Shown: in pieces, positions 1-64,000 of the stretch
Position numbering within the stretch: position 1 is the stretch's first letter
Layout: the number at the start of each line of letters is the position of its first letter
NCBI GenBank assembly: GCA_965200315.1
Contig: OZ241362.1
Span: 992,001-1,056,000 of the forward strand
Length of the DNA: 64,000 bases
Source: Candidatus Latescibacterota bacterium
GTDB taxonomy: Bacteria; Latescibacterota; UBA2968; UBA8231
Reading direction: 5' to 3'
Made by a program: the position numbers and the translations under genes
The notes under the pieces: model-generated
Databases searched by the model: none
Told to the model about the DNA's origin: nothing
Seen by the model: the letters and a program-made list of their open reading frames with translations, nothing else

Positions 1-140
1 ACATGCTGCGCCGGGCCGAGGAGCAGGGGCGGTTTCAAGCCTATATAGAAACCCTGCGCCAGCAATACGCCGATCAGATCCAAGTGGACCAACAGCAATT
101 AGCTGCGGCCCTGCCCGACGATTTCCTCACCGCCTTTTGA
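1..140 (+). CDS. 3' end of a PpiC/PrsA-like peptidyl-prolyl isomerase (partial, starts before the window); paralog of 34070-35812
   Basis: The frame from nt 3 reads MLRRAEEQGRFQAYIETLRQQYADQIQVDQQQLAAALPDDFLTAF*. This matches the C-terminus of the 580-aa PPIase (..REQLFEELINDLLDKYKERIAVSDSALAAALPDTFL). Confidence 0.7.
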   Translation, partial: MLRRAEEQGRFQAYIETLRQQYADQIQVDQQQLAAALPDDFLTAF

Positions 141-166
141 ACGGTCGCACAACTTGGAGAAACTCC

Positions 167-3100
167 ATGAACCGCAAACACTACAGCCGTTGGAGCCGGG
201 TTTGGGCCTTAGCTTTTGGGTGTTTGGCCCTCCAGCAAGTCAGTGCCCAAGTGCCCTTAGGCCACCATCTACAAGGCGACCGCATCATCGTCGACAAGGC
301 TTCCTATTGGCGACACTGGACTGGGCCCTCGCACGTAGTCGATGTGCATCCAGACGGGACGGTCAAGCCCCATTTTTTCCGCCACGTGTACAACATCATC
401 GCCGAAGATCGCGCGGCATTTGCCAAACCCGTGGACCAACCGGGCATCCGCAAGGCAGACCGGGCGATTATGAACCTCCAGCGCGCCCCGACTGTGGAAG
501 CAGACGGCAGCTTTACCCTCGGTAAAGCCGAGCAACTGATCAAATTTCTCGACCGAGATTTCAAACGCTTCCCCGGCAACGACAGCCAGCTCCCCATTAA
601 CGGCCGGCTCCTAACCATCGTCGACACCACCCTCAGCGGCGACGGCAAGACCGTGACCCTGAGCCTGCGCGACGAACGCACGGGGGTAGCATCGACGCGC
701 GAATTTGGCGCCAAAGACAAAATCGCATTCCCAGTGTACGACTACGTCCAGCGCGTCGGCGTCAGCCGGGTAGGTTCCAACGAAGCCCTAGCCCCCCACA
801 TTGTCGATGGCGACCACGACACCTTTTGGGAACCGGACTTAGCCGCCACGCCAGACAAGTGGTGGATCGAGATCGACTTGGGCCGCGCGCTCGTGGTCGA
901 GAAGATAGTGCTACACTTTGTCGATGAGACCTTGGGCGACCCCTTCCGCCAGTTCCGAGTCATGCTAGCCCCCCAGCAGAAGCTCATTCAAGCCCAAAGC
1001 CGCGTACTCCAGTTCAAGGTGGTCGGCCAAACCGAGGCTCCCAATACGGACCAGCGGACGATGGCGTTTTCTTCCGCGGATACGCCCGGCTTTTCCGAAG
1101 ACGACGACGGCCGCACCGAGTGGACCGGCCGCATGGCTCAGACGCTGCGCATCCTCATCGGCGACAGCAAGCTGGGGCGGGCACACCAAATCGACCAAGC
1201 GGCGTGGGATGCCCTGTCGGCCAGCGAACGGGGCGATGTGCTCTACTACATCCGCGACGACGTCGGTTTTGAGGAGCCGGTAGAGCAGGCTATTTACGAG
1301 AGCCTTCCCCAAGAACAGCAGGGCCGCAAAGAGTACTATATCCGCGAGCGGCCCCGGCTGGCCGAAGTCGAAGTCTGGGGCTGGGGCGATAACCTCTCTC
1401 CCCAGCTAATTGACGGGGGCGGTAGCGTTAGCTTTACCGGACCGGAAGTCCCGGCTGGGGGCTTTGACGGCGACTGGAACACCACCTTCCGCATGCCAGC
1501 GTGGTTCAGCAACAACCCCACCGCTGGCATTCTCACTGTCGATATTGGCGCCCGCGTCTGGCTCGACGCCATGCGCTTGGCCGTTCCCTTTATTCCCGGC
1601 TACATCACCGAGGTGGCCGACGGCAGCCGCGATCCCAACGGCCGGCTTCGGTGGCGACAGATCAGCCTACCCGACCGCATGGAAGGGGGATTCACGCGCG
1701 CCGCCGACCTCTTCGACCCGCCCCTAGATATCCGCTTTCTCAACCTGCGCCTGCCGGGCATCGCGCGGACTTCGGGCTTTTTCTACGACCTGACCGAAGT
1801 CCTGCTCTACACAGAGGGGTTTGTTAGCCAAGCCTCGCTGGTGTCCGATATCATCCGCCTGCCGGGACCGCGCAACTTCGGGGCCATCCGCTGGGATCCG
1901 CCGCCCGGCACGCAACCACCCGGCACGACCGCGGAAGTGCGGACGCGCACCGGCGATCTGCTGGTGCAGCAAATTCGCCATTTCGACGTCAACGGCAACG
2001 AGAAAACCAAAGAAGAATGGGACAAGCTAATCAGCAGTTGGAAGGGACCTATCGACACTACCTTTGCCCTCGGCAGCGGCTGGAGTCCTTGGAGCCAGCA
2101 GTACCTACAGCCGGGCGACCGGGTCCGTTCCCCCGGGCTGCGCAATTATATGCAGTTGCAGGTGCGTTTTACCAGCCAAGACCGCCAACAAGCCGCCTCC
2201 ATTCGCTCCATCGAGGTAGAGCTGGCCCCGCCAGTGGCCCGCGCCCTCACGGCCGAAGTATGGCCCACGCAGGCCGTCGTTGGCCGCTTGGACACGTTCG
2301 ACCTGTATCTGCGCCCGGTATTCATCGACGAACCAGCGGCCGACCGCACCCTAGGCTTTGACGAAATCCTGCTGCAAGCTCCTCCCGGGCTCGCGCTGCA
2401 CCTTCTGAGCCTCAGCACGGGGACCGAGGAAGAGCTAAGCCAAGGAAACCCCTTGCAGACGTTTAGCCTCGCCGCCGATGGCCACCTGACCGACGCTACT
2501 GGGGCCATCGCCCAAGTGCGGCGCAACCACGCCGACTCCATCTGGGTCCTGCTGCCCCAACTACACCAGACCCTACCGGCAGAGCAGGCGATCCAGACCT
2601 ACCACCGCATTACCCCCCAAGGGGCCGAAGTCATGGTTGGTGAGGACGGCGACCCGATCACCGAGGCCGCCTACGGTCTGCTCAACGAGGCCGAGCGCGG
2701 GGCTATCCTCTTCTTGCGGCAGACCGCCGACGGCTTGGCAGCGGTCTCTGGCCGCGCTGAGTACGATGACTTGCCCCCAACCGAACAAGGGCCGATTCGC
2801 TATTTCCGCAAACTGCGCGGCGGCGGGGCCCAATCGCCCTTTGACTCCTTGGGCGACTCCCTGACGCACACAACCTACCGAGCGTTACCAAGAGCCGAAC
2901 GCGGTGCCATCTTGGGTCAAGGCCCCCTAATCCACGTGCGCTTTGCCGCTGCCATCTTCCGCAACGGAACCACCCTTAAGCCTTTTGTCCGTCGCTCCGC
3001 CGCTGGCACCGACGGCAACTTGTGGCAGCAAGTAGAACCAGGCGACGCCACTGCGCTAACGAACAGCCGCCAACTGACGCTGAGCGTTCCCGTGGGAGGG

Positions 3101-3427
3101 CAAGTCCTCGGCGACCTGATCCTTTCCCCCAACCCCTTTACGCCCAATGGCGACGGGATCAACGACGAACTGACCGTCGAGTTTTCCATCTTCCAAGTGA
3201 CCCAAGCGCGCCAAGCGCGGCTACGCCTCTACTCACTCGACGGACGCTTGCTATGGGAAAACAGTACCCAAGTGCCAGGAGGCCCTCAGCAAATCCGCTG
3301 GAACGGCCGCGATGCGGCTGACCGCACCGTGCCCCCAGGACTCTATATATGCCGGATTGATTTTGGTGCCGATTCGGACCGGGCCACCGACACAGCCTTG
3401 GCCCGCATCGTGGCCGTAGTCTATTAG
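167..3427 (+). CDS. Large secreted protein with discoidin (F5/8-like) domains and a C-terminal FlgD-Ig/CHU_C-like domain
   Basis: ATG at 167 after GGAGA; signal peptide (..LALQQVSA|Q); DGDHDTFWEPD..WWIEIDLG discoidin signature; C-terminal SPNPFTPNGDGINDE..WNGRD..VPPGLY..VAVVY. Confidence 0.85.
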   Translation: MNRKHYSRWSRVWALAFGCLALQQVSAQVPLGHHLQGDRIIVDKASYWRHWTGPSHVVDVHPDGTVKPHFFRHVYNIIAEDRAAFAKPVDQPGIRKADRAIMNLQRAPTVEADGSFTLGKAEQLIKFLDRDFKRFPGNDSQLPINGRLLTIVDTTLSGDGKTVTLSLRDERTGVASTREFGAKDKIAFPVYDYVQRVGVSRVGSNEALAPHIVDGDHDTFWEPDLAATPDKWWIEIDLGRALVVEKIVLHFVDETLGDPFRQFRVMLAPQQKLIQAQSRVLQFKVVGQTEAPNTDQRTMAFSSADTPGFSEDDDGRTEWTGRMAQTLRILIGDSKLGRAHQIDQAAWDALSASERGDVLYYIRDDVGFEEPVEQAIYESLPQEQQGRKEYYIRERPRLAEVEVWGWGDNLSPQLIDGGGSVSFTGPEVPAGGFDGDWNTTFRMPAWFSNNPTAGILTVDIGARVWLDAMRLAVPFIPGYITEVADGSRDPNGRLRWRQISLPDRMEGGFTRAADLFDPPLDIRFLNLRLPGIARTSGFFYDLTEVLLYTEGFVSQASLVSDIIRLPGPRNFGAIRWDPPPGTQPPGTTAEVRTRTGDLLVQQIRHFDVNGNEKTKEEWDKLISSWKGPIDTTFALGSGWSPWSQQYLQPGDRVRSPGLRNYMQLQVRFTSQDRQQAASIRSIEVELAPPVARALTAEVWPTQAVVGRLDTFDLYLRPVFIDEPAADRTLGFDEILLQAPPGLALHLLSLSTGTEEELSQGNPLQTFSLAADGHLTDATGAIAQVRRNHADSIWVLLPQLHQTLPAEQAIQTYHRITPQGAEVMVGEDGDPITEAAYGLLNEAERGAILFLRQTADGLAAVSGRAEYDDLPPTEQGPIRYFRKLRGGGAQSPFDSLGDSLTHTTYRALPRAERGAILGQGPLIHVRFAAAIFRNGTTLKPFVRRSAAGTDGNLWQQVEPGDATALTNSRQLTLSVPVGGQVLGDLILSPNPFTPNGDGINDELTVEFSIFQVTQARQARLRLYSLDGRLLWENSTQVPGGPQQIRWNGRDAADRTVPPGLYICRIDFGADSDRATDTALARIVAVVY

Positions 3428-3454
3428 TAGTGTACACCAGCCAAAGGGAAAATT

Positions 3455-6115
3455 ATGGAAGCGATAAGGCTAAATACCGCGTCTGTTTTGGTGGTCTTGA
3501 GTTGTGTTTTAAGCCCAGCCTATAGCCAACCCGACTATGGCAAGCGGCTAGGCGTCCCCCGAGGGGGCGGCGAGACCAGCTATGCCCCTTATGGCCCGGG
3601 CGTCCTCTTCGACGCGCTGGACCCGACCATTAAAAAGTGGTACGTACCTCAGGAGCTGTACAACGAGTACCGCTGGCGCCAGTGGGAGTACAGCAACTAC
3701 GCCCGCAACCTGTACCAGCGCTACGTCGATATCCGGCTAGAGGGCGACTATTACTACGACCTATTTGGCAACGCCATCACCCGGGGCTGGCTCATCTTTA
3801 GCAACTCGCAGACCCAGCCGCGGCAATTTGGTAGCTCGCTGGTCAAGGCCACTCGCTTTAATAGCTGGTTTTCGGGCGTGGCCATTGCCTCGGACAGCAA
3901 GGGTCAGTACCACTACGCTCTGACGGTATCAAATCGCCTGCGCACCACGCTCACCCCTATGAGCTTTTCCAAACCCTTTTGGGACGGGGTCCAGTTCGAC
4001 ATAGCCACCGACAAATACCAAGGCACTGTCATCTACTCGCGCCTTAGTTCGCCCGGCGGGGCCTCGACCGACAACACCGAAGTCCTCACCACCAATCTAA
4101 CCACGCTAATGGGCGGTCGGGCCACTGCGCAGATCGGCGACTTCACAGAAATGGGTATTCACTTCGTCAACACCCACCAGTCCAATACCCTGCGCGACGG
4201 CTTTAAGGGCAACCCCATTGCTGGGGCCTTGACAGTTGACCAAAACCAAACCGTTTCCTTTATCGAACTGGTCCTGCGCGACGACTCGCCCGCAGACGGC
4301 AGCGGTGGAGCCGCCTTCTTCCCAGTGGGTTCGGACATCATCATTACCTATAACGACGGCACCGTTGACCGCGGCCGAGAAATCCGCTTTGAACCCGCCG
4401 TCCAAGGAGGGTTCGTCCAAGAGGGATTCATCTCGGCCGATGGCTCCGAAGAGATCCGCCTGCTCTACGACTTCGACACGCCCGCCTTCGTCAACCGGGC
4501 CTCGGGTCCCAAAGAAGAAATCGCCAAAATCGAATTCGAGCTGACCATTGGCAACGACTATCAGGTGTGGATGACGTCCAACAACCAGACCAATCGCAGC
4601 GGCGAACCTGTGCTGCTGCTGGTGGCGCAAGCCGAGGGCAATGTGCAGGACAACACCAACCTGCGCATCCTCAAATTCGAGTACGGCCTGCCCACGGCTA
4701 CTCAAATTATCGGGGCCACCCTAGAGCTGCGGGACGTGGCCGGATTCAACTTCTACGGAGAGTACGATATGAGCGTGGCCTACCGCAAATACCCCAGCGT
4801 GACGCGCACCAGCCACACCACTTCGGCGGGCGTGGCCGGAGAGCAGGTCGAGCCAGCCTGGATGATCAACCTGTCTAAGGTGGCCCATCCTTGGTTCTTT
4901 TTTGGCGAAGCGTACAGCATGGACCCGCTCTACAACACCCGCACCTTTGTCACCGGCTCGGCCGGCAATATCGACTACGAAAACGAGCGCTTCCACGTGG
5001 TGGAGTTGGTAGAAGACAACGACGACCAAGACCGCGCACCCGACCTAGTGCGCGCCGATTCGCAAGCCGGTGACCGCCGGGTCTTCCCCGGCTGGGACGA
5101 GAACTATGACTTCATCTCGGACTTCAACCAAAACGACAACCTAACCATCTCCAATGGCATCCCCGACTACGACGAAGCCTTCCTCAGACACCGCGTGGAC
5201 CGACCCGACTTCCTCTACGGGATCGACATGAACAATAACCTGTGGGTTGACCGCTTCGAAAACGACGAATCCCCAGACTACCCCTATCAGAAGGACCACC
5301 GGGGCTTCAACGTCTATATGGGATACCGGCTGACCCCGGACATCCGCCTTACCATCGGGCACCTGCGCGAGGAATTGATCTCGGCCGACAAGCGCAACCA
5401 CACGTCCTATGCCCTGTTCAGTCTAGACCGGGACAATCCCCAACAAGGGCGCTTCCGCTTTATGCAGATGGTCAAGCTGGCCCAAGACAATATCCCAGAC
5501 GACCTGCTCCAGTGGTTCCCCGAAAACACGCAGCGCGATGGCCAGTTGCAAAAAGTAGTAGATCCGCTTTTAGCCCAAGACACTTGGATTAATACCACTT
5601 GGATCGGACACAACTACAACCGAGGGGGCTTAGAGGCGCATAACTATCTCAACTTGGAACTTTTTCACCAGCGCGACAGCGCGGCTCTGCGCGAGACGGA
5701 CTCCTTTTTTGGCGTCATCAACAAACTCAGCTACCGCTACGATCTGGGGACCATCCAACTTGAGCCGCGCTGGAAAAGCGAATATCGCCGCCAAACCGTG
5801 GGGCTGTTTTCCGCCGACGAGGAGACGGTGCTGACCGAGATAGTAGGGTTTCTCTTTGGATTTCCCATCCTCAACAACACCCGCATCCAAACCGGAATTG
5901 AGTACTCTTTCGCCAACGATATGAAGCGCGACAACAACGATTTTACCGGGATCGCCGGGGCCTTGCAGCTATCCAATGTGAGTTCCTACTTGGGCTACGA
6001 GGTATCTGCCCAAGTGGGTCTCAAAGCAGATTGGCGCGATTTCAAAAGCATCGAACGCGAATCGGAAATCCTGACCCAAGGCTTTATCACCCTGTATGCT
6101 GGCCTTGGTAAGTAA
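3455..6115 (+). CDS. Conserved exported/outer-membrane protein of unknown family (886 aa); paralog of 39200-41869
   Basis: Signal peptide; N-terminal block GPGVLFDALDPxxxKWYVPQELYxEYRWRQWEYSNYAR almost identical to the paralog; Asp/Asn-rich segment; C-terminal alternating beta-strands ending FITLYAGLGK. Confidence 0.8.
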   Translation: MEAIRLNTASVLVVLSCVLSPAYSQPDYGKRLGVPRGGGETSYAPYGPGVLFDALDPTIKKWYVPQELYNEYRWRQWEYSNYARNLYQRYVDIRLEGDYYYDLFGNAITRGWLIFSNSQTQPRQFGSSLVKATRFNSWFSGVAIASDSKGQYHYALTVSNRLRTTLTPMSFSKPFWDGVQFDIATDKYQGTVIYSRLSSPGGASTDNTEVLTTNLTTLMGGRATAQIGDFTEMGIHFVNTHQSNTLRDGFKGNPIAGALTVDQNQTVSFIELVLRDDSPADGSGGAAFFPVGSDIIITYNDGTVDRGREIRFEPAVQGGFVQEGFISADGSEEIRLLYDFDTPAFVNRASGPKEEIAKIEFELTIGNDYQVWMTSNNQTNRSGEPVLLLVAQAEGNVQDNTNLRILKFEYGLPTATQIIGATLELRDVAGFNFYGEYDMSVAYRKYPSVTRTSHTTSAGVAGEQVEPAWMINLSKVAHPWFFFGEAYSMDPLYNTRTFVTGSAGNIDYENERFHVVELVEDNDDQDRAPDLVRADSQAGDRRVFPGWDENYDFISDFNQNDNLTISNGIPDYDEAFLRHRVDRPDFLYGIDMNNNLWVDRFENDESPDYPYQKDHRGFNVYMGYRLTPDIRLTIGHLREELISADKRNHTSYALFSLDRDNPQQGRFRFMQMVKLAQDNIPDDLLQWFPENTQRDGQLQKVVDPLLAQDTWINTTWIGHNYNRGGLEAHNYLNLELFHQRDSAALRETDSFFGVINKLSYRYDLGTIQLEPRWKSEYRRQTVGLFSADEETVLTEIVGFLFGFPILNNTRIQTGIEYSFANDMKRDNNDFTGIAGALQLSNVSSYLGYEVSAQVGLKADWRDFKSIERESEILTQGFITLYAGLGK

Positions 6116-8342
6116 GGCGTTTGCGCTGCACTGGCCCAAGCTGGCGGCCTTAGCCGTCTTGGCCCTAGGCTTGCGCTTGGTTTACCTGTTCCAAGCCGCC
6201 GACAGTCCTTTTTTCGACACGCCTATTGTCGATGCCAGAAGCTATACCGAATACGCCCGCGAACTGGCGACCGGCTCTTGGGCTGGGCGTCCGCTGCCGT
6301 TCTGGCAGGCCCCTTTGTACCCCTATTTCCTCGCTGTTCTCTTTTCTCTTTTTGGCGAAAACTACTATCTGCCGCGTCTGCTCCAAGCCCTAGCCGGCAC
6401 GGCTACCTGCCTGATCGTCTTCAAGCTAGGCCGCGAGGTCTTCTCGCCGACGGTGGGCTGGATAGCGGCCCTAGGAGCGGCCCTGTACGGCCCTTTCCTC
6501 TACTTTGAGGGCGAACTTTTGCCCACGGCTTGGGCTGTACTTTTCGACGCGGTGCTGCTGTTGGTCTTGTTGTGGGGTCAGCGACGAGGCGGCGCACTTG
6601 TCGCGCTTGTCGCCGGGCTTGTCCTAGGGCTGGGCACCTTGGCCGTGCCGAACGTGTTGCTCTTTGCGCCAATAGCGGCTTGGTGGGTGTATCGCTGGCC
6701 CGCTGCGACACCGCATCGCCGCGCCCTCCATGTAGTGATCTTTGCGGCCGGCCTGCTGCTGCTGGTCGGCTCGGTGACGTTGCGCAACCGCATCGTCGGC
6801 GGTGAGTGGGTGCTCATCTCCTTCAACTCGGGAGTCAACTTCTACCTCGGCAACAACCCGGACCACGACCGCACCGTAGCGGCGCGGCCCGGAGCGGGGT
6901 GGAGCGACGTGATTGACTTGCCGCAACGCGAGGCCGGCATCACCCAGCCGGGGGCTGGCTCGAACTACCTTTTGGGCAAAGCTTGGGAGTATATACACAC
7001 CGAGCCGGGGGACTATTTGGCCCTGCTCTTACACAAGGGCTATCTGTTTTGGCACGGGGCTGAGATCCCCCGCAATACCGATCCGTACTTCGCCGCTGAG
7101 TATTCGCCGCTGTTGCGCCTTTTGCTGTGGAAATACGGCCTCGCATTCCCCTTTGGCCTCGTTTCGGCCCTCTCCCTACTCGGGGTGGCCTATGTCCTGC
7201 TCAAACCGGAACGCCGCACCCCGGCAGCTTATCTCGTCTTGCTCTTTGCGGGAATCTATATGCTGTCGGTAGTGTTGTTTTTCGTCACGGGCCGCTATCG
7301 CTTGCCGGCCGTGCCCTGTCTCTTGCTGCTGGCCGCCTATGGTGCTTGTACCTTGGCTAGTTTGCGCCATAGAGCTTTGTATCTGTCGGCTGGTGCCCTC
7401 ATCCTGCTGCTATTGGTGACCAACGCCGGGACCGCGACGAACAGCCCGCAGGTGGCCGCTTTTCACCACTACTCGCTGGCGGCTGTCTATGAGAATAAAG
7501 GCATGAAGACCAACGCCTTGCAGCACTACCGCCGCGCCGTTGAACTAGACCCATCTCACCGCCGCGCCCTGCTGGGCCTCGTCCAGATGTACGGAGCGAC
7601 CCAGCGCTACGACGATGCCGCCCACACCTGGCGGCAATTCCTCGACCACTATCCCGACCAAGACGACGTCCGCCTCCAGCTAGCCGACTTTCTGCGGCTG
7701 CGGGGCCAGCCTCAAGAATCGGTGGCCGAGTACCAAAAGCTCCTAGCGCGGCAACCCGATCAGGCCCATCTGTACCTCCGCCTCGGTCGCGCCAAAGCCG
7801 CAGCCGGCCGGCTGGTGCAAGCCGAAGCGGCCTACCTTCGCGCACTCGAACTAGGCTCCCAGTCGGCTCACTACCTGCTAGGCCAGCTATACGAAGAGCA
7901 AGGCCAGCCCGAGCGCGCCGAACAAGCCTATCAGCAGCTACTAGCCCAGCAGCCCGATCATCTCGCCGGGCTGTGCCATTTAGCCGATCTGCTGTTAAAG
8001 CGGAGGGAAGAGGAAACAGCCAAAGACCATTTGCGCGCGGCCCTGGCGCTCGATCCCAACAACGCGCACGCCTTGCGCAGCATGGGCACCTTAGAGGCCA
8101 ACCAAGATCAGTACCGCCAAGCTCTCCAGCGCTTTGAACGCATCTTGCAACACCATCCCCGCGATCTCCAAGCTCGTCGCTCCCTATCCCATCTCCTGCT
8201 CAAAACGGGTCAGCGCGAACGCGCCGATGCCGAGTACGCGCACTACCAGCGCCTAAAGCGGCAACACCTCATGCAGCAACAGACGCTGGAAAAAACCAAG
8301 GAACTAGCCGATCAACTGCGGCACATGTTCAAAGTGCCCTAG
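6096..8342 (+). CDS. GT-C membrane glycosyltransferase (ArnT/PMT_2-like) with C-terminal TPR repeats
   Basis: Multi-TM N-terminal half with DARSY, FWQAPLYPYFLA and RYRLP motifs, followed by about 7 TPR-like repeats; overlaps the upstream stop (translational coupling). Confidence 0.85.
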   Translation: MLALVSKAFALHWPKLAALAVLALGLRLVYLFQAADSPFFDTPIVDARSYTEYARELATGSWAGRPLPFWQAPLYPYFLAVLFSLFGENYYLPRLLQALAGTATCLIVFKLGREVFSPTVGWIAALGAALYGPFLYFEGELLPTAWAVLFDAVLLLVLLWGQRRGGALVALVAGLVLGLGTLAVPNVLLFAPIAAWWVYRWPAATPHRRALHVVIFAAGLLLLVGSVTLRNRIVGGEWVLISFNSGVNFYLGNNPDHDRTVAARPGAGWSDVIDLPQREAGITQPGAGSNYLLGKAWEYIHTEPGDYLALLLHKGYLFWHGAEIPRNTDPYFAAEYSPLLRLLLWKYGLAFPFGLVSALSLLGVAYVLLKPERRTPAAYLVLLFAGIYMLSVVLFFVTGRYRLPAVPCLLLLAAYGACTLASLRHRALYLSAGALILLLLVTNAGTATNSPQVAAFHHYSLAAVYENKGMKTNALQHYRRAVELDPSHRRALLGLVQMYGATQRYDDAAHTWRQFLDHYPDQDDVRLQLADFLRLRGQPQESVAEYQKLLARQPDQAHLYLRLGRAKAAAGRLVQAEAAYLRALELGSQSAHYLLGQLYEEQGQPERAEQAYQQLLAQQPDHLAGLCHLADLLLKRREEETAKDHLRAALALDPNNAHALRSMGTLEANQDQYRQALQRFERILQHHPRDLQARRSLSHLLLKTGQRERADAEYAHYQRLKRQHLMQQQTLEKTKELADQLRHMFKVP

Positions 8343-8360
8343 GGGACGCCCTTTCCGAAA

Positions 8361-9362
8361 TCACATCTTTCGCCCACGCCCAGCGAGGCGATACTGCTGA
8401 TTTTTTGCGGTGGGCGATTCGGGGCGCGTCATTTCCACTAGTCCTGCGGACAGTGCCGGGCGCAGATAGTTTTTGCGGAATGTGGGCCGATGCGACAACC
8501 CCAGTGCCGCCATGAGTTCGGCGGCCGTTTTTGGACCGGTCTGCAAGATCGCAAGCAGCCGCGCTACTTGGTCGCTTATTTGGTCGCTTACTTGGTCGCT
8601 TACTTGGTCGCTTACTGTGGGTGTCTGAAGTGCATCCAGAATGATCTTCAGCATGAACGCAATGAACGGTGTGCTATCGCCCTCGGCCGAACTCTGCCGG
8701 ATGGCTTGGTAGTAGTCGCCTTGTCGGTCATGCACCAGACTTTCTACCGGGATGTGGGCGAATAGGGGTTTCCAGCGGGTCAGAATCAAGGTCTGCCAGA
8801 GCCGTCCCATGCGTCCGTTGCCGTCCTCAAAGGGGTGAATGAACTCGAACTCGTAGTGGAAGACCGAGCTGGCAAGCAGCGGGTGCTCATCGGTGCTGCC
8901 CAGCCATGCCAGCAAATTGGCCATGAGTTGCGGTACGCGCCTAGAGGACGGGCCGACGTGATGGACTGCGCCGCCGCCCATCACGCCAATGCCGGTGCGG
9001 CGATAGTGTCCGGGTGAGTCCAACAATCCGCTCATCAGGACTTCGTGAGCACTCAGCAGGTCGGCTTCGCTAGCCGGGCTCCACTGCTGGTATTGATCGT
9101 AGGCTTTGATGGCGTTGCGGGCTTCCTGAATGTCCCTGAGCGGCGCAACAACGGGCTTGCCATCGAGAATGGTGGAAACTTGCTCCTCGCTGAGAATATT
9201 GCCTTCAATGGCCAGCGATCCGCGCACGGTGAGGATGCGATTGATTCGCCGCAGGCGCAAATCCTGCACAATGCCTGTCGCCCGACCAATCGCCTCCCCG
9301 ATTTCTTCGATGCGAAAAAGGAGCTCCGGCGCGATTGTGTATGGCGGTTTTTCAATCTTCAT
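8361..9362 (-). CDS. Fic family protein (AMPylase) with C-terminal HTH
   Basis: Canonical Fic motif HPFEDGNGRMGR; C-terminal RPTFRKNYLRPAL..QQYRL. Confidence 0.93.
   Translation of the reverse strand: MKIEKPPYTIAPELLFRIEEIGEAIGRATGIVQDLRLRRINRILTVRGSLAIEGNILSEEQVSTILDGKPVVAPLRDIQEARNAIKAYDQYQQWSPASEADLLSAHEVLMSGLLDSPGHYRRTGIGVMGGGAVHHVGPSSRRVPQLMANLLAWLGSTDEHPLLASSVFHYEFEFIHPFEDGNGRMGRLWQTLILTRWKPLFAHIPVESLVHDRQGDYYQAIRQSSAEGDSTPFIAFMLKIILDALQTPTVSDQVSDQVSDQISDQVARLLAILQTGPKTAAELMAALGLSHRPTFRKNYLRPALSAGLVEMTRPESPTAKNQQYRLAGRGRKM
8565..8616. repeat. 12-bp tandem repeat (TACTTGGTCGCT x ~4.3) encoding an SDQV linker in Fic
   Basis: Units at 8565, 8577 (one mismatch), 8589 and 8601, plus a partial unit; protein reads SDQVSDQVSDQISDQV. 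Confidence 0.95.
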
Positions 9363-9425
9363 CTTTTGTTCAAGGTGTTCGCCTCAAGCCCGATTTTGTT
9401 GCCTCGTAGGCGGTAGCGCCGTTCA

Positions 9426-10232
9426 CTAGTACCCCAATCCGCGCAAATAGTCGCGCATCCCCGCACTCCGCCGCGCCTCGCTGACTGCGTCCTCGCCCTC
9501 GTAAGCCGGCTCGCCCGGACAACTCGTAACCCAGCGGTCAAAGCTCCGCTCGGCGAGCGCGTTGAGCACCCCGGCAAAGTCGAGACACTCGCCCTCGCCG
9601 ACCGAAACCCACTCGGGATTGTAGCGCCCCGGCTCGCGCACCGTGCAAGATGTATAATCCTGTAGGTGGACGTAGTTGAGCTGATCCCAAAAGTCCGTCA
9701 GCGACTGCACCGGGTCATAGCCCCACAGCTCGGCGTGCGAGACATCGATGCACAGCCGCGCCTTGTCCAGCAAGCTCATGTACAGCCGCCAGTCTGCGGC
9801 CGAATCCACCAGCAAGTTGGTGTGGATGTGGTAGCTTAGCTCCAGCCCGTACTGGGCCGCGTACTCGGCCCACTGCTCGGCCCCCTCGGCCGCTCGCTCG
9901 ATATCAGCGCGGTCCACCGGCCGCCCCTCCGGCTTGCGGCCACTCATAAACATGAAGCAATCCACGCCCATCTCGGCGGCGAAATCCATCCGCCGCTTGT
10001 TGCGCTCAGTGTGCTCCCAGTCGCGATCTTCGGGCGAGCCACTAGCCGTAAATACGCACAGCGGCATATCCGCGTCCTCGCACACTTGCTTCAACCGCTT
10101 TGGCGGCCCCAACCAGTCGAGCGGCAACCGCCCCTCCCAGCCGTCCCAACCGGCCTTTTTGAGCTCGGGCAGGGCTTTTGTCAAATTCGGCTGCCGCCAG
10201 CGCAGGGTCGCGTATCCCATCTTGAGTGTCAT
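9426..10232 (-). CDS. Sugar phosphate isomerase/epimerase (xylose-isomerase-like TIM barrel, IolE-like)
   Basis: GWDGWE, YHIH, DVSH and YVHLQD metal-binding pattern; G-x-G-x-x-DF near the C-terminus. Confidence 0.85.
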   Translation of the reverse strand: MTLKMGYATLRWRQPNLTKALPELKKAGWDGWEGRLPLDWLGPPKRLKQVCEDADMPLCVFTASGSPEDRDWEHTERNKRRMDFAAEMGVDCFMFMSGRKPEGRPVDRADIERAAEGAEQWAEYAAQYGLELSYHIHTNLLVDSAADWRLYMSLLDKARLCIDVSHAELWGYDPVQSLTDFWDQLNYVHLQDYTSCTVREPGRYNPEWVSVGEGECLDFAGVLNALAERSFDRWVTSCPGEPAYEGEDAVSEARRSAGMRDYLRGLGY

Positions 10233-10324
10233 GATCCGCCTCCTTTGGCGTGTGGTGGTCTAACTCAAAGCCAGACAGAAAGTTCGTTGCCCTTTTCTAA
10301 CGTGGCAACGATATTTTTTTCACT

Positions 10325-12619
10325 ATGGAAAATGCACCTTCGCTCTCGCGCGGCCAAGTGCATCGCGCCCTCCGTTCCTTTGTCGTCGCCAGCGGCTTGT
10401 GGGGTGCTTGGGGGCAAGCCTGTGGGCTGGGGACAGCGGCCTTTACTGGCTTCGCCCTGTACTTAGGTGCCGACGGTGCCTTTATCGCCCTCTTCACCTC
10501 GGCCGCGTATTTCTTAGCTCTGACGCAATTGCTCGCGCCCTTGCTGAGCGCCCGCGTCCGCGACAAGAAGCGCTTTGTCGTCTTTGGCGGCTACGTGGAA
10601 ATCGCCTTCCGCGGGCTGCCGCTGATCATCCCCCTCTTCGTCCCGCAACCATACCGACTCCCGGCCCTAGTGGCGATGGTCTGCCTCAGCATGTTCAGCG
10701 GCTATGCGATTTCGCCCTTTTACAGCACTTGGATCGCCAACGCCGTGCCGGAAAATATCCGTGCGCGTTTTGCCAGCCGCCAGACCATCGTCAGCACCCT
10801 AGTGGCTATGGTTGTCGGTTTTGCGATCGGCCAATTCCTCGACCTTTTCCCCGGCGGAGGCGGCTTTGTCTGGGTCTTTGCCGCCGGGACGCTCTTTGGA
10901 TTCTTGGGCTACTTAAACCTCCGCCGCGCCCCCTTTCCCCAACAGAGGGCCGCCACTGACGAACAAAGCACGCGCTTGCGCGACCTCTTGCAGCCCTTCC
11001 ACGACGCCAACTTCCGCCGCGCCGCGCTCTTTTTTGGCCTGTGGACCTTTGGCATTGGGCTGGCCGGGCCGCTCTACAGCGTCTTCATGCTCGACCGCCT
11101 GCAGATATCCTATACCGAAGTCTCGATTTTCAACGCTCTGTTCATGCTGACCAGCATCGCTGGCTACCGGCTCTGGGCTGGCCTCATTGACCGCTTCGGT
11201 GCCAGACCCGTCCTGCAAATCCTGATGACCCCGGCCGCGTTCCTGCCTCTTATCTGGACCTTTAATCAGTCAGGGGCCTACCACTTGGTCCCCGTAGCTT
11301 TGATCATCAGCGGCATTCTATTCTCCGGGATCGGAGTGGGCATCAATCCCCTGCTCTATGGTCTGTTGCCCCAAGGCGAAAAACGCACGATGTACCTAGC
11401 CACTTGGTCGGTGACAGTCAACCTAATGGGCGCACTCGGCCCTTTGTTCGGCGGCCTGCTCGTCGCCCAACTAGAGGGCTTGCGCTTTGACGTTTTCGGC
11501 GTGCCCATGGGCGATTTACAAGTCATCTTTGCCCTCAGTGCCTTGGTCCGGCTAGCGCCTTTATTCATCCTCCGCACCGTCAAGGACGCGCGGAGCGCAA
11601 CCTCGCGCAGCCTGCTCTCGCGGATGCTGCGCGGCAATGTCCTCAGCTACGCCTACAACGCTACCATTTTCAGCCTAGCCACGGCCGAGGAAACCCGCGC
11701 CCGCGCCGCCGAGGCTCTAGGCCGTTCGGGCAATCCTCTCGCCATCGAGCAATTGGTCCAAGCGCTGGCCGACGCCAGCCCCCGGGTGCGGCGCGCCGCG
11801 GCCCGCGCCTTGGGCGAGAGCCGTTCGGCAAGCGCGGCCGAACCCCTAGTGCGAGAGCTGCTCGACGGAGCCTCAGACATCCGCAGCGAAGCCGCCGAGG
11901 CGCTGGGTCGCCTCGGATATTCTACGAGCATAGATCCGCTGGTCGATGCACTGAGCGACGCCGATCCCCGGGTGCGTATCAGCGCCATCCGCGGCCTAGC
12001 TAGCATCCGTGGGGACGAAGTCCACGAACTCTTATTCTGGCACTTTGGCAGCGATTTCGACCCTCTGACATTCCCGACGCTGGTCGATGTCCTCGGCGAG
12101 CGCCAAGACCGCCGCATCGTCCGACCCGCGCTAGGCCATCTGCCCGACTTTCCCTCCCCGGCCGTGCGCTTGCAGCTACTCAACGGGGTCTGCCGCTCAC
12201 TAGGCGCTGGCGACCAATTCTATCGCTTGCTCTCGCGCGAAGATACCGACCGCGTCGCCGCTATTACCCGCCTGCTGCGCCGGGCAACAGACTCCTTGGG
12301 CAAGGCCCGCTGCATCGACACCGAAGACCGCGCACAATTAAAAACCTTGTGCCGGGAGGTGGTCGTCGCTTATGAAGAGGAAAAGGCCGAGGCACTAGTC
12401 GAGGCCATGCGGCAGGTCGTGCATACCGTGCGCGACGGACTCTCTGCCACGAGGGACCAAGCCTACGATGTGCTCTCGGTGTACGTGGTCCTCATCGCCA
12501 TCGGCCGCTTTATCAACAGCCCGGTGCGGCAAGAGTCGCCCGTTGCCCAAGAGATTTTTCTCACCGTATGCCTAGGGCGCTTAGCTGCTTTGATCCGCGA
12601 GATCGACGATAGCATTTGA
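10325..12619 (+). CDS. MFS transporter fused to C-terminal HEAT/PBS-lyase repeats
   Basis: About 12 TM helices with GLIDRFGARP MFS motif; repeats LADASPRVRRAAARALG and LSDADPRVRISAIRGL. Confidence 0.87.
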   Translation: MENAPSLSRGQVHRALRSFVVASGLWGAWGQACGLGTAAFTGFALYLGADGAFIALFTSAAYFLALTQLLAPLLSARVRDKKRFVVFGGYVEIAFRGLPLIIPLFVPQPYRLPALVAMVCLSMFSGYAISPFYSTWIANAVPENIRARFASRQTIVSTLVAMVVGFAIGQFLDLFPGGGGFVWVFAAGTLFGFLGYLNLRRAPFPQQRAATDEQSTRLRDLLQPFHDANFRRAALFFGLWTFGIGLAGPLYSVFMLDRLQISYTEVSIFNALFMLTSIAGYRLWAGLIDRFGARPVLQILMTPAAFLPLIWTFNQSGAYHLVPVALIISGILFSGIGVGINPLLYGLLPQGEKRTMYLATWSVTVNLMGALGPLFGGLLVAQLEGLRFDVFGVPMGDLQVIFALSALVRLAPLFILRTVKDARSATSRSLLSRMLRGNVLSYAYNATIFSLATAEETRARAAEALGRSGNPLAIEQLVQALADASPRVRRAAARALGESRSASAAEPLVRELLDGASDIRSEAAEALGRLGYSTSIDPLVDALSDADPRVRISAIRGLASIRGDEVHELLFWHFGSDFDPLTFPTLVDVLGERQDRRIVRPALGHLPDFPSPAVRLQLLNGVCRSLGAGDQFYRLLSREDTDRVAAITRLLRRATDSLGKARCIDTEDRAQLKTLCREVVVAYEEEKAEALVEAMRQVVHTVRDGLSATRDQAYDVLSVYVVLIAIGRFINSPVRQESPVAQEIFLTVCLGRLAALIREIDDSI

Positions 12620-12623
12620 CCGC

Positions 12624-13340
12624 TCAAGACCGACGGCGATGCACCCAACGGATCCGCGCCAAATCCTTGAAATTGGCAAGCGTCCCGGTCACCGGATTAA
12701 AGCGACTGTCCGGGTCAAAGCGCCACTTCACGGGAATCTTTGCAATGCGGTAGCCCAACTGTCGCGCCAGCAGTAGCAGTTCCACGTCGAACATGAAGCC
12801 GGCGATTTGCTGCCGCGCACAGAGGTCGCGCACCACCGAGGCCTGAAAAAACTTAAATCCACACTGGGTATCGCCGAACTCGCCCAAGCCCATCAGCGCG
12901 CGCAAGAGCCAGCCAAACGCCGCGGTTCCCCACTGCCGGTAGCGCCGGCGCGCAACGACGAACTCGGTCGCGCTCAGCGTCCGGTCGCCGATCACCCCGT
13001 CCCACCCGGCTACCAATAGGGGCATCACCTGATCGAGCGCGGCGACGTCGGTCTTGTAGTCGCCGTCCATAAAGCCGATGTACCGGCCCTCGGCCTCGGC
13101 CACGCCGTGCTGCACGGAATAGCCCTTGCCGCGGTTGCGGTCGTTTTGTACGCAGCGAACCTGCGGGTGCGCGTGGGCGTATTCCACAACACAGGCGACC
13201 GTGCGGTCGGTGCTGCCATCATCTACGACCAGCAATTCACAGGACCACGGACGCTGCCCCAGCAATGCGAGCGTCTGCTCCAAGGCGATGAGAATCCGCT
13301 TCTCTTCGTTGTACGCGGGTATGACTATGCTCAAATCCAT
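12624..13340 (-). CDS. GT2 glycosyltransferase, dolichyl-phosphate beta-glucosyltransferase-like
   Basis: SIVIPAYNEE, VVDDGSTD, NRGKG, DTQCGFK, FDVELL. Confidence 0.92.
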   Translation of the reverse strand: MDLSIVIPAYNEEKRILIALEQTLALLGQRPWSCELLVVDDGSTDRTVACVVEYAHAHPQVRCVQNDRNRGKGYSVQHGVAEAEGRYIGFMDGDYKTDVAALDQVMPLLVAGWDGVIGDRTLSATEFVVARRRYRQWGTAAFGWLLRALMGLGEFGDTQCGFKFFQASVVRDLCARQQIAGFMFDVELLLLARQLGYRIAKIPVKWRFDPDSRFNPVTGTLANFKDLARIRWVHRRRS

Positions 13341-13364
13341 AGCTAACGCAATCGCGGCGGCCGC

Positions 13365-13393
13365 TTGACGTCTCCAGCCGCCGCGCCTATAAT
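13365..13393 (+). promoter_or_regulatory. Sigma70-type promoter of hinT
   Basis: TTGACG-17 nt-TATAAT, 40 nt upstream of the ATG. Confidence 0.8.
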
Positions 13394-13432
13394 CCGCCGC
13401 AACCTGTACCCCTAAGCATGTGAGAAAGGCCG

Positions 13433-13780
13433 ATGAGCGAGGAGACTATTTTCAGCAAAATTATCCGCCGCGAAATTCCCGCCGACATCGTCTATGAGGA
13501 CTCCGACTGTCTGGCTTTCCACGACATCCAGCCCCAGGCCCCGACGCACATCCTCGTCATACCCAAGCAAGTTGTCGCCGGCGTGCAACACGCCGCGCCC
13601 GAGCACGGCCCCCTGCTCGGGCACCTGCTGCTCAAGGCCAGCCAGATCGCCGAAGAGCAGGGCCTAGCCGTAGCGGGCTACCGCTTGGTCATCAATGCCG
13701 GCGACGACGGGGGGCAAACGGTCAATCACCTCCACGTCCACTTGCTCGGCGGCCGTCCCATGCAGTGGCCGCCGGGATAA
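13433..13780 (+). CDS. hinT: Histidine triad nucleotide-binding protein
   Basis: TIFSKII, HDIQPQAPTHILVIPK, GQTVNHLHVHLLGGR..WPPG. Confidence 0.95.
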   Translation: MSEETIFSKIIRREIPADIVYEDSDCLAFHDIQPQAPTHILVIPKQVVAGVQHAAPEHGPLLGHLLLKASQIAEEQGLAVAGYRLVINAGDDGGQTVNHLHVHLLGGRPMQWPPG

Positions 13781-13813
13781 AAAAAGAGGCGATGCCACGC
13801 CGGGCACCGCCTC
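13779..13813 (-). terminator. Rho-independent terminator of rplC
   Basis: Minus strand GAGGCGGTGCC-loop-GGCATCGCCTC followed by T7. Confidence 0.75.
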
Positions 13814-13837
13814 ACAAGTACTCTTAAAGCAGGGGAT

Positions 13838-14455
13838 TCAGATGGTCTGTATCAGGATGTAGCCGTTGACTCCCCCCGGCACCGCCCCCTTGAGAAACAG
13901 CAAGTTGCGATCCGCGTCGATCCGCTCGACAGTCAGCCCCTTGGTGGAGACTCGCTTGTTGCCCATCTGTCCGGACATTTTCTTGCCCTTCCACACCTTG
14001 CCCGGAGTCGTGCCCTGGCCGATGGAGCCGCCGTGGCGTATGGTATCGGGTGTGCCGTGGCTGGCGTTCTTGCCGCGGAAACCGTAGCGCTTGACCACCC
14101 CGGCAAAGCCCTTCCCCTTGGATTTGCCCGTCACTTTGACCTGGTGGCCAATCTCGAACTGGCTCACATCCAAGACTTGGCCGACCTCGAACTCGCCCTC
14201 TTCGCCGCGAAATTCGCGCAGGATGCGGTGCCCGCTTACGCCGGCCTTGTCCAAGTGGCCCTTTTGCGGCTTGGTCAGCTTGCGCTCCGGCACCTCGTCA
14301 AATGCGAGCTGCAAAGCCGAGTATCCATTGTCCTCTTCGGTCCGCACTTGTACCACCGGGCAAGGACCCGCCGCGACGATCGTCACCGGCGTGAGCTCCT
14401 CGCGGCTGTTGTACACCTGCGTCATGCCCAATTTCTTGCCAATCAAGGCCCCCAT
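13838..14455 (-). CDS. rplC: 50S ribosomal protein L3, outside an S10 operon
   Basis: GKKLGMTQ, SKGKGFAGVVKR, GSIG..PGKVWKGKKMSGQMG, KGAVPG. Confidence 0.97.
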   Translation of the reverse strand: MGALIGKKLGMTQVYNSREELTPVTIVAAGPCPVVQVRTEEDNGYSALQLAFDEVPERKLTKPQKGHLDKAGVSGHRILREFRGEEGEFEVGQVLDVSQFEIGHQVKVTGKSKGKGFAGVVKRYGFRGKNASHGTPDTIRHGGSIGQGTTPGKVWKGKKMSGQMGNKRVSTKGLTVERIDADRNLLFLKGAVPGGVNGYILIQTI

Positions 14456-14715
14456 AAGGCCAACTCCTTCAAATAGTTGTCTAGCAAACAGAATCGTAAA
14501 AATTACGCAAAAATTTCCTAGCGGGCAAGAGACGCCCGCAGTGGATAGTGGTACATTTTGAAAATAATTCCGTGGTCTAAATTAAGGCCAAGCTCTCGGC
14601 AGGCTGTACCTCCTACCGTTTTTCTGTCTTGAAACGGACCCTATGTGCCGTAGCCGTGTGTCTCCCTCGGTAAATTTCCTCTTGATTTACTACAGCAATG
14701 CCGTATCTCAAGATC

Positions 14716-15029
14716 GTGCATACGGTTATCGAAACACCGACTTTCATCAGCAAATGCCGGCACTACCAGATAAGTGCCAGCGACCGGGAGGCCATCATCG
14801 ACTTTGTCGCCAATAACCCCGATGCCGGCGACGTGATCAAAGAATCAGGCGGTGCTCGCAAGCTCCGGTTCGCCGCGCCGGGAAGAGGAAAGAGCGTTGG
14901 ATACGAGTGGTGACTTTTTACAGTGGCCAAGGCATTCTTGTATTTTTGCTGTCGATCTTCGCTAAAGGCGATAAAATAAACCTGACCGACTCATCTACCG
15001 GGAGCCAGAAGCGGCTAAGAGGGCGGTAG
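14716..15029 (+). pseudogene. RelE/HigB-family toxin, frameshifted, with no antitoxin adjacent
   Basis: VHTVIETPTF..NPDAGDVIKESGGARKLRF..GKSVGY, then a 1-nt loss near 14904. The shifted frame continues RVVTFYSGQGILVFLLSIFAKGDKINLT to TAG at 15029. Confidence 0.85.
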
Positions 15030-15046
15030 TAAGGTAGAACGCAAAA

Positions 15047-15943
15047 TTGAGCGCGATAACCATATTTCGCGGCGGGGCGATCGGCGACTTTGTCCTCACC
15101 CTGCCCGCCATCAATGCCGTGCGCCGGGCTTTTCCCTCCGCCGATTTGCGCCTCATCGGCCGCCCAGCACCCCTTGCGCTCGGCCCGGCGGCGTCTGTCC
15201 TCGACAGCGAAAACCCGCGCTTGATTGCCCTGCACCGCGATGGGCCGCTGCCCCCGGCCACGCGCCAGCTCTTCGCCGCGACGCAGCGCGTACTAGCCTA
15301 TGCGGTGGATGCCCAACAACACCTCGGCCCGCAACTGCGCCGAGCCGTCGCCGGCCCCGTGCTGCTGTGGGACCCGAGGCCCCCAGCCGATTTCCGCGGC
15401 CACATCGTCGATCACTTGCTAAGCCCCTTGCGGCAATGGGGCCTGTCTGTCTGCAACCGCACCCCACACATTGAACTACGGCCCGGCGACTACGGCTATG
15501 TAGATGCGCTCACCGCGCCCGAAGTCGTCATCCACCTAGGCAGCGGCTCGCCGGCCAAGTGTTGGCCCGCGGCGAATTTCCACGCCCTCGCCAGCGCGCT
15601 ACAAAAAAGAGGTTGGCATACCGCGCTCCTGTGCGGCCCAGTCGAACGCGAACGCCAGCTCACAGTCGGCGACCTGCCCGCGCTCCACCCCCCAGACCTG
15701 CGCTCCCTCGCCGGCCTGCTCGCCAAAGCCGCGCTCTTCATCGGCAACGATTCCGGCCCCGGGCACATAGCCGCGGCCGTCGGCACCCCGACCCTGACGC
15801 TATTTGGCCCCACCGATCCCCGGCAGTGGGCACCGCGCGGCAAGCGCAGCCGAGTCCTGCAAGCACCGGCCGCCGACATCGCTGCAATCCCCACTACAGC
15901 CGCAATAGATGCTGCGCTAGCCCTTCTCCAGAGCACGCGATGA
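15047..15943 (+). CDS. GT9 glycosyltransferase (ADP-heptose:LPS heptosyltransferase-like)
   Basis: GAIGDFVL, HLGSGSPAKCW, FIGNDSGPGHIAAAVGTPTLTLFGPTDP. Confidence 0.92.
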   Translation: MSAITIFRGGAIGDFVLTLPAINAVRRAFPSADLRLIGRPAPLALGPAASVLDSENPRLIALHRDGPLPPATRQLFAATQRVLAYAVDAQQHLGPQLRRAVAGPVLLWDPRPPADFRGHIVDHLLSPLRQWGLSVCNRTPHIELRPGDYGYVDALTAPEVVIHLGSGSPAKCWPAANFHALASALQKRGWHTALLCGPVERERQLTVGDLPALHPPDLRSLAGLLAKAALFIGNDSGPGHIAAAVGTPTLTLFGPTDPRQWAPRGKRSRVLQAPAADIAAIPTTAAIDAALALLQSTR

Positions 15944-16560
15944 CTTCCTACGCCGACCAACGCCGAGCTATGGTGCGCGAGCAACTCAGCCAGCGCGGCA
16001 TTGGCGACTCGCGCGTACTCGCGGCATTTGACCGCGTCCCAAGACATTGCTACGTCCCGGAGGCCCTGCGCGCCCACGCGTATGCCGATCACCCGCTGGC
16101 CATCGGCGCGGACCAAACCATCTCTCAGCCGTACGTAGTGGCCTACATGCTCTCGGCACTTGGCTTAAAGGGTGAAGAAAGAGTCTTGGAAATTGGCACC
16201 GGCTCTGGGTACCAGACCGCCCTGCTCGCCGAACTGGCCGGCCAAGTCTATAGCATTGAATTCTTTTCCGACCTCGCCGCACAGGCCCGGCGCGTGCTCG
16301 CCGACACCGGCTATGGCCACGTCGCCCTCCGCGTCGGCGACGGCCGCATGGGCTGGTCTGAAGCCGCTCCTTTTGACGCCATCGTATGCTCGGCCGCACC
16401 CGCTACCATCCCACCCGCTCTAACCGAACAACTAACGCCTAACGGGCGCTTCATTCTCCCACTAGGCACCCGACGCCAACACTTGGTCTTGCTAGAGAGC
16501 AGCGCGACCGGCCTCAGCCAGCGCAAACTCCTACCCGTGCGCTTCGTGCCGATGCAGTAG
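15940..16560 (+). CDS. pcm: Protein-L-isoaspartate O-methyltransferase
   Basis: ATGA overlap with the GT9 stop; QTISQPYVVAYM, VLEIGTGSGYQTA, APFDAI, VRFVPM. Confidence 0.95.
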   Translation: MTSYADQRRAMVREQLSQRGIGDSRVLAAFDRVPRHCYVPEALRAHAYADHPLAIGADQTISQPYVVAYMLSALGLKGEERVLEIGTGSGYQTALLAELAGQVYSIEFFSDLAAQARRVLADTGYGHVALRVGDGRMGWSEAAPFDAIVCSAAPATIPPALTEQLTPNGRFILPLGTRRQHLVLLESSATGLSQRKLLPVRFVPMQ

Positions 16561-16635
16561 CAGACCACGGAGGGATTGCCATTGTAAGTCATGCACAGTG
16601 TAGATAAGTCAGAACGTCAGTGGAGGAATGCAACT

Positions 16636-16771
16636 ATGGCCAGCACAAAAACCAAACTTACATACGAGACCTATCTAAGGACGCCCGATGACAAACGCTA
16701 CGAGCTGTTGGACGGGGAGCTGATTATGGAGCCAGCACCGCTTACGGCTCATCAGTACGTCCAACAATCCA
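16636..16771 (+). pseudogene. Uma2 (DUF820) endonuclease, N-terminal fragment
   Basis: GGAGG RBS; MASTKTKLTYETYLRTPDDKRYELLDGELIMEPAPLTAHQ; similarity ends where the convergent pyrD stop begins. Confidence 0.8.
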
Positions 16772-17680
16772 TCAACGCAAGCTGCCCACCAGCGAGGCGA
16801 GGCGGTCAATGCCGCGCTCGTCGCAATAGGCGTGGAGGTTCTCGACAATTTCGACGCCAGCGTTGGGATTAGCGAAACTGGCCGTGCCGACTTGGACGGC
16901 AGAAGCACCGGCGACCATGAACTCTAGGGCGTCGTTCGCAGTGGTGATGCCGCCGATTCCCACTACGGGCACGGCAACGGCTTGGGCCACCTTCCACACC
17001 ATGGCGAGGGCCACCGGCTTGACTGCCGGGCCGGACAAGCCGCCGGTAGTACCGCCCAAGACGGGCCGCCGCCGCTCCACGTCAATGGCCATGCCAACGA
17101 GCGTATTGATAAGCGAGACCGCATCCGCACCCGCATCCACTACGGCGCGGGCGATCTCGGCAATATCTGTGACATTGGGTGTTAGCTTGGCGATGACCGG
17201 CCGCTGAGTGCGGCTGCGGACTGCGGCAATGGCTGCGGCCGCGGTCTGGGGCCGCGTGGCGAAATTGTCGCCTCCGGCCTCGACATTGGGGCAGGATATA
17301 TTGACCTCGAGCGCGGCAATGCCTGCCAACGCTTCAAGACTCGTCGCCATCTGCCCGAATTCCTCGACCGCGAATCCGGCGATATTCACCACCACCTGCG
17401 CGTCCAAACTGGCCAACAAGGGCCATTGCTTCTCAATGAAAGCCTCCAGCCCGGGATTTTGCAAGCCAATGGAATTGAGCATTCCTGCTGGCGTCTCGAC
17501 GATGCGCTGGGGGGGGTTGCCGCCGCGCGGCTGCGGAGTAATGGTCTTGGTGACTAGCCCACCCAAGCGCGCAAAATCGGTCAGCGGCAAAAGCTCCTGA
17601 CCGTAGTTGCAGGTGCCCGATGCCAACAGCACCGGGTTGCGCAGCCGCACGCCGGCAAAGTCTATGCTCAGGTCGGCCAT
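16772..17680 (-). CDS. pyrD: Dihydroorotate dehydrogenase B, catalytic subunit
   Basis: RNPVLLASGT, GMLNSIGLQNPG, EVNISCPNV, KLTPNV, GGLSGPAVKP; start at MADLSID. Confidence 0.96.
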   Translation of the reverse strand: MADLSIDFAGVRLRNPVLLASGTCNYGQELLPLTDFARLGGLVTKTITPQPRGGNPPQRIVETPAGMLNSIGLQNPGLEAFIEKQWPLLASLDAQVVVNIAGFAVEEFGQMATSLEALAGIAALEVNISCPNVEAGGDNFATRPQTAAAAIAAVRSRTQRPVIAKLTPNVTDIAEIARAVVDAGADAVSLINTLVGMAIDVERRRPVLGGTTGGLSGPAVKPVALAMVWKVAQAVAVPVVGIGGITTANDALEFMVAGASAVQVGTASFANPNAGVEIVENLHAYCDERGIDRLASLVGSLR

Positions 17681-18480
17681 GCGCTGCCCCATTTTATCTG
17701 CCGCGCGTCGAATGCCGGCCCATCCACGCAGATGCGGCCGTAGCGGCCGTAGTCCGAGTCGCCTTTTGCCGTCGCCAGCTCGACGGCGCAGCCCACGCAG
17801 ATGCCGATGCCGCAGGCCATGTACTCTTCGAGGGAAACTTGGCACGGGACTTGGGCCTCTGAACATATAGCGGCTACGGCCTGCATCATTCCGTGCGGGC
17901 CACAGCAATAAACCGCGACCGGCTCTTTTTTGGCTAGCTCGTGCTGCAACAGATCGGTGACTAGGCCCGCGTGCCCGAGGCTACCGTCGTCGGTGGCGAG
18001 GTGTACTGCAGCCGCAGCCGGTACCAGCAGTTCACCGGGCAGGTGCTTGTTCGCCGTCCGCGCCCCGACCAACAGCGCAGTCTGGTACTCCCGCTGCTTC
18101 AACTCCAAGCCCCAATACAGCAGCGGCGGTACGCCAATGCCGCCCCCGACCAATGCGACGCGCATACCCTCGGGCGGCGGCACAAATCCCTTACCCAGCG
18201 GGCCGAGGGTCGGCAGAACGGCGTCCGGCCTTACTTGGCTCAGCGCTCGGGTCTTAGGCCCTACTTCTTCGTATAATACCTCGATAATACCGGCCTCGCG
18301 ATTGACGCCGCTCACGCTCAGCGGGACGCGCAACAAGGGATCAACCCCGCCGTCGACCTCGATGTTGACGAACTGACCCGGCTCAATCCGCGCTGCAATG
18401 TAGGGTGCGGTAAGGCGCGCCCAATAGAAGTCCGCGGCGACTGCGCAGTTGCTCAACAGGTGCGCTTGCTCGTCAATCAC
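17668..18480 (-). CDS. pyrK: Dihydroorotate dehydrogenase electron transfer subunit
   Basis: PGQFV, GPLGKGF, GGGIGVPP, CGP, MACGIGICVGC..CVDGP (2Fe-2S). Confidence 0.95.
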   Translation of the reverse strand: MIDEQAHLLSNCAVAADFYWARLTAPYIAARIEPGQFVNIEVDGGVDPLLRVPLSVSGVNREAGIIEVLYEEVGPKTRALSQVRPDAVLPTLGPLGKGFVPPPEGMRVALVGGGIGVPPLLYWGLELKQREYQTALLVGARTANKHLPGELLVPAAAAVHLATDDGSLGHAGLVTDLLQHELAKKEPVAVYCCGPHGMMQAVAAICSEAQVPCQVSLEEYMACGIGICVGCAVELATAKGDSDYGRYGRICVDGPAFDARQIKWGSAWPT

Positions 18481-21119
18481 GGCTCTTCCCTTCGGCTGAG
18501 CTCAGGCCGCAGCCCTTCTTCTTGCGGCAGACCAAACGGCACGGCCAACTCGACCCAAGACTTGATCTCCTTGCCGTTGCGGCGCACTGCGGGATAGAAT
18601 CTATAGCTATACGCCGCAGCTACCGCACTCTCGACAAAGGGGGGCTCCCCGCGAAAAACCTCCACTTGCTCGGGCCGCCCCTCGCGGTCGATTAACACGT
18701 CGAGTAACACCTCGGCCGAATCCTCGGCCGCCGGATAAACTGGCCGCACCACCTGCCGCACCAGCGGCCAATCGCTCAGCGACAGGTCGCCCTCCTTCCA
18801 CCCCAACTCGTCGGGGGGGACCGACAAGCCGAGCTCGATCATCGCTTCTATGTCTAAGTCCTCGCGGTCTTGGCCCGCCTGAAAATCCGGGTGCTTCTCC
18901 AGCAAAAAGCGAATTTGCGGACTGTTCCTGTCGCGCCGTGCGACCTCCCGCAGGTAGTAGTTGGCCGAGTCCTCTAGGCTCTGCTCGGTAAAGGCGCGCC
19001 AGAGCCGGTAGTAGAGATTGAGATTTCGCTTGTCAAAGGACAGGGCCTGGCGGTAGAACTCGATAGCATCGTTGAAATAGCCCTCCTCCCAGTTGATGTT
19101 GCCGAGTTGATACAGGGCGCGCGGGTTGGCGACCTGCTCGTTGATGCTCCGCTCGTAAAAATCGCGGGCCAGCGCAACGTCCCCGCGCCGCTGGGCGCGA
19201 TCGGCAAAGCCGATGTATTTGCGCGCCAAAGACACGGAGTCGAGCGTGTCCGGCTCCAAGGCGAGCAGTTCGATATGCTCCCCCGGGCCGAGCTGGCCGC
19301 CGACCGCCTTCAAGCTGCGCTCCAGCTTGTCGATGAGCTTTTCCTCGCGCACTTCCCACCGCTGCTGGGCCAGCTTGCCAAACCGCGTCTCGGCAAACTC
19401 TTCGCGCAATAATTGATAGCGCTGTTCGGCTGCGACCGTATCTCCAACGACATTTTCGTAGGTATTGGCCGCCAAAAACGCCGCCTGACCTCCACTCGGC
19501 GTACCCGCAAAGGCATGGCTCAAGCTGTCCAACAAGGGGATGTACGCCTCGGTAGCTTCCGGCTGTGCTAGGCGCAGTGTTTCGATTCGCGCAAACTCGT
19601 GCGCCGCTAGCTCTTCGGCCGTAGCCTCGAGCTTTTGCCCCAGCAAGCGGCGGGCTTCGTTGGCATGCGCCGAGGTGGGAAACTCCTCAATCAGCCGCAG
19701 TAAATGGGGCCTAGCGCCCTCTTGGTCTCCGCGCATCTGCAGCTCGATCCAAGCGAGGCTGTACACGGCGCGGGGCAATTGGTCAATGTCTGGGAAGCGG
19801 CGGATTACTTCCTCGTAGTACGCACGGGCCGAATCGGCCTGACCGATGTCGTCGCGATAGAGCTCGCACGCGCTGAACAGGTCGTCTAGCACATCCAAAC
19901 TCCGCGCTACTACCACCGTGTCGGCCTGAGCCTCTGCTGCCTGCCACAACAGCGGCCCCTGCACCGCGCCCAGCGAGTCGGCGTAGAGCGAATCGGCACG
20001 GTGAATCTGGCGCTGAATCTGCTGTAGCCGACGCATGTGCCCCAGCATCTCCTGCGCCAAAAGCACGCCCTGCGCCCCCGGGCTCTCGCGGCTGCTCTCC
20101 TCGAGGTAATCGCGCGCCAGCTCGGTGTCCCCGTATTCCTGCAAGTGCAGCAAGCCGATGCGGTACAAGGCCATGGACGCCGAAGGCGTCTGGGGAAAAT
20201 CGTTGCGCACCCGCTCGTACTCGGCCAGCCCCTCGTCGAGCAGGCGGCGGCCCTGATACCACTCGCCGATTAGGAGCCGGGTGCGGCCCTCAAAGCGACG
20301 AAAGCCGCCTTCGTCAAGTAGGCTGACGTATGTATCTAAAGCCTCGTCTTCCGCCCCCATAGCGTAGAGGGCGCGGCCGCTGTTGAGCCGAGCGCGATAC
20401 TTTTGATCCTCACTTGGATCGGCCTTTAGCACTTCGTCGAAAGCCGCTAGCGCCTCATCCAAGCGGGCCGGCTCCTCTAAGGCCATCAGCGCCTCGCCCA
20501 AGCGCAACCACAACTGGGCCCGCACCGCGCTCTTGGGAAAGGCTTCTAGCGCCGCTCGATATGCCCGCATGGCCGCGACGTAGTCCTCTCGGTCGTGCGC
20601 CATCTCGGCCAAGTGCAGGCCCGCTTGGACGGCGATCTTTTCCTCGGCCTCGTCAAACAGCGCTCGGTAGAGCGACTGCGCTTGGTCGTCAATCCGCTGC
20701 TCCTCTAGGCAGCGGGCGCGCCAGTAACGAGCTTGATCGAAGTACGGACTAGACGGGAAAAAGGTCTCCAAGTCGCGGAACGACTCTTGAGCATTGAGGT
20801 ACTCACTGCGCCAGTAATAGGCCCGGCCGATCAGGAACATGGCGTCGTCGACCAAGTCGCTCTCCTTGTATTCGTCGAGCACTTTGGACGCTTTGCGCAC
20901 CGCTTTGTCGTAGAGTTGGTCGGCCTGCGGCGAGCGCCGCCGCTGCAATTCGGGACCAGCCTGGTCAAAGGCCCAGTCGGCGTAGGTCTCTTCGTGTTTG
21001 CGCCGCTCTTTCTCGGCCTCGCGAAAGGATTTTTTGGCGTTGTAAAACGTATTGAAATAGACGCAGGCCGAAACCGCCAGACAACAAGCCAGCAACAGCA
21101 CCAAGGGCGCGGTCCGCAC
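18477..21119 (-). CDS. TPR-rich lipoprotein with a C-terminal TonB_C-like domain
   Basis: AGGAG-7nt-GTG start; lipobox LAVSA|C followed by VYFNTFYNAKK; many TPR-like repeats; C-terminal PVYP..LIDREGRP..AVAAAYSYRFYPA..GKEIKSWVELAVPF. Confidence 0.8.
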   Translation of the reverse strand: MRTAPLVLLLACCLAVSACVYFNTFYNAKKSFREAEKERRKHEETYADWAFDQAGPELQRRRSPQADQLYDKAVRKASKVLDEYKESDLVDDAMFLIGRAYYWRSEYLNAQESFRDLETFFPSSPYFDQARYWRARCLEEQRIDDQAQSLYRALFDEAEEKIAVQAGLHLAEMAHDREDYVAAMRAYRAALEAFPKSAVRAQLWLRLGEALMALEEPARLDEALAAFDEVLKADPSEDQKYRARLNSGRALYAMGAEDEALDTYVSLLDEGGFRRFEGRTRLLIGEWYQGRRLLDEGLAEYERVRNDFPQTPSASMALYRIGLLHLQEYGDTELARDYLEESSRESPGAQGVLLAQEMLGHMRRLQQIQRQIHRADSLYADSLGAVQGPLLWQAAEAQADTVVVARSLDVLDDLFSACELYRDDIGQADSARAYYEEVIRRFPDIDQLPRAVYSLAWIELQMRGDQEGARPHLLRLIEEFPTSAHANEARRLLGQKLEATAEELAAHEFARIETLRLAQPEATEAYIPLLDSLSHAFAGTPSGGQAAFLAANTYENVVGDTVAAEQRYQLLREEFAETRFGKLAQQRWEVREEKLIDKLERSLKAVGGQLGPGEHIELLALEPDTLDSVSLARKYIGFADRAQRRGDVALARDFYERSINEQVANPRALYQLGNINWEEGYFNDAIEFYRQALSFDKRNLNLYYRLWRAFTEQSLEDSANYYLREVARRDRNSPQIRFLLEKHPDFQAGQDREDLDIEAMIELGLSVPPDELGWKEGDLSLSDWPLVRQVVRPVYPAAEDSAEVLLDVLIDREGRPEQVEVFRGEPPFVESAVAAAYSYRFYPAVRRNGKEIKSWVELAVPFGLPQEEGLRPELSRREEP

Positions 21120-21129
21120 GAGCTGTCTC

Positions 21130-24100
21130 CTAGCTCCGATGGTAATCCTGCAGGGATTGCACACCCAGTTCGGCGCGTTGTAGCGCTTCGATGCCCGCAG
21201 CCGCGGCCCGAGCCCCAGCCATCGTCGTGGTGTAGGGTACGCCGGTTACGACCGCGGCTCGACGCACTGCAAAGTCGTCGTAGTACGAAGGTTCGTCGAG
21301 AGGGGTGTTGATAATCAGATCGATCTGGCGGCTGCGAATCGCGTCTTCGATGTGCGGGCTACCCTCGTGAATTTTGTGTACCCGCTCCGCAGCGATGCCG
21401 TGCTTGCCGAGGAAGTCTCGCGTGCCCTGAGTGGCCACCAGCTCGAATCCGGCCGCACGTAGCCGACGGGCCACCGGCAAGACATCTTCTTTATCGCAGT
21501 CGGCCACGCTGATAAAGACCCGACCGCACGACGGCAGCAGCGAACCCGCCCCCATCTGCGCCTTGAGAAAGGCCGTGCCAAAGTCGCGGCCAATACCCAT
21601 GACTTCGCCCGTGGACTTCATCTCCGGCCCCAGCAGACTATCGGCCCCGGGAAATTTTATAAAGGGCAGCACGGCTTCCTTGACGGATATGTGCGCGGGC
21701 ACGATCTCCTCGGTAAAGCCCTGCTCGCGCAAGCTTATCCCCACCATGGCCAGCGCGGCGATCTTGGCGAGGGGGCGGCCAATGGCCTTGCTGACAAAAG
21801 GCACGGTGCGCGAAGCCCGGGGATTTACCTCAATCGCATAGACCTCGTCTTGATAGACGGCGTATTGGACGTTCATCAGGCCAACCACCCCGAGGGCACG
21901 CGCTAGCGCGTGGGTGTGTGCGCGCATGGTTTCGATGTGCTCAGCCGGCGTGTCGTAGGGCGGCAAGGCGCAGGCACTGTCGCCCGAATGCACGCCAGCG
22001 TGCTCGATGTGCTGCATGATCCCGCCTACTACTACGTCCGCCCCATCGGCCACGGCATCTACGTCGAATTCCTCCGCGCCTTGCAGGTAGCGGTCAATGA
22101 GCACAGGCCGCTCGGGCGCGACCTCAATGGCCTCGTTCATGTAGGTTTCAAGGCTCCCGACATCGTAGGCGATGACCATGGCCCGCCCACCCAGCACGTA
22201 CGAAGGCCGCACCAAGACCGGAAAGCCGATCTGCGCGGCAATAGCACACGCCTCTTCACAACTAGCAGCCATGCCGTTTGCCGGCTGGCGGATGCCCAGT
22301 TCGCGCAACAACTGGCCGAAGCGCTCGCGATCTTCGGCCAAGTCAATGCTACTGGGCGAGGTACCGATGATGGGCACGCCCTCGCGCGCTAGTTCGGCCG
22401 CCAAGTTCAGCGGAGTCTGCCCTCCGAACTGCACGATGACGCCGTCTGGAGCTTCGCGCTCGACGATGTGCAGCACGTCTTCGATCGTCAGCGGTTCAAA
22501 GTAGAGCTTGTCGGCCGTGTCGTAATCCGTGCTGACCGTCTCGGGATTGGAGTTGACCATGATGGTCTCATAGCCGATTTCGCGCAGAGCGAAACACGCG
22601 TGGACACAGCAGTAATCGAACTCGATCCCTTGGCCGATGCGGTTCGGCCCCCCGCCGAGGATGGCGATCTTCTTGCGCGTCGAGCGCTGCACTTCGTCCT
22701 CGCGGTCGTACGTCGAGTAGTGGTACGGCGTGTGGGCTTTGAACTCAGCGGCGCAGGTGTCGACTGTTTTGTACACCGGGCGAATGTCCAACTCGCGGCG
22801 ACGCCGACGGACACCCGCCTCGTCGCAGCCGTTGAGATGCGCTAGCTGGTGATCGCTAAATCCCCACTCCTTGGCGCGGCGCAACAAGGCGACATCGGCG
22901 AGCACGTCTTGGCTCATTAGCTGCTGTTCGAGTTCAAAAAGCTGGTAGAGCTGGTCGAGGAACCACGGATCAATGCCCGTGAGGCCATAGAGTTCGTCGT
23001 GGGCGTAGCCTTTGGCGATGGCCAGCTTGAGGTAGAACATGCGCTGGGAGTTGGGATGCAGCAATTTCTCGCGCAGTTCCTCGTCGGCCACCTCGGCCGC
23101 GCTGAGATCCTTGCCGTCGGCACCAAAACCTGCGCGACCAACTTCTAGCGAGCGCAAGCCCTTTTGCAAGGACTCCTTAAAGGTGCGGCCAATAGCCATG
23201 GTCTCGCCCACCGAGCGCATCTGGGTATCGAGTGCATCCGGCGTACTGGGAAATTTCTCAAAGGTAAAGCGCGGAATTTTGGTCACTACGTAGTCAATGG
23301 TCGGCTCAAAGGACGCCGGAGTTTCGCGGGTGATGTCGTTGCGGATTTCGTCCAGACTGTAGCCCACGGCCAGTTTGGCGGCGATCTTGGCGATGGGGAA
23401 GCCCGTTGCTTTAGACGCCAGTGCCGAAGAGCGCGAGACCCGGGGGTTCATCTCGATGACGACCATGCGACCGTCGGTGGGATTGACCGCGAACTGGATA
23501 TTAGACCCGCCGGTATCTACGCCGATCTCGCGCATGATGCGGATAGCCGCGTCGCGCATGTGCTGATATTCCTTGTCGGACAAGGTCTGCGCCGGCGCGA
23601 CCGTGATGCTGTCGCCGGTGTGGACCCCCATGGGATCGAAGTTTTCAATCGCGCAGATGATGACCACGTTGTCGCGGTGATCGCGCATGACCTCCAGCTC
23701 GAATTCCTTCCACCCGAGCACCGATTCCTCGATCAGCACCTCGTCGATCGGGCTCAAGTCGAGACCGTGGCGCACGATCCGCTCGAATTCCTCGGCGTTG
23801 TACGCCACGCCGCCGCCAGAGCCTCCCAGCGTAAAAGCGGGGCGGATAATCGTCGGGTAGCCCAAGTCGGCTTGGTGCTTTTGCGCTTGTTCAAAGCTGT
23901 GAACAAAAGCTCCGCGCGGCATGGCCAATCCGGCCCGGTCCATGGCCTCTTTGAAGAGTGCGCGGTCTTCGGCCATCTTGATCGCGTCGAGTGGTGCGCC
24001 AATCAGCTCGACGTCGTGCTCGGCGAGAGCTCCGCTTTCGGCCAAGGCCACTGCCGTGTTGAGCGCGGTTTGGCCCCCCAGCGTTGGCAGGAGAGCCTGC

Positions 24101-24348
24101 GGCTTTTCGGCTGCGATGATCCACGCGCAAATATCCGGCGTGATCGGTTCGATGTACGTGCGGTCGGCCACCTCGGGATCGGTCATAATCGTGGCCGGAT
24201 TACTGTTGACTAAGACGATGTCGTAGCCTTCTTCGGCCAGTGCCTTACAGGCTTGTGTGCCCGAATAGTCAAACTCGCAGGCTTGGCCAATGACGATGGG
24301 GCCGGAGCCGATGAGCATTATTTTATGAATGTCTGTGCGTTTGGGCAT
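21130..24348 (-). CDS. carB: Carbamoyl-phosphate synthase large subunit
   Basis: [27 protein letters not shown], two ATP-grasp halves, MGS domain. Confidence 0.99.
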
Positions 24349-24622
24349 GGAATTCTATGCGAGGATAGGTCAAATCATGGGAAGCTGGTGAGGAGATGTC
24401 GCGTGGGTCTGCGAGTGATTCGAGTATTTCAGTATCGCCCAAGCGTGTTTACACTCGTGGGCTTCGTAGTACTGGCGGATGAAATCTGGCAGTAAATCCG
24501 TAGTCATTGAGAATTTGAGCAACCTCGATAAAGGCAAATTTTGGCTACAGATTTACACTGATCTGCGCGCTGGTGCCGTGTCTGCACAGTCCAAATTCAA
24601 TCTCTTCTTGACATAATATCGC

Positions 24623-24654
24623 AAAAGGCCGACTAAAACCCGTCTCTGTCGGCC
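24623..24654 (-). terminator. Putative terminator after the 164-aa ORF
   Basis: GGCCGAC...GTCGGCC stem followed by TTTT on the minus strand. Confidence 0.5.
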
Positions 24655-24666
24655 AGATGCAAGCGG

Positions 24667-25161
24667 TTAAAACTTTGAATATATGAGGAGCAATGTGAGC
24701 GCAATTACAGTGATGAAGCCAGCCTTGAGCAAGAGCTGACCATAGCCCTCCCAATCGTGGCCCTGACGGACCTTGATCTTGGGGCGCACCACTTCTTCTT
24801 GGAGATCTACCTGAAAGCGCTGCTCGTTGATGAGGTGGACTAGATGGGGGTCGTAGTCGGCAATGGCCTTTAGGACCATGCGCTTGCGGCGCGCCGCTTT
24901 TTCAGCGCAGGCTCGCTGGGCGTCCTTGGCCGCGATCTTACCCAGATCAGTGGACTGGTCGGCGCGGCGAGTACTGGTCTTCTCTCGCGCCAAATTCTCG
25001 GCCAAGCGGCTGAGTGCTTCGCGGCTTTTCACATTGTCGTGAATAATGGTATAGCAGGTGTCTATAAAGCGGCTAAAATCGGCGAGAATTTCCTCTTCCG
25101 AAAGCCCCAGCAAGTAGGACTCTTCGATCATTTCTTCAATGGCATCTTTGACGTCAGCCAT
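24667..25161 (-). CDS. Hypothetical protein with C-terminal membrane anchor
   Basis: 164-aa ORF filling the intergenic gap; helical, with a C-terminal hydrophobic segment GFITVIALTLLLIY; no recognised family. Confidence 0.65.
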   Translation of the reverse strand: MADVKDAIEEMIEESYLLGLSEEEILADFSRFIDTCYTIIHDNVKSREALSRLAENLAREKTSTRRADQSTDLGKIAAKDAQRACAEKAARRKRMVLKAIADYDPHLVHLINEQRFQVDLQEEVVRPKIKVRQGHDWEGYGQLLLKAGFITVIALTLLLIYSKF

Positions 25162-25269
25162 AACGCAAGCCCTGTAAATCCTGTTGGTTAAATGAAAAGC
25201 GCAAGAAACGCACCCACCGGCACTCCGCTTCTACTTCCATTTCCAGATTACACCATCGCTACAAACATG

Positions 25270-26832
25270 TCAAGCGGACCGCGCTGCATCCACCATAGCC
25301 AAGGCGATTTCATCGGCTATGTCGCCCGCTCGCATCCCCCATTCCCCCAGCCGCTCAACCGCCCGATCCCCAGCCCGACCGTGGACATAGACCCCGAGGC
25401 AAGCCGCGGCTTCCGCCTCTAGCCCTTGGGCCATCAGCCCGGCGATGAGCCCGGTCAGCACGTCGCCCGACCCGGCTGTGGCCATACCCGCATTGCCCGT
25501 TGAGTTGACCACCACGCGCCCATCGCGCAACGCCACGACGGTCGGCGCGCCCTTCAACACGAGCGTCGCGCCAAATTCGCCGGCAAAGTCGCGGGCCACA
25601 GCCATGGGCGCATCGGCAATCTGCCGCTTGTCCAACCCGCTCAAGCGGGCGAACTCGCCCACGTGGGGCGTCAGGACCAGCGGTGCCGAGCGGTTCTTTA
25701 GCCCATCGGCTTGCCCGGCGAACGCACTAAGTCCATCCGCATCCAAAACGAGGGGCAGCTCGGTTTGCAGCACCAGCCGCCTCACCAGCTCCTCGGTCTC
25801 TCGATAGCGACCCAGTCCCGGCCCCAAAGCCAAGACATCGGCCCGCGTCAACATAGCGCGCACCGCACCCAAGGCCCGCAGTGATAAACAGCGCCGCTTG
25901 CGCACTTCGGGCAGCGGCCGGGTCATTACCTCGGAGAGCTTGACTTCGAGAATGTCGTTGAGACTGGCGGGCACTCCTAGATGGACGCGGCCGGCTCCGC
26001 TCCTGAGCGCGGCATCCGCCGTCAGCGCGGCCGCCCCAGTCATACCCACCGACCCCGCGACCACGGCCACCATCCCACAGCTTCCCTTGTGCTCGTCGCC
26101 GCGACGCCGTGGCACGAGCGGCCCCAGCCTTTCGGCGGAAAGCAATAGGGCTTGGGCAGTCGCGTCGCGCAGAATGGGCTCGGGGAAGCCGATATTGGCC
26201 AAGTGCAGCGCACCGCAATGCGACCGGCCGGGGTAGAACAACTGCCCGACTTTGACCAAGCCGAAGGTCACCGTTAGCACGGCTTGCACGGCCGCGCCGT
26301 GAACCTGCCCGGTGTCGGCTTCGACCCCCGAGGGGATATCCACGGCCACTACCGGCCTTTCGCAATGGGCCATGCGCTCAATGACGTGCGCCATAGCCGG
26401 ACGAGGTGCTCCGCGCAATCCGGTGCCCAAAAGTGCGTCAATCACCAAGTCGGCATCGCCGAGAGCAACATCGAGTGGGGCTAGGTCCTCGCCGAGCACT
26501 TCGACGGCTCCGCCCTCCTGTTCGCAACGCCGCAAGTGCTCGGCCGCAGCCCCTTGCACGGCCGCTCGATCTGCCGCGAGGAAGACGCGCACCGAGCCAC
26601 CCCCAGCGCGCAAGAGCCGAGCTACGGCAAATCCGTCGCCGCCATTGTTGCCCTTGCCGCACAGGACCACGGCCTGTAAACCGGCCAAGCCGTCCCAGCG
26701 CGCTGCAATGGCCGCAACTACCTCTGTCCCCGCCCGCTCTATAAGTTCGGCGCTAGAAATACCCGCTTCTGTGATCGTGCGCCGATCAATCGCAGCCATT
26801 TCTCGGCCCGTTACCAGCTTGGGCAAGTCCAT
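25270..26832 (-). CDS. nnr: Bifunctional NAD(P)H-hydrate epimerase/dehydratase (YjeF)
   Basis: CGKGNNGGDG, DALLGTG, VDIPSG, LTPHVGE, ATAGSGDVLTG. Confidence 0.95.
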   Translation of the reverse strand: MDLPKLVTGREMAAIDRRTITEAGISSAELIERAGTEVVAAIAARWDGLAGLQAVVLCGKGNNGGDGFAVARLLRAGGGSVRVFLAADRAAVQGAAAEHLRRCEQEGGAVEVLGEDLAPLDVALGDADLVIDALLGTGLRGAPRPAMAHVIERMAHCERPVVAVDIPSGVEADTGQVHGAAVQAVLTVTFGLVKVGQLFYPGRSHCGALHLANIGFPEPILRDATAQALLLSAERLGPLVPRRRGDEHKGSCGMVAVVAGSVGMTGAAALTADAALRSGAGRVHLGVPASLNDILEVKLSEVMTRPLPEVRKRRCLSLRALGAVRAMLTRADVLALGPGLGRYRETEELVRRLVLQTELPLVLDADGLSAFAGQADGLKNRSAPLVLTPHVGEFARLSGLDKRQIADAPMAVARDFAGEFGATLVLKGAPTVVALRDGRVVVNSTGNAGMATAGSGDVLTGLIAGLMAQGLEAEAAACLGVYVHGRAGDRAVERLGEWGMRAGDIADEIALAMVDAARSA

Positions 26833-26834
26833 GC

Positions 26835-27575
26835 TCAAGCCTCCCAAGGACGAATCAGTTCGCGCAGCCGACGCGGAGCCTCGCTGGGCAGAGGCTGGCC
26901 CGTGTACTTAGGCAAGAGTGCGCGAAAGCCGACGCTGATCCACAAGACCCAAGCCGCCAAGCCACCGCAGAACAACCCCAATCCAGAAGCGACGCCAAGA
27001 CCAAGGGCCAAGCCTGCGGTCACTAGAAAAACCAGCGAGAGCTTTACATTATCAACCGACAGGAGAAAGCTGTAGCGCACCGTGGACCACACCGATCCCT
27101 CTTGGGTGACCAGCACCGGAAAAACATACACCGCGACCATGCCCACCAGCAGTAGAAACCAGACCATCAGCCCACCCAAAAACACCCCCAACCAGCCTCC
27201 GAGCCGCTGGTAAAAAACCACGTTGGCCAGCACCAGCGCGACAGCAGCAACCAGCAGCAACCCTAGCGCGAGGGCGCGCCAAAAAAGCGTCCGGCCAGCC
27301 ACCCAGAAGTCCCGTAGGCTAAAATCCCGGCCCCGCGCCCAAGCCGCCCCGGCGGCAAAGAGTACCGCCGTAGCCGGTGTGCCCAACAGCAGAGCACCGG
27401 CTAAGACAGCAGCCCCCACCAAGCCCAAGCCGCCCAGCCCAAACCCCAGTTGCAACAGCGCGTAGGCCCCGCCGATCCAAGGCAGGCTCAATGCGCTCCA
27501 CAGCAAGTTGTAGCCAATCAGCCCGCCCAAACGGTCGTACGCGGTCCACAAAAAGCCTTGCAGATTTGCGCTCAA
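26835..27575 (-). CDS. Integral membrane protein (DUF624/YesL-like)
   Basis: About 6 hydrophobic helices; NLLW..PATAVLF pattern; coupled to both neighbouring genes. Confidence 0.7.
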   Translation of the reverse strand: MSANLQGFLWTAYDRLGGLIGYNLLWSALSLPWIGGAYALLQLGFGLGGLGLVGAAVLAGALLLGTPATAVLFAAGAAWARGRDFSLRDFWVAGRTLFWRALALGLLLVAAVALVLANVVFYQRLGGWLGVFLGGLMVWFLLLVGMVAVYVFPVLVTQEGSVWSTVRYSFLLSVDNVKLSLVFLVTAGLALGLGVASGLGLFCGGLAAWVLWISVGFRALLPKYTGQPLPSEAPRRLRELIRPWEA

Positions 27576-28855
27576 TGGGCCTCCAAGCCGAGCAGCATAA
27601 ACTCGGCGTACGTACGCGCCGTCAACGCCAAGTCGCGCACCCGGACGCGCTCATCCACTCCGTGAGCGCGCTCGCCCTTTACGCCATAGCCAATGCCGGG
27701 CAAGCTGCCGTCAACCGCAAAGTAGTGCAAATCCGTAAAGCCAGAGCTGAGCCGGTAGCTAGCGGTGCGGCGGCGCACGGCTTGCACGGCCTGTGCAAAG
27801 GCCTGAGGCAGCGCGTGCTCGGCATCGACGACGCAAGGTTCAATCCGCAACGGTGCTGCCACTCGGCAGGGCGGCTCGGCGGCTCGCTCCACAGCGCGTT
27901 TCAACTCGCGCTCGACTATTGAGAGTTGCTCGCCGGGCACTAAGCGGCGGTCCAGCGAAAAGCGAGCATAGGCGGGCACGGTGTTGATCTTGTCGCCCTC
28001 TCCGCCCGAGAACGTGCCACCGATATTGAGCGTGGGGTTGCGCGACCGACCGTCGAAATCCACGTAGCAGCGCTGGGACGCATTCAGTTTCCGTTTGTAG
28101 GCCTGTAACTTCTGAGCTATGCTGGTCATGGCTTCAAAGGCATTGACCCCCTGTTCTGGGCTAGAAGCGTGGGCGGCCTTGCCCGTCAGCTCTACCTCTA
28201 ACCAGAGTACGCCGTTGTGGCCACAGCCGACCTGCGTCCCGGCCGCTCCCTCGCAGACGACTGCGAAATCGGCGTTTACCAGCCCCTTGTTTACAATCCA
28301 TCCCGCGCCCAATTGGCCGCCGGTCTCCTCGTCGGCCGTGAACGAACATTCGATGTTAAAAGCCGGCTCCGCACCCGTTTTCTCGAGCGCCTCCACGGCC
28401 ATTAGCAACGCGGCGATTGCCCCTTTCATGTCGCCGGAGCCGCGGCCGTAGAGTGCATCGCCGGCCAGCCCCGGCTCGAATGGGTCGCCGAATTTCCACT
28501 GCCCGGCACAGGGCACCACGTCGTAGTGGGCGTTGAAATGCACCGTCTGCGGCCGGCCAGCGTCCCACCGGGCAATCAAGTTGTAGCGCGGGAACTCGTC
28601 CGAGCCGAGTACGCGGCGCACCTCTTGGTCTGGAACGCGGTGGACTTTGGCCTGCAAGCCCAAGCCCTCGCAGCGCTCTAAGAGCGCGTTGGTCATCGCT
28701 CGGTAGTTCCGCCCCGGCGGATTGGTAGTATCCACGCGCACGAGCGTCTGCAAGCTGCCGAGCAACTGGTCTGGGTGCTTTTCGATGTATTGATGAACGC
28801 TAGCTTTCACCCGGGATTTGCTCAGAACGTGGTCTCCTTGGTCGTTATGGGGCAC
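27572..28855 (-). CDS. M20 metallopeptidase, ArgE/DapE family (true start may be ~10-15 codons downstream)
   Basis: HFNAHYDVVP, LYGRGSGDMKG, ADEETGG, AHGVDE. Confidence 0.92.
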   Translation of the reverse strand: MPHNDQGDHVLSKSRVKASVHQYIEKHPDQLLGSLQTLVRVDTTNPPGRNYRAMTNALLERCEGLGLQAKVHRVPDQEVRRVLGSDEFPRYNLIARWDAGRPQTVHFNAHYDVVPCAGQWKFGDPFEPGLAGDALYGRGSGDMKGAIAALLMAVEALEKTGAEPAFNIECSFTADEETGGQLGAGWIVNKGLVNADFAVVCEGAAGTQVGCGHNGVLWLEVELTGKAAHASSPEQGVNAFEAMTSIAQKLQAYKRKLNASQRCYVDFDGRSRNPTLNIGGTFSGGEGDKINTVPAYARFSLDRRLVPGEQLSIVERELKRAVERAAEPPCRVAAPLRIEPCVVDAEHALPQAFAQAVQAVRRRTASYRLSSGFTDLHYFAVDGSLPGIGYGVKGERAHGVDERVRVRDLALTARTYAEFMLLGLEAH

Positions 28856-30303
28856 CAGCGCGCCGCGGTCAAATGGTGCAGCAACACGTCTTGAGCCGCG
28901 GGCGTCCCAATCTGTTCCAAGGCCGCTGTGCTGTGCCCTTGGACGTAGCGATTCTCGTCGCTGAGGGCCGCAGCCAACGCGCTCGTGGCGGCCGCGGCCG
29001 CCGGACCGAAGTGGGCCAGCGCATAGGCGGCGTTGAAGCGCACCTGCTCGTCTTCGTCTGCCAGCAGCACGGCCAACGCGGGCACAGAGGCGTCTGGATT
29101 CAGCTCAATGGTTCCGAGGGCCTCGGCCACGTTGCGCCGCACCCAGGCGTCCGGGTCGTCGCGCAGCATGCATAAGGCGGCCACAGCCGCAGCGCCCGCC
29201 CGAGCGCCCATATCGCCTAGCGCATACGCGGCAAAACCCCGCACGTGGGCGCGCTCATCGCCGAGGGCCGCAACCAAAGCGTCCACAGCTTGCTCCCCCA
29301 CTGCACCGAGTGCGTACGCCGCGTGCTCGCGCACGTGTTCGCGCTCGTCGTCTAAGGAGGCAATCAACGGGCTTACGGCGGCCGCACCCACTACACCGAG
29401 TGCATAGGCCGCGTTGAGGCGCACCGGCTCGGCCTCGTCGCCCAGCGCGCCGAGCAGCGCATCTAGTGCGGGAGCGGCCTTTTCCCCTAACGCGCCGAGG
29501 GCATCGGTCGCTGCCAAGCGTTGTTCCAACGTTCCGTTAAGGGACTCGCTTAGTTGCTCAATTTGCCCATTGGCCTCGGCGCAACTGTGGACTCCCGTGT
29601 GCCAATCCCATATCCGCGACCACACGACCCGATGCTTGCTAGAGGGCACCGAGCCATTGGTCGGCCACCCCGGGGCTTGGATGTTCCAACTCGGTCGGCT
29701 CGGCTCGCTGAGGCGGGTAAATTGGAACTTCATCATGTAGCGGTTAGCCGCCGTGCTGTTGGGCATGGCCCGATGCCACAAGTCAAAATGCACCAAGGTG
29801 CAGGTGCCGGCTGCGCCGCAGACGGGCAAGTGGCGCTCGGCCTGCTCGTCGTCTGCGCGGCCGTTGTAGTAATGAGTGCCGGGCATGACCGCAGTGGGGC
29901 CGTTTTCCAAGGTGACGTCTTGTGGGTAGTAGAAAATCATCACCCAGCGATTGCGGTGATAGCGCACCTTGCTATAGCCCCAGTAGCTATCCTTGTGCCA
30001 GCCACCGCCCTCGCTGCCGGCCCGATTGATGTGGCAGTGGCGATGGGCGTGCATGATGTAATCCGGGCCGACCACCGAAGTGAGGGCACCGCGCACGACC
30101 GGGTCGTCAAAGACCTGCTGCAACACCGGGATGCGCGGCAGGATGTTGTTGCCGGGGTTGCCCTCCTTGGCAAAGACCTCTTCGGTGCGCTGGTAGATGT
30201 CTTGGTGGAGGGAGGCGGGCAGCGAGGATTTGAGCGTGAGATAGCCCTCGGCTATGAACTGCTGCAGCTCCTCGTCGCCGAGGAGGTACTGAGGGTCTAA
30301 CAT
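28822..30303 (-). CDS. Phytanoyl-CoA dioxygenase (PhyH)-family 2OG-Fe(II) oxygenase fused to HEAT repeats
   Basis: WHKD, GPTAVMPGTH, LWHRA; C-terminal HEAT repeats (VRLNAAYALG, VREHAAYALG, VRGFAAYALG). Confidence 0.9.
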   Translation of the reverse strand: MLDPQYLLGDEELQQFIAEGYLTLKSSLPASLHQDIYQRTEEVFAKEGNPGNNILPRIPVLQQVFDDPVVRGALTSVVGPDYIMHAHRHCHINRAGSEGGGWHKDSYWGYSKVRYHRNRWVMIFYYPQDVTLENGPTAVMPGTHYYNGRADDEQAERHLPVCGAAGTCTLVHFDLWHRAMPNSTAANRYMMKFQFTRLSEPSRPSWNIQAPGWPTNGSVPSSKHRVVWSRIWDWHTGVHSCAEANGQIEQLSESLNGTLEQRLAATDALGALGEKAAPALDALLGALGDEAEPVRLNAAYALGVVGAAAVSPLIASLDDEREHVREHAAYALGAVGEQAVDALVAALGDERAHVRGFAAYALGDMGARAGAAAVAALCMLRDDPDAWVRRNVAEALGTIELNPDASVPALAVLLADEDEQVRFNAAYALAHFGPAAAAATSALAAALSDENRYVQGHSTAALEQIGTPAAQDVLLHHLTAARWCPITTKETTF

Positions 30304-30379
30304 GACAAGTCTCCTGAGATGATGGAACCAAGGACGAATTCGGCCAAAAAAGTATCGCTGGAGGCCGAGTAGGGCAAAC

Positions 30380-30958
30380 CTACGCCAAGGGCCGCGCTGT
30401 CTCCCATTGGGACAGCTTATCCAACAGGTGGCGCAGCGCCGCCTCTGGCGTCATCTCGTCCATGTCCAACGTCACGTGGGCTTGGTCAAAGCCGCCTTGG
30501 CGCTCGGCTAACAGCGGCCGGAGTTCCCCCGTACTTTCGGGCGGTTGTAGTAGCAATGGATGTAGCCCTACGGCTTGGTGGCGCAGCTTCCAATAGGTGC
30601 TAGCCAGCGACAATTTGAGGTACACCAACGTCGCTTTGGCCAGTACCTGCCGCAGGTTGGCTTCTTTGAGCAGCGCCCCATCGCCCAAGACGATGATGCC
30701 AGGCGGACGAGTGGTCAGTGCTTGGGCGAGAAAGCGGTCTTCTAATTGGCGCAGGGCCTCTATACCCTGTGTCTGCACGAGGGCAACCAAGGACTGGCCG
30801 GCCTCGTGTTCGATCCAGCGATCCACTTCGATGAGGGGCAAGCCGCTCAAGGCAGCCAAGTCGCGGCCCAAGCCGTGCTGGTCAACGCCTAAGAAGCCGA
30901 TGAGGGCCACCGGACGCTGCAACAGGACCAGCGGTCCATGTTCGTAGTAATTCGACAA
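30380..30958 (-). CDS. Shikimate-kinase-like protein with a degenerate Walker A motif
   Basis: AroK-like pattern (LIGF, DRWIEHEAG, LRQLE, LVYLK, LLAER), but the P-loop reads GFLGVDQH instead of GxxGxGK[ST]. Confidence 0.75.
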   Translation of the reverse strand: MSNYYEHGPLVLLQRPVALIGFLGVDQHGLGRDLAALSGLPLIEVDRWIEHEAGQSLVALVQTQGIEALRQLEDRFLAQALTTRPPGIIVLGDGALLKEANLRQVLAKATLVYLKLSLASTYWKLRHQAVGLHPLLLQPPESTGELRPLLAERQGGFDQAHVTLDMDEMTPEAALRHLLDKLSQWETARPLA

Positions 30959-31078
30959 GGCGTTTACTGATTGTCAGGGCCGCGCCTGATAGCGTAGCTC
31001 TGGACCAAGGCGTCTTGGACAATCGGGGTCGGATCGCTCACGTCCTGTCTCCTGTTAAAAGTCGAGCAGTTCCCGCTA

Positions 31079-31242
31079 TAGCCGTCCTACCTTGATTCAT
31101 GCGATGCGACGCCTGGCGGGGTGCGCGGGCGTCTCGCCTGCAGGCCGGCCTCCCCAAGGACGCCCAGACCACCAAGCACCGGCCGGGCCAAGTTCGATGG
31201 GAGCACAACCCGGCGAGCACCGCAAGTCATGTAGGATGGCTA
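31079..31242. mobile_element. ~164-bp MITE-like element
   Basis: Imperfect TIRs TAGCCGTCCTAC.. / ..GTAGGATGGCTA; TA on the left flank, TG on the right; GC-rich non-coding interior. Confidence 0.6.
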
Positions 31243-31335
31243 TGTCATAAGCACAGTCCAATTAAACCGGGAATCTTTGCTGTATCAAGGCCGGAGCAGA
31301 CGGATGGCGTTGTGGCGGCAATGGTTAGATATAAG

Positions 31336-33987
31336 TCAATACGCCACCCCAACTAGGCGGGCAGCCGAGTTGCCATCCTCGGCGTCGTCATCTACCTCGA
31401 TACGGGCGAGGTAAAGGCCCGGGGACACTAAGGTTCCCTCTTCGTCCCGGCCGTCCCACACAAGGCTATACAGCCCGTTCGCCATGTTGCGCCGCTCAGC
31501 AAGACGCCTCACTTGCCTGCCTGCCAAGTCGTAAAAAGCCACCGTTACTTGCCGGGCCACATTGACTTTGAGCACGGCAAACGAAAAGACAGCCGCGTCG
31601 TTGATGCCGTCGCCATTCGGGGTAAAAGTGGCGGGATCTACCTCGATTGTCCCGATCTGCCCGCGGTGGGCGGTCGTCAAGACTGTCAACCCCTCACCAA
31701 CGGCCAATTCGTCTCCTACCGGGTCCGCTGGGTCCACCCGCTGCCAGTTGTCCGCTTGAGTCGAGCGCCCAACTTCGGCGGCAAAAGTGGCACCGCTCAG
31801 GAAAACGCGTGACGAAAAAGAGACCCGCACAATATCCGCACTGCCGCGCCGCAGTATTCTTGGCAAGCCGATTTGCAGCGTGTCACTTGCCACCTTGGTC
31901 AAGTCCAGTTCCTCCCCCGCCTCATTCTCAAAACGGCCTTTTTCCACCTCGGCAAATATCTCCTCGTTTCCGGCGGCAAATTCGCTTTCGTCTCCCAAAC
32001 TCACTTGGCGCAGTTCGATATTCGCCCGCGAAGGCGCGATGAGCCGGATGCGGTCGAATCCTCGGTCTCGAGCAGCGAAGGAGGAGCCGATGAAGAGGTC
32101 GAAATCTGCGAGTCCGCCGAGGGGGACACCCCGCTTGGGCTCTATTTCCCCAGCGATGTGCTCTACCAGTGGCGCTGTAAAATGGATTTGAATCGACTCT
32201 AGGCTGGCGGCCACTGCCGCGTCTTCACTGAGCAGTCTCGTCTGGATCATCATATAGCGCCGGGGATTGGGGGAGCGTATGACTTCGCCTGGTTTGACGT
32301 AGACTTGACTCCAGTTGCTCCAGCCCGGTCCCGGCAGGAACTCGGTAAGGATCTCCCCCCTGTAGAAAGACGGTTGCTTATCGTATTCTTCTTTGTTGGC
32401 TACTTCCGTGCCGTCTTTTTTGAAATAGCGGTTTATTTCGCGCAGATCGTCCCCCGTGCGGGTGCGGATTTCCACCGCTGTGCCCGAGGGAGTGTCAGCT
32501 TCCCATTCAATGGTCGTCAGTGTCTTGGAACTCCCCAGATCAATGAGGTCGGAAGTCATCTCGAGGATCGGTAAGTGCCCGTTGGCGAAGACTTGGATTT
32601 CGGTCACCGTGCTCAGTATCCGGTGCCCTTCATGAGCCCTAGTGCGGCGGGCAATATCTAGGTTGCGGAATTCCAGAAAGCGTATTGGGCGCGGCTCAAA
32701 GTGATCCTCAAATAGTCGCGTATTCTGGTTTAGCTGCCGCGTCTCACCACTCAATTCCTCCCAGATTAAACTGCCATCGGGTGCCAGCGAGCCGTCCGAA
32801 CCGCGCAATATATAACCAATTAGGTTTCTTCCTCCGACGCGGGTAATGATGCGCACGGCATGGACCAAAAAGTGAGAGCCCAGATTCACGTTCAACAGAC
32901 CCCACTCGGCGGTCTCTCCAGTGGGAAAGTAAACCATGCCCTGCCACTCGGTACGCACGTTGCCGTCAACGGCAAGTTCGGGCGAAGAATTGGGATTGAC
33001 GTCGTGTAAATTACCGCCGCGCTCTACGATTCCCAAGGCGATGTTCTCGCCTATAGTCCATACCTCCACCTCGGCGAGTTGAGGTCGTTCGCGGCGGTAA
33101 TAGCGCACCCCGCCCTGCTGCTCAAGTGGCAACTGATCGTAGCGCTCGGCCGTTACTAGACGCTCTTCGCCGGCGATTTTCCAGACGTATTCCACAGTGC
33201 CTTGGTTTTCTGCTGTCAACGCCTGATACTCCTCGGCAGAGAGCTGTTGCGCCCGCTCGCCACGGGTGGCCGTGACCGCGACGCGCAGGTACTGCACAAT
33301 GCGGCCGGTCCACTCTTCTGTATGGGTGCCCAGTGGTGCGAGGTCGAACTCAAAGACTCGCTGGTCGCGATTGGGCTGGGTAGTGCCGCCAACCAATGTA
33401 TAGTCCAAGGCGCCGCTGCGATCCGCCGTGCCAAAGGGGTTTTGCCCCCCTGCCGCATGTACTCTGAATTGCAGAAACGGGTCCCCTTCTTCGGCAAAGC
33501 GTACAACGACCTTGGTGGCTGACACCAGACGGCCAAGATCAATCTCCAACACCCAGTCCCGCAGGGGATCGGCCGGATCTGGCTCCCAAGCTGTAGTCAG
33601 ATCGGCATCCACGGCCCGCTCCGCTAGCTGCGGATTTGAACCAGCCCTTTTGATCCCGCCGCGCGTCAGCAGCGTGTTATTTTCATCTTGGAACGAATTG
33701 GCGTACTGATCTCGCAAGCTGCCATCAATGGGATAGCTGAAGTCGGCCGCATTCAATATGGCGTTGTGCGGTACTTGTATAAATCTGGACTGCACCGAGC
33801 CAGACGGCGTTATGGCCACCATATCCCGCGGAAAATCCCAAGCCTGCCAATGCGCCTGGGTCCGCACCTCCACCCGATTCTCGCCCAGACTGTAACCCTT
33901 CGATTGGGCCCATACCCCGTTTAGAGCCATAAGAAGAAAAAGGACTACAGAACAGAGTGCCTTGGACAAAAGACCCGATTTCCTCAT
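31336..33987 (-). CDS. Large secreted discoidin-domain protein with a C-terminal FlgD-Ig/CHU_C-like domain; paralog of 167-3427
   Basis: GGAG RBS, MRKS start, signal peptide; DADLTTAWEPD..WVLEIDLGR; RTRTGD..GWSNWS..SPNPRRY; FTPNGDGIND..WDGRD..PGLY..VGVAY. Confidence 0.87.
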   Translation of the reverse strand: MRKSGLLSKALCSVVLFLLMALNGVWAQSKGYSLGENRVEVRTQAHWQAWDFPRDMVAITPSGSVQSRFIQVPHNAILNAADFSYPIDGSLRDQYANSFQDENNTLLTRGGIKRAGSNPQLAERAVDADLTTAWEPDPADPLRDWVLEIDLGRLVSATKVVVRFAEEGDPFLQFRVHAAGGQNPFGTADRSGALDYTLVGGTTQPNRDQRVFEFDLAPLGTHTEEWTGRIVQYLRVAVTATRGERAQQLSAEEYQALTAENQGTVEYVWKIAGEERLVTAERYDQLPLEQQGGVRYYRRERPQLAEVEVWTIGENIALGIVERGGNLHDVNPNSSPELAVDGNVRTEWQGMVYFPTGETAEWGLLNVNLGSHFLVHAVRIITRVGGRNLIGYILRGSDGSLAPDGSLIWEELSGETRQLNQNTRLFEDHFEPRPIRFLEFRNLDIARRTRAHEGHRILSTVTEIQVFANGHLPILEMTSDLIDLGSSKTLTTIEWEADTPSGTAVEIRTRTGDDLREINRYFKKDGTEVANKEEYDKQPSFYRGEILTEFLPGPGWSNWSQVYVKPGEVIRSPNPRRYMMIQTRLLSEDAAVAASLESIQIHFTAPLVEHIAGEIEPKRGVPLGGLADFDLFIGSSFAARDRGFDRIRLIAPSRANIELRQVSLGDESEFAAGNEEIFAEVEKGRFENEAGEELDLTKVASDTLQIGLPRILRRGSADIVRVSFSSRVFLSGATFAAEVGRSTQADNWQRVDPADPVGDELAVGEGLTVLTTAHRGQIGTIEVDPATFTPNGDGINDAAVFSFAVLKVNVARQVTVAFYDLAGRQVRRLAERRNMANGLYSLVWDGRDEEGTLVSPGLYLARIEVDDDAEDGNSAARLVGVAY

Positions 33988-34069
33988 AGTCGTCTCCGAA
34001 ATCATCGAGTACTGCACAGGTAAACGGCGTTCCATAACCTATTGTCCCAAGTAAAGACGTACCTACGTG

Positions 34070-35812
34070 TTACGAACCATCGCCCTTGGTTGGGGCTTCC
34101 GAGGCATGGCGCTGTAGGAACGTATCGGGTAGGGCCGCCGCCAACGCGCTGTCAGATACGGCGATCCGCTCTTTGTACTTGTCCAGCAAATCATTGATCA
34201 ATTCCTCGAAAAGTTGCTCTCGCTTCTGTCCACGCACCAAGGCCCGCGCCCTTTTCGCGACTTGAAAAAAGGGGGATAATTCCCCGCCCTCGCGGTTGAG
34301 AACCTTGAAGATGCTGTATCCGCCTTCAACGTGCACCGGGCCGGTGATTTTGTCGAGGTCGGCCGCCTTTACTGCTTTGAAAAGCCGCGGCAGAGTCAAA
34401 CGCTCGTACTCGCCCAGATGCAGTAAGCCATCTTCTTTCTGCATACCTCGGCGGATGGTGTGCTTTTGGGCGAGCATTCCGAGGGTCGCCCCTCGTGAGA
34501 TGGCGCGCAGCAAACCAACGGCTTCCGCCTCGGTCTCGACCAGCACTTCAACGACAATGTATTGGGCCGGCTCCCTGAACAACTCCTCATTGTTCTCGTA
34601 AAAATCCCTAGCTTCCTCCTCGCTCGCCTCGGATTGGTCCATGACCGCTTCCCGACGTAGCTGTTTAATCATGAATTCCGCGCGTATCTCCTCTAAGCGC
34701 TGTTGTCCATCCGCCATCTCCCCCAACCCCGCCCGCTGCGCCGCCTCTGCCAACAAGGCCGGTATCAGAACCAGTTCCCTCGCTGTATCAACCACTTCGG
34801 CACTGTCCCGCACACCCCAGCCGGATAGGGCCCGTATATCCGTCCGCAGGGCATTGAGATAATCTCCCAGAGCGATCTGCCCTCCCTTATAGATGAAGAG
34901 GGGCTGGCCCACCTCTTCGGCGGCCAGATGAGCGAGTCTCACCTGGGTGTGGAGTGTCGCTTTATGCAGTAGAAGTTCTAATCCCTCTGGCACTAGCTGC
35001 ACATCCAACTTGCGGGTAAGGGCCGCGATTTCCGCCCTCTCCTGCTCTAGACGCTTGCGTTCGTAGAGTATAGCGCGAATCTGCTGTCGTTTCTCTTCTG
35101 GCGGAACGGGCTGATCTTGGAGGAAACGCACGATCTGATAGCGCCTACCCATGGGCAGGATCGGGGATAGCTGTCCGTTCGGCAGACTGCGAAACAGCTC
35201 GTCTGGAATCTGCAGCTTGCGGGCCTGATCCAGATCGATAAATCCCAGCACACCCCCTTGGGAAGCTGACCGTTCGTCTATGGTGTATTCGGCGGCCAAT
35301 TGGGCAAAATCCCCACCCGCTTCAAGCTGCTCATAGATTTGCCGTGCTGTGCTGTCCTCTTCCACCAGAATGCCCGCCATCTGACGCTTGCGGTCTAGAC
35401 CACTGTCGGCGAAATAGGCGCGTACCTCCTCCTCGGAAACCTGCACGTTGGATGCTAATGCAATCCGGCGATAGGTGGCGACCAAATGCTGACGCCAGTA
35501 CTGCATCACTTTAGTCTGGACCACCTCGGCGGTATCCAATCCTCGCTCTTTGGCCTCCAGTACGAGCAGGTACTTGCCCAACAGACTGCGCAGGTAGCGC
35601 TTCCGCACTGGGTCTCCCTGCCCCTGAAGGCGCAAGGACTGGGACATCTGGACGACGAAATCGCGCATCTCGGCAGCCGAGATCGACGTGGAATCAATGC
35701 GCACCACCACACCGGGTTCAAGGACGATCTCCGCACCCGGTGAACACGCCGCGAGACTCCACATGAGTACCAGGGCGCATCCTTGCCAAGTCCATGGTTT
35801 TCTGTTGCTCAT
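34070..35812 (-). CDS. Lipoprotein foldase with two PpiC/parvulin domains (PrsA/SurA-like)
   Basis: Lipobox SLAA|C; GGDFAQLAAEYTID..GGVLGF; second domain GATLGMLAQKHT..GPV..GGYSIFKV. Confidence 0.85.
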   Translation of the reverse strand: MSNRKPWTWQGCALVLMWSLAACSPGAEIVLEPGVVVRIDSTSISAAEMRDFVVQMSQSLRLQGQGDPVRKRYLRSLLGKYLLVLEAKERGLDTAEVVQTKVMQYWRQHLVATYRRIALASNVQVSEEEVRAYFADSGLDRKRQMAGILVEEDSTARQIYEQLEAGGDFAQLAAEYTIDERSASQGGVLGFIDLDQARKLQIPDELFRSLPNGQLSPILPMGRRYQIVRFLQDQPVPPEEKRQQIRAILYERKRLEQERAEIAALTRKLDVQLVPEGLELLLHKATLHTQVRLAHLAAEEVGQPLFIYKGGQIALGDYLNALRTDIRALSGWGVRDSAEVVDTARELVLIPALLAEAAQRAGLGEMADGQQRLEEIRAEFMIKQLRREAVMDQSEASEEEARDFYENNEELFREPAQYIVVEVLVETEAEAVGLLRAISRGATLGMLAQKHTIRRGMQKEDGLLHLGEYERLTLPRLFKAVKAADLDKITGPVHVEGGYSIFKVLNREGGELSPFFQVAKRARALVRGQKREQLFEELINDLLDKYKERIAVSDSALAAALPDTFLQRHASEAPTKGDGS

Positions 35813-35821
35813 GTCTTCTAT

Positions 35822-37672
35822 TCAGTACACTAGGGAGATAGACCCCAGTCGCTCCTCCCGACCACTGCCCGCTTCTACCACGACGCGGTAAATGTATAGT
35901 CCTGGGGCTACCAATTCGCCTTGGTCATCCCGCCCGTCCCAAGCAGTCTGATAAAGCGCGCTCCCCCCCTCTCCAGCACCCAAGGTGCGCACTTGGTTTC
36001 CCGCCAGCGTGTAGATTTCCGTCTCAAGAGGCACGACATCGGTCAGACGCAGTAATGTATAGGCGAACTGCACTTGGTCGTTGACGCCATCTCCATTGGG
36101 TGAGAACGGGTTGGGAACCACTTGCACGGCACTGAGCAGACCGCCCTTGAGCGGCGTGCGGACGTTCAAGGCGTCGCTCAACAACTCGTTCATAGCATCC
36201 CCGGGCATCACACTCTGGGGTACTTCGTCGCTGTCCGCATCCGACACTGCGCCGTTGAAGATCGTTCCATAGTTGAAAACTCGGGCATTGAAATCCACTT
36301 CTAGCAGCGTCTGGTCTTGGTCAATGCGATCAAATTGGATGGCGAACTGGTGGGGCTTTGCCGGATCGAAGCTGGGGGTAAAATCGACTGCTTCGCGGTC
36401 GATGCGCACCTCGTGGATGGCCTCCAGACGGGCGGAAGTGCTTACCTCGAAAACATTGAAACCCGATTGCTCCGTCTCCAGCCGGATTCGCACCGCATAG
36501 GTGAACCGAACCGGATCGGCCGACTCTACAAAAGGAGGGTAGATTTCGCCAATCGCCGCGGAGACTATAGGTGGTTGGGAAAATTCAAAAAACAGCGAGT
36601 CGATCTGCCCTCCAGCCAATCTGGCGGAGGAAAAAGCGATGTGTAATTGCACATACTGCCGGGGGCTGGGAGAGCGAATCTGGATGCCGGCGAGTCCGTC
36701 CGCATACTCATAGGTGTGCCATACGCTCCAGTTTTCCAGATCCTGGGTAATGCCCCCGCGCACATTCTGGGGCATGGCTCCATACTCTTGGCGGCTCATG
36801 GGCCGGCCATTGGCTCCGAATGGCACTTGCTCTCCCCCGACGCCGGTCTTGCGCCAATAGACCTCCGGCTGGTCATCGCTGCCGCTGCGGCTCTGAATGA
36901 CTATTTTCGCTTCTGGATCGAGTTGGCCGTTCCACCAGATGCGTCCCAAACTGGATGTTCGTCCCAAGTTGATCGGGTCGGACAGAAAGGAGGCCTGGGG
37001 AACAAACCCCTGACCGTACACCTCAAACTCAGCCACTTCCCACGTCTCCCCCACTTCCAAGGGATGGAGATAGACATGGCGTGCTATCCGGGGTTCGATA
37101 GCCAATTCGACTACTGGGCTTAAGTTGTCCTGCTCTTCGTGAATCAAGGTCCAGATGAGATTTCCTTTTTCGTTTTTGCTCTCTTCCCTGCCGTCGTTGA
37201 TAGAAAGCCTAAACTGGCGGATCTTGTGCCCCGGATGATCGGCGCGGGGTGCAAAGCGAACCTCTTCAATGGGGAATGGTGCCCCCAGATCGAAGAACAG
37301 CGGCGTAGTATAGAAAAACCCAGGACCGCGAAAGAAATTGATGCGCGGCGGATGTACAAAAGCCGTATTCGAATCGCCATCTACTAGCAACACGCGCTCT
37401 TCTAGCCAATTGGCCGGCAGGGTGTAAATGCTCACCAAGCTGGTAATATCGCCATTTCGCTCGCCCATCGAGGCAATCAGGTTCTCGCCGCTTTCGGCGC
37501 TGAACGGGCGGATGGCACCCGGCACTTTTGCCACATCGATAAAACTCAGGGTGCCGCTTTCACTCCAAGAGTTTCCAGCATGGCCCCCCAGTTGGTAAAA
37601 TTGGCGCGCCTCAGCCCGATAGCCCGCTCCCATCCCCAACGCGGTCAGGACTATAATCAGCACCTGTCTCAT
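35822..37672 (-). CDS. Secreted discoidin-like protein with a C-terminal FlgD-Ig/CHU_C-like domain
   Basis: AGGAGG RBS before MRQV; signal peptide; DGDSNTAF..FDLG; QSRSGSDDQP..SPSPRQY; PNPFSPNGDGVND..WDGRD..PGLY..SLVY. Confidence 0.87.
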   Translation of the reverse strand: MRQVLIIVLTALGMGAGYRAEARQFYQLGGHAGNSWSESGTLSFIDVAKVPGAIRPFSAESGENLIASMGERNGDITSLVSIYTLPANWLEERVLLVDGDSNTAFVHPPRINFFRGPGFFYTTPLFFDLGAPFPIEEVRFAPRADHPGHKIRQFRLSINDGREESKNEKGNLIWTLIHEEQDNLSPVVELAIEPRIARHVYLHPLEVGETWEVAEFEVYGQGFVPQASFLSDPINLGRTSSLGRIWWNGQLDPEAKIVIQSRSGSDDQPEVYWRKTGVGGEQVPFGANGRPMSRQEYGAMPQNVRGGITQDLENWSVWHTYEYADGLAGIQIRSPSPRQYVQLHIAFSSARLAGGQIDSLFFEFSQPPIVSAAIGEIYPPFVESADPVRFTYAVRIRLETEQSGFNVFEVSTSARLEAIHEVRIDREAVDFTPSFDPAKPHQFAIQFDRIDQDQTLLEVDFNARVFNYGTIFNGAVSDADSDEVPQSVMPGDAMNELLSDALNVRTPLKGGLLSAVQVVPNPFSPNGDGVNDQVQFAYTLLRLTDVVPLETEIYTLAGNQVRTLGAGEGGSALYQTAWDGRDDQGELVAPGLYIYRVVVEAGSGREERLGSISLVY

Positions 37673-37709
37673 CCAGTGCCTCCTTTGCTCGGTCGCCAAC
37701 TAAGAGAAC

Positions 37710-37741
37710 GGCGGGATTTACAGTCGCCCGTAAATCCCGCC
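37710..37741. terminator. Perfect 12-bp intra-operon hairpin (terminator or mRNA stabiliser)
   Basis: GGCGGGATTTAC-8nt-GTAAATCCCGCC between the 290-aa gene and the next gene; no strong U-tract on the coding strand. Confidence 0.6.
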
Positions 37742-37790
37742 TGAAACTATCCTCCAACTTCTACGGCACAGGCAGTCGAGTCGGCCTTAT

Positions 37791-38663
37791 TCAGAAGGAG
37801 GACTTGATCTGACCCCAAGTGCTGGCCTCGACTCCGGTCGCGCTGGCCTCGGGCAACCCCTCTTCGATGGGTGCCAACAGATAGTCGCCAAATTGATCGG
37901 CATCCCTAGAAGCACCTACGCCACCAAAACCAGACCAATAGGCATCGTCGTAGGAGCCAGGATCGGCATCCTTGTCTCCCCAGTTGACCTCTATACCGAC
38001 CACTGTGCCTTCGACCCAAGCGTGTTGCACACTCTGGTCGGCGCCGTCGGGATGGATGTCGTCAAAGGGCACAATGGTGTACTCGCCGAACATTTCGGCT
38101 GGCTCTTGGGTATTGACGTCGCCGCGGAGAAACTTGCCGGCCCACTCCACGTAAGGGGGCTGGCCAGCCCAGGCTTTGGAGCCATCGATAATCCGGGTAT
38201 AATAACCGGAAGAGCTGAAAATTGGGCCGGCCAAATCGTAGCGTTGGGCGTGGGAACTGGCCCAGCGGGTCTCGAAATCATCCCCTTGGTCGAAGCCGCG
38301 AAAGATGCCGCCGGAGTGATCCCAATCTGTAGTCGTCGACCATTTCTCGGTATCGTTGATGAAGTCGTCGGCAACCCAAGCTGCAAAATAGGCCTTGCCG
38401 TCGTTGATGTTGTAACCCCAAATGAGCGAGGCATTGAAGTCGCTCAGATCCATGGGTGCGCCGAACTGGTTGAACATGGTTTCGGCTTTGATCTTGTACA
38501 CATCGGAGACAATGTCCCAGTCCGACATATCGCCATCCAGTACTGGCGTCAGGTGATCCGGGAACTGGAACATGAACTTCATCTCCCCTTGGTGGCTAAA
38601 AGCCGTGCCGACCATGAGGGCCGAGACCAGTAAAGCAATTGCTGCCTCATTGATTCTCTTCAT
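37791..38663 (-). CDS. Secreted acidic protein, CBM9/DOMON-like, with C-terminal TGVEASTWGQIKSSF tail
   Basis: Signal peptide (AFS|H); PVLDGDMSDW..YFAAWVADD..DKDAD pattern typical of CBM9-like folds; xVExxxWGxIK tail. Confidence 0.75.
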   Translation of the reverse strand: MKRINEAAIALLVSALMVGTAFSHQGEMKFMFQFPDHLTPVLDGDMSDWDIVSDVYKIKAETMFNQFGAPMDLSDFNASLIWGYNINDGKAYFAAWVADDFINDTEKWSTTTDWDHSGGIFRGFDQGDDFETRWASSHAQRYDLAGPIFSSSGYYTRIIDGSKAWAGQPPYVEWAGKFLRGDVNTQEPAEMFGEYTIVPFDDIHPDGADQSVQHAWVEGTVVGIEVNWGDKDADPGSYDDAYWSGFGGVGASRDADQFGDYLLAPIEEGLPEASATGVEASTWGQIKSSF

Positions 38664-38782
38664 TGCAATACCTCTTTTCAGTTAGTAAGTGGATCTTTGT
38701 GTCTTTTGCTGCCCCAAACGGGGCTGAAACGACGACTGTTTCTCTCTCCTCCTTTCAGCTACCAACAGATCGCCATGTTATA

Positions 38783-39152
38783 TAACTGACGTTACGCAGT
38801 CAGAGCCCCCCGCACCCTCCTGCCGACGCGGCAGGGCGGAACCGAAGCCGAAGTCTGCGACGTAGGGCTTGGTCCGGGGTTCGTCCGCGCCCTGTGTCTT
38901 GTCGGCCCGCCGCGAGCCGACCGAGCCCGCACTCCACAGACTTGCGGTGTGCCACAGCCTTTCTTAACGGACATTCCGCCGGCCTGGCGCAAAAGCGTTC
39001 TCAAAACCTCGTCGGGCAGCTTGGCGGGGCGGTCGAGTCGTCATAGGCATCCGGCGTTTTTCGCGGGCAAGCCCGAAATCGTCGTTTTAGGAACGCTGCT
39101 TAGGAAGGCGGGCTCCCCTAACCAAAACCCGCCGACCGCGGAACATCAGTTA
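38783..39152. mobile_element. 370-bp MITE-like element with TIRs and a TATA target duplication
   Basis: Left end TAACTGACGTTACGCAGTCAG versus reverse complement of the right end TAACTGATGTTCCGCGGTCGG (17/21); TATA at 38779-38782 and 39153-39156; no credible ORF; several internal stems. Confidence 0.75.
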
Positions 39153-39199
39153 TATAACTGTAATATCAACCTAATTCAACGTTGTGAAGGTCAAACCCA

Positions 39200-41869
39200 C
39201 TAGCGTTCCAGCCCTGCATAGGCCGTCATGAATATCTTGCTAGTCGTGCTAGGGGGCAGATTTTCAAACGTCAGCTTCTGTAGGCGAAATCCCGTCTGTA
39301 GATGGAGTCTGTAGCCCAAGTAATCCGAGGAGTTATTAAATTGCACCGCAACGATGCGACTGAAGGAATCCGGCTCCAAGTCGCGATGGACCGGCACCCC
39401 CTCCTCGTCGTCGCGAAACTGCTTAAAGTGGGACACTTCTAGGCCCAACTCAATGAGCGTATGGGAGAGTAGGGGAATGCGGGCAATTAGAAAAAGCGTC
39501 TCGGTCAACTCGCGGCGCTGCGGGTCGCGCTTGTGCACGGGGAGCTCGCGCAAAAATTCGCTTTTGAAGCGCGGTTCAAGTTCGATGTTTCGCACTGGGA
39601 AAGTGTAATCGACTTTGTTGATGAGACCGATAAAGCTGGCCGTACCGCGCAAGTCGCGCTGAGCCCGGCGCTGGTTGTAGATTTCAGTTTTGAACTTGTT
39701 GATTACGTTCAGGTTCCCTATGAGCATGAAGTCGAACTGTACATAGGAAGTGTTGACCCAGGTGTCGCGGGCCGGGAGCAAATCGAAAACGCGCTGTTGA
39801 GTACCACGGGAATTAGACGGCTGCACCCACTGGAAGAGGTTGTTGGGAATGTCGTCCTCGACCAGCTTGAAGTTGTCGAACACCCGCAAACGGCCCAACT
39901 GGGCAAAATCCCTTTCGTAGGTGAAGAGCAGGTACATGGATTCGTTTTTGCGATCTCCCGCCAGCAGTTTTTCGCGCAAACGCCCGACGGTCAGCCGGGC
40001 CTCGGGCCCAATGTGGGTTCCCACGTAGATATTGTAGCCGCGGTGGTCGCGCCCGTAGGGATAATCGGGGTCTTCGTCGTTCTCAAAGCGGTCTATCCAG
40101 CCGTTGTTGTTCATGTCAACGCCGAAGAGGTATTCGGGTCTATCGGCGTGATAGCGCAGGAAGGGCTCTTCGTAATCGGGAATGAAGTTCTGGCGATCCT
40201 CCGTATCGTTCTGGTTGAAGTCCGAGACGAAATCGTTGTTCTCGTCAAAACCCGGAAAGACCGCATTGTCCGACAGCATACTATAGCGGCTCCAGTCCGG
40301 CCGGCGGTCTTGGTCATCGTTGTCCTCGACGAACTCGTAGATATAGGATATTTCGTCTTCGTAATCGATTTCGTCCTGTCCCCGAGTACCCGCGAGGAAG
40401 GTGCGGGTAGAATAGTCCGCGTCCATGCTATAGCCTTCGAGGAAGACGAACCAAGGATAGGACGCCTTGGACAGGTTGAACATCCATGCCTGGGCGTCGT
40501 TCACCGCCTTGCGATGATCCTTTAGGTTGAGGTTGGGATACTGGCGGTACTGATTATTGAAATCGTACTCCCCGTAAAAGTCAAAACCCCAGACCTTGTT
40601 GGCCTCGAAGGTAACGCCAAGGATGGTATTGGCCGTGGGCAGACCGTAGTCGAATTGCAACAGTCGCTGGTTGGAGTTGTCGCGGATATTGTGCTGGGCC
40701 CGCTCGACCAGCAAGAAGACGGGCTGTGAGTCCCGGTTGGTCTGCCGGTCGGACGTGATTTCCACCTTGTAGTCGTTGGAGATCACCAATTCAAAAGATA
40801 CTCTTTCAATAGTCGTAGGATCGGGCCCGGTGTACAAAGGGTCCGTAAAGTCGTAGGTGAGGGTAATGCGCTCGTCCCCGTCGGCAGCTAAAAACCCTAC
40901 CCGTTGGAACCCCCCTTCGCGTATGGGCTCGAATCCTATGGCACTGCCGCGGAAAACATGGCCGTCCACATCCTCGATGACGATTTCGTCGTCGAACAGG
41001 GCCGCGCCCCCCACTCCGTCGGCGGGCGAGTCGTCCGACAGCCGGATAATGATGCGGGAGATGGGCAGCGCATTCTGGTCGGTGGTTAGAGCCCCGCCCG
41101 CGAAAGGATTGCCGGTGAAATCGTCGAATAGGGTCTGACCTTGGAAGGCGGTCACATAGGTCGCTCCGACCTGGACGAAGTCGCCGACCTGAACGATGCC
41201 CCGCCCTCCCACTAAGTTGGTGACACTGGTCTTCTGATCGGGGATATCCAGAGAAGTGGCCACGGCCGGCCGACTGGGGCGGGCCAGTAGGAGAGTACCT
41301 TGGTACTTGTCGGCAGCAAAGTCCCACTGAATACCGTTGAATGTGGGTTTAGAAAAGGTCATCGGTGTCAAAGTAGTGCGGAGCTCATCGCCAATCGTGA
41401 TGCTGTAGTAGTATTGTCCCTTGTGGTCCGCGGAGACAGCTACTCGGTTGAACCACTGGTTGAACCGGTTGGTCTTGAGGATGCTGCTGCCGAATTGCCG
41501 GGGGCGATCTTGCTGCCAATCGTAGATCAACCAGCCTCGGGTGACCAGATTGCCGAAGAAATCGTAGAAGAAATCGCCCTCCAACGCGGTGTCCACATAG
41601 CGCTGATAGGGCTCGCGGGCGTAGTTGGAGTACTCCCATTGTCTCCACCGGTACTCCTTATACAGTTCTTGAGGGACGTACCATTTGCGTACTGCCGGAT
41701 CCAGCGCGTCGAATAATACCCCCGGTCCTTGCGGGGAAAAATCCACCTTTCCGTCCTGTTTTACTCTACCGAGGCGCGAGTCGGACGCTTGGGCACCAAC
41801 CGGAGTCGGCGCACTCCAGCCTAGCACGCAGAGAACAGCACCTACCACAATCAGATAGTGCTTGTGCAA
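39200..41869 (-). CDS. Conserved exported/outer-membrane protein of unknown family (889 aa); paralog of 3455-6115
   Basis: GGAGG RBS plus TTG; signal peptide; colinear with the paralog (LRTTLTPM.FSKP, DDSPADG.GGAA, YGLPTA, VEDNDDQDR.PD, DMNNN.W.DRFEND, YAGL). Confidence 0.82.
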   Translation of the reverse strand: MHKHYLIVVGAVLCVLGWSAPTPVGAQASDSRLGRVKQDGKVDFSPQGPGVLFDALDPAVRKWYVPQELYKEYRWRQWEYSNYAREPYQRYVDTALEGDFFYDFFGNLVTRGWLIYDWQQDRPRQFGSSILKTNRFNQWFNRVAVSADHKGQYYYSITIGDELRTTLTPMTFSKPTFNGIQWDFAADKYQGTLLLARPSRPAVATSLDIPDQKTSVTNLVGGRGIVQVGDFVQVGATYVTAFQGQTLFDDFTGNPFAGGALTTDQNALPISRIIIRLSDDSPADGVGGAALFDDEIVIEDVDGHVFRGSAIGFEPIREGGFQRVGFLAADGDERITLTYDFTDPLYTGPDPTTIERVSFELVISNDYKVEITSDRQTNRDSQPVFLLVERAQHNIRDNSNQRLLQFDYGLPTANTILGVTFEANKVWGFDFYGEYDFNNQYRQYPNLNLKDHRKAVNDAQAWMFNLSKASYPWFVFLEGYSMDADYSTRTFLAGTRGQDEIDYEDEISYIYEFVEDNDDQDRRPDWSRYSMLSDNAVFPGFDENNDFVSDFNQNDTEDRQNFIPDYEEPFLRYHADRPEYLFGVDMNNNGWIDRFENDEDPDYPYGRDHRGYNIYVGTHIGPEARLTVGRLREKLLAGDRKNESMYLLFTYERDFAQLGRLRVFDNFKLVEDDIPNNLFQWVQPSNSRGTQQRVFDLLPARDTWVNTSYVQFDFMLIGNLNVINKFKTEIYNQRRAQRDLRGTASFIGLINKVDYTFPVRNIELEPRFKSEFLRELPVHKRDPQRRELTETLFLIARIPLLSHTLIELGLEVSHFKQFRDDEEGVPVHRDLEPDSFSRIVAVQFNNSSDYLGYRLHLQTGFRLQKLTFENLPPSTTSKIFMTAYAGLER

Positions 41870-41895
41870 AATCCCCCTCCTCGCTTGGCTAGCAT

Positions 41896-43914
41896 CTAGT
41901 ATACCACGGACACACTGTTGAACCGCCGCTCGGTCTCCCGATCAGAGCGGATTTCCACTACCGCTAGGTAGATGCCCGGCGGCACAGGGCGAGCGTCGTC
42001 GCCGCGACCGTCCCACTGTAGCTGGATGCGACCGTTTTGGACTTCGGCAGCGTCGAGCCGCCGCACGCGGCTACCAGCCAAGTCGTAGATATTTACCTCG
42101 CCCGGCGCTGGTTCGAGCAGGTGCAGAACCGCATAGCTTATTTCCGCCACGTCATTGGCCCCATCTCCATTGGGGGTGAAGGTCCGCGGCTGGATTGCCA
42201 GCGGACCAGCCACTTGCGAGCCTACGGGAATCCTCACCAGCAACTCGTCGGTATCCTGTTCGGCTGAAGCATCCCCACCCTCGGTCTGTAGCGGCACTTG
42301 TACGCTGGCATCGGCAAAGGCCCGCCCTTGGAAACGCGTACCATAGCGGAACACGGCCGCATCAAAGACAATTTTCAAAAGGGCACCATCGGTGTTGATC
42401 AGGGGTACGCCTAAGGCAAAGTGGTCGTTCTCCACCGCCTCAATGGAGAACGATCCGACGCGCCAAGGCAAAGATACACTGGCTAGATCGCCGCTGAACT
42501 CGGCTCCATCTAGGCGATTGCCCACTCTGTCTTGGATTTCTACCGAATGGAGGGCCGCGATGCGGGCTGGGGTTTCGATCTCAAAGCGCGTGAACCCCGG
42601 CCGGCCCGTAGTATTGGCAATGCGGGCAAAGTACGTAAAAGTCGTCTGTTTGCCAACTTCGGTCCGCGGCGGTCCCACCTCGGCGACGATGCGGTCGACC
42701 GGGGGCCGTGCGAACTGGAAGCCCAAGTCGGCGACAGCGCGGCTAGCATCTAGGCTCAGATTGGTGAAGTCAATGCGGAATTGGAAATAACGCCGTGGCG
42801 CCGGCACCGTCAGCGGGGTCCCATTGTCGACCACTTGCCACTGGACCCAGCCGTTGTCGGTATCGGGCTTGATGGGCCCCTGCTGGTTTTTCGCCAGTTT
42901 TTTGAAGGTTTCTGCTGTCAGCGTATTGCCTTCGCTATCGGTGGACACATATTCGGGTTGCCGCCCTCCTACATTGGCATTGCGGAAAAAGACATTGGGC
43001 GTCGTATCCCGTCCGCTGCGGACGCGGACTTCTATTTTGGAATCCGCGCTATTGCCCGCCGCCACTTCGCTCCAAGCGATTCGCCCCCAGACTACCTCCT
43101 CGCCCAACTCTAGCACATTGGACACATAGCTGGCCGTCGGGACGAATCCCCTGCCGTACACTTCTATCTCGTCAATTTCAAATCCGAGCGTGGAAATCGA
43201 CTTGAGTTGTAAAAAGCGGACAAATTGGGGGTTGAGCTGTGCATCCACCCTCGCCTCGCGGTTGTCTGGATCGCGCCGCACCGGCGAGGTAAAAATGGGC
43301 TGCCCACTGGCAAAGAGGTTTTGCGACAAGCCATCGTTGAGGAACAACTCATATCCCCGCATGAATTCGTTCTCAAAGGGAAACGACGCCGTCATCCTCG
43401 GATAGAACACGATTCGGTCCACTCCAAAGCGTGCGCCGAGGTCGATGCGAATGGTGACGCCGTTGTTGCGCACGATGCGACCGGCCACGAATTTGCGATC
43501 AAAAGCCACTCGGTGGTCGCCATTGAGCATGCCCTCCAATTGCTCTGGATTCTTCTGGCTAGCATCCAGCCCCGGAATATCTATAGTGCCCCCCCGCTCG
43601 AGAACACCGAGCGAAATGTTGAAATCAGAGCGCAAGCGCAGCGGCATGATCCAGTTTTGCAGGGAATCCAAGCCAATGGCGAATACTTTTGCGCCATTGG
43701 CGTCCTCGATAGTTCCCAATTGCTCGACAAAATCGATCACGCCCCCGGGGGTTGTGCCAGAATTGCGCCAAGGATGTTCGTTGCCGCCGACCATAAAAAC
43801 ATCCTGTGCGCTAGTTGGGCACACGGACAGCAGCAGAAGGAAGAGTGGCAAAGGAGGGACTATCTGTAACGATTGCAGAAGCTGGACGCGGGAACCGATA
43901 GGACGATGTGCCAT
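41896..43914 (-). CDS. Secreted discoidin-like protein with a C-terminal FlgD-Ig/CHU_C-like domain; paralog of 35822-37672
   Basis: AAGGAG RBS; signal peptide; IDLGARFGVDRIVFYPR; EVYGRGFVP; RSGRDTTP; FTPNGDGAND..WDGRG..PPGIY..SVVY. Confidence 0.87.
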   Translation of the reverse strand: MAHRPIGSRVQLLQSLQIVPPLPLFLLLLSVCPTSAQDVFMVGGNEHPWRNSGTTPGGVIDFVEQLGTIEDANGAKVFAIGLDSLQNWIMPLRLRSDFNISLGVLERGGTIDIPGLDASQKNPEQLEGMLNGDHRVAFDRKFVAGRIVRNNGVTIRIDLGARFGVDRIVFYPRMTASFPFENEFMRGYELFLNDGLSQNLFASGQPIFTSPVRRDPDNREARVDAQLNPQFVRFLQLKSISTLGFEIDEIEVYGRGFVPTASYVSNVLELGEEVVWGRIAWSEVAAGNSADSKIEVRVRSGRDTTPNVFFRNANVGGRQPEYVSTDSEGNTLTAETFKKLAKNQQGPIKPDTDNGWVQWQVVDNGTPLTVPAPRRYFQFRIDFTNLSLDASRAVADLGFQFARPPVDRIVAEVGPPRTEVGKQTTFTYFARIANTTGRPGFTRFEIETPARIAALHSVEIQDRVGNRLDGAEFSGDLASVSLPWRVGSFSIEAVENDHFALGVPLINTDGALLKIVFDAAVFRYGTRFQGRAFADASVQVPLQTEGGDASAEQDTDELLVRIPVGSQVAGPLAIQPRTFTPNGDGANDVAEISYAVLHLLEPAPGEVNIYDLAGSRVRRLDAAEVQNGRIQLQWDGRGDDARPVPPGIYLAVVEIRSDRETERRFNSVSVVY

Positions 43915-44031
43915 GGTGAGAATCGGCTCCTTAGTAGATAGCTGAGATTCCAGCCTTGCTCACTTCTCGATAGCGCACCGGAGGCTACAACCTCTTTGAA
44001 GCGTGACATTCGTTACAGGTCGTGGTAGGCT

Positions 44032-44060
44032 ATAATATAGTGTAAAATAAGATAAATCAA
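44032..44060 (-). promoter_or_regulatory. Sigma70-type promoter for the 43914-31336 cluster
   Basis: Minus strand TTGATT-17 nt-TATTAT in an AT-rich patch about 120 nt upstream of the first ATG. Confidence 0.6.
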
Positions 44061-44168
44061 GAAAGCCTAAAGCCTAGCTTTAATCCGCATGCACATCGTG
44101 ATTGTTCATCCGCCCCGTACTCTTGAATAAGGCCCCACACGCTCTTTCCAATAGAAAAGAACGCATCC

Positions 44169-44483
44169 ATGCGGACCATCGGCCCCGATCCCTACTTCGC
44201 CTACAAGGCCGATTTCTTCCGCGATCTCTTTCCGGCCGGGATCGAGGGGTTTTTCACGTCTTGGGGCACCGAACACTGCATCCAACGGCTGCTGTGGTCA
44301 GCAGGCTCACCGGTACTGGGGCAGGAATACTTGCTCAACACGCGGTATTTCAGTGGTTCGGGCTGCTGTACGGAACGGTTGGGGATCAGCACACCGGGCC
44401 GGAAATCGAAGCGCTGATGGTTGAAGCGGGCTTCAGCGAGACGGAGTGCCGCCCCCTCGACTGCGAGCAGGGGATCGCGGTTA
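44169..44483 (+). pseudogene. Decayed SAM-dependent O-methyltransferase fragment
   Basis: One frame gives ADFFRDLFPAG..FFTSWG, another gives LLYGTVGDQHTGPEIEALMVEAGFSETECRPL. Both resemble Methyltransf_2 C-terminal motifs; frameshifted, with no N-terminus. Confidence 0.5.
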
Positions 44484-44801
44484 GCGGTCCGTCCTGCCGC
44501 GACGTTCCTGCTGCGGCACCAACCAGACCAAGGTCGCCCCCCAGCCGCCGCCACCGTCGCCAGCCAAGCGGAATGCCTCCACCTCGGGCAAACGGGCCAG
44601 AATGGCGTGGACCGAGCGCCGCAACTGGCCCGTGCCCTTGCCGTGGATGACGCGCACCTGCAAAATGCCAGCTTGGCGACAGGCATCCAAATAGTCGGGC
44701 AACAGCTCTTTGAGGTCGCGCGGATGGAAGGTGTGTAAGTCCAGCGTACCGTCGATGGGCACTTCCACCGCTTCAGGCTCTTCCCATTCTTCTGCGGTCA
44801 T
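44481..44801 (-). CDS. Stand-alone Smr/MutS2 C-terminal domain protein
   Basis: LDLHTF, VRVIHGKGTGQLR, GGWGATLV. Confidence 0.92.
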   Translation of the reverse strand: MTAEEWEEPEAVEVPIDGTLDLHTFHPRDLKELLPDYLDACRQAGILQVRVIHGKGTGQLRRSVHAILARLPEVEAFRLAGDGGGGWGATLVWLVPQQERRGRTDR

Positions 44802-44805
44802 CGTC

Positions 44806-45942
44806 CTAAGCCTTGCGAGCGCGGAGTTCCGTAGAACTAATATCCATTCTAAAGGGAACCGACTCGAAAAGGTCTGCGTACTGTGCGGGTACATCTATAT
44901 CGACTAAGGTGCAATACGCATCTCCATCCACCCGACCAGCCACCCAAAAGCGACAGCCCCCAGCGGCAAATTCCTCCAAGGCCGCGGCCAAGCCCTGCTC
45001 CCCTTCATCGTAATAGTGGCCCTGCAAAAGCCGCACCGCCGTATCGTACCCCAGCGCGAAATGGCAACCGCCAAAGAGCCGAGCCTTCTGCAAAAAGGTT
45101 GGCGACCGCGTCATCACCACAGGGAAACGACCGCGCATCTGCGCCAAACGCCGCTCGACCTCGCTCCTGTGCAGGGGTGGCTTATCGACATTTTCAACGG
45201 ACATTTCCAAGCTCGGCTGGCGACCGCTTAGCTGTCCCGCCGCGGCCGCGAGCCGCTCGTGCCCTGCGTGCAGCGGATTGAAAGAACCGCACAAGAGCAG
45301 ACGCTGCCCGCGCTCGGCCTCCGGGTAGATCGCCCCATCAGTACGCATTTCGACGACGTCCAACTCGCCCGCAAACAGCAAACCCAGCGGATCGTCCAAC
45401 GACAGCTCGCGCCGCGCAAGATGCGCGTAATTAGGCAACGATTCACCAGCGACCGGGCCGCCGCAGGCCTCCCCTATGGCCTCCAAGGCCAAGCGGCTCA
45501 AGGCCTCCTCTTGCGCCAAGCGGTCGGCAGCGCCCTTTGCAAAACGCAGGGTGTACAAGCGATAGGCGTGCTCCAAGCGCAGCGCGATACAGCCCCGGTC
45601 CGCACCGCGCCGCGGCCTGCTCGTCGCCAAGGCCGCACTACAACCCACGCCGATGCAGCCCGGTCCCGGGTCGGCAAAGGCCGCGGCCCGCACAAAGGCC
45701 CGCCCCGCCATATCCCGCGCTGTTTGCTCGTTGGCCCCATGCGGCCCCGCCGCGGCCAAATACGCCGCTAGCGCCCGCTCGCTATAGGGCACTTGGGCTT
45801 CGACGATGGCGCGCGAGGCCCCGGGGTGATTCAAGAGCCAGCTAATGAGTTGGCTGCCCCCGCCAGTGGTCGCCAAGGCCAGCCGGAGGCCGCTGTGCAA
45901 TACGGCTTCGACCTGCGCCCAGATGTCGCTGGAGACGCGCAA
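44806..45942 (-). CDS. CinA/PncC-like domain fused to a NadD-like nucleotidyltransferase
   Basis: N-terminal TGGG..PGASR..VPYS..A..MA; C-terminal GSFNPLHAGH (HxGH), GYDT and DISSTELR. Confidence 0.8.
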   Translation of the reverse strand: MRVSSDIWAQVEAVLHSGLRLALATTGGGSQLISWLLNHPGASRAIVEAQVPYSERALAAYLAAAGPHGANEQTARDMAGRAFVRAAAFADPGPGCIGVGCSAALATSRPRRGADRGCIALRLEHAYRLYTLRFAKGAADRLAQEEALSRLALEAIGEACGGPVAGESLPNYAHLARRELSLDDPLGLLFAGELDVVEMRTDGAIYPEAERGQRLLLCGSFNPLHAGHERLAAAAGQLSGRQPSLEMSVENVDKPPLHRSEVERRLAQMRGRFPVVMTRSPTFLQKARLFGGCHFALGYDTAVRLLQGHYYDEGEQGLAAALEEFAAGGCRFWVAGRVDGDAYCTLVDIDVPAQYADLFESVPFRMDISSTELRARKA

Positions 45943-45948
45943 GCTGCT

Positions 45949-47364
45949 TTATCCCGCGAAGAAGTCGAAGGCACCGCGCAGGCCCCAGCCCGTGAGGAAG
46001 ATGCCGCTAACCAAGTTGAGCACCCGCAGCGGCCATCCCATGCGCAGCGGTGATGGCAAGAAGCGGCGGTCGGTCCACACCATCAGCAGACACCACAGAC
46101 CGCAGGTGAGGACCCCACCGAAGATCGCCGCTGGCGTCACGATCGCCACCGGGTTGCCGCCCATCCACATAATGGCGACGCCACCAACTCCGCAGTAAGC
46201 CACCACCCACGGCCGCAACCGGCCCACGGGCACCTCGCGCATCCGCCGGACGATGGGCCGCAAGCATTCGTGGGTGGTGCGCGTATAGAGCTCGTACGCG
46301 GCCATGATGGTGCCAAAAAACGCGGTGAACACGCCCAATTGGTACATATAGACCAAGGCTGGATGCAGAAGCGTGAGGAAATCGGCCTGCACCGACAGTA
46401 GCTGCATCCCCTCCGGTACGATGTGTTGGGGACGGAGCACGGCCGCGCCGAGCATCACAAAGGCCATGGTAAAAATCACCACGCAGGCAAAGGACACCCC
46501 GGAGTCCACCAAGGGACCCCGCAGCCAAGCACGGCCCCGGGCGATATTTTCGTCGTCGGACGCAATGGCCACGCCCTCCTCCGCGGCCTCCACTTTGCGG
46601 CCCAGCAGGCCCCAAGCCTTCTCCCGCAACATGCCGATGTAGCCAAAGTAGTCCTGAGTGCCGCCGCCGATTGCCCCTAAGTAAGTGCCCAACTCCACCC
46701 ACGCCGAACGCGCTGCGACCGCCGGATACTTGCTAATCAGCCAAGGATCATACGCCGGCATGGTCGGCACGATGGAACCTATCAGCACCGCCAGCCAGTC
46801 GGGCTGCGCGGCCGCGGCGGCCGTCAAAATCGAGAGCAGCAGGACGCCGACGACCACCGTCTGAAATTTCTCCAGTGCGCCATAGCTCTGGATCATGGTA
46901 ATGGCGATGGCCAAGACGACAAAAGCCGTGCCCCACACGCGGGGATCGCCCCATATCGCCAATCCCTCACAACCCAAAATCCACACCGCCAGCCCGCCGA
47001 GCATCTTGGGCAAACCCGATAGCCACAGCGGGAAGCAAAGCACGGTCAGCACCGCCATGACCCACACCACCCAGCCCTGCGGTCCGGGCAAAAACTTCCA
47101 GCGTTCGAGCGGATGTTCCCCCGTCAGGGTCATGTAGCGCGCCGCCGTATAGACTTGAACGAACTTCATCAAGCCGCCGCCGATAAAGCACCACAGCAGG
47201 GCATAGCCGAACACCGCGCCGCCCCGCGAGGCAAAGACCGTCTCGCCGCTGCCGATCGTCACCGAGGCGATGATGGCACCTGGGCCAAAAATGCGCAGCA
47301 TAGCCCCCAAGCCGCGCGCCTGCATTTCCTCGCTGAGCGCGGGATAACGCCGCTCTTCACTCAT
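45949..47364 (-). CDS. Nramp-superfamily membrane transporter
   Basis: GPGAIIASVTIGSGE, G..FGYALLW; about 11 TM helices. Confidence 0.85.
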   Translation of the reverse strand: MSEERRYPALSEEMQARGLGAMLRIFGPGAIIASVTIGSGETVFASRGGAVFGYALLWCFIGGGLMKFVQVYTAARYMTLTGEHPLERWKFLPGPQGWVVWVMAVLTVLCFPLWLSGLPKMLGGLAVWILGCEGLAIWGDPRVWGTAFVVLAIAITMIQSYGALEKFQTVVVGVLLLSILTAAAAAQPDWLAVLIGSIVPTMPAYDPWLISKYPAVAARSAWVELGTYLGAIGGGTQDYFGYIGMLREKAWGLLGRKVEAAEEGVAIASDDENIARGRAWLRGPLVDSGVSFACVVIFTMAFVMLGAAVLRPQHIVPEGMQLLSVQADFLTLLHPALVYMYQLGVFTAFFGTIMAAYELYTRTTHECLRPIVRRMREVPVGRLRPWVVAYCGVGGVAIMWMGGNPVAIVTPAAIFGGVLTCGLWCLLMVWTDRRFLPSPLRMGWPLRVLNLVSGIFLTGWGLRGAFDFFAG

Positions 47365-47466
47365 GGGAACAACTCCTCTTTTGCCGGTGGATCGCCCATA
47401 ATATCGCGCCAGCTACTGCTTGTCAAACACCCAGAGCACAACCATATTTTTTGCGAGAGCCATCCC

Positions 47467-48324
47467 ATGAACATCGCCAAAGCCATCGTGCCGGTAGCCG
47501 GTCGCGGCACCCGACTCCTACCCACGACCAAAGCCTTGCCCAAGGAAATGCTGCCGGTGGGCCGCCTGCCGGTCATCCACCACGTTGTCGAAGAGCTAGC
47601 AACCGCCGGCATCCGCCAAATCCTCTTCGTCACCGGACGCGACAAAAGCGCAATCGAGAATCACTTCGACGACAGCGGCGCAGCGGCCTGCTACTTGGGC
47701 TACCGCGAGCGCAACATCGAGTTTTTCTTCGCACGCCAACCCCAGCCTCCCGGCACCGGCACTGCGGTTGCCACCGGGGAGGCTTTTGCTGCTGGCGAGC
47801 CTTTCGTCGTGGCCTTCGGCGACAGCATCGTACGCACGCGCAGCGGCCGCCCCCTGTTGCAGCGGATGATCGACTCGCACCTGCACCATTGCGCCGCCTG
47901 TACCATCGGCGCGTACGAAGTGCCCGAAGACCGGATGCACCACTACGGCATCTTGGTGCCCGAAGTAGCCACAGCCGAAGATTCCAAGCTGACCGCCATC
48001 CTCGAAAAGCCAACGCCCGCGCAAACCTCCAGCCGCTTGGCCGTCAGTGCGCGCTACGTGTTTTCGCCAGCCATTTTCGCCTATATCCGCGCCACCGCAC
48101 CCTCGCCGAGCGGAGAGCTATACCTCACCGATGCAATTGCCGCCCTAATCGCCGCCGGTGCCCCGGTGCGCGCCGTGCGCTTGGGCACCGACGAGCAGCG
48201 CTGCGATATTGGCAATCACCTATCCTATTTCACGAGCTTTGTCGACTACGCGCTCGACGACCCGGAATGGGGCGCGCAAATCCGCGCCTATTTGCAAAAA
48301 AAACTAGCGGACGACTCATCTTGA
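47467..48324 (+). CDS. galU: UTP--glucose-1-phosphate uridylyltransferase
   Basis: KAIVPVAGRGTRLLPTTKALPKEMLPV, AIENHFD, LEKP, GELYLTDAI, DIGN. Confidence 0.88.
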   Translation: MNIAKAIVPVAGRGTRLLPTTKALPKEMLPVGRLPVIHHVVEELATAGIRQILFVTGRDKSAIENHFDDSGAAACYLGYRERNIEFFFARQPQPPGTGTAVATGEAFAAGEPFVVAFGDSIVRTRSGRPLLQRMIDSHLHHCAACTIGAYEVPEDRMHHYGILVPEVATAEDSKLTAILEKPTPAQTSSRLAVSARYVFSPAIFAYIRATAPSPSGELYLTDAIAALIAAGAPVRAVRLGTDEQRCDIGNHLSYFTSFVDYALDDPEWGAQIRAYLQKKLADDSS

Positions 48325-48348
48325 CAGTCTCTTGCAAATCCATAATGT
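48321..48348 (+). promoter_or_regulatory. Putative sigma70 promoter of the sulfite/nitrite reductase operon
   Basis: TTGACA-16 nt-TAATGT, about 47 nt upstream of the ATG. Confidence 0.5.
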
Positions 48349-48394
48349 TAATAAGGTTTAATTGGAAGCTAACCACACAGAGGCGGTTTTAGGC

Positions 48395-50638
48395 ATGAGC
48401 GCAGCAAGTAGTTGGAAAGAAAAACTAGCCGGGCAAATGCCCGCTGAGCTAGCCGACGAAATCGACACCTTCGAGACTCAAATTCACCTGCGCAAGCAGG
48501 GCAAGATGGAGGAGAAGCTCTTCGCCGAGACGCGGTTGCGCCGAGGGGTGTACGGCCAGCGCTACGACAACGGCCAGCGCTACGACGGCGCTCAGACTCA
48601 ACAGCTACTCTTCCCCGAGCATCAGACCAAGGGGCCAGACACGGTCTGGCACGCCCCGGGCATGATGCGGATCAAAATCCCATTCGGTGGGCTGACGGCC
48701 GAGCAGATGGAAGTGCTAGCCGACGTGGCCGAAGAGTACTCCGAGGAAATCCTGCACGTCACCACGCGCCAAGACTTCCAAATCCACTTCATCCACCTCG
48801 AAGACACACCCGACCTGATGCGCCGCCTAGCCTCGGTGGGCATCACCACGCGCGAGGCCTGCGGCAACTCAGTGCGCAACGTCACCGCCTGCCCCCTCTC
48901 CGGCGTCTGCCGCACGGAAACCTTTGACGTAACGCCCTATGCCCAAGCCCTCATGCGCTTCCTGCTCGGGCATCCCGACTGCCAAGACTTTGGGCGCAAG
49001 TTCAAGATCGCCTTCTCTGGCTGCCAGCACGAATCCTGTGGCCTGACCAACATGCACGACCTAGGCGGCATCGCCGTGGTCAAGACCATCAACGGAGAAG
49101 AAAAGCGCGGCTTTAAGCTCTATGTCGGCGGCGGTTTGGGCGCAGTGCCACACCAAGCCCAGCTCTTCGACGAGTTCGTGCCCGCCGAGGAATTGCTGCC
49201 CATCGCCCAAGCCATCGCCCGCGTCTTTGCCCGCCTCGGCGAAAAGAGAAACCGCAATCGCGCCCGCATTAAGTTCCTCGTGGCCAAGTTAGGCATTGAG
49301 GAATTCCGCCGCTTGGTGTTGGAGGAACGCGCCATCCTGCCCGAAGATCCGAGCTGGACCGCGTTCTTAGACGACCTGCACACCACCGATGAGCAGCCGC
49401 TCAAGCCGGGCCAACCCCTCAACGGCGTGGCCGCGAGCGAAGGCTTCGTCGAATGGCACCGCACCAACGTCTATCGGCAGCGCCAAGCAGGCTATGCGGT
49501 CGCCACCGTGGTCTTGCCGCTAGGCGATATCACCTCTAGCCAGCTACGCGCATTGGCCGCCATCAGCCGGCGCTACGTGCGCGAAACCGTCCGCACCACG
49601 GTCGAGCAAAACCTCGTCCTGCGCTGGGTCAGCGAAACCGATCTGCCCCACCTCTACGACGAGCTCGTGGCCCTCGGCCTCGCCGAGTCTGGGGCCGGGA
49701 CCATTGCCGACGTGACGGCCTGCCCTGGCACCGACACCTGCAAATTAGGCATCGCCTCCTCGCGCGGCTTAGCCGCTGAGTTGCGCAATCGTCTCACTGA
49801 GGAAAACGGTCAGCTCAACGAGGCCATCGAGGCCCTGCGGATCAAAATCAGCGGCTGCTTCAACTCCTGCGGCCAACACCACGCCGCCGACATTGGCTTC
49901 TACGGCAACAGCCGCAAGATCAACGGTATCACCGTACCGCACTTTCAGGTCGTCTTGGGCGGCCAATGGCGGGAAAACGCCGGTTCCTTTGGCTTAGCCA
50001 CCGGTGCCGTGCCCTCTAAGAACATTCCCGAGGTCGTCACCCGCTTGGCCAAGCACTTTGTCGCCGAGCGCACCGCGGACGAGCCCTTCAAGGATTTCAT
50101 CACCCGCATCGGCAAGCGCCAAGTCAAGGCCATGCTCGAAGATCTGACCCAAGTGCCGTCCCACGAGGAAAACAGTTGGTACTACCAAGACTGGGGCGAC
50201 ACCCGCGAGTTTACCATGGATGACCTCGGCAAAGGCGAGTGCGCCGGCGAGGTCGTTTCCATCACGACCATGGAAATCGCCGCGGCCGAGCGCGAGGTAT
50301 TTGAAGCGCAAGTCGCCTTCGACGAGGGCCAGCTAGAAATCGCTTGGCAAGGCGCTTTGAACGCCATGCTGCGCGCAGCCCGCTCCCTAGTCAAAGAGCA
50401 ATTCTACGACGTGCCAGAAACGCCCGAGGTAGCGGTGGCCGAATTTCGCGCACGCTTCTACGACAGCGAATTGTTCTCGCCGAAATTCGCCAACTACCTC
50501 TTCGCCGCGCATCAGAACCCGCCGAGCGAATTGACCAAGGTGCAAGTCCACCGCTTTATCGAAGAAGCGCAGCTCTTCATCGAAGGCGCGTACACCTGCT
50601 ACGACAAAATCGCCGTACCCGCCGGCGCTACCGCTTGA
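48395..50638 (+). CDS. Ferredoxin-dependent sulfite/nitrite reductase (siroheme, 4Fe-4S) with a C-terminal HEPN-like extension
   Basis: RGVYGQR, HVTTRQD, ACGNSVRN, RKFKIAFSGC, ACPGTDTCKLG, KISGCFNSCGQH. Confidence 0.92.
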   Translation: MSAASSWKEKLAGQMPAELADEIDTFETQIHLRKQGKMEEKLFAETRLRRGVYGQRYDNGQRYDGAQTQQLLFPEHQTKGPDTVWHAPGMMRIKIPFGGLTAEQMEVLADVAEEYSEEILHVTTRQDFQIHFIHLEDTPDLMRRLASVGITTREACGNSVRNVTACPLSGVCRTETFDVTPYAQALMRFLLGHPDCQDFGRKFKIAFSGCQHESCGLTNMHDLGGIAVVKTINGEEKRGFKLYVGGGLGAVPHQAQLFDEFVPAEELLPIAQAIARVFARLGEKRNRNRARIKFLVAKLGIEEFRRLVLEERAILPEDPSWTAFLDDLHTTDEQPLKPGQPLNGVAASEGFVEWHRTNVYRQRQAGYAVATVVLPLGDITSSQLRALAAISRRYVRETVRTTVEQNLVLRWVSETDLPHLYDELVALGLAESGAGTIADVTACPGTDTCKLGIASSRGLAAELRNRLTEENGQLNEAIEALRIKISGCFNSCGQHHAADIGFYGNSRKINGITVPHFQVVLGGQWRENAGSFGLATGAVPSKNIPEVVTRLAKHFVAERTADEPFKDFITRIGKRQVKAMLEDLTQVPSHEENSWYYQDWGDTREFTMDDLGKGECAGEVVSITTMEIAAAEREVFEAQVAFDEGQLEIAWQGALNAMLRAARSLVKEQFYDVPETPEVAVAEFRARFYDSELFSPKFANYLFAAHQNPPSELTKVQVHRFIEEAQLFIEGAYTCYDKIAVPAGATA

Positions 50639-50644
50639 GTCTCT

Positions 50645-51223
50645 ATGGAACCTCTACAGCGCATCAACCTCAAATTCTACCTCGAAGACCCCGCGTCCCT
50701 GTCGGCCCAAGAGGCTTTTCGCATCTTCAATAGCTGGATCCCGACGACCCCAGCCGAAGTCCTCATCGACGTGGCTGACTACAGCCATTTAGATGAGGGG
50801 CCGCTGACCCTGCTCGTCGGCCACGAAGCCAACTACAGCCTCGACAACCACAGCGCCGAGATGGGCTTGCTCTACTCGCGCAAACAACCCGCCGACGGCG
50901 ACCTGACCGAGCGGCTTGCCAGTGCCTTCAAAGCGGCGCTCATCGCCTGCCGACGCCTCGAAGAAGACCCCAGCTTAGCGGGCAAAGTCAAATTTCGCAG
51001 TGGCGACGTGTCCCTAGTAGCCAACGACCGCCTCAATGCAACCAACGACGACGACGGCGAAAACGCCCTGCGGGCCGCCCTCAGTCCGGTGCTCGCCCAG
51101 ATCTTCGCCGGTGCCGAGTACTCGGTAGAGCGCGATCCTGCCCCGGAGCTGCGCCTCAACCTGAGAATACGCTGTCAAACCGACGCCGACACAGCGACCC
51201 TGCTGGGCAATCTCGCCGCTTGA
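50645..51223 (+). CDS. Hypothetical protein coupled to the reductase
   Basis: 192-aa ORF 6 nt after the reductase stop; LIDVADYSH..GP..LLVGHEANYSLD; NDRL. Confidence 0.75.
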   Translation: MEPLQRINLKFYLEDPASLSAQEAFRIFNSWIPTTPAEVLIDVADYSHLDEGPLTLLVGHEANYSLDNHSAEMGLLYSRKQPADGDLTERLASAFKAALIACRRLEEDPSLAGKVKFRSGDVSLVANDRLNATNDDDGENALRAALSPVLAQIFAGAEYSVERDPAPELRLNLRIRCQTDADTATLLGNLAA

Positions 51224-51306
51224 CAGAGGCAAGTAGGCCCGTATTTTTGCGATAGTTCCCGATTTAAAGAAACAATGAAGCAATAGCACCTTATTGGGAG
51301 GAACCC

Positions 51307-51621
51307 ATGGCTTATTACATCACCGAAACCTGCATCGACGTCAAAGACAAGGCCTGCGTCGAGGTTTGCCCCGTGGACTGCATCCATCCGATCGACGGCG
51401 AAGGCGAACCCATGCTCTACATCGACCCGGACGAGTGCATAGATTGCGGTGCCTGCGAGCCGGAGTGCCCGGTCGAGGCGATTTTCGCCGAAGAGGACAT
51501 GCCCGAGGATCAAGACCGCTTCGTCGAGATCAACACCAAGTACTTTGAGCTGCGCGACGACGCCGAAGAATGGAACGAGTGGAAGCAGGAACACGCAGCC
51601 GAATTCGAAAAGACGAGCTAG
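51307..51621 (+). CDS. Dicluster (7Fe/8Fe-type) ferredoxin
   Basis: GGAGG RBS; CIDVKDKACVEVCPVDCI..CIDCGACEPECPV. Confidence 0.95.
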   Translation: MAYYITETCIDVKDKACVEVCPVDCIHPIDGEGEPMLYIDPDECIDCGACEPECPVEAIFAEEDMPEDQDRFVEINTKYFELRDDAEEWNEWKQEHAAEFEKTS

Positions 51622-51635
51622 GAAGCACGTCCTTT

Positions 51636-51682
51636 GCGCGAAAAAGCCGGGATGCCCCACGGGTTTCCCGGCTTTTTCGCGC
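51636..51682. terminator. Bidirectional Rho-independent terminator
   Basis: 17-bp perfect inverted repeat GCGCGAAAAAGCCGGGA / TCCCGGCTTTTTCGCGC. Confidence 0.85.
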
Positions 51683-51746
51683 TTGACGATATCGGACCCA
51701 CCCCGCTTATTTTTTGCCCTAACGAGCATTGCCGGAGATAGCATAC

Positions 51747-52757
51747 ATGGCAAAGACAACTGCCCGCAAAAAACCCAAAACAAAAAAAGCCAAGCTCCGA
51801 GCCGCGCCCGACAAACTGTGGTTCATGTACCGCAAGATGTCCGAGATTCGCCTCTTTGAAGAGCACGTCTGGGACGTCTATACCCGCGGCCTGATGCCCG
51901 GCTTGGCCCACCTTTACATCGGCGAGGAAGGCGTGGCCGTCGGCACTTGCGCGGCCCTGAGCGACGACGACTACATCACCAGCACCCACCGCGGCCACGG
52001 ACACTGTCTGGCCAAGGGTGGCCAACTCGACCGCATGATGGCCGAGATCATGGGCAAGGAAGCCGGCTATTGCCGCGGCAAGGGCGGGTCCATGCACATC
52101 GCCGATATGTCGCTGGGCATCCTCGGTGCCAACGGCATTGTCGGTGGCGGCTTTGGCATCTGCACCGGCGCCGGCCTGTCGGCCAAGCTGCGCGGCAGCG
52201 ATCAAGTGGGCGTCTGCTTCTTCGGCGACGGCGCGGCCAACCAAGGCATCATGCTCGAAACAATTAACATGGCCGTGATCTGGAACCTGCCGGTCATCTA
52301 CATCTGCGAGAACAACCAATACGGCGAGCACACCCCCTACGAGAGCGTCACCGGCGTCACCGACATCGCCGACCGCGCCAAGGGCCTCGGCCTCGAAGGA
52401 GTCATCGCCGACGGGGCCGATGTGCTGGAGATGTACGAAAAAGTAACCTCAGCGGTGACCAAGGCGCGCAAGGGCCACGGCCCGAGCCTAATCGAAGCTA
52501 AAACCTACCGCTACCACGGGCACCACGTCGGCGACGCCCAGACCTACCGCACCCGCGATGAGGTCGGCTGGTGGTCTGAAAACAAGGACCCCATCCGCCT
52601 GCTGGGCCAATACATGGTCGCCAACCGGGTCGCCAAACAGGCCGAGCTCGACGCCCTGTACGAGCAAGTGGAGCGCGAGGTTCTCGACGCCATCGAATTC
52701 GGCAAAGAAGCCGACTTCCCCCCGCCAGAACAAGCTTTTGAGGATATATATGCCTGA
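51747..52757 (+). CDS. TPP-dependent dehydrogenase E1 alpha subunit (AcoA/PdhA-like)
   Basis: HLYIGEE, STHRGHGH, GKGGSMH, FFGDGAAN..ENNQY, TYRYHGH. Confidence 0.93.
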   Translation: MAKTTARKKPKTKKAKLRAAPDKLWFMYRKMSEIRLFEEHVWDVYTRGLMPGLAHLYIGEEGVAVGTCAALSDDDYITSTHRGHGHCLAKGGQLDRMMAEIMGKEAGYCRGKGGSMHIADMSLGILGANGIVGGGFGICTGAGLSAKLRGSDQVGVCFFGDGAANQGIMLETINMAVIWNLPVIYICENNQYGEHTPYESVTGVTDIADRAKGLGLEGVIADGADVLEMYEKVTSAVTKARKGHGPSLIEAKTYRYHGHHVGDAQTYRTRDEVGWWSENKDPIRLLGQYMVANRVAKQAELDALYEQVEREVLDAIEFGKEADFPPPEQAFEDIYA

Positions 52758-53733
52758 TCGAGACATGCTGTTTAGAGAGGCGATCGGCCTAGCCACGGCC
52801 GAGGAAATGCGCCGCGACGAGACCGTCTTTGTCATGGGCGAGGACGTAGGGGCCTCTGGCGGCATCTTCAAATGCTGCGAGGGCCTCTTCGAGGAATTCG
52901 GCGCGGAGCGCGTCATCGACACCCCCATTGCCGAGGCGGGCTACATCGGGCTCGGCGTCGGGGCCGCCATGACCGGCATGCGCCCGCTGTGCGAGCTGAT
53001 GTTCGGCGACTTTTCGCTGTTGACCATGGACCAGATCGTCAATCAGGCCGCTAAAATCCGCTACATGTCGGGCGGCCAGTGCAAGGTGCCGCTGACCATC
53101 CGGCTGTCGATGGGGGCCGGGCGCTCTTCAGCCGCTCAGCACTCCCAGAGCTTGCACGCGCTTTTCGCCCATATCCCCGGCCTTAAAGTCGCCATCCCGG
53201 CGACGCCGCGCGACGCCAAGGGCTTGCTCAAGACCGCGATTCGCGACGACAATCCCGTGCTGTTCTTTGAAGACAAAATGATGTACAACGACTCTGGCCC
53301 CGTGCCCGAAGAAGACGGCTTCCTCATCCCCTTTGGCGAGGCCGAGATCAAGCGCGCCGGCACCGACTTGACCCTCGTCGCTACCTCCAGCATGGTCGAC
53401 GTCGCCTTGGCCGCGGCGGAAGACCTTGCCGCCCAAGGGCTAGAAGCCGAGGTCGTCGATCCGCGCACCCTCGTGCCGCTAGACAAGGAGACCCTGCTGG
53501 CCTCGGTGCGCAAAACCGGCTATGCAGTGGTAATCGACGAAGGCGTCGAGCGCTACGGCACCACGGCCGAACTCGCTTCCATCCTCAACGCCGAGGCCTT
53601 CGATTGGCTCGACGCACCCGTCTTGCGCATCGGCGCGGCCGACGTGCCCATCCCCTTCAGCCCCACCCTCGAGATGCCGACTATTCCCAGCCAAGAGCGC
53701 ATCGTCGAGACCGTCCTTTCCCAGCGAGGTTAG
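52750..53733 (+). CDS. TPP-dependent dehydrogenase E1 beta subunit (AcoB/PdhB-like)
   Basis: MGEDVG, DTPIAE, DQIVNQAAK, AQHSQ, DPRTLVPLD, LDAPV. Confidence 0.93.
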   Translation: MPDRDMLFREAIGLATAEEMRRDETVFVMGEDVGASGGIFKCCEGLFEEFGAERVIDTPIAEAGYIGLGVGAAMTGMRPLCELMFGDFSLLTMDQIVNQAAKIRYMSGGQCKVPLTIRLSMGAGRSSAAQHSQSLHALFAHIPGLKVAIPATPRDAKGLLKTAIRDDNPVLFFEDKMMYNDSGPVPEEDGFLIPFGEAEIKRAGTDLTLVATSSMVDVALAAAEDLAAQGLEAEVVDPRTLVPLDKETLLASVRKTGYAVVIDEGVERYGTTAELASILNAEAFDWLDAPVLRIGAADVPIPFSPTLEMPTIPSQERIVETVLSQRG

Positions 53734-53737
53734 GCTT

Positions 53738-54643
53738 TTGTCGCGCCCAGCTTGCTTGGTCACCGGCTCCTCGAGCGGGATTGGCGCGGCCATCGTCCGC
53801 CAATTCGCCGCCCAAGGCTTTGACGTGGTGGTCCACTACAACGCCGGCGAGGAGCGCGCCGCCCAGATCGCCGCGGCCATTCGCGCCGAGCACGCGGTCG
53901 AAGCCCTAGTCCTCGGTGCCGATCTCGCGCAGCCAGCGGCCCCTTTCGACCTAGTGGACCGCACCTTCGCGCACTTCGGCCGCCTCGACATAGCAATCAG
54001 CAACAGCGGCGTGGCCAACTACGTTGCCGACGAACAGGGCCAACTCGTGCGCTATCGCTTCAGCGAAACCCCGGTTGAACACCTCGACAAGGAGATGGAT
54101 CGCGTCCTCAGCCTCAACCTCATGGGGGCCTATCGGCTGGCCCAACGCGCCCTCAAGTATATGGTCGAACAAGCCTCACAAGAAGCCGATCCCCTCCACC
54201 GCAGCATTCTCCTAATTACCTCCATCTCGGATGTTGCCCCCGAGAGTACCCGCATTCCCTACGGAGTCAGCAAAGCCGGCCTCAATCACGTGGTCGCCGG
54301 AGCGGCCTTCGACGGCGGGCCGCACAACATCACGGTCAACGCCCTGCGCCCCGGGGTCGTCGATACGCCGATGACCAGCCGCCCCTCGGGCGTGGAAGAC
54401 CCGCAATCGGGCCGCGAGTTCACAGTGGCCGAGATTTATGGTCTGATGGCCGCCGGGGGTTCCCAACCCATTCGCCGCATCGGACGCCCCGAGGACATCG
54501 CCTTCGCCTCCTACGCCTTCACGCAGATCCCCTACATGACCGGCCAACTCATCGCCGTTGACGGCGGCTTTACCCTGCCCGGCAATTTTCCCAACCGCGA
54601 GGTCTTTCTCCAAGAGGGCCTGCGGAAGCGGCAATCTAGTTAA
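53738..54643 (+). CDS. Short-chain dehydrogenase/reductase
   Basis: TGSSSGIG, YGVSK (YxxxK), VNALRPG, TGQLIAVDGG. Confidence 0.92.
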   Translation: MSRPACLVTGSSSGIGAAIVRQFAAQGFDVVVHYNAGEERAAQIAAAIRAEHAVEALVLGADLAQPAAPFDLVDRTFAHFGRLDIAISNSGVANYVADEQGQLVRYRFSETPVEHLDKEMDRVLSLNLMGAYRLAQRALKYMVEQASQEADPLHRSILLITSISDVAPESTRIPYGVSKAGLNHVVAGAAFDGGPHNITVNALRPGVVDTPMTSRPSGVEDPQSGREFTVAEIYGLMAAGGSQPIRRIGRPEDIAFASYAFTQIPYMTGQLIAVDGGFTLPGNFPNREVFLQEGLRKRQSS

Positions 54644-54739
54644 GCGGTCGTTCGCACCTAAAGACCCAACTCCCCCTCTCGGCCCGCTCCTCGTAAATTG
54701 GCGATCCTATCGTGGTGGATTATCGTTCAAGGTATGGTC

Positions 54740-55003
54740 GATCTATAGAATAAAGCCCCGCCTACAAAGCCCCGTCGTCGTGCATGGGGCCTGTCAGACC
54801 GGCAAGACCACCTTGGTTCAAGGGTCTCTCCCATAGCTCAAGGACGTACCTTCCTTTCCCTCGACGACTTTGATGTGCGCGCTGTGGCCCAGAGCAATCC
54901 GGCGGCCCTGTTGATCGGCCGCGATCGCATCACCTTAAACGAAATCCAACGACAACTCGATCTGCTGCTGGCCATAAAGGCCGAGGTCGATCGCCAGCAC
55001 TAG
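54740..55003 (+). pseudogene. AAA_14/DUF4143-type ATPase, N-terminal fragment
   Basis: PVVVHGACQTGKTTLV (Walker A), then a frameshift to FLSLDD..ITLNEIQR..LLLAIK.EVD and a stop. Confidence 0.75.
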
Positions 55004-55052
55004 CCCGGTCACTTGCACTCGCATGGTGTACGTAATGGATAGGGATAACAAC

Positions 55053-55272
55053 GTGGAATCTACGGCGAAATTGTTTCAGAATGGACGTTCACAGGCCGTT
55101 CGGCTGCCCAAGCACTGAGGTCAAGCTCCGCAAGGAAGGCGATGCGGTCATTTTGGAACCACTTGAACGACGCGAATGGGCCGATGGATCCTGGGATATT
55201 TTTGCTCCGGAGCCGGATTTTGAGCTCCCCCAACCCCTAGCGATCCAACCTTTTGATTTGGTTCGGCGGTGA
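55053..55272 (+). pseudogene. VapB/VagC (AbrB-type) antitoxin, frameshifted, with no toxin adjacent
   Basis: VESTAKLFQNGRSQAVRLPK, then a deletion and frameshift, then TEVKLRKEGDAVILEP..W. Confidence 0.85.
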
Positions 55273-55273
55273 T

Positions 55274-56023
55274 CTAGTGCTCTTTGATGCTGCCCACCTG
55301 GATTTCGATGTCTTCGCGATTGGCTACCCGCTCTAGCCTCCCATCGCGGATCCAAGCCATGCGGTCGGCGGCCGTGAGCATTTTGTCGTCGTGAGTCACG
55401 GTAATGATCGTCGTCCCCATCTCCTGTTGCAGGCTTTTCATGTAGTTGATGATCTCCTGACCAGTATTGCTGTCGAGGTTGCCGGTCGGCTCGTCGGCGA
55501 GGATGATGCGCGGCTTGTTGACAAAGGCGCGAGCAATGGCGACGCGCTGCTGTTGACCGCCCGACAGCTCGGAGGGGATGTGATGCGCCCTATCGCCTAG
55601 GCCGACGATCCGCAAACACTCCAAGGCCCGCCGCTCGCCTTCGGCCGTGGTCATGCCGGCAAACACAGTGGGCAGCGACACGTTCATCAGCGCACTCATC
55701 ACCGGCAAGAGATTGTAGGTCTGGAAAATGTACCCCAGCTCAAAGCAGCGCACCGCCGCTAGCTGTTGCACGTTGAGCGAGGCCAGATTGACGCCCTCAA
55801 TGAGTACCTCGCCGCCAGTGGGCGTCTGTAGGGCACCGATCATATTGAAAAGCGTGCTCTTCCCCGATCCAGAAGGCCCCATAATGGCAAAAAACTCGTT
55901 TTCGTACACCTGTAAGGTCAAACCGCGCAACGCGTGAACATGGGTCGATTCGTCGCGGTTTTTGGCATTGTAAACCATCTTGACGTCTCGGACGTCAACT
56001 ATCACATCGCGACCATTTGACAT
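55274..56023 (-). CDS. ABC transporter ATP-binding protein (LolD/MacB-type), no permease adjacent
   Basis: [38 protein letters not shown]. Confidence 0.95.
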
Positions 56024-56114
56024 AATGTGCTCCTACTATTTTGATGTTGCTGCTACAAGACCGGATCAATCTAAAATGGACCTCGCCGCAGGTCAACATT
56101 TGGCGGCGCGGCCT

Positions 56115-58109
56115 TTAACTCACCTGCTGCTCCTTGATCCGCGTGATTTCATCGCGCAGATGCGCGGCCTTTTCAAAATCCAAGTTGGCCGCCGCGGCCT
56201 TCATCTGCTGTTCCAAGTCGGCGAGCAGCTCTTCTTGGTCTTCTATTTCTTGGTAGTTAATCGTCGGCTCGGCGACCAGTTCGGGCGCGAGGCCACGCAC
56301 GCTTTCGAGCACTGAGGTCGCCTGGATAATCTCTTCCCGGCTGCGGTATATGGTCTCCGGCACAATGGCGTGCTCGGCGTTGTACGCCTCTTGCTTGTGG
56401 CGGCGGCGATACGTCTCGTCTATGGCCTTCTGCATCGAATTGGTGACGCGGTCGGCGTAGAAGATCACCTTGCCGGCGGCGTTGCGGGCTGCGCGACCAA
56501 TGGTTTGGACCAGCGCCGTCTCCGAGCGCAGAAAGCCCTCCTTGCTGGCGTCGAGCACGGCCACCAGCGAGACCTCGGGCAAATCCAAGCCTTCGCGCAG
56601 CAGGTTGATCCCCACCAGCACGTCAAACTCCCCCAAGCGCAGATCGCGGAGGATCTCGACGCGGTCCAACGTCTCAATATCCGAATGCAGGTAGCGCACG
56701 CGGATGTCGAGCTGTTCAAAGTAGTCGGCGAGATTTTCGGCCATGCGCTTGGTCATGGTCGTGACCAAGACCCGCTCGCTCCTTTCGGCCCGCAGCCTGA
56801 TCTCCTCGACGAGGTCGTCGATCTGCCCAGCTTGGGGCCGCACCTCAATGGAGGGATCGACCAACCCGGTGGGCCGAATCACCTGCTCGACCACCACGCC
56901 GCCCGACTGCTTCAGCTCGTACTCGGCCGGCGTGGCCGACACAAAAACCGTCCAGCCCATCCGCTCCTCAAATTCTCTGAATACCAGCGGCCGATTGTCG
57001 TAGGCCGACGGCAAACGAAAGCCGTGCTCAACCAAGTTCTCCTTGCGCGAGCGGTCGCCGCGAAACATGCCCCGGATCTGCGGCACTGTAACGTGCGACT
57101 CGTCGATAAAAAGCAGGTAATCCTCGGGGAAGTAATCAAGCAATACATAGGGAGCAGACCCTCGCTGGCGACCGTCCATGTAGCGCGAGTAGTTTTCGAT
57201 CCCCGGACAGAAGCCGACCTCGCGGATCAGCTCGACGTCGTATTTGGTGCGCGTCTCCAGCCGATGCGCCTCCACGAGCTTGTTCTCCGTGCGTAGATCG
57301 AGGAGCTGGCTCTCCAGCTCGACGAGGATTTGCTCGCAGGCTTGCTCCGTCCGCTCCTCGTCGGTCACGTAGGCTTTGGCCGGGAAGAGGCTGACGTGTT
57401 CGCGCGGCTCCAGCACCTCGCCGGTGAGCGCGTCGATCAGGTAAATGCCCTCGATCTCGTCGCCAAACATCTCAATGCGCACGGCGCGGTCTTCCGACCC
57501 GGGCACGATCTCGACGATATCGCCTCGCACCCGAAAGTAGCCGCGCTGCAGCTCGAAATCATTGCGGCTGTAATAGATGTCTATTAGGGCGCGCAAAATG
57601 TCGTCGCGCTCGATTTGATCGCCGCGCCGCAGGGAGACCTTCTGCTCGTCGTAGTCGCGGGGCGAGCCAATGCCGTAAATGCACGATACTGTGGCGACGA
57701 CGACCACATCGCGGCGCTGCAACAGCGAGCTGATGGCCTTGAGCCGCAAGCGGTCGATCTCCTCGTTGCGCTCGACCTCTTTTTCGATATAGGTGTCCGT
57801 GCTCGGCTTGTAGGCTTCGGGCTGATAGTAGTCATAGTAGCTGACGAAGTACTCGACCGCACTGTCGGGAAAATACCCCTTGAGCTCTCCGTAGAGTTGG
57901 GCCGCTAGTGTCTTGTTGTGCGAGATGACCAAGGCCGGCATCTGCAACTGTTTGATGACGTTGGCCATGGTGAAGGTTTTGCCGCTACCGGTCACGCCCA
58001 ACAGCGTCTGGCGAACGTGCTGCTGCCGCACACCCTCGACCAACTCGGCGATGGCTTGGGGCTGGTCGCCAGCGGGCTCATACTCGGAAATTAGCTCGAA
58101 CTGATCCAT
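56115..58109 (-). CDS. uvrB: Excinuclease ABC subunit B
   Basis: PAGDQP, GVTGSGKT, YYDYYQPEAY, DESH, GINLLREGLDLPEV, C-terminal UVR domain. Confidence 0.99.
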   Translation of the reverse strand: MDQFELISEYEPAGDQPQAIAELVEGVRQQHVRQTLLGVTGSGKTFTMANVIKQLQMPALVISHNKTLAAQLYGELKGYFPDSAVEYFVSYYDYYQPEAYKPSTDTYIEKEVERNEEIDRLRLKAISSLLQRRDVVVVATVSCIYGIGSPRDYDEQKVSLRRGDQIERDDILRALIDIYYSRNDFELQRGYFRVRGDIVEIVPGSEDRAVRIEMFGDEIEGIYLIDALTGEVLEPREHVSLFPAKAYVTDEERTEQACEQILVELESQLLDLRTENKLVEAHRLETRTKYDVELIREVGFCPGIENYSRYMDGRQRGSAPYVLLDYFPEDYLLFIDESHVTVPQIRGMFRGDRSRKENLVEHGFRLPSAYDNRPLVFREFEERMGWTVFVSATPAEYELKQSGGVVVEQVIRPTGLVDPSIEVRPQAGQIDDLVEEIRLRAERSERVLVTTMTKRMAENLADYFEQLDIRVRYLHSDIETLDRVEILRDLRLGEFDVLVGINLLREGLDLPEVSLVAVLDASKEGFLRSETALVQTIGRAARNAAGKVIFYADRVTNSMQKAIDETYRRRHKQEAYNAEHAIVPETIYRSREEIIQATSVLESVRGLAPELVAEPTINYQEIEDQEELLADLEQQMKAAAANLDFEKAAHLRDEITRIKEQQVS

Positions 58110-58366
58110 GGATTCTCCTTGCGTGTGGCACAATCTAGCCGGGCACTAACACCCTGTCAACGTGCCCTGCCTGACACGCCTCAGTGCCACTATAGCACAA
58201 ATTTGCTGCCATTATGTCTCCACAAGGCGTTTTATAGCCGATCTTATCCTTAATTATGGGGTGGTACGTATCTTGCTTTATGAACTGAACGACATGCACG
58301 AGACATTTGCCACTACTATTGACCATTGCCCTCATTGTGAAGGGACCTAGATAAAAGAAACTTACC

Positions 58367-58628
58367 ATGAGAGGGCATGAATTCACACTCATTTTAACAG
58401 CCGATCCCAACGAAGAAGAATCAGCTCTACTCTACGGCATCTTCAACGACGGTACGCTTGTCACTAATAGCTGGCGTACCACAGGTTCACTTCCACCGAG
58501 AAGCCCCGTCGTTGGATGAAGCCATCGGTTCTGCGCTGGCGCACGTCAGAAAAGCAGGCTTTGATGTGGCTCGTGTGGAAATCGAACCGCTAAACGTTTT
58601 CACCGCGGAATCAAGCGCGATCACTTAG
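58367..58628 (+). pseudogene. Small conserved-type protein (possibly antitoxin-like), frameshifted
   Basis: MRGHEFTLILTADPNEEE..LYGIFNDGTL, then +1 nt near 58466, continuing IAGVPQVHFHREAPSLDEAIGSALAHVRKAGFDVARVEIE. Confidence 0.6.
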
Positions 58629-58662
58629 TAATAATAACCCCAAGCTGAGAAAGGAAAAAACA

Positions 58663-60579
<1,917 letters not shown>

Positions 60580-60600
60580 AGCGCATCAAGACGCAGTACT

Positions 60601-60633
60601 CAGTAGGGGCACCCCTTGTGGGTGCCCCTACTG
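60601..60633. repeat. GTAG-type REP-like palindrome, possibly acting as a terminator after dnaK
   Basis: CAGTAGGGGCACCC-CTTGT-GGGTGCCCCTACTG, perfect 14-bp arms containing GTAG. Confidence 0.7.
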
Positions 60634-60697
60634 TATTTGGGGAAGATGAATATGCTACTCGCTTTGCAATGGTCCCCGGCTACGGGCCGCTGTCGAA

Positions 60698-62404
60698 CTA
60701 TAGAGCCGGCGAGAGGGAATTGATGCGCCAAATGCTGGTAGCTTGTCTTGCCATCCAAGCTTGGTGGCTGCGAATCTTCTCTACGGTCCAAGTGTCGTAG
60801 TTGTCTGCCAGCCTGCGGGTAATCGCAAAGTCGCTCTCTTGATAAACCAATCGCTTTTCGGCGTATCCCGAATTGCCCAGCTCGCGATTGTCCGCAGTCG
60901 TCAAAAGGGTCATGTTCCCCAGACGATAGGTAGAAGCCTCCGGCTGCTGGTCGTTGAACTGCTGCCAGTCATCGCCCGGATTTTCCGGCAACACGTGCTC
61001 AATGCTGTATTTTGCACTCTCGGATTCAAAGTGCTTTCCCGACAACTGCGTTTCGAGCTGAAACAGTATAAAGCGCACGACTTTTTTGTTGCGGGCACTG
61101 GTTGTTCGCAGCGTCTTGGCTGCAAACGCCGCCTTGAATGTCGCGTCTTCGGGATAGACGGGCCGCAGCTTTGCAATCGCCGCCGGCGCACTGATTTCGC
61201 CTGCCGATAGCTCGCGGGCAAGCTCGTTATACATGGCCTCTTGCTCGTTGCTTGAGTGCCCACAAATCACGTTGTAGCGAAACGATACCACCGCAACAGC
61301 CTGTAAAAAGCGGCCAAAGCCGGCGCGGTCGGCTTCCTCAAACCGTTCAAATGCCGCCAGCAACAATGCCAACGGCTGGCGCACGTTGAACATCTGTAGC
61401 TGGGCCAAGCTACCGCGTTCGGCGGTCCAAGAGTCGTCCTCTGGATCGCGCAAGGCCGCATACACCCGGGCGCTCCGGTCTAGGTCGCGGATCAACTGAA
61501 ACACGCTGGCCCTATCGCTGATGGCACTACGCATGGTTTTGAACAAATCCGCCTTGCGCACCAGCTTGTTGCGGCTGTTCCAAAAGACCCGCAGAAATTC
61601 GGGAAAGCTCTCACTGCCTAGTAGGCCGATGATGCCCTCCCAGCGATCTTCAAGAGCCTTGATCTCCGATTCATGTGCATTATCACGCGAAACGACCGAG
61701 AACAAGTAATTCTTCAGCAGATCGGTCGCCGACAAGCGCACACCGCGCGCGTTGAGCGTCTCAAAAACCTTGAAGGCGTCCAACTCATCGGGCACCGTGA
61801 TGACGGTAAAAAACAGCTTATCCACCGCACCATCGACAAAGCGTGCCACCGACTCACCGTCATCACCGGATCGTTCTTTGATGCACTCCTTGAACCAGAG
61901 AAACGCCCGGCGCAGGAGATGTTCCGAGGCGTTCAGTCCTCTCTGCGGCAAAGGCTCCAAGGTCACTAGGTAATTCTGGTAAAAGCGATCGTTATGCCGA
62001 TTTAGCACCAGTTTGGAACGCGTCACTAGGCTGACCGGGTCCAAATAGCCGATGTAATTGTTACGCAACTGCTCAGCACGCTGACGTTGCGGGTCATTCG
62101 GATCGTCCGGCCGCGCCAAGTCCAGTAGATGCGCCACAGCCGCCAGCATCAACAGGCTCAGCGTGGTCATGCGCTGCTGGCCATCGATGATGTCGAACTC
62201 CCGGTTGTCCGCCGATTGCAGCACCAAGTAGCCCATGTAGTGCGCCGATTCCGGGTCCTCGCTGAACAGGGCGACCAAGTCCTGCCACAGGTCATCCCAT
62301 TCGTCGGCCCCCCAAGAATAGTCGCGCTGAAACATAGGGGCCCGATAACTCAGCCCATTACTCATCAACTGGCGAAACGTGCTGTTGGTCGTGTTGAAGT
62401 TCAT
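60698..62404 (-). CDS. DUF262-DUF1524 (GmrSD-like) modification-dependent restriction endonuclease
   Basis: PMFQRDYSW, IIDGQQRMTT, FETLNARG (DUF262); SIEHVLPE..LGNMTLL..N (HNH, DUF1524). Confidence 0.92.
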   Translation of the reverse strand: MNFNTTNSTFRQLMSNGLSYRAPMFQRDYSWGADEWDDLWQDLVALFSEDPESAHYMGYLVLQSADNREFDIIDGQQRMTTLSLLMLAAVAHLLDLARPDDPNDPQRQRAEQLRNNYIGYLDPVSLVTRSKLVLNRHNDRFYQNYLVTLEPLPQRGLNASEHLLRRAFLWFKECIKERSGDDGESVARFVDGAVDKLFFTVITVPDELDAFKVFETLNARGVRLSATDLLKNYLFSVVSRDNAHESEIKALEDRWEGIIGLLGSESFPEFLRVFWNSRNKLVRKADLFKTMRSAISDRASVFQLIRDLDRSARVYAALRDPEDDSWTAERGSLAQLQMFNVRQPLALLLAAFERFEEADRAGFGRFLQAVAVVSFRYNVICGHSSNEQEAMYNELARELSAGEISAPAAIAKLRPVYPEDATFKAAFAAKTLRTTSARNKKVVRFILFQLETQLSGKHFESESAKYSIEHVLPENPGDDWQQFNDQQPEASTYRLGNMTLLTTADNRELGNSGYAEKRLVYQESDFAITRRLADNYDTWTVEKIRSHQAWMARQATSIWRINSLSPAL

Positions 62405-62451
62405 GTGGGCAACACCTTCATCCCCTAGTTTTCCGTGGGATAATTATCTTC

Positions 62452-64000
62452 TCACACCCGAAACACCTTCATCACCTCGTCCCCGAGGTGATTGATCACC
62501 TTCACGGCAATGCGGCCGGATGTCGGCTTGGCGAAAGGCCGCGAGGTGTCGCTGTGCAGGGTTTCCCAAGCTTCTTGGTTGATCTCGGCTTTGAGCGTCG
62601 TCCGCAGCGATTTGTACGGGTCGCTGGCACCGAGGAAGTAGGCGTGGCGGACGAAGAAGCTCTCCTCGTTGTAGTCGGTATCGACGAACCAGCAGGCGAT
62701 GCCGTCGGCGCTGTCGCTGCGGATTTCGCCGGTATTCGGGTGGAATACGTCCACGCCGTGGACCTTGACTTGGATGTGACTGTCCTCCGCGTCGAGGATG
62801 TCGATGTCCGGCTCGCCGAAGATGACGAAGAGGTTGCCTTTGCCGGTGTTTTTGAGGTCGGCGGCCATGTGGAGGTCGGCGTTCATGCGGGCTTTGAGGA
62901 CGGGGACGCGGCCGAGTTTTTTGAACTCCGAGGCGTGGGCGTCAAAGTTGAAGGCGCAGGCGATCAGCACGTCGAAAGCGGCGTCGGCGGCCTCGCGCAC
63001 CGCTGATACGAGATCGGGGCGGGAGACCGTGCCGAATTCCGGGCCGATGAAGATGCCGGCGCGTTTCTCAGCACCTGAGTCGGCGTTGTCTTCGACGTAG
63101 GTTCCTTCGGCGCAGACGAGGTCGCCGGGCCAAGGTTTGATCCCGGAAAACGAGATGTGGTCCTCTTTGTGCGCCTGTTGGACGCCGGAGGTTTTGAGGT
63201 TGTCCAAGATCATCGCGGCGAAGTCCTGCTTTTCGCCGTACTCTGACTTGGCTTCGGCGATGTTGTCGATGAGTTCGTCGTTTTCATCAACGCCTAACAG
63301 GCGGTGCGGCGACAGGCTTTCGACCGTGAACGGGCCGGCGACGCGGACTTTTTTGTTGTCTTCGTAGGGCTTGTCGTAGAGGTATTCGTAGGCGGCTTTG
63401 GCGGCGATGGAAGCGTCGATTTCGCGCTGCCGGGCGATGCGCTGTTCCCACCAATCCGTGTGCATTTTTTTGACCTCCTCGGGCCAAGCGTCGTCGGCAT
63501 CGCGGGGGATTTCCCATTCTTCGTAGGAGGTGCCGAGCGCGGCGTTCAACTCCTGACGCAACGGCTCCAGCGTTTCTTGGAACTTTTCCCAGATTACGTC
63601 GATCTCGGCGTTGTTGGCGATGGACTTCAGGGTGATGTGGGGGACGCGCTCGTACACAAAGCCTTGGCGAATTCTCCCCCCCCCCCCCCTGCAAATTTTG
63701 CACTTCAGGAAGAGCAATTCGTGCAATTTTTGCTTCTTTTAGTTTTCCTTCGCGGCTGTCGGCGAGCAAATAGTAGGGATAGCGAGCGCCCATGATGCGC
63801 GAGCGAGCGAGTGCTAAGGCCACGCGAGACGTGTCGATGGTGATCCAGCGGCGGCCCCACTGCTCGGCGACGTACGCGGTGGTGCCGGAGCCGCAGGTGG
63901 GGTCGAGGACGAGGTCGCCCGGGTCGGTGGTCATTAGGACGCAGCGTTGAATTACCTTTGTGTAAGTCTGGACCACGTAAATGTTTTGGGCTGCAAAGGT
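62452..64000 (-). CDS. Type III Mod-like adenine DNA methyltransferase (partial, starts beyond the window), frameshifted at a G14 tract
   Basis: 5' frame has [28 protein letters not shown]; 3' frame has [34 protein letters not shown]. The frames differ by 1 nt and overlap at the homopolymer. Confidence 0.88.
63676..63689 (-). repeat. G14 homopolymer (C14 on the + strand) inside the methyltransferase
   Basis: attct-C14-tgcaaa; the longest homopolymer I noticed in the window. Confidence 0.95.

Follow-up and report, generated by a model that had tools for sequence, protein, structure and literature searches.

The window analysed here, a stretch of 64,000 nucleotides from a Candidatus Latescibacterota bacterium, carries one gene module twice, in diverged form (Table 1), as copy A on the forward strand (positions 1-8342) and copy B on the reverse strand (31336-43914). 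The genes are arranged as P-L-B-G in copy A and as m1-B-s-m2-P-L in copy B. Copy A is cut by the window, and orthologous loci of about 92% nucleotide identity carry its complete set: a small CBM9-like protein, two mid-size surface proteins, the PPIase, the large surface protein, the barrel and the glycosyltransferase.

Table 1. Genes of the two module copies in the window.
Copy	Gene	Positions	Strand	Remarks
A	PPIase (P), tail	3..139	+	last 45 codons; gene truncated by window edge
A	Large surface protein (L)	167..3427	+	1086 aa; GGAGA 8 nt 5' of ATG
A	Predicted outer-membrane β-barrel (B)	3455..6115	+	886 aa
A	Predicted GT-C glycosyltransferase with TPR (G)	6096..8342	+	748 aa; 20-nt overlap with barrel gene
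B	L	31336..33987	-	883 aa; 899 aa if upstream ATG at 34035 is used
B	P	34070..35812	-	580 aa; two parvulin (rotamase) domains; lipobox LAAC
B	Mid-size surface protein m2	35822..37699	-	625 aa; FlgD_ig/CHU_C C-terminal domain, end ...SLVY
B	Small secreted CBM9-like protein (s)	37791..38663	-	290 aa
B	B	39200..41869	-	889 aa
B	Mid-size surface protein m1	41896..43914	-	672 aa; FlgD_ig/CHU_C C-terminal domain, end ...SVVY

Three similarities connect the two copies. Frame 3 at the very start of the window ends in ...QLAAALPDDFLTAF*, stop included, and matches the C-terminus of the copy B PPIase (15 of 32 residues identical, E = 5e-7). Because an uncut PPIase gene of 551 aa occupies the syntenic position in orthologous loci (L001, L002, L052 and L075), we regard this frame as the last part of such a 551-aa gene. 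The two L proteins are colinear (253 of 800 residues identical, 32%, E = 4e-102), with an additional stretch in copy A L (approximately residues 77-193), and the two barrels align from end to end (430/897, 48%, E = 0). A preliminary description of this DNA had pointed to all three similarities, and both the paralogy and the coordinates are borne out, as is its remark that the PPIase gene precedes the large cargo gene in both copies while the barrel gene lies elsewhere. The module boundary that it drew at position 6115 does not hold, since the glycosyltransferase gene is a member and was left out. It had also proposed a look upstream, and the orthologs of copy A do carry the pair of smaller cargo genes, along with a divergent (S/T)WGxIK gene, 5' of the point at which the window starts. 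Other genomes hold separate orthologs of each copy, with 95-98% amino-acid identity, and in the barrel tree copies A and B belong to separate deep clades, copy B grouping with L065, L068, L069, L070, L072 and L074. The duplication is therefore old rather than recent, as had been suggested. The source genome appears to contain at least two ancient copies of a conserved Latescibacterota envelope module.

L, m1 and m2, hereafter the cargo proteins, are paralogous and predicted to be secreted β-sandwich proteins with discoidin-type, lectin-like domains. Copy A L features a signal peptide, two discoidin-like domains, Ig/macroglobulin-like β-sandwiches and a CHU_C/FlgD-Ig-like C-terminal domain ending in ...AVVY. 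The m1 and m2 proteins are 34% identical (177/524, E = 1e-78), and the C-terminal domains of m1 and the large cargo protein share 36% identity (E = 2e-24). This C-terminal Ig-like domain, of the CHU_C/FlgD-Ig kind found in type IX secretion systems (T9SS), is common to L, m1 and m2 and ends in [AGS]V[AV]Y. In Pfam, CHU_C exceeds its cutoff of 27 bits in three of the four cargo proteins of the window (copy A L, 33.5; m1, 32.8; m2, 28.8) and stays under it in copy B L (23.3), while FlgD_ig scores 29.3, 39.1 and 29.2 bits in copy B L, m1 and m2; copy A L additionally matches F5_F8_type_C_2 (29.0 bits, cutoff 27.8). TIGR04131, the NCBIfam model of type-B C-terminal domains (CTDs), reaches 16.9, 20.1 and 17.7 bits in copy A L, m1 and copy B L, all under its cutoff of 35, and does not match m2. 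A C-terminal Tyr is present in 206 of 214 cargo proteins, and 114 of the 214 have an FTPNGDGxND-type motif, which we take to be typical of type-B CTDs. In Foldseek, the AF2 model of copy A L (pLDDT 80.1) matched neuropilin b1b2, the C domains of factor V/VIII, fucolectin and alpha-2-macroglobulin, and no enzyme fold aligned along the full model. Judging from domain type alone, carbohydrate binding by these surface proteins is putative.

The two accessory enzymes can be assigned with the help of known families. Rotamase_2 (60.7 bits), Rotamase (54.5) and Rotamase_3 (42.3) all exceed their Pfam cutoffs in the copy B PPIase, and Rotamase_2 and Rotamase each match two of its stretches, as expected of the parvulin type; no NCBIfam equivalog was found at its cutoff. 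Its N-terminus, ...WSLAACSPG, contains a lipobox (LAAC), and orthologs have similar ones. We read the module PPIase as a parvulin with a predicted lipoprotein signal. The glycosyltransferase of the window matches the PMT_2 membrane domain with 27.7-29.0 bits (cutoff 26.1) together with many TPR families. PMT_2 was detected in 11 of 12 members of the G family, in seven of them over the cutoff, and a profile search against the sequences of solved structures returned only TPR proteins. G is best described as a predicted GT-C (PMT_2) glycosyltransferase that sits in the membrane and has a TPR domain at its C-terminus. The module conserves it: 43 of the 53 full loci include G, and for 55 of 99 barrels it is the gene directly downstream, whereas it is missing from copy B and the orthologs of that copy.

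The module is by no means confined to this window. In a collection of species-representative genomes, we found at least 710 tblastn-confirmed barrel matches; 76 loci were retained, which, among the matches listed, come from 41 assemblies, almost all of them Latescibacterota. The two richest single chromosomes hold at least six and at least five loci. Linkage of the components is almost constant: among the 53 loci whose 10-kb flanks are complete, L and m1 were each found 52 times, P 50, m2 49, G 43 and s 36 times, with one or two barrels per module. A same-strand cargo gene with the shared C-terminal domain lies at most 400 nt upstream of 84 of the 99 barrel genes; the other 15 do not directly follow one. 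Pairwise distances between barrels follow those between L, P, m1, m2 and G closely (r = 0.90-0.97). When paralogous loci were shuffled within genomes, r fell to 0.23-0.32, and none of 500 shuffles attained the observed value. The components of the module are inherited en bloc, and the congruent distances signify co-inheritance only, not co-evolution.

The idea of a multi-copy family of loci with matched components, put forward in the preliminary description, is upheld by these data, provided that "matched" is understood as en bloc inheritance: there are more than two copies, the component distances are congruent and the homologs are linked. Fifteen loci bear Gemmatimonadota, Bryobacterales or Woeseia labels, which might seem to widen the host range. 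The barrels of these loci lie inside the same clades, several beside near-identical Latescibacterota sequences, and the labels are no evidence of such a widening. In the literature searched, we found no printed description of the module and no paper on Latescibacterota and FlgD. Excerpts of the 2015 Latescibacteria genome paper name porins, TonB receptors and T6SS and make no mention of the module.

The closest parallel is, by analogy, the pairing of T9SS type-B cargo with PorP/SprF barrels, a family which the module seems to resemble rather than to belong to. Cognate cargo and shuttle genes are arranged together in Flavobacterium, according to excerpts of PMC12618676 and PMC9143113, and the systems discussed there (Flavobacterium SprB-SprF, Porphyromonas PG1035-PorP) likewise combine a Sec signal peptide with a conserved C-terminal β domain on the secreted proteins. 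The module shares with them the barrel gene directly downstream of a cargo gene (in 84/99 cases) and a matched barrel for each cargo set. On the other hand, the module barrel has about 26 predicted strands and about 890 aa, a size not known for PorP/SprF, and it has no PorP_SprF match in Pfam or NCBIfam. Furthermore, three paralogous cargo proteins accompany each module barrel, the PPIase, the GT-C/TPR glycosyltransferase and the CBM9-like protein belong to the unit, the TIGR04131 matches remain under the cutoff and the host phylum is Latescibacterota.

With this parallel in mind, we tentatively favor, at somewhat less than even confidence, the reading that each locus builds an outer-membrane surface complex consisting of three lectin-like proteins with T9SS-like CTDs and a partner barrel, matured by the PPIase and the GT-C/TPR enzyme. 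L, m1 and m2 would be exported by Sec and held foldable by the periplasmic PPIase, and the GT-C/TPR enzyme would use a lipid-linked donor to O-glycosylate their β-sandwich domains. Through its C-terminal domain, each of the three would pair with the cognate barrel, which might receive and anchor them at the surface, as PorP/SprF does with T9SS type-B cargo, or else pass them through itself. The completed complex would present carbohydrate-binding domains, and the diverged copies within a genome could provide different binding specificities. In its favor count the paralogy of the two copies and of the three cargo proteins, their domain content, the models of L and of the barrel, the conserved linkage, the position of most barrel genes behind a cargo gene, the C-terminal Tyr, the en bloc inheritance, the lipobox of the PPIase and the s-type relative described below in which a T9SS-like CTD takes the place of the tail. 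Several observations go against this reading: copy B and its orthologs do without G, 15 of 99 barrels are not adjacent to cargo genes and the barrel model has a pLDDT of only 60.9. No T9SS core genes (SprA/Sov, GldK/L/M/N) occur within the 64-kb window, and we found no paper pairing Latescibacteria or Latescibacter with type IX secretion or T9SS. A complex prediction for barrel residues 26-886 and the C-terminal domain of L (952-1086) scored 0.00 in two runs made without controls and is given no weight here. Should the barrel indeed partner proteins with T9SS-like CTDs, the type-B logic of cognate cargo and barrel would extend to another barrel family and another phylum.

The barrel itself leaves room for other readings. 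The 886-aa protein is, according to its model, a predicted outer-membrane β-barrel of about 26 strands, and it belongs to an unnamed family that, grouped at 50% identity, comprises at least 964 clusters. It features a signal peptide, an inserted β domain (approximately residues 269-395) and an Asp/Asn-rich loop (496-612). A conserved N-terminal segment (26-110), which includes KWYVPQELY/WEYSNYAR, could not be placed in the AF2 model, and the best-conserved regions in general are those that this model of moderate quality cannot place. Neither window barrel matches a Pfam or NCBIfam family, and relaxing the Pfam search to E up to 10 brought up no genuine match. A search for longer, fused forms, in itself weak evidence, found none. 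In the Atlas, the barrel retrieved no clusters but its own, which are unnamed; of the named ones, DUF6029 comes nearest (0.88) and serves only as a lead.

Foldseek matched the barrel model only to large outer-membrane barrels (SlpA, MtrB, FimD/PapC, LptD), with TM-scores of at most 0.27. The top three matches are to the Deinococcus SlpA complex (S-layer deinoxanthin-binding complex; E = 2e-9 to 5e-9), and SlpA_C (PF21620) is the sole Pfam family touched by distant full-length relatives of the barrel (12 of 67, always in the same region of the Pfam model). These matches raise the question of whether the loci encode a structural envelope layer, in which SlpA-like barrels would carry a glycosylated, S-layer-like lattice of L, m1 and m2 and the copies would be alternative coats. 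A haloarchaeal S-layer protein at rank 21 among the Foldseek matches of the L model is in keeping with such a layer, and a dedicated glycosyltransferase would suit S-layer glycoproteins, for which Tannerella TfsA/TfsB set a precedent. However, the SlpA TM-scores are just 0.18-0.19, and the SlpA_C matches are all under the cutoff (16.5-30.2 bits versus 35) and include none of 14 close relatives and neither window barrel. Profiles of the barrel and of a broader set of 69 sequences, searched against PDB sequences, did not retrieve SlpA (one chance match with the broader set, E = 0.026), and a distant barrel relative searched against sequences of solved structures gave chance matches only. Pfam detected no SLH domain in the module proteins, the SlpA barrel has 30 strands as opposed to about 26 in our model, and five or six distinct coats per genome would be unusual. 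Taken as a whole, a structural layer strikes us as distinctly unlikely.

FimD/PapC ushers are also frequent among the Foldseek matches of the barrel (ranks 5-10, 13, 15, 22 and 25; E = 3e-8 to 1e-5). An autonomous pathway of the chaperone/usher kind would use the barrel as translocon, the inserted domain as plug, the N-terminal segment as docking site and the PPIase as chaperone, with L, m1 and m2 as subunits recognized through their C-terminal strand. The β domain inserted between strands of the modeled barrel and the conserved N-terminal extension would fit these roles, as would the strictly conserved cargo C-terminus and the single chaperone gene per locus. Yet the FimD/PapC TM-scores do not exceed 0.26, no usher or PapD-like Pfam family was found in the module proteins and the cargo proteins are large and multi-domain, unlike pilins. 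More broadly, the module has features in common with chaperone-usher systems, MtrCAB and LptDE, whose large outer-membrane barrels enclose a partner protein: its barrel is comparable in size (about 24-26 strands), includes an inserted domain (Foldseek E = 9e-9 to 1e-5) and is encoded beside presumed partners as well as a periplasmic folding factor of its own. It differs from them in the low TM-scores (at most 0.27) without any sequence-family match, in a chaperone that is a parvulin PPIase and not PapD-like, and in partners that are large lectin-like proteins and not pilins, cytochromes or LptE. The usher-like reading is, in our opinion, highly improbable.

A bolder version would make each locus a complete, undescribed and T9SS-independent secretion-and-assembly pathway: an usher-like translocon of about 26 strands with an inserted plug-like domain and a conserved N-terminal docking segment, a lipoprotein PPIase as chaperone, glycosylation in transit by the GT-C/TPR enzyme, three lectin-like subunits recognized through an invariant C-terminal ...V-A-Y strand and a CBM9-like protein whose N-terminal His might form a metal (copper) site. 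We judge this quite improbable; if true, Latescibacterota, and perhaps relatives of theirs, would possess a secretion system of a new type, one that assembles a polymer-capturing, possibly oxidizing surface machine. More generally, a barrel that works alone would represent a new export route.

The surface-complex reading that we favor also has to be weighed against nutrient uptake, all the more so as the loci had been called PUL-like in the preliminary description. That comparison stands with respect to multiple, matched loci and fails with respect to their content. Like the SusC/SusD-containing PULs of Bacteroidota, the module occurs in many diverged copies per genome and combines a co-inherited barrel with surface proteins of carbohydrate-binding type. 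Unlike them, it has no TonB-dependent transporter, no SusD and almost no CAZymes, no conserved regulator was seen, and its constant extra genes encode a foldase and a glycosyltransferase. Neither barrel matches Plug or TonB_dep_Rec, either in Pfam at E up to 10 or in NCBIfam, and no SusD family was found by Pfam in the nine whole module proteins and the PPIase tail, or in 121 non-redundant flanking ORFs located no more than 3 kb away from the clusters. These flanking ORFs include one glycoside hydrolase (GH127), one sulfatase, one β-helix protein, one DUF4185 protein, three GDSL esterases and only two TonB receptors, the rest being housekeeping or mobile genes, and no conserved or PUL-type regulators were seen among them. 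Since the PPIase and the GT-C glycosyltransferase are the constant accessories, maturation of exported proteins, not glycan breakdown, is indicated.

Nutrient capture could nevertheless be TonB-independent, with discoidin and CBM9-like proteins binding a polymer, the barrel importing it, a DUF6785/DUF6784 protein serving as inner-membrane permease and the copies differing in substrate. The diverged, matched copies and the carbohydrate-binding-type domains in L and s would agree with this, as would the life on algal polymers predicted for the phylum in excerpts of PMC4454575. A multi-pass DUF6785/DUF6784 membrane protein is encoded in 20 of 76 loci, in many of these directly 5' of P; we found no paper on DUF6785. 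Such a putative permease in only 20 of the 76 loci is a weak point of the uptake reading, as are a barrel devoid of the Plug and TonB-dependent receptor domains, the missing SusD and regulators and the single glycoside hydrolase, and the constant PPIase and GT-C enzyme would be left unexplained. We consider uptake unlikely.

Latescibacterota are widespread and, to our knowledge, uncultured, so that their cell envelope is known from gene predictions alone. Given several copies per genome and the size of the unnamed barrel family, the module is likely a major feature of the Latescibacterota cell surface. Its paralogous copies offer a natural test set for the evolution of cargo-barrel specificity.

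The small CBM9-like protein deserves separate comment. Directly after the predicted signal-peptidase site it has an invariant His (H24 in 16 of 16 aligned sequences), which makes for a concrete and cheap biochemical lead. In a wider set, the His is present in 106 of 110 sequences and a WGxIK tail in 105 of 110; the tail reads TWGQIKSSF in copy B and takes the form (S/T)WGxIK in the module. CBM9_1 (PF06452) does not match the 290-aa protein of the window, even in Pfam at E up to 10, and a profile search against sequences of solved structures gave nothing usable. The same family does match four of the 16 aligned homologs (best E = 1.2e-4), is annotated in precomputed form on many of 120 listed relatives and occurs in 13%, 37% and 94% of the members of the nearest Atlas clusters. 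One s-type relative, P0388, has a T9SS type-A-like CTD (precomputed PF18962 and PF13860) in place of the WGxIK tail, and this replacement suggests that the tail and the T9SS-type CTD may serve an equal sorting or anchoring role. We also considered the tail as a sorting tag used throughout the organism. Of the 56 WGxIK-type C-termini counted across the window and the 76 loci, 53 are those of s-type genes, and the remaining three look like one more s-type gene.

Two copies of one module are present in the window, whose G+C content is 57-62%: copy A, cut by the window's left edge, and copy B on the opposite strand (see table). We denote the components as L (large surface protein), m1 and m2 (mid-size surface proteins, which together with L make up the cargo), B (outer-membrane β-barrel; B′, a second barrel), P (parvulin PPIase), G (GT-C/TPR glycosyltransferase) and s (small CBM9-like protein). 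The preliminary description had taken the start of the window for a second paralogous copy, and our alignments confirm this. The two L proteins are colinear and share 253 of 800 residues (32%, E 4e-102), the two barrels are identical at 430 of 897 positions (48%) across their full length, and the 45-residue P tail matches the C-terminal end of the 580-aa P (15/32 identical, E 5e-7). The order P then L is common to both copies; the position of B differs, behind L in copy A and behind m1 in copy B.

Copy A within the window is colinear, at about 92% nucleotide identity, with four loci from the genome-collection scan (L052, L001, L075 and L002). Over the 6.5 kb that precede the window's first base, the copy-A orthologs encode m2, m1 and a complete 551-aa PPIase; ahead of these is a divergent gene of the s type, its product ending in ...SWGRIKARFK. 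The full copy A is therefore s-m2-m1-P-L-B-G, with the smaller cargo genes and a WGxIK-tail gene upstream, as had been predicted. In copy B, as in its orthologs (L065, L068, L069, L070, L072 and L074), the order is m1-B-s-m2-P-L, without G.

Coordinates of module components and other genes, in the window and in loci kept from the genome-collection scan (L with three digits)
Feature	Location	Strand	Remarks
P tail, copy A	window 3-139	+	last 45 codons, ending ...QLAAALPDDFLTAF and stop
L, copy A	window 167-3427	+	1086 aa; GGAGA in front
B, copy A	window 3455-6115	+	886 aa
G, copy A	window 6096-8342	+	748 aa; 20-nt overlap with B
Copy B	window 31336-43914	-	m1 672, B 889, s 290, m2 625, P 580, L 883/899 aa
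s with post-signal His	window 37791-38663	-
Fic/DOC-family gene	window 8361-9362	-	Fic-like C-terminal domain
MFS transporter + HEAT repeats	window 10325-12619	+	fusion
TPR/TonB_C protein	window 18477-21164	-	895 aa
PhyH dioxygenase + HEAT repeats	window 28822-30303	-	fusion
GmrSD-type restriction endonuclease	window 60698-62404	-	GmrSD_N + GmrSD_C
Transposase-related ORFs	L002:16163-18715		three: DDE_Tnp_1, DDE_3, HTH ORF
DUF6785 + DUF6784 protein	L003:4296-6251
DUF6785 + DUF6784 proteins	L004:13130-15118, 15532-17514
FlgD_ig/Por_Secre_tail protein	L017:3903-4511		about 200 aa
Divergent B relatives, tandem	L056:17332-20148, 20145-22655	-	938 and 836 aa
Further s-type genes	L006:19527-20420; L004:20227-21174

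Several other genes deserve mention in their own right. Just past copy A lies a Fic/DOC-family gene; exactly this segment is missing in the 92%-identical L052 and L075 and present in L001, so that close relatives are polymorphic for its presence. Two unusual HEAT-repeat fusions, with an MFS transporter and with a PhyH dioxygenase, recur at the same positions beside the two modules in orthologous loci (L052 for copy A; L069, L072 and L074 for copy B). In one genome only, three transposase-related ORFs directly follow the copy-A ortholog (L002). Between carB and the gene for dihydroorotate dehydrogenase, the window further encodes a protein in which a YfiO/BamD-like region is combined with numerous TPR repeats and, at the C-terminus, a TonB_C domain. 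It also has a defence gene, for a restriction endonuclease of the GmrSD type.

The proposal that the two copies belong to a multi-copy family is borne out by our searches. A word-indexed protein search returned 907 relatives, all given the name 'hypothetical protein', and the named organisms were Candidatus Latescibacteria MAGs. The scan of the genome collection matched at least 813 stretches. Of these, tblastn confirmed 710, from which we kept the best 80, corresponding to 76 loci in 41 assemblies; complete Latescibacterota chromosomes with such loci include OZ244561.1, OZ247580.1 and OZ220690.1. Among these best 80 of 710 confirmed matches, one chromosome carries at least six loci and another at least five. 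The kept loci are labelled Latescibacterota (60), Gemmatimonadota (13), Bryobacterales (1) and Woeseia (1), with one unlabelled. Since the rows with other labels nest in the same barrel clades, several of them adjoining near-identical Latescibacterota sequences, we read these labels as binning or naming issues.

The components of the module are closely linked. ORFs of all kept loci were searched with nine window proteins, each start being placed at the first start codon past a stop, which makes some lengths over-long. In the 53 kept loci with full 10-kb flanks, B was found in 53, L and m1 in 52 each, P in 50, m2 in 49, G in 43, s in 36 and B′ in 15. The most frequent gene order in kept loci is P L B G m1 m2 (B′) s. 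As many as 84 of the 99 barrel genes lie at most 400 nt downstream of a cargo gene on the same strand (48 behind L, 21 behind m2, 15 behind m1), and for 55 of the 99 the next downstream gene is G. A multi-pass membrane protein with DUF6785 and DUF6784 (650 aa; Pfam E 1e-125; 11 or more hydrophobic segments) occurs in 20 of the 76 kept loci, typically encoded directly 5′ of P (for example, in L003 and L004); we found no mention of DUF6785 in the literature searched.

A FastTree phylogeny of 102 barrel rows assigns the two window barrels to separate deep clades, where each clusters with its own orthologs of 95-98% identity in other genomes, in agreement with the earlier view that the duplication is not recent. 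The B′ barrels form a clade of their own. The deepest branch consists of two tandem, very divergent B relatives adjoining a normal module in L056 (118-188 bits against the window barrels). Among loci that have B together with a given partner, the pairwise distances of the two proteins correlate closely: m2 (r 0.967, 56 loci), L (r 0.954, 68 loci), m1 (r 0.951, 62 loci), P (r 0.907, 61 loci) and G (r 0.900, 55 loci). When paralogous loci were shuffled within a genome, which preserves species relatedness, mean r dropped to 0.23-0.32 and the observed values were reached in 0 of 500 shuffles. Thus, the loci duplicate and descend as units. The preliminary description had proposed matched components and advised a comparison of their phylogenies for co-evolution; inheritance as a unit stands, but adaptive co-evolution is not established by distances alone.

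All three cargo proteins have a signal peptide and a C-terminal domain matching Pfam CHU_C (33.5, 32.8, 28.8 and 23.3 bits for the window cargo; cutoff 27) and/or FlgD_ig (39.1, 29.2 and 29.3 bits). Judging from their alignments, L, m1 and m2 are mutual paralogs: m1 and m2 are 34% identical over 524 residues (E 1e-78), and L resembles m1 in both the C-terminal domain (36%, E 2e-24) and the core (27%, E 1e-16). The last residue is Tyr in 68/71 L, 71/73 m1 and 67/70 m2, mostly within [AGS]V[AV]Y. The AlphaFold2 model of L (20-sequence alignment, pLDDT 80.1) gave Foldseek matches to tandem discoidin domains, namely neuropilin b1b2 (target TM 0.44-0.46), factor V/VIII C domains and a fucolectin, along with low-TM matches to β-sandwich arrays of alpha-2-macroglobulin and complement; none of the Foldseek matches aligned a catalytic fold along the length of the model. 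P has two parvulin rotamase domains (Pfam Rotamase_2, 60.7 bits; Rotamase, 54.5) behind a lipobox (...SLAAC). G combines a PMT_2 (GT-C) membrane domain (27.7-29.0 bits for the window protein, cutoff 26.1; detected in 11 of 12 family members, above cutoff in 7) with a long TPR domain. Near modules in 10 loci (for example, L017) there is also a small protein consisting almost entirely of a FlgD_ig/Por_Secre_tail domain, which scores 28.8 bits with the type-A CTD model (cutoff 27).

The barrel matches no Pfam or NCBIfam family even with E up to 10, and PDB sequence searches found nothing. Among 1.84 billion representative proteins, a profile search collected 964 clusters at E ≤1e-3, 322 of them at E ≤1e-30. 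The AlphaFold2 model (22 sequences; pLDDT 60.9, pTM 0.57) has about 26 long strands (residues 111-244, 404-489 and 615-883) and a confidently modelled inserted β domain (about 269-392); the N-terminal segment (about 20-100) with KWYVPQELY and WEYSNYAR and an Asp/Asn-rich loop (496-612) are unmodelled. Against the PDB, Foldseek matched large outer-membrane barrels only: Deinococcus SlpA (E 2e-9), MtrB, the FimD/PapC ushers and LptD. As query TM is at most 0.27 throughout, these matches define the fold class only. The ushers among them might suggest an autonomous usher-like pathway, a reading that we consider quite improbable. Somewhat less improbable, yet still doubtful, is a structural coat of the SlpA type: SlpA_C is the sole Pfam family touched by representatives from the profile search, in 12 of 67 full-length sequences scanned, always through the same model region and always below cutoff (16.5-30.2 bits, cutoff 35), and in 0 of 14 close relatives. 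Across 43 barrels sharing less than 85% identity, columns with conservation of 95% or more make up 39% of the Asp/Asn-rich loop, 25% of the inserted domain, 24% of the N-terminal segment and 13% of the last 13 strands. From this conservation, the function of B most likely lies in the regions that the model cannot place.

Parts list, signal peptides, barrel fold class, common C-terminal domain, adjacency and co-inheritance form the observed basis for a proposed surface-assembly mechanism. Sec would export the three lectin-like proteins, the lipoprotein P would hold them foldable, and G may glycosylate them, by analogy with eukaryotic TPR-bearing GT-C enzymes, which modify β-sandwich domains. 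The C-terminal domain would pair the cargo with the barrel encoded alongside, which would either anchor it or let it through. We found no published description of the module in the literature searched, nor is it mentioned in the accessible part of the phylum's genome paper of 2015. The nearest described logic is that of T9SS type-B cargo, whose secretion and surface anchorage, according to the accessible portions of the reports, require a cognate PorP/SprF-like protein from the gene immediately downstream (PMC12618676, PMC9143113). The module is alike in layout; however, its barrel does not score as a member of the partner family, and the window cargo reaches only 16.9-20.1 bits with the curated type-B CTD model TIGR04131 (cutoff 35).

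The loci had also been likened to Bacteroidota PULs. The likeness holds in that they are multi-copy and matched, but not in content: searches with Pfam and NCBIfam detected neither SusD in the module nor a Plug or TonB-receptor domain in its barrel, and few glycan enzymes lie nearby. Of 244 flanking ORFs located no more than 3 kb from the clusters, 121 were scanned after the five large neighbour clusters had been excluded and each homolog cluster reduced to a single ORF. These include one GH127, one sulfatase, one β-helix protein, one DUF4185 protein, three GDSL esterases and two TonB receptors, the remainder being housekeeping or mobile-element genes. A TonB-independent machine for capture and uptake is an unlikely alternative, though the likeliest of those considered here; it is compatible with the surface-assembly mechanism, because one covers use and the other assembly.

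The small protein s is CBM9-like by profile matches: PF06452 is present in the Atlas clusters nearest to it and is matched by 4 of 16 homologs, and among 120 relatives listed many have this family precomputed, one bearing the source name CBM9 cellulose/xylan-binding protein. Immediately behind the predicted AxA signal-peptidase site is a His, invariant in 16/16 aligned proteins (including s of copy B), so that mature s probably begins with His. The residue occurs in 106 of the 110 relatives whose N-terminus is usable, the exceptions being three truncated gene calls and one ...NQA|H. Two more near-invariant His (H103 and H116) and several invariant Asp follow further on. An N-terminal His is a hallmark of histidine-brace copper sites, such as those of LPMOs and CopC. 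Additional s-type genes are present in L006 and L004. The (S/T)WGxIK tail is found in 105 of the 110 relatives. In one relative, P0388, a T9SS type-A-like CTD (precomputed PF18962 and PF13860) occupies exactly the place of this tail, which suggests that either C-terminal element can stand in for the other as a sorting or anchoring signal.

Follow-up and report, generated by a model that had tools for sequence, protein, structure and literature searches.

TonB-dependent transporters are 22-stranded barrels with an N-terminal plug, matched by PF00593, and SusC/SusD utilisomes are encoded at many paralogous loci that combine a large barrel with non-catalytic surface proteins of carbohydrate-binding type, ExbB/ExbD being supplied in trans. 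In type IX secretion (T9SS), PorP/SprF barrels are described as 14-stranded, FadL-like and ~33 kDa in size (PMC9143113); the examples given of type-B cargo with a PorP/SprF shuttle-anchor are SprB-SprF and PG1035-PorP-PorE (PMC9143113, PMC12618676), and in Bacteroidota the genes for cargo and shuttle are reported to be adjacent (PMC12618676). The conserved core of the Agl-Glt and Agl-Nfs machineries is given as aglR, Q and S with gltC, D, E and G (PMC3169522).

The window, a stretch of 64,000 nucleotides from a Candidatus Latescibacterota genome (contig OZ241362.1, positions 992,001 to 1,056,000), holds a six-gene cassette that resembles each of these systems in part. The data support the proposal of a first-pass annotation that this cassette, built around a large barrel (U) and surface proteins tagged with a C-terminal domain (K), represents an undescribed, conserved and modular envelope system: U belongs to no characterised family, the gene types co-occur at other loci and in other genomes, and a literature search (subscription papers and preprint supplements outside its scope) found no paper on the U-K cassette.

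Gene content of the cassette and its K trio

Six open reading frames, all on the minus strand, fill positions 31336-43914 exactly and are transcribed in the order K672, U889, T290, K625, P580 and K899, separated by 26, 536, 91, 9 and 34 nt. Inspection of the N-termini by eye agrees with the earlier reading that every product carries a signal peptide or a lipobox. P580 (34070..35812) has two rotamase domains and the lipobox LAAC, consistent with the two-parvulin lipoprotein first annotated, and is a predicted SurA/PrsA-like chaperone. T290 (37791..38663), a secreted protein with the C-terminal tail TGVE-xxTWGQIK, gives zero matches on its own against Pfam and NCBIfam models; a profile of 24 T paralogues, five of which match CBM9_1, retrieves the CBM9 structure 1i82 (E 2e-6), in keeping with its earlier description as CBM9-like. 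The gene types recur, as had been noted, at the other end of the window on the plus strand, where the subtype L protein K1096 (137..3427) precedes the paralogous barrel U886 (3455..6115; 48% identical to U889 over 897 columns) and a P paralogue has its 3′ end at position 140. This second cassette begins upstream of the window and has the order T-KB-KA-P-KL-U (G000 985146-998115); a GT-C/TPR gene overlaps the end of U886.

The three K proteins of the locus are K672 (41896..43914), of subtype A, with a CBM32/discoidin-type core and a Tyr-ending C-terminal domain (CTD, ~41899-42219); K625 (35822..37699), of subtype B, modelled with a CBM32 fold (~37010-37495), a scaffold sandwich, an Ig domain and a CTD (~35825-36145); and the long subtype L protein K899 (31336..34035), whose CTD also ends in Tyr. 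All three share the discoidin-like core and the F[TS]PNGDG[IVA]ND, WDGR and PGxY motifs with a terminal Tyr, as originally reported, K625 showing small deviations in the core (EFEVYGQGF, QSRSG). In the K625 model (pLDDT 94.2), the CBM32 fold aligns with 4a42 (Z 15.8, rmsd 2.0, 123 aligned), a type of fold that the search also found in the non-lectin domains DOC and IFT25, and residues 487-593 align with the PorU CTD 6za2 (Z 12.5, rmsd 2.6, 99 aligned). This Ig-like CTD fold lies at the extreme C-terminus, downstream of the Sec signal. No catalytic domain is present in K.

K672 exceeds the cut-offs of both FlgD_ig (39.1 bits) and CHU_C (32.8 bits). Because the K CTDs reach only 17.6 and 20.1 bits with TIGR04131 (cut-off 35; K625 is unlisted at E 0.1) and CHU_C is passed by K625 and K672 and not by K899, they are, on sequence criteria, type-B-like rather than established type-B. 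This corrects the type-B assignment of the first-pass annotation. A C-terminal Tyr occurs in 101 of 104 K proteins, and the T[ASV][VI] cleavage-type linker is found in 8/100 K compared with 16/37 type-A proteins, suggesting that the CTD is probably retained after export. K proteins are likely T9SS cargo. No cassette-specific CTD address was found, CTD identity being alike within (0.359) and between (0.358) cassettes (p 0.38). The idea that a faster-diverging CBM32 domain signals diversification of ligands was discarded, as the effect is weak in paralogues (0.24 versus 0.27-0.36) and absent in eight orthologues.

The U barrel

U889 (39200..41869), where a β-barrel had been raised as a possibility, is modelled by AlphaFold2 as an 889-residue barrel of ~24 strands, at least 23 of them long (pLDDT 89.3, pTM 0.88), and is almost certainly an outer-membrane protein of this kind. 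The first-pass annotation could assign it to no family, and our searches concur: no Pfam or NCBIfam family rises above noise, PF11751, TIGR03519 and NF033709 give no match at E 0.1, five U paralogues have zero Pfam matches at E 1e-4, and a sequence-profile search of the PDB returned nothing meaningful. An atlas lead to DUF6029 (score 0.88, 151 shared features) was dropped, the sole DUF6029 match in the genome being a different 523-residue ORF. Foldseek returned large barrels only, MtrB being best (query TM 0.29), followed by SlpA, FimD and LptD. These matches are generic (rmsd 5-15), and they include LptD, PgaA and PelB-type export barrels. U thus shares a size class with MtrB (6r2q), SlpA (7zgx, 8ae1), FimD/PapC and LptD, but differs from them in TM-scores of at most 0.29 (only ~0.2 for the FimD/PapC ushers), identities of at most 11% and the lack of any PDB sequence-profile match.

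The FimD barrel has an inserted β-sandwich. In U889, the modelled secondary structure places an inserted sandwich at mature residues 220-375 (40667..41134, minus strand), for which a named-atlas search gave nothing usable; judged by turn and loop lengths, it would sit on the long-loop, extracellular side. The acidic loop (mature residues 457-582; 40046..40423, minus strand) is the best-conserved part of U: conservation of 80% or more is reached in 38 of its 126 columns across 97 full-length sequences. It consists of D, E or N at 37% of positions, contains the EF-hand-like DMNNNGWIDRFE and probably binds calcium. The model shows no plug of the TonB-receptor type, residues 1-69 being mostly of low confidence; the N-terminal segment is rich in Tyr. 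The genome carries 37 further full-length U889 paralogues, giving ~38 U genes against 13 TonB-dependent receptor (PF00593) matches, none of which falls on a U gene. When U889 was modelled together with the K672 CTD (score 0.00, mark 0.32), the controls did not fold, and the outcome is counted neither for nor against binding.

Recurrence, core operons and the type IX system

The cassette is present at about 28 loci of the source genome, and at 27 of the 28 loci with U the U and K genes are adjacent. A U gene is no more than 15 kb away from 83/101 K, 27/30 P and 28/32 T genes, compared with 3/31 CTD proteins of the ordinary type-A kind, while that distance takes in 18% of the genome. All 16 cassettes with three K genes contain one each of L, A and B (mean 5.4 and maximum 14 in 100,000 shuffles), in 15 different gene orders. 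Distances among U and K proteins of nine paralogous cassettes mirror one another (r 0.52-0.91), the K cores (0.74/0.88/0.91) following U more closely than the shorter and noisier K CTDs (0.52/0.55/0.83). Duplication of whole cassettes could by itself account for part of the triad constancy and of the mirrored distances. Together, the gene families involved occupy ~538 kb of the 5.36-Mb genome, including some 36 ordinary type-A CTD proteins.

Searches across the phylum, which covered Latescibacterota genomes and scored 5-16 candidates in each, found U and K in the identical 93 of 153 genomes and the TPR protein of the core operons described below in 83, all within these 93 (0/60 of the others); a negative here means not found with the given query, and the genomes are related, so that the counts are not independent. 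SprA matches occur in 153/153. Some named matches are labelled Gemmatimonadota or Planctomycetota, perhaps because databases give this one lineage different names.

TPR and FG-GAP/ASPIC proteins are the commonest neighbours of cassettes, and at least one GT-C/TPR protein flanks them. No SusD lipoprotein or glycan-degrading enzyme is encoded by the six genes or among the 16 flanking proteins scanned of 216 flanking ORFs, these 16 including no glycoside hydrolase; polymer-synthesis genes are likewise missing from the window cassette and the 16 scanned neighbours. DUF6785, a membrane protein, is over-represented in the surroundings of cassettes (20/37 within 10 kb, p 7e-7). Since it occurs in 142/153 genomes and is missing from 11/11 genomes of one U-positive family, this phyletic pattern rules it out as a core inner-membrane partner. 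PDB sequence-profile searches with DUF6785 proteins and the small S lipoprotein found nothing meaningful.

A conserved core operon, K-Q-U-(U)-TPR-ExbB-ExbD, lies beyond the window on which the first-pass annotation was based. Q, a 286-residue protein distinct from U, is encoded directly 3′ of a K gene in 15 of the 20 loci retrieved from four families. By profile comparison it is a PorV-clan barrel: it is homologous to PorV-family barrels over its full length (hhalign 98.2%, 260 columns), matches PorV in the PDB (6h3i_F, E 2.3e-6), and 17 of 18 orthologues match NF033709 at E 1e-3, while its scores stay below all NCBIfam cut-offs (best 86.6 versus 90 for NF033709, 31.7 versus 90.55 for TIGR03519). 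Two core loci encode one ExbB and two ExbD proteins; the core TPR proteins are 1,080-1,098 residues long, and the ExbB/ExbD/TPR genes adjoin divergent core U genes. The motor operons encode no TonB, one AgmX/TonB-C-like fusion being found in a third core locus, and one protein has an AgmX/PglI C-terminal domain above cut-off and matches GltG weakly. The cassettes probably depend on this ExbB/ExbD/TPR core.

The genome encodes a single SprA translocon (621 bits, cut-off 200), PorU (615, cut-off 420) and a PorV-family protein (237, cut-off 90). GldM and GldN gave no match in this 94.7% complete genome, in searches whose controls were also silent, and GldK has only sub-cut-off, sulfatase-modifying-like matches. 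PF11751 likewise gave no match in the genome, in a search run without a positive control. The system resembles type-B T9SS in the PNGDGxND motif of the K CTD, in its probable retention, in the presence of SprA and in a small PorV-clan barrel gene (Q) directly after a cargo gene (K). It differs in CTDs that end in Tyr and score below the TIGR04131 cut-off, in a cassette barrel of 890 residues and ~24 rather than 14 strands, in the missing GldM/GldN matches, and in that one or two Q would serve ~100 K proteins. Q is linked to the core K subtype only, and its service to ~100 satellite K proteins is an assumption.

Proposed mechanism, alternatives and transcript features

With slightly less than even confidence, we propose that this locus is a satellite cassette conferring specificity on a proton-powered machine that spans the envelope and serves capture and import. 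In it, K trios exported by the T9SS would act on U pores, which ExbBD-TPR would energise in trans. All six proteins would be exported by Sec, as their signals indicate, with P580 serving as a lipoprotein chaperone dedicated to the set. U would fold into the outer membrane as a ~24-stranded barrel with its sandwich and acidic loop facing outwards, while the three K proteins would cross the single SprA translocon by means of their CTDs and probably be collected, with the CTD kept, by the shared Q encoded only in core operons. Gene content suggests that one K each of L, A and B may come together at U, either on it or next to it, to form a binding lid, and that T may be an abundant accessory binder. 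The ExbB-ExbD-ExbD motor and the 1,090-residue TPR protein, encoded beside divergent core U genes, could then power the pores in trans, and captured glycans or other polymers would be imported. Among the parts of this reading, it is likely that Q, not U, reads the K CTD and somewhat likely that the K trio works on U, for which a role as a platform seating K proteins is plausible; that the net function is energised import is a tentative proposition, a little short of an even chance.

The resemblance to SusC/SusD utilisomes lies in many paralogous cassettes, a large barrel, non-catalytic binding-type proteins and ExbB/ExbD in trans. However, U has no PF00593 or other Pfam match, carries predicted extracellular inserts and lacks a recognisable plug, and so is not a TonB-dependent receptor; its binders are a fixed trio of CTD-tagged CBM32 proteins rather than SusD lipoproteins, and the cassettes examined contain no hydrolases. 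Their surroundings, with TPR and FG-GAP/ASPIC proteins the most frequent neighbours and no glycoside hydrolase among the 16 neighbours scanned, are unlike polysaccharide-utilisation loci.

The first-pass annotation had suggested that U itself may be the cognate shuttle, anchor or translocator. In this reading U would serve the K CTDs, either as an oversized PorP/SprF analogue or as an usher-like pore exporting a P-folded K trio. U-K adjacency, the common phyletic pattern and the mirrored paralogue distances would all fit such a role, as would the FimD/PapC ushers among the top structural matches and the missing PF11751. Yet no cassette-specific signature was found in the CTDs, and in the core operon K is followed by a PorV-clan barrel other than U, which is therefore probably not a CTD shuttle itself; K cores, moreover, track U better than CTDs do, each U gene accompanies three K genes, the ~24 strands and the lack of a PorP/PorV model match speak against a PorP/SprF-type barrel, and usher TM-scores are low. 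We consider this role improbable. It is also unlikely that the system is a motor-linked surface coat or adhesion apparatus of Agl-Glt/Nfs type, in which U would be a platform presenting varied trios of adhesins that serve attachment or surface movement, with no import. The gene content of the motor (one ExbB-type and two ExbD-type genes), the great length of the TPR protein and a TonB-C domain of AgmX/GltG type near outer-membrane barrels do recall the Agl-Glt core as described (PMC3169522), K lacks a catalytic domain, TPR, FG-GAP/ASPIC and GT-C/TPR proteins lie beside cassettes, and the high-ranking structural matches of U include SlpA, a barrel associated with S-layers. Three TPR proteins, however, match no Glt model at E 1e-14 and no Glt equivalog was matched, the U barrels greatly exceed the Agl-Glt ones in size and showed no relationship to them in the tests run, the K surface proteins have T9SS CTDs, and a ~24-strand pore repeated 38 times with matched K sets exceeds the needs of an anchor. 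A host-specific adhesin is disfavoured because relatives from groundwater and a deep lake, by their record names, have the module.

Motor-linked barrels can move polymers, as described for Agl-Nfs (PMC3858216), and U could by analogy be an energised pore through which a polymer or a modified surface molecule is exported, with K and T guiding or binding this product outside. The export barrels among the fold matches and the GT-C/TPR gene at the end of U886 point this way, but those matches are generic and polymer-synthesis genes are missing from the cassette and neighbours scanned, and we regard polymer export as very improbable.

Capture and import, if true, would constitute a new route of polymer uptake that is missed by annotation based on polysaccharide-utilisation loci and TonB, and may tell what these bacteria eat. 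It is possible, although doubtful, that Latescibacterota possess another class of energised transporter in the outer membrane, as yet undescribed, with ~24-stranded barrels, an obligate cap formed by a T9SS-exported lectin heterotrimer, and an ExbB-ExbD motor acting through a periplasm-spanning TPR rod that replaces TonB; the motor and the shuttle would come from a few core operons, and the exchangeable specificity cassettes that they serve, dozens in number, would take up roughly one tenth of the genome. The type IX system existing alongside would be one in which a Gld motor is not recognisable. Whatever the function, the locus connects a T9SS in which GldM/N are not recognisable with a new family of barrels and an ExbBD-TPR motor, U and K being widespread in an uncultured phylum and neither having a described function.

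At the transcript level, Rfam gives zero matches over 30000-45000, and a promoter scan of the locus found no more candidates than in shuffles. RNA cover drops to 0-2.7 immediately upstream of K672, and in contig depth the bin of the T gene came top or second in four runs. Contig depth cannot rank genes and DNA carry-over may contribute, and neither observation is counted as evidence. Directly 3′ of T290, a hairpin scan identified a GC-rich 14-bp hairpin (37710..37741, minus strand) that may act as a terminator or RNA stabiliser; hairpins of -25 kcal/mol or below follow 21 of 32 T genes, compared with 19 of 173 K, U and P genes.

Gene content and spread of the cassette

The cassette at 31336..43914 is a six-gene locus, as the first-pass annotation had read it, with every ORF on the minus strand, reading K672-U889-T290-K625-P580-K899 (K, CBM32-type surface proteins with a C-terminal domain (CTD); U, the ~890-aa barrel; T, CBM9-like; P, parvulin lipoprotein). 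The gene types that it had also noticed at the window start prove to be the end of a second complete cassette, T-KB-KA-P-KL-U (A, B and L being K subtypes). A GT-C (PMT_2) plus TPR protein that may glycosylate cassette proteins is encoded at 6096-8342 (+), overlapping the end of the U886 gene of this second cassette, and a Fic-domain protein follows at 8361-9362 (−).

The genome is a single 5.36-Mb contig (completeness 94.7%, contamination 7.8%). Searching all 19,304 ORFs of 80 aa or more with profiles yields 43 U ORFs in 28 loci (38 exceed 800 aa, U889 included), 110 K-core matches (104 longer than 400 aa, 101 ending in Tyr) and 33 each of P and T. K occurs at 27 of the 28 U loci, P and T at 23 each. 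Within 15 kb of a U gene, a zone covering 18% of the genome, lie 83/101 K, 27/30 P and 28/32 T, but only 3/31 ordinary type-A CTD proteins. The closest U orthologues are 89-96% identical and mostly from Candidatus Latescibacterota; the order A-U-T-B-P-L is conserved down to 66-68% U identity, and A-U-T-B-L is found again in a distant family at 2 of 11 loci examined. Splits or truncations affect three U loci (G000:680193-681583, 379+122 aa; 2085640-2088272, 608+258 aa; 2903155-2903865, 236 aa; genome-contig coordinates), through either decay of the copies or errors in assembly.

RNA-library contigs of four studies extend over the cassette and span adjacent genes (for example X1 40302-43919 and 37858-40066), with flanks covered too and DNA carry-over possible. 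U and T are separated by a 536-nt spacer (38664-39199) that has no match in Rfam; RNA contigs of relatives skip ~370-390 nt of it, one lacking 18 nt, which marks the middle of the spacer as a variable insert. Strong hairpins lie downstream of 21/32 T genes, versus 19/173 other cassette genes. One cluster of TPR and FG-GAP/ASPIC proteins accounts for 50 of 216 cassette-flanking ORFs.

The U barrel and its partner proteins

U889 alone has no family match. An AlphaFold2 model built on 114 sequences (pLDDT 89.3, pTM 0.88) answers the first-pass question of its fold with a predicted β-barrel, comprising 23 long strands, tight turns alternating with long loops, and additional short N-terminal strands. 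Most strands show alternating hydrophobicity, and the barrel, as read from secondary structure rather than coordinates, probably has about 24 strands. The long-loop side bears two inserts, a β-sandwich (220-375) and an acidic loop (457-582) that is the most conserved region of U. Foldseek retrieves MtrB, SlpA, FimD and LptD (query TM ≤0.29) and VIA-align only generic barrels (Z ≤14). Among 1.84 billion representatives, U has 771 relatives at E 1e-3, the named ones among the matches listed all being hypothetical proteins. Membership tests place U outside both PorP/SprF and the TonB-dependent receptors.

The C-terminal domains of K proteins are of FlgD_ig and CHU_C-like type, with Tyr as the last residue. 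The K625 model (pLDDT 94.2) combines a CBM32 fold (Z 15.8, r.m.s.d. 2.0) and a further sandwich with an Ig domain and a CTD that matches the PorU CTD (Z 12.5, r.m.s.d. 2.6). A tree of 101 K proteins resolves a long subtype L, short subtypes A/A2 and B/B2, and small D and E groups. Wherever a U locus has exactly three K (16 loci), these are a single L, a single A and a single B (100,000 shuffles gave a mean of 5.4 such loci and a maximum of 14), a constancy that cassette duplication inflates and that is scored on the same tree that defines the subtypes; the other 12 hold fewer, more or core-type K. As composition is kept while gene order shuffles (15 different orders in 16 loci), this points to three non-interchangeable roles for L, A and B.

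P580 has two parvulin domains and a lipobox. T is CBM9-like, T290 alone having no family match. Its WGxIK tail recurs genome-wide on 41 proteins longer than 150 aa, many unrelated to the T family; the full C-terminal tag is T[ASV][VI]E-xx[ST]WGxIK, and no Pfam or NCBIfam model matched it in T290. Because the T[ASV][VI] linker that precedes the tail in 33/41 proteins is of the type preceding type-A CTDs in 16/37, the tail may, judging from sequence, serve as a short tag for sorting, possibly as a third signal of this kind. PMC11969387, in the part consulted, describes short CTDs of 40-55 aa in Prevotella rather than this tail.

Secretion route, Q and the core loci

T9SS genes, several of which the first-pass annotation had named for a search, are present in part: SprA (L105:10008-16397), PorU (PorU-PorV at L107:8475-13339) and seven PorV-family matches lie above cut-off, GldK falls below it and GldM/GldN were not found, with weak controls. 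The genome has 56 type-A CTD matches. SprA is matched in 153/153 phylum genomes, and this combination suggests a T9SS with a different motor, or none, throughout the phylum. Between carB and pyrK, at 18477-21164 (−), lies the gene of an 895-aa TPR lipoprotein that resembles T9SS PorW/SprE (119.6 bits against a cut-off of 250, E 1.7e-34) and ends in a TonB_C domain. It is a candidate connector of SprA to a Ton-type motor, GldM/N being unrecognisable in this genome.

Eight divergent U genes form their own clade and lie in three core loci, each with a TPR gene (1080-1098 aa, hydrophobic N-terminus). Two of these loci each carry one ExbB gene plus a pair of ExbD genes; the third encodes a lipoprotein with a fused AgmX/TonB-C domain, from a family of 14, 13 of which lie within 10 kb of U loci and none in the 31336..43914 cassette. 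A Q paralogue, TPR and ExbB also occur together at a fourth locus, which lacks U. This parts list recalls the Agl-Glt core, as far as the portion of PMC3169522 consulted describes it, but Glt models matched none of the TPR proteins searched. Q (286 aa), encoded directly 3′ of a D-type K (G000 1355-1374 kb), is PorV-like along its full length yet below every cut-off. Among 20 loci around Q matches, picked for taxonomic spread, 15 from four families show the order K-Q-U, with TPR next in 12; at the remaining five no K precedes Q, which precedes TPR in four, with ExbB, ExbD and DUF4159 in three. Elsewhere, at G000:3147670-3149559, one 666-codon frame directly after a CTD-bearing gene encodes two tandem PorV-family barrel domains.

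Across 153 phylum genomes of 80% completeness or more, U and K are each matched in 93, with identical per-family tallies; the genomes being related, this amounts to roughly four families lacking the pair and ten having it rather than 153 independent trials. The TPR protein is matched in 83, all U-positive. Q matches at E 1e-21 to 1e-29 in 11/11 genomes of distant family f10, and only weakly (1e-12 or worse) in 14/60 U-negative genomes. In 18 U-positive genomes K matches are weaker (E 1e-33 to 1e-79), which would fit genomes having core-type K only; the core thus seems to extend more widely than satellite cassettes such as 31336..43914.

A proposed machine and its alternatives

In the most economical model, a shared core of a Q shuttle and an ExbBD-TPR motor would serve many satellite cassettes, each contributing a pore (U), three CBM32-type binders, a CBM9-like accessory binder and a chaperone. 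Its likeliest job, somewhat short of an even chance, may be polymer import, by analogy to utilisomes and because U outnumbers TonB-dependent receptors (~38 versus 13 matches). Counting against import, hydrolases are absent among the neighbour proteins scanned, U has no recognisable plug, no TonB is recognisable, and DUF6785 was rejected as a core partner. A motor-linked coat or adhesion system is rather unlikely, and polymer export very improbable.

That U is a cognate translocator or shuttle for the CTDs, as the first-pass annotation suggested, or else an usher, is unlikely. In the parts of PMC12618676 and PMC9143113 consulted, Bacteroidota cargo and shuttle genes are linked, orphan cargo share shuttles and type-B CTDs stay uncleaved. 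K CTDs are set apart from type A by PNGDGxND instead of PNPFN and a terminal Tyr instead of Lys/Arg, and only 8/100 K have a cleavage-type linker. A cognate shuttle predicts a CTD signature shared within each cassette, but identity within (0.359) and between cassettes (0.358) is alike (p 0.38), which argues against it. Literature searches found no paper on the U-K system. We rate the proposed machine as categorically new, its function being putative, and its export step as a modified form of T9SS cargo handling already known.

Membrane-protein paralogues of DUF6785/DUF6784 number 37, 20 of them within 10 kb of U cassettes (for example L110:11418-13319); the expansion is seen in most of the phylum, and no mention of these proteins was found in the papers searched. 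The window also encodes PhyH dioxygenase-HEAT and MFS transporter-HEAT fusions (28822-30303, −; 10325-12619, +) and, beside dnaK, a GmrSD-type restriction endonuclease (60698-62404, −).
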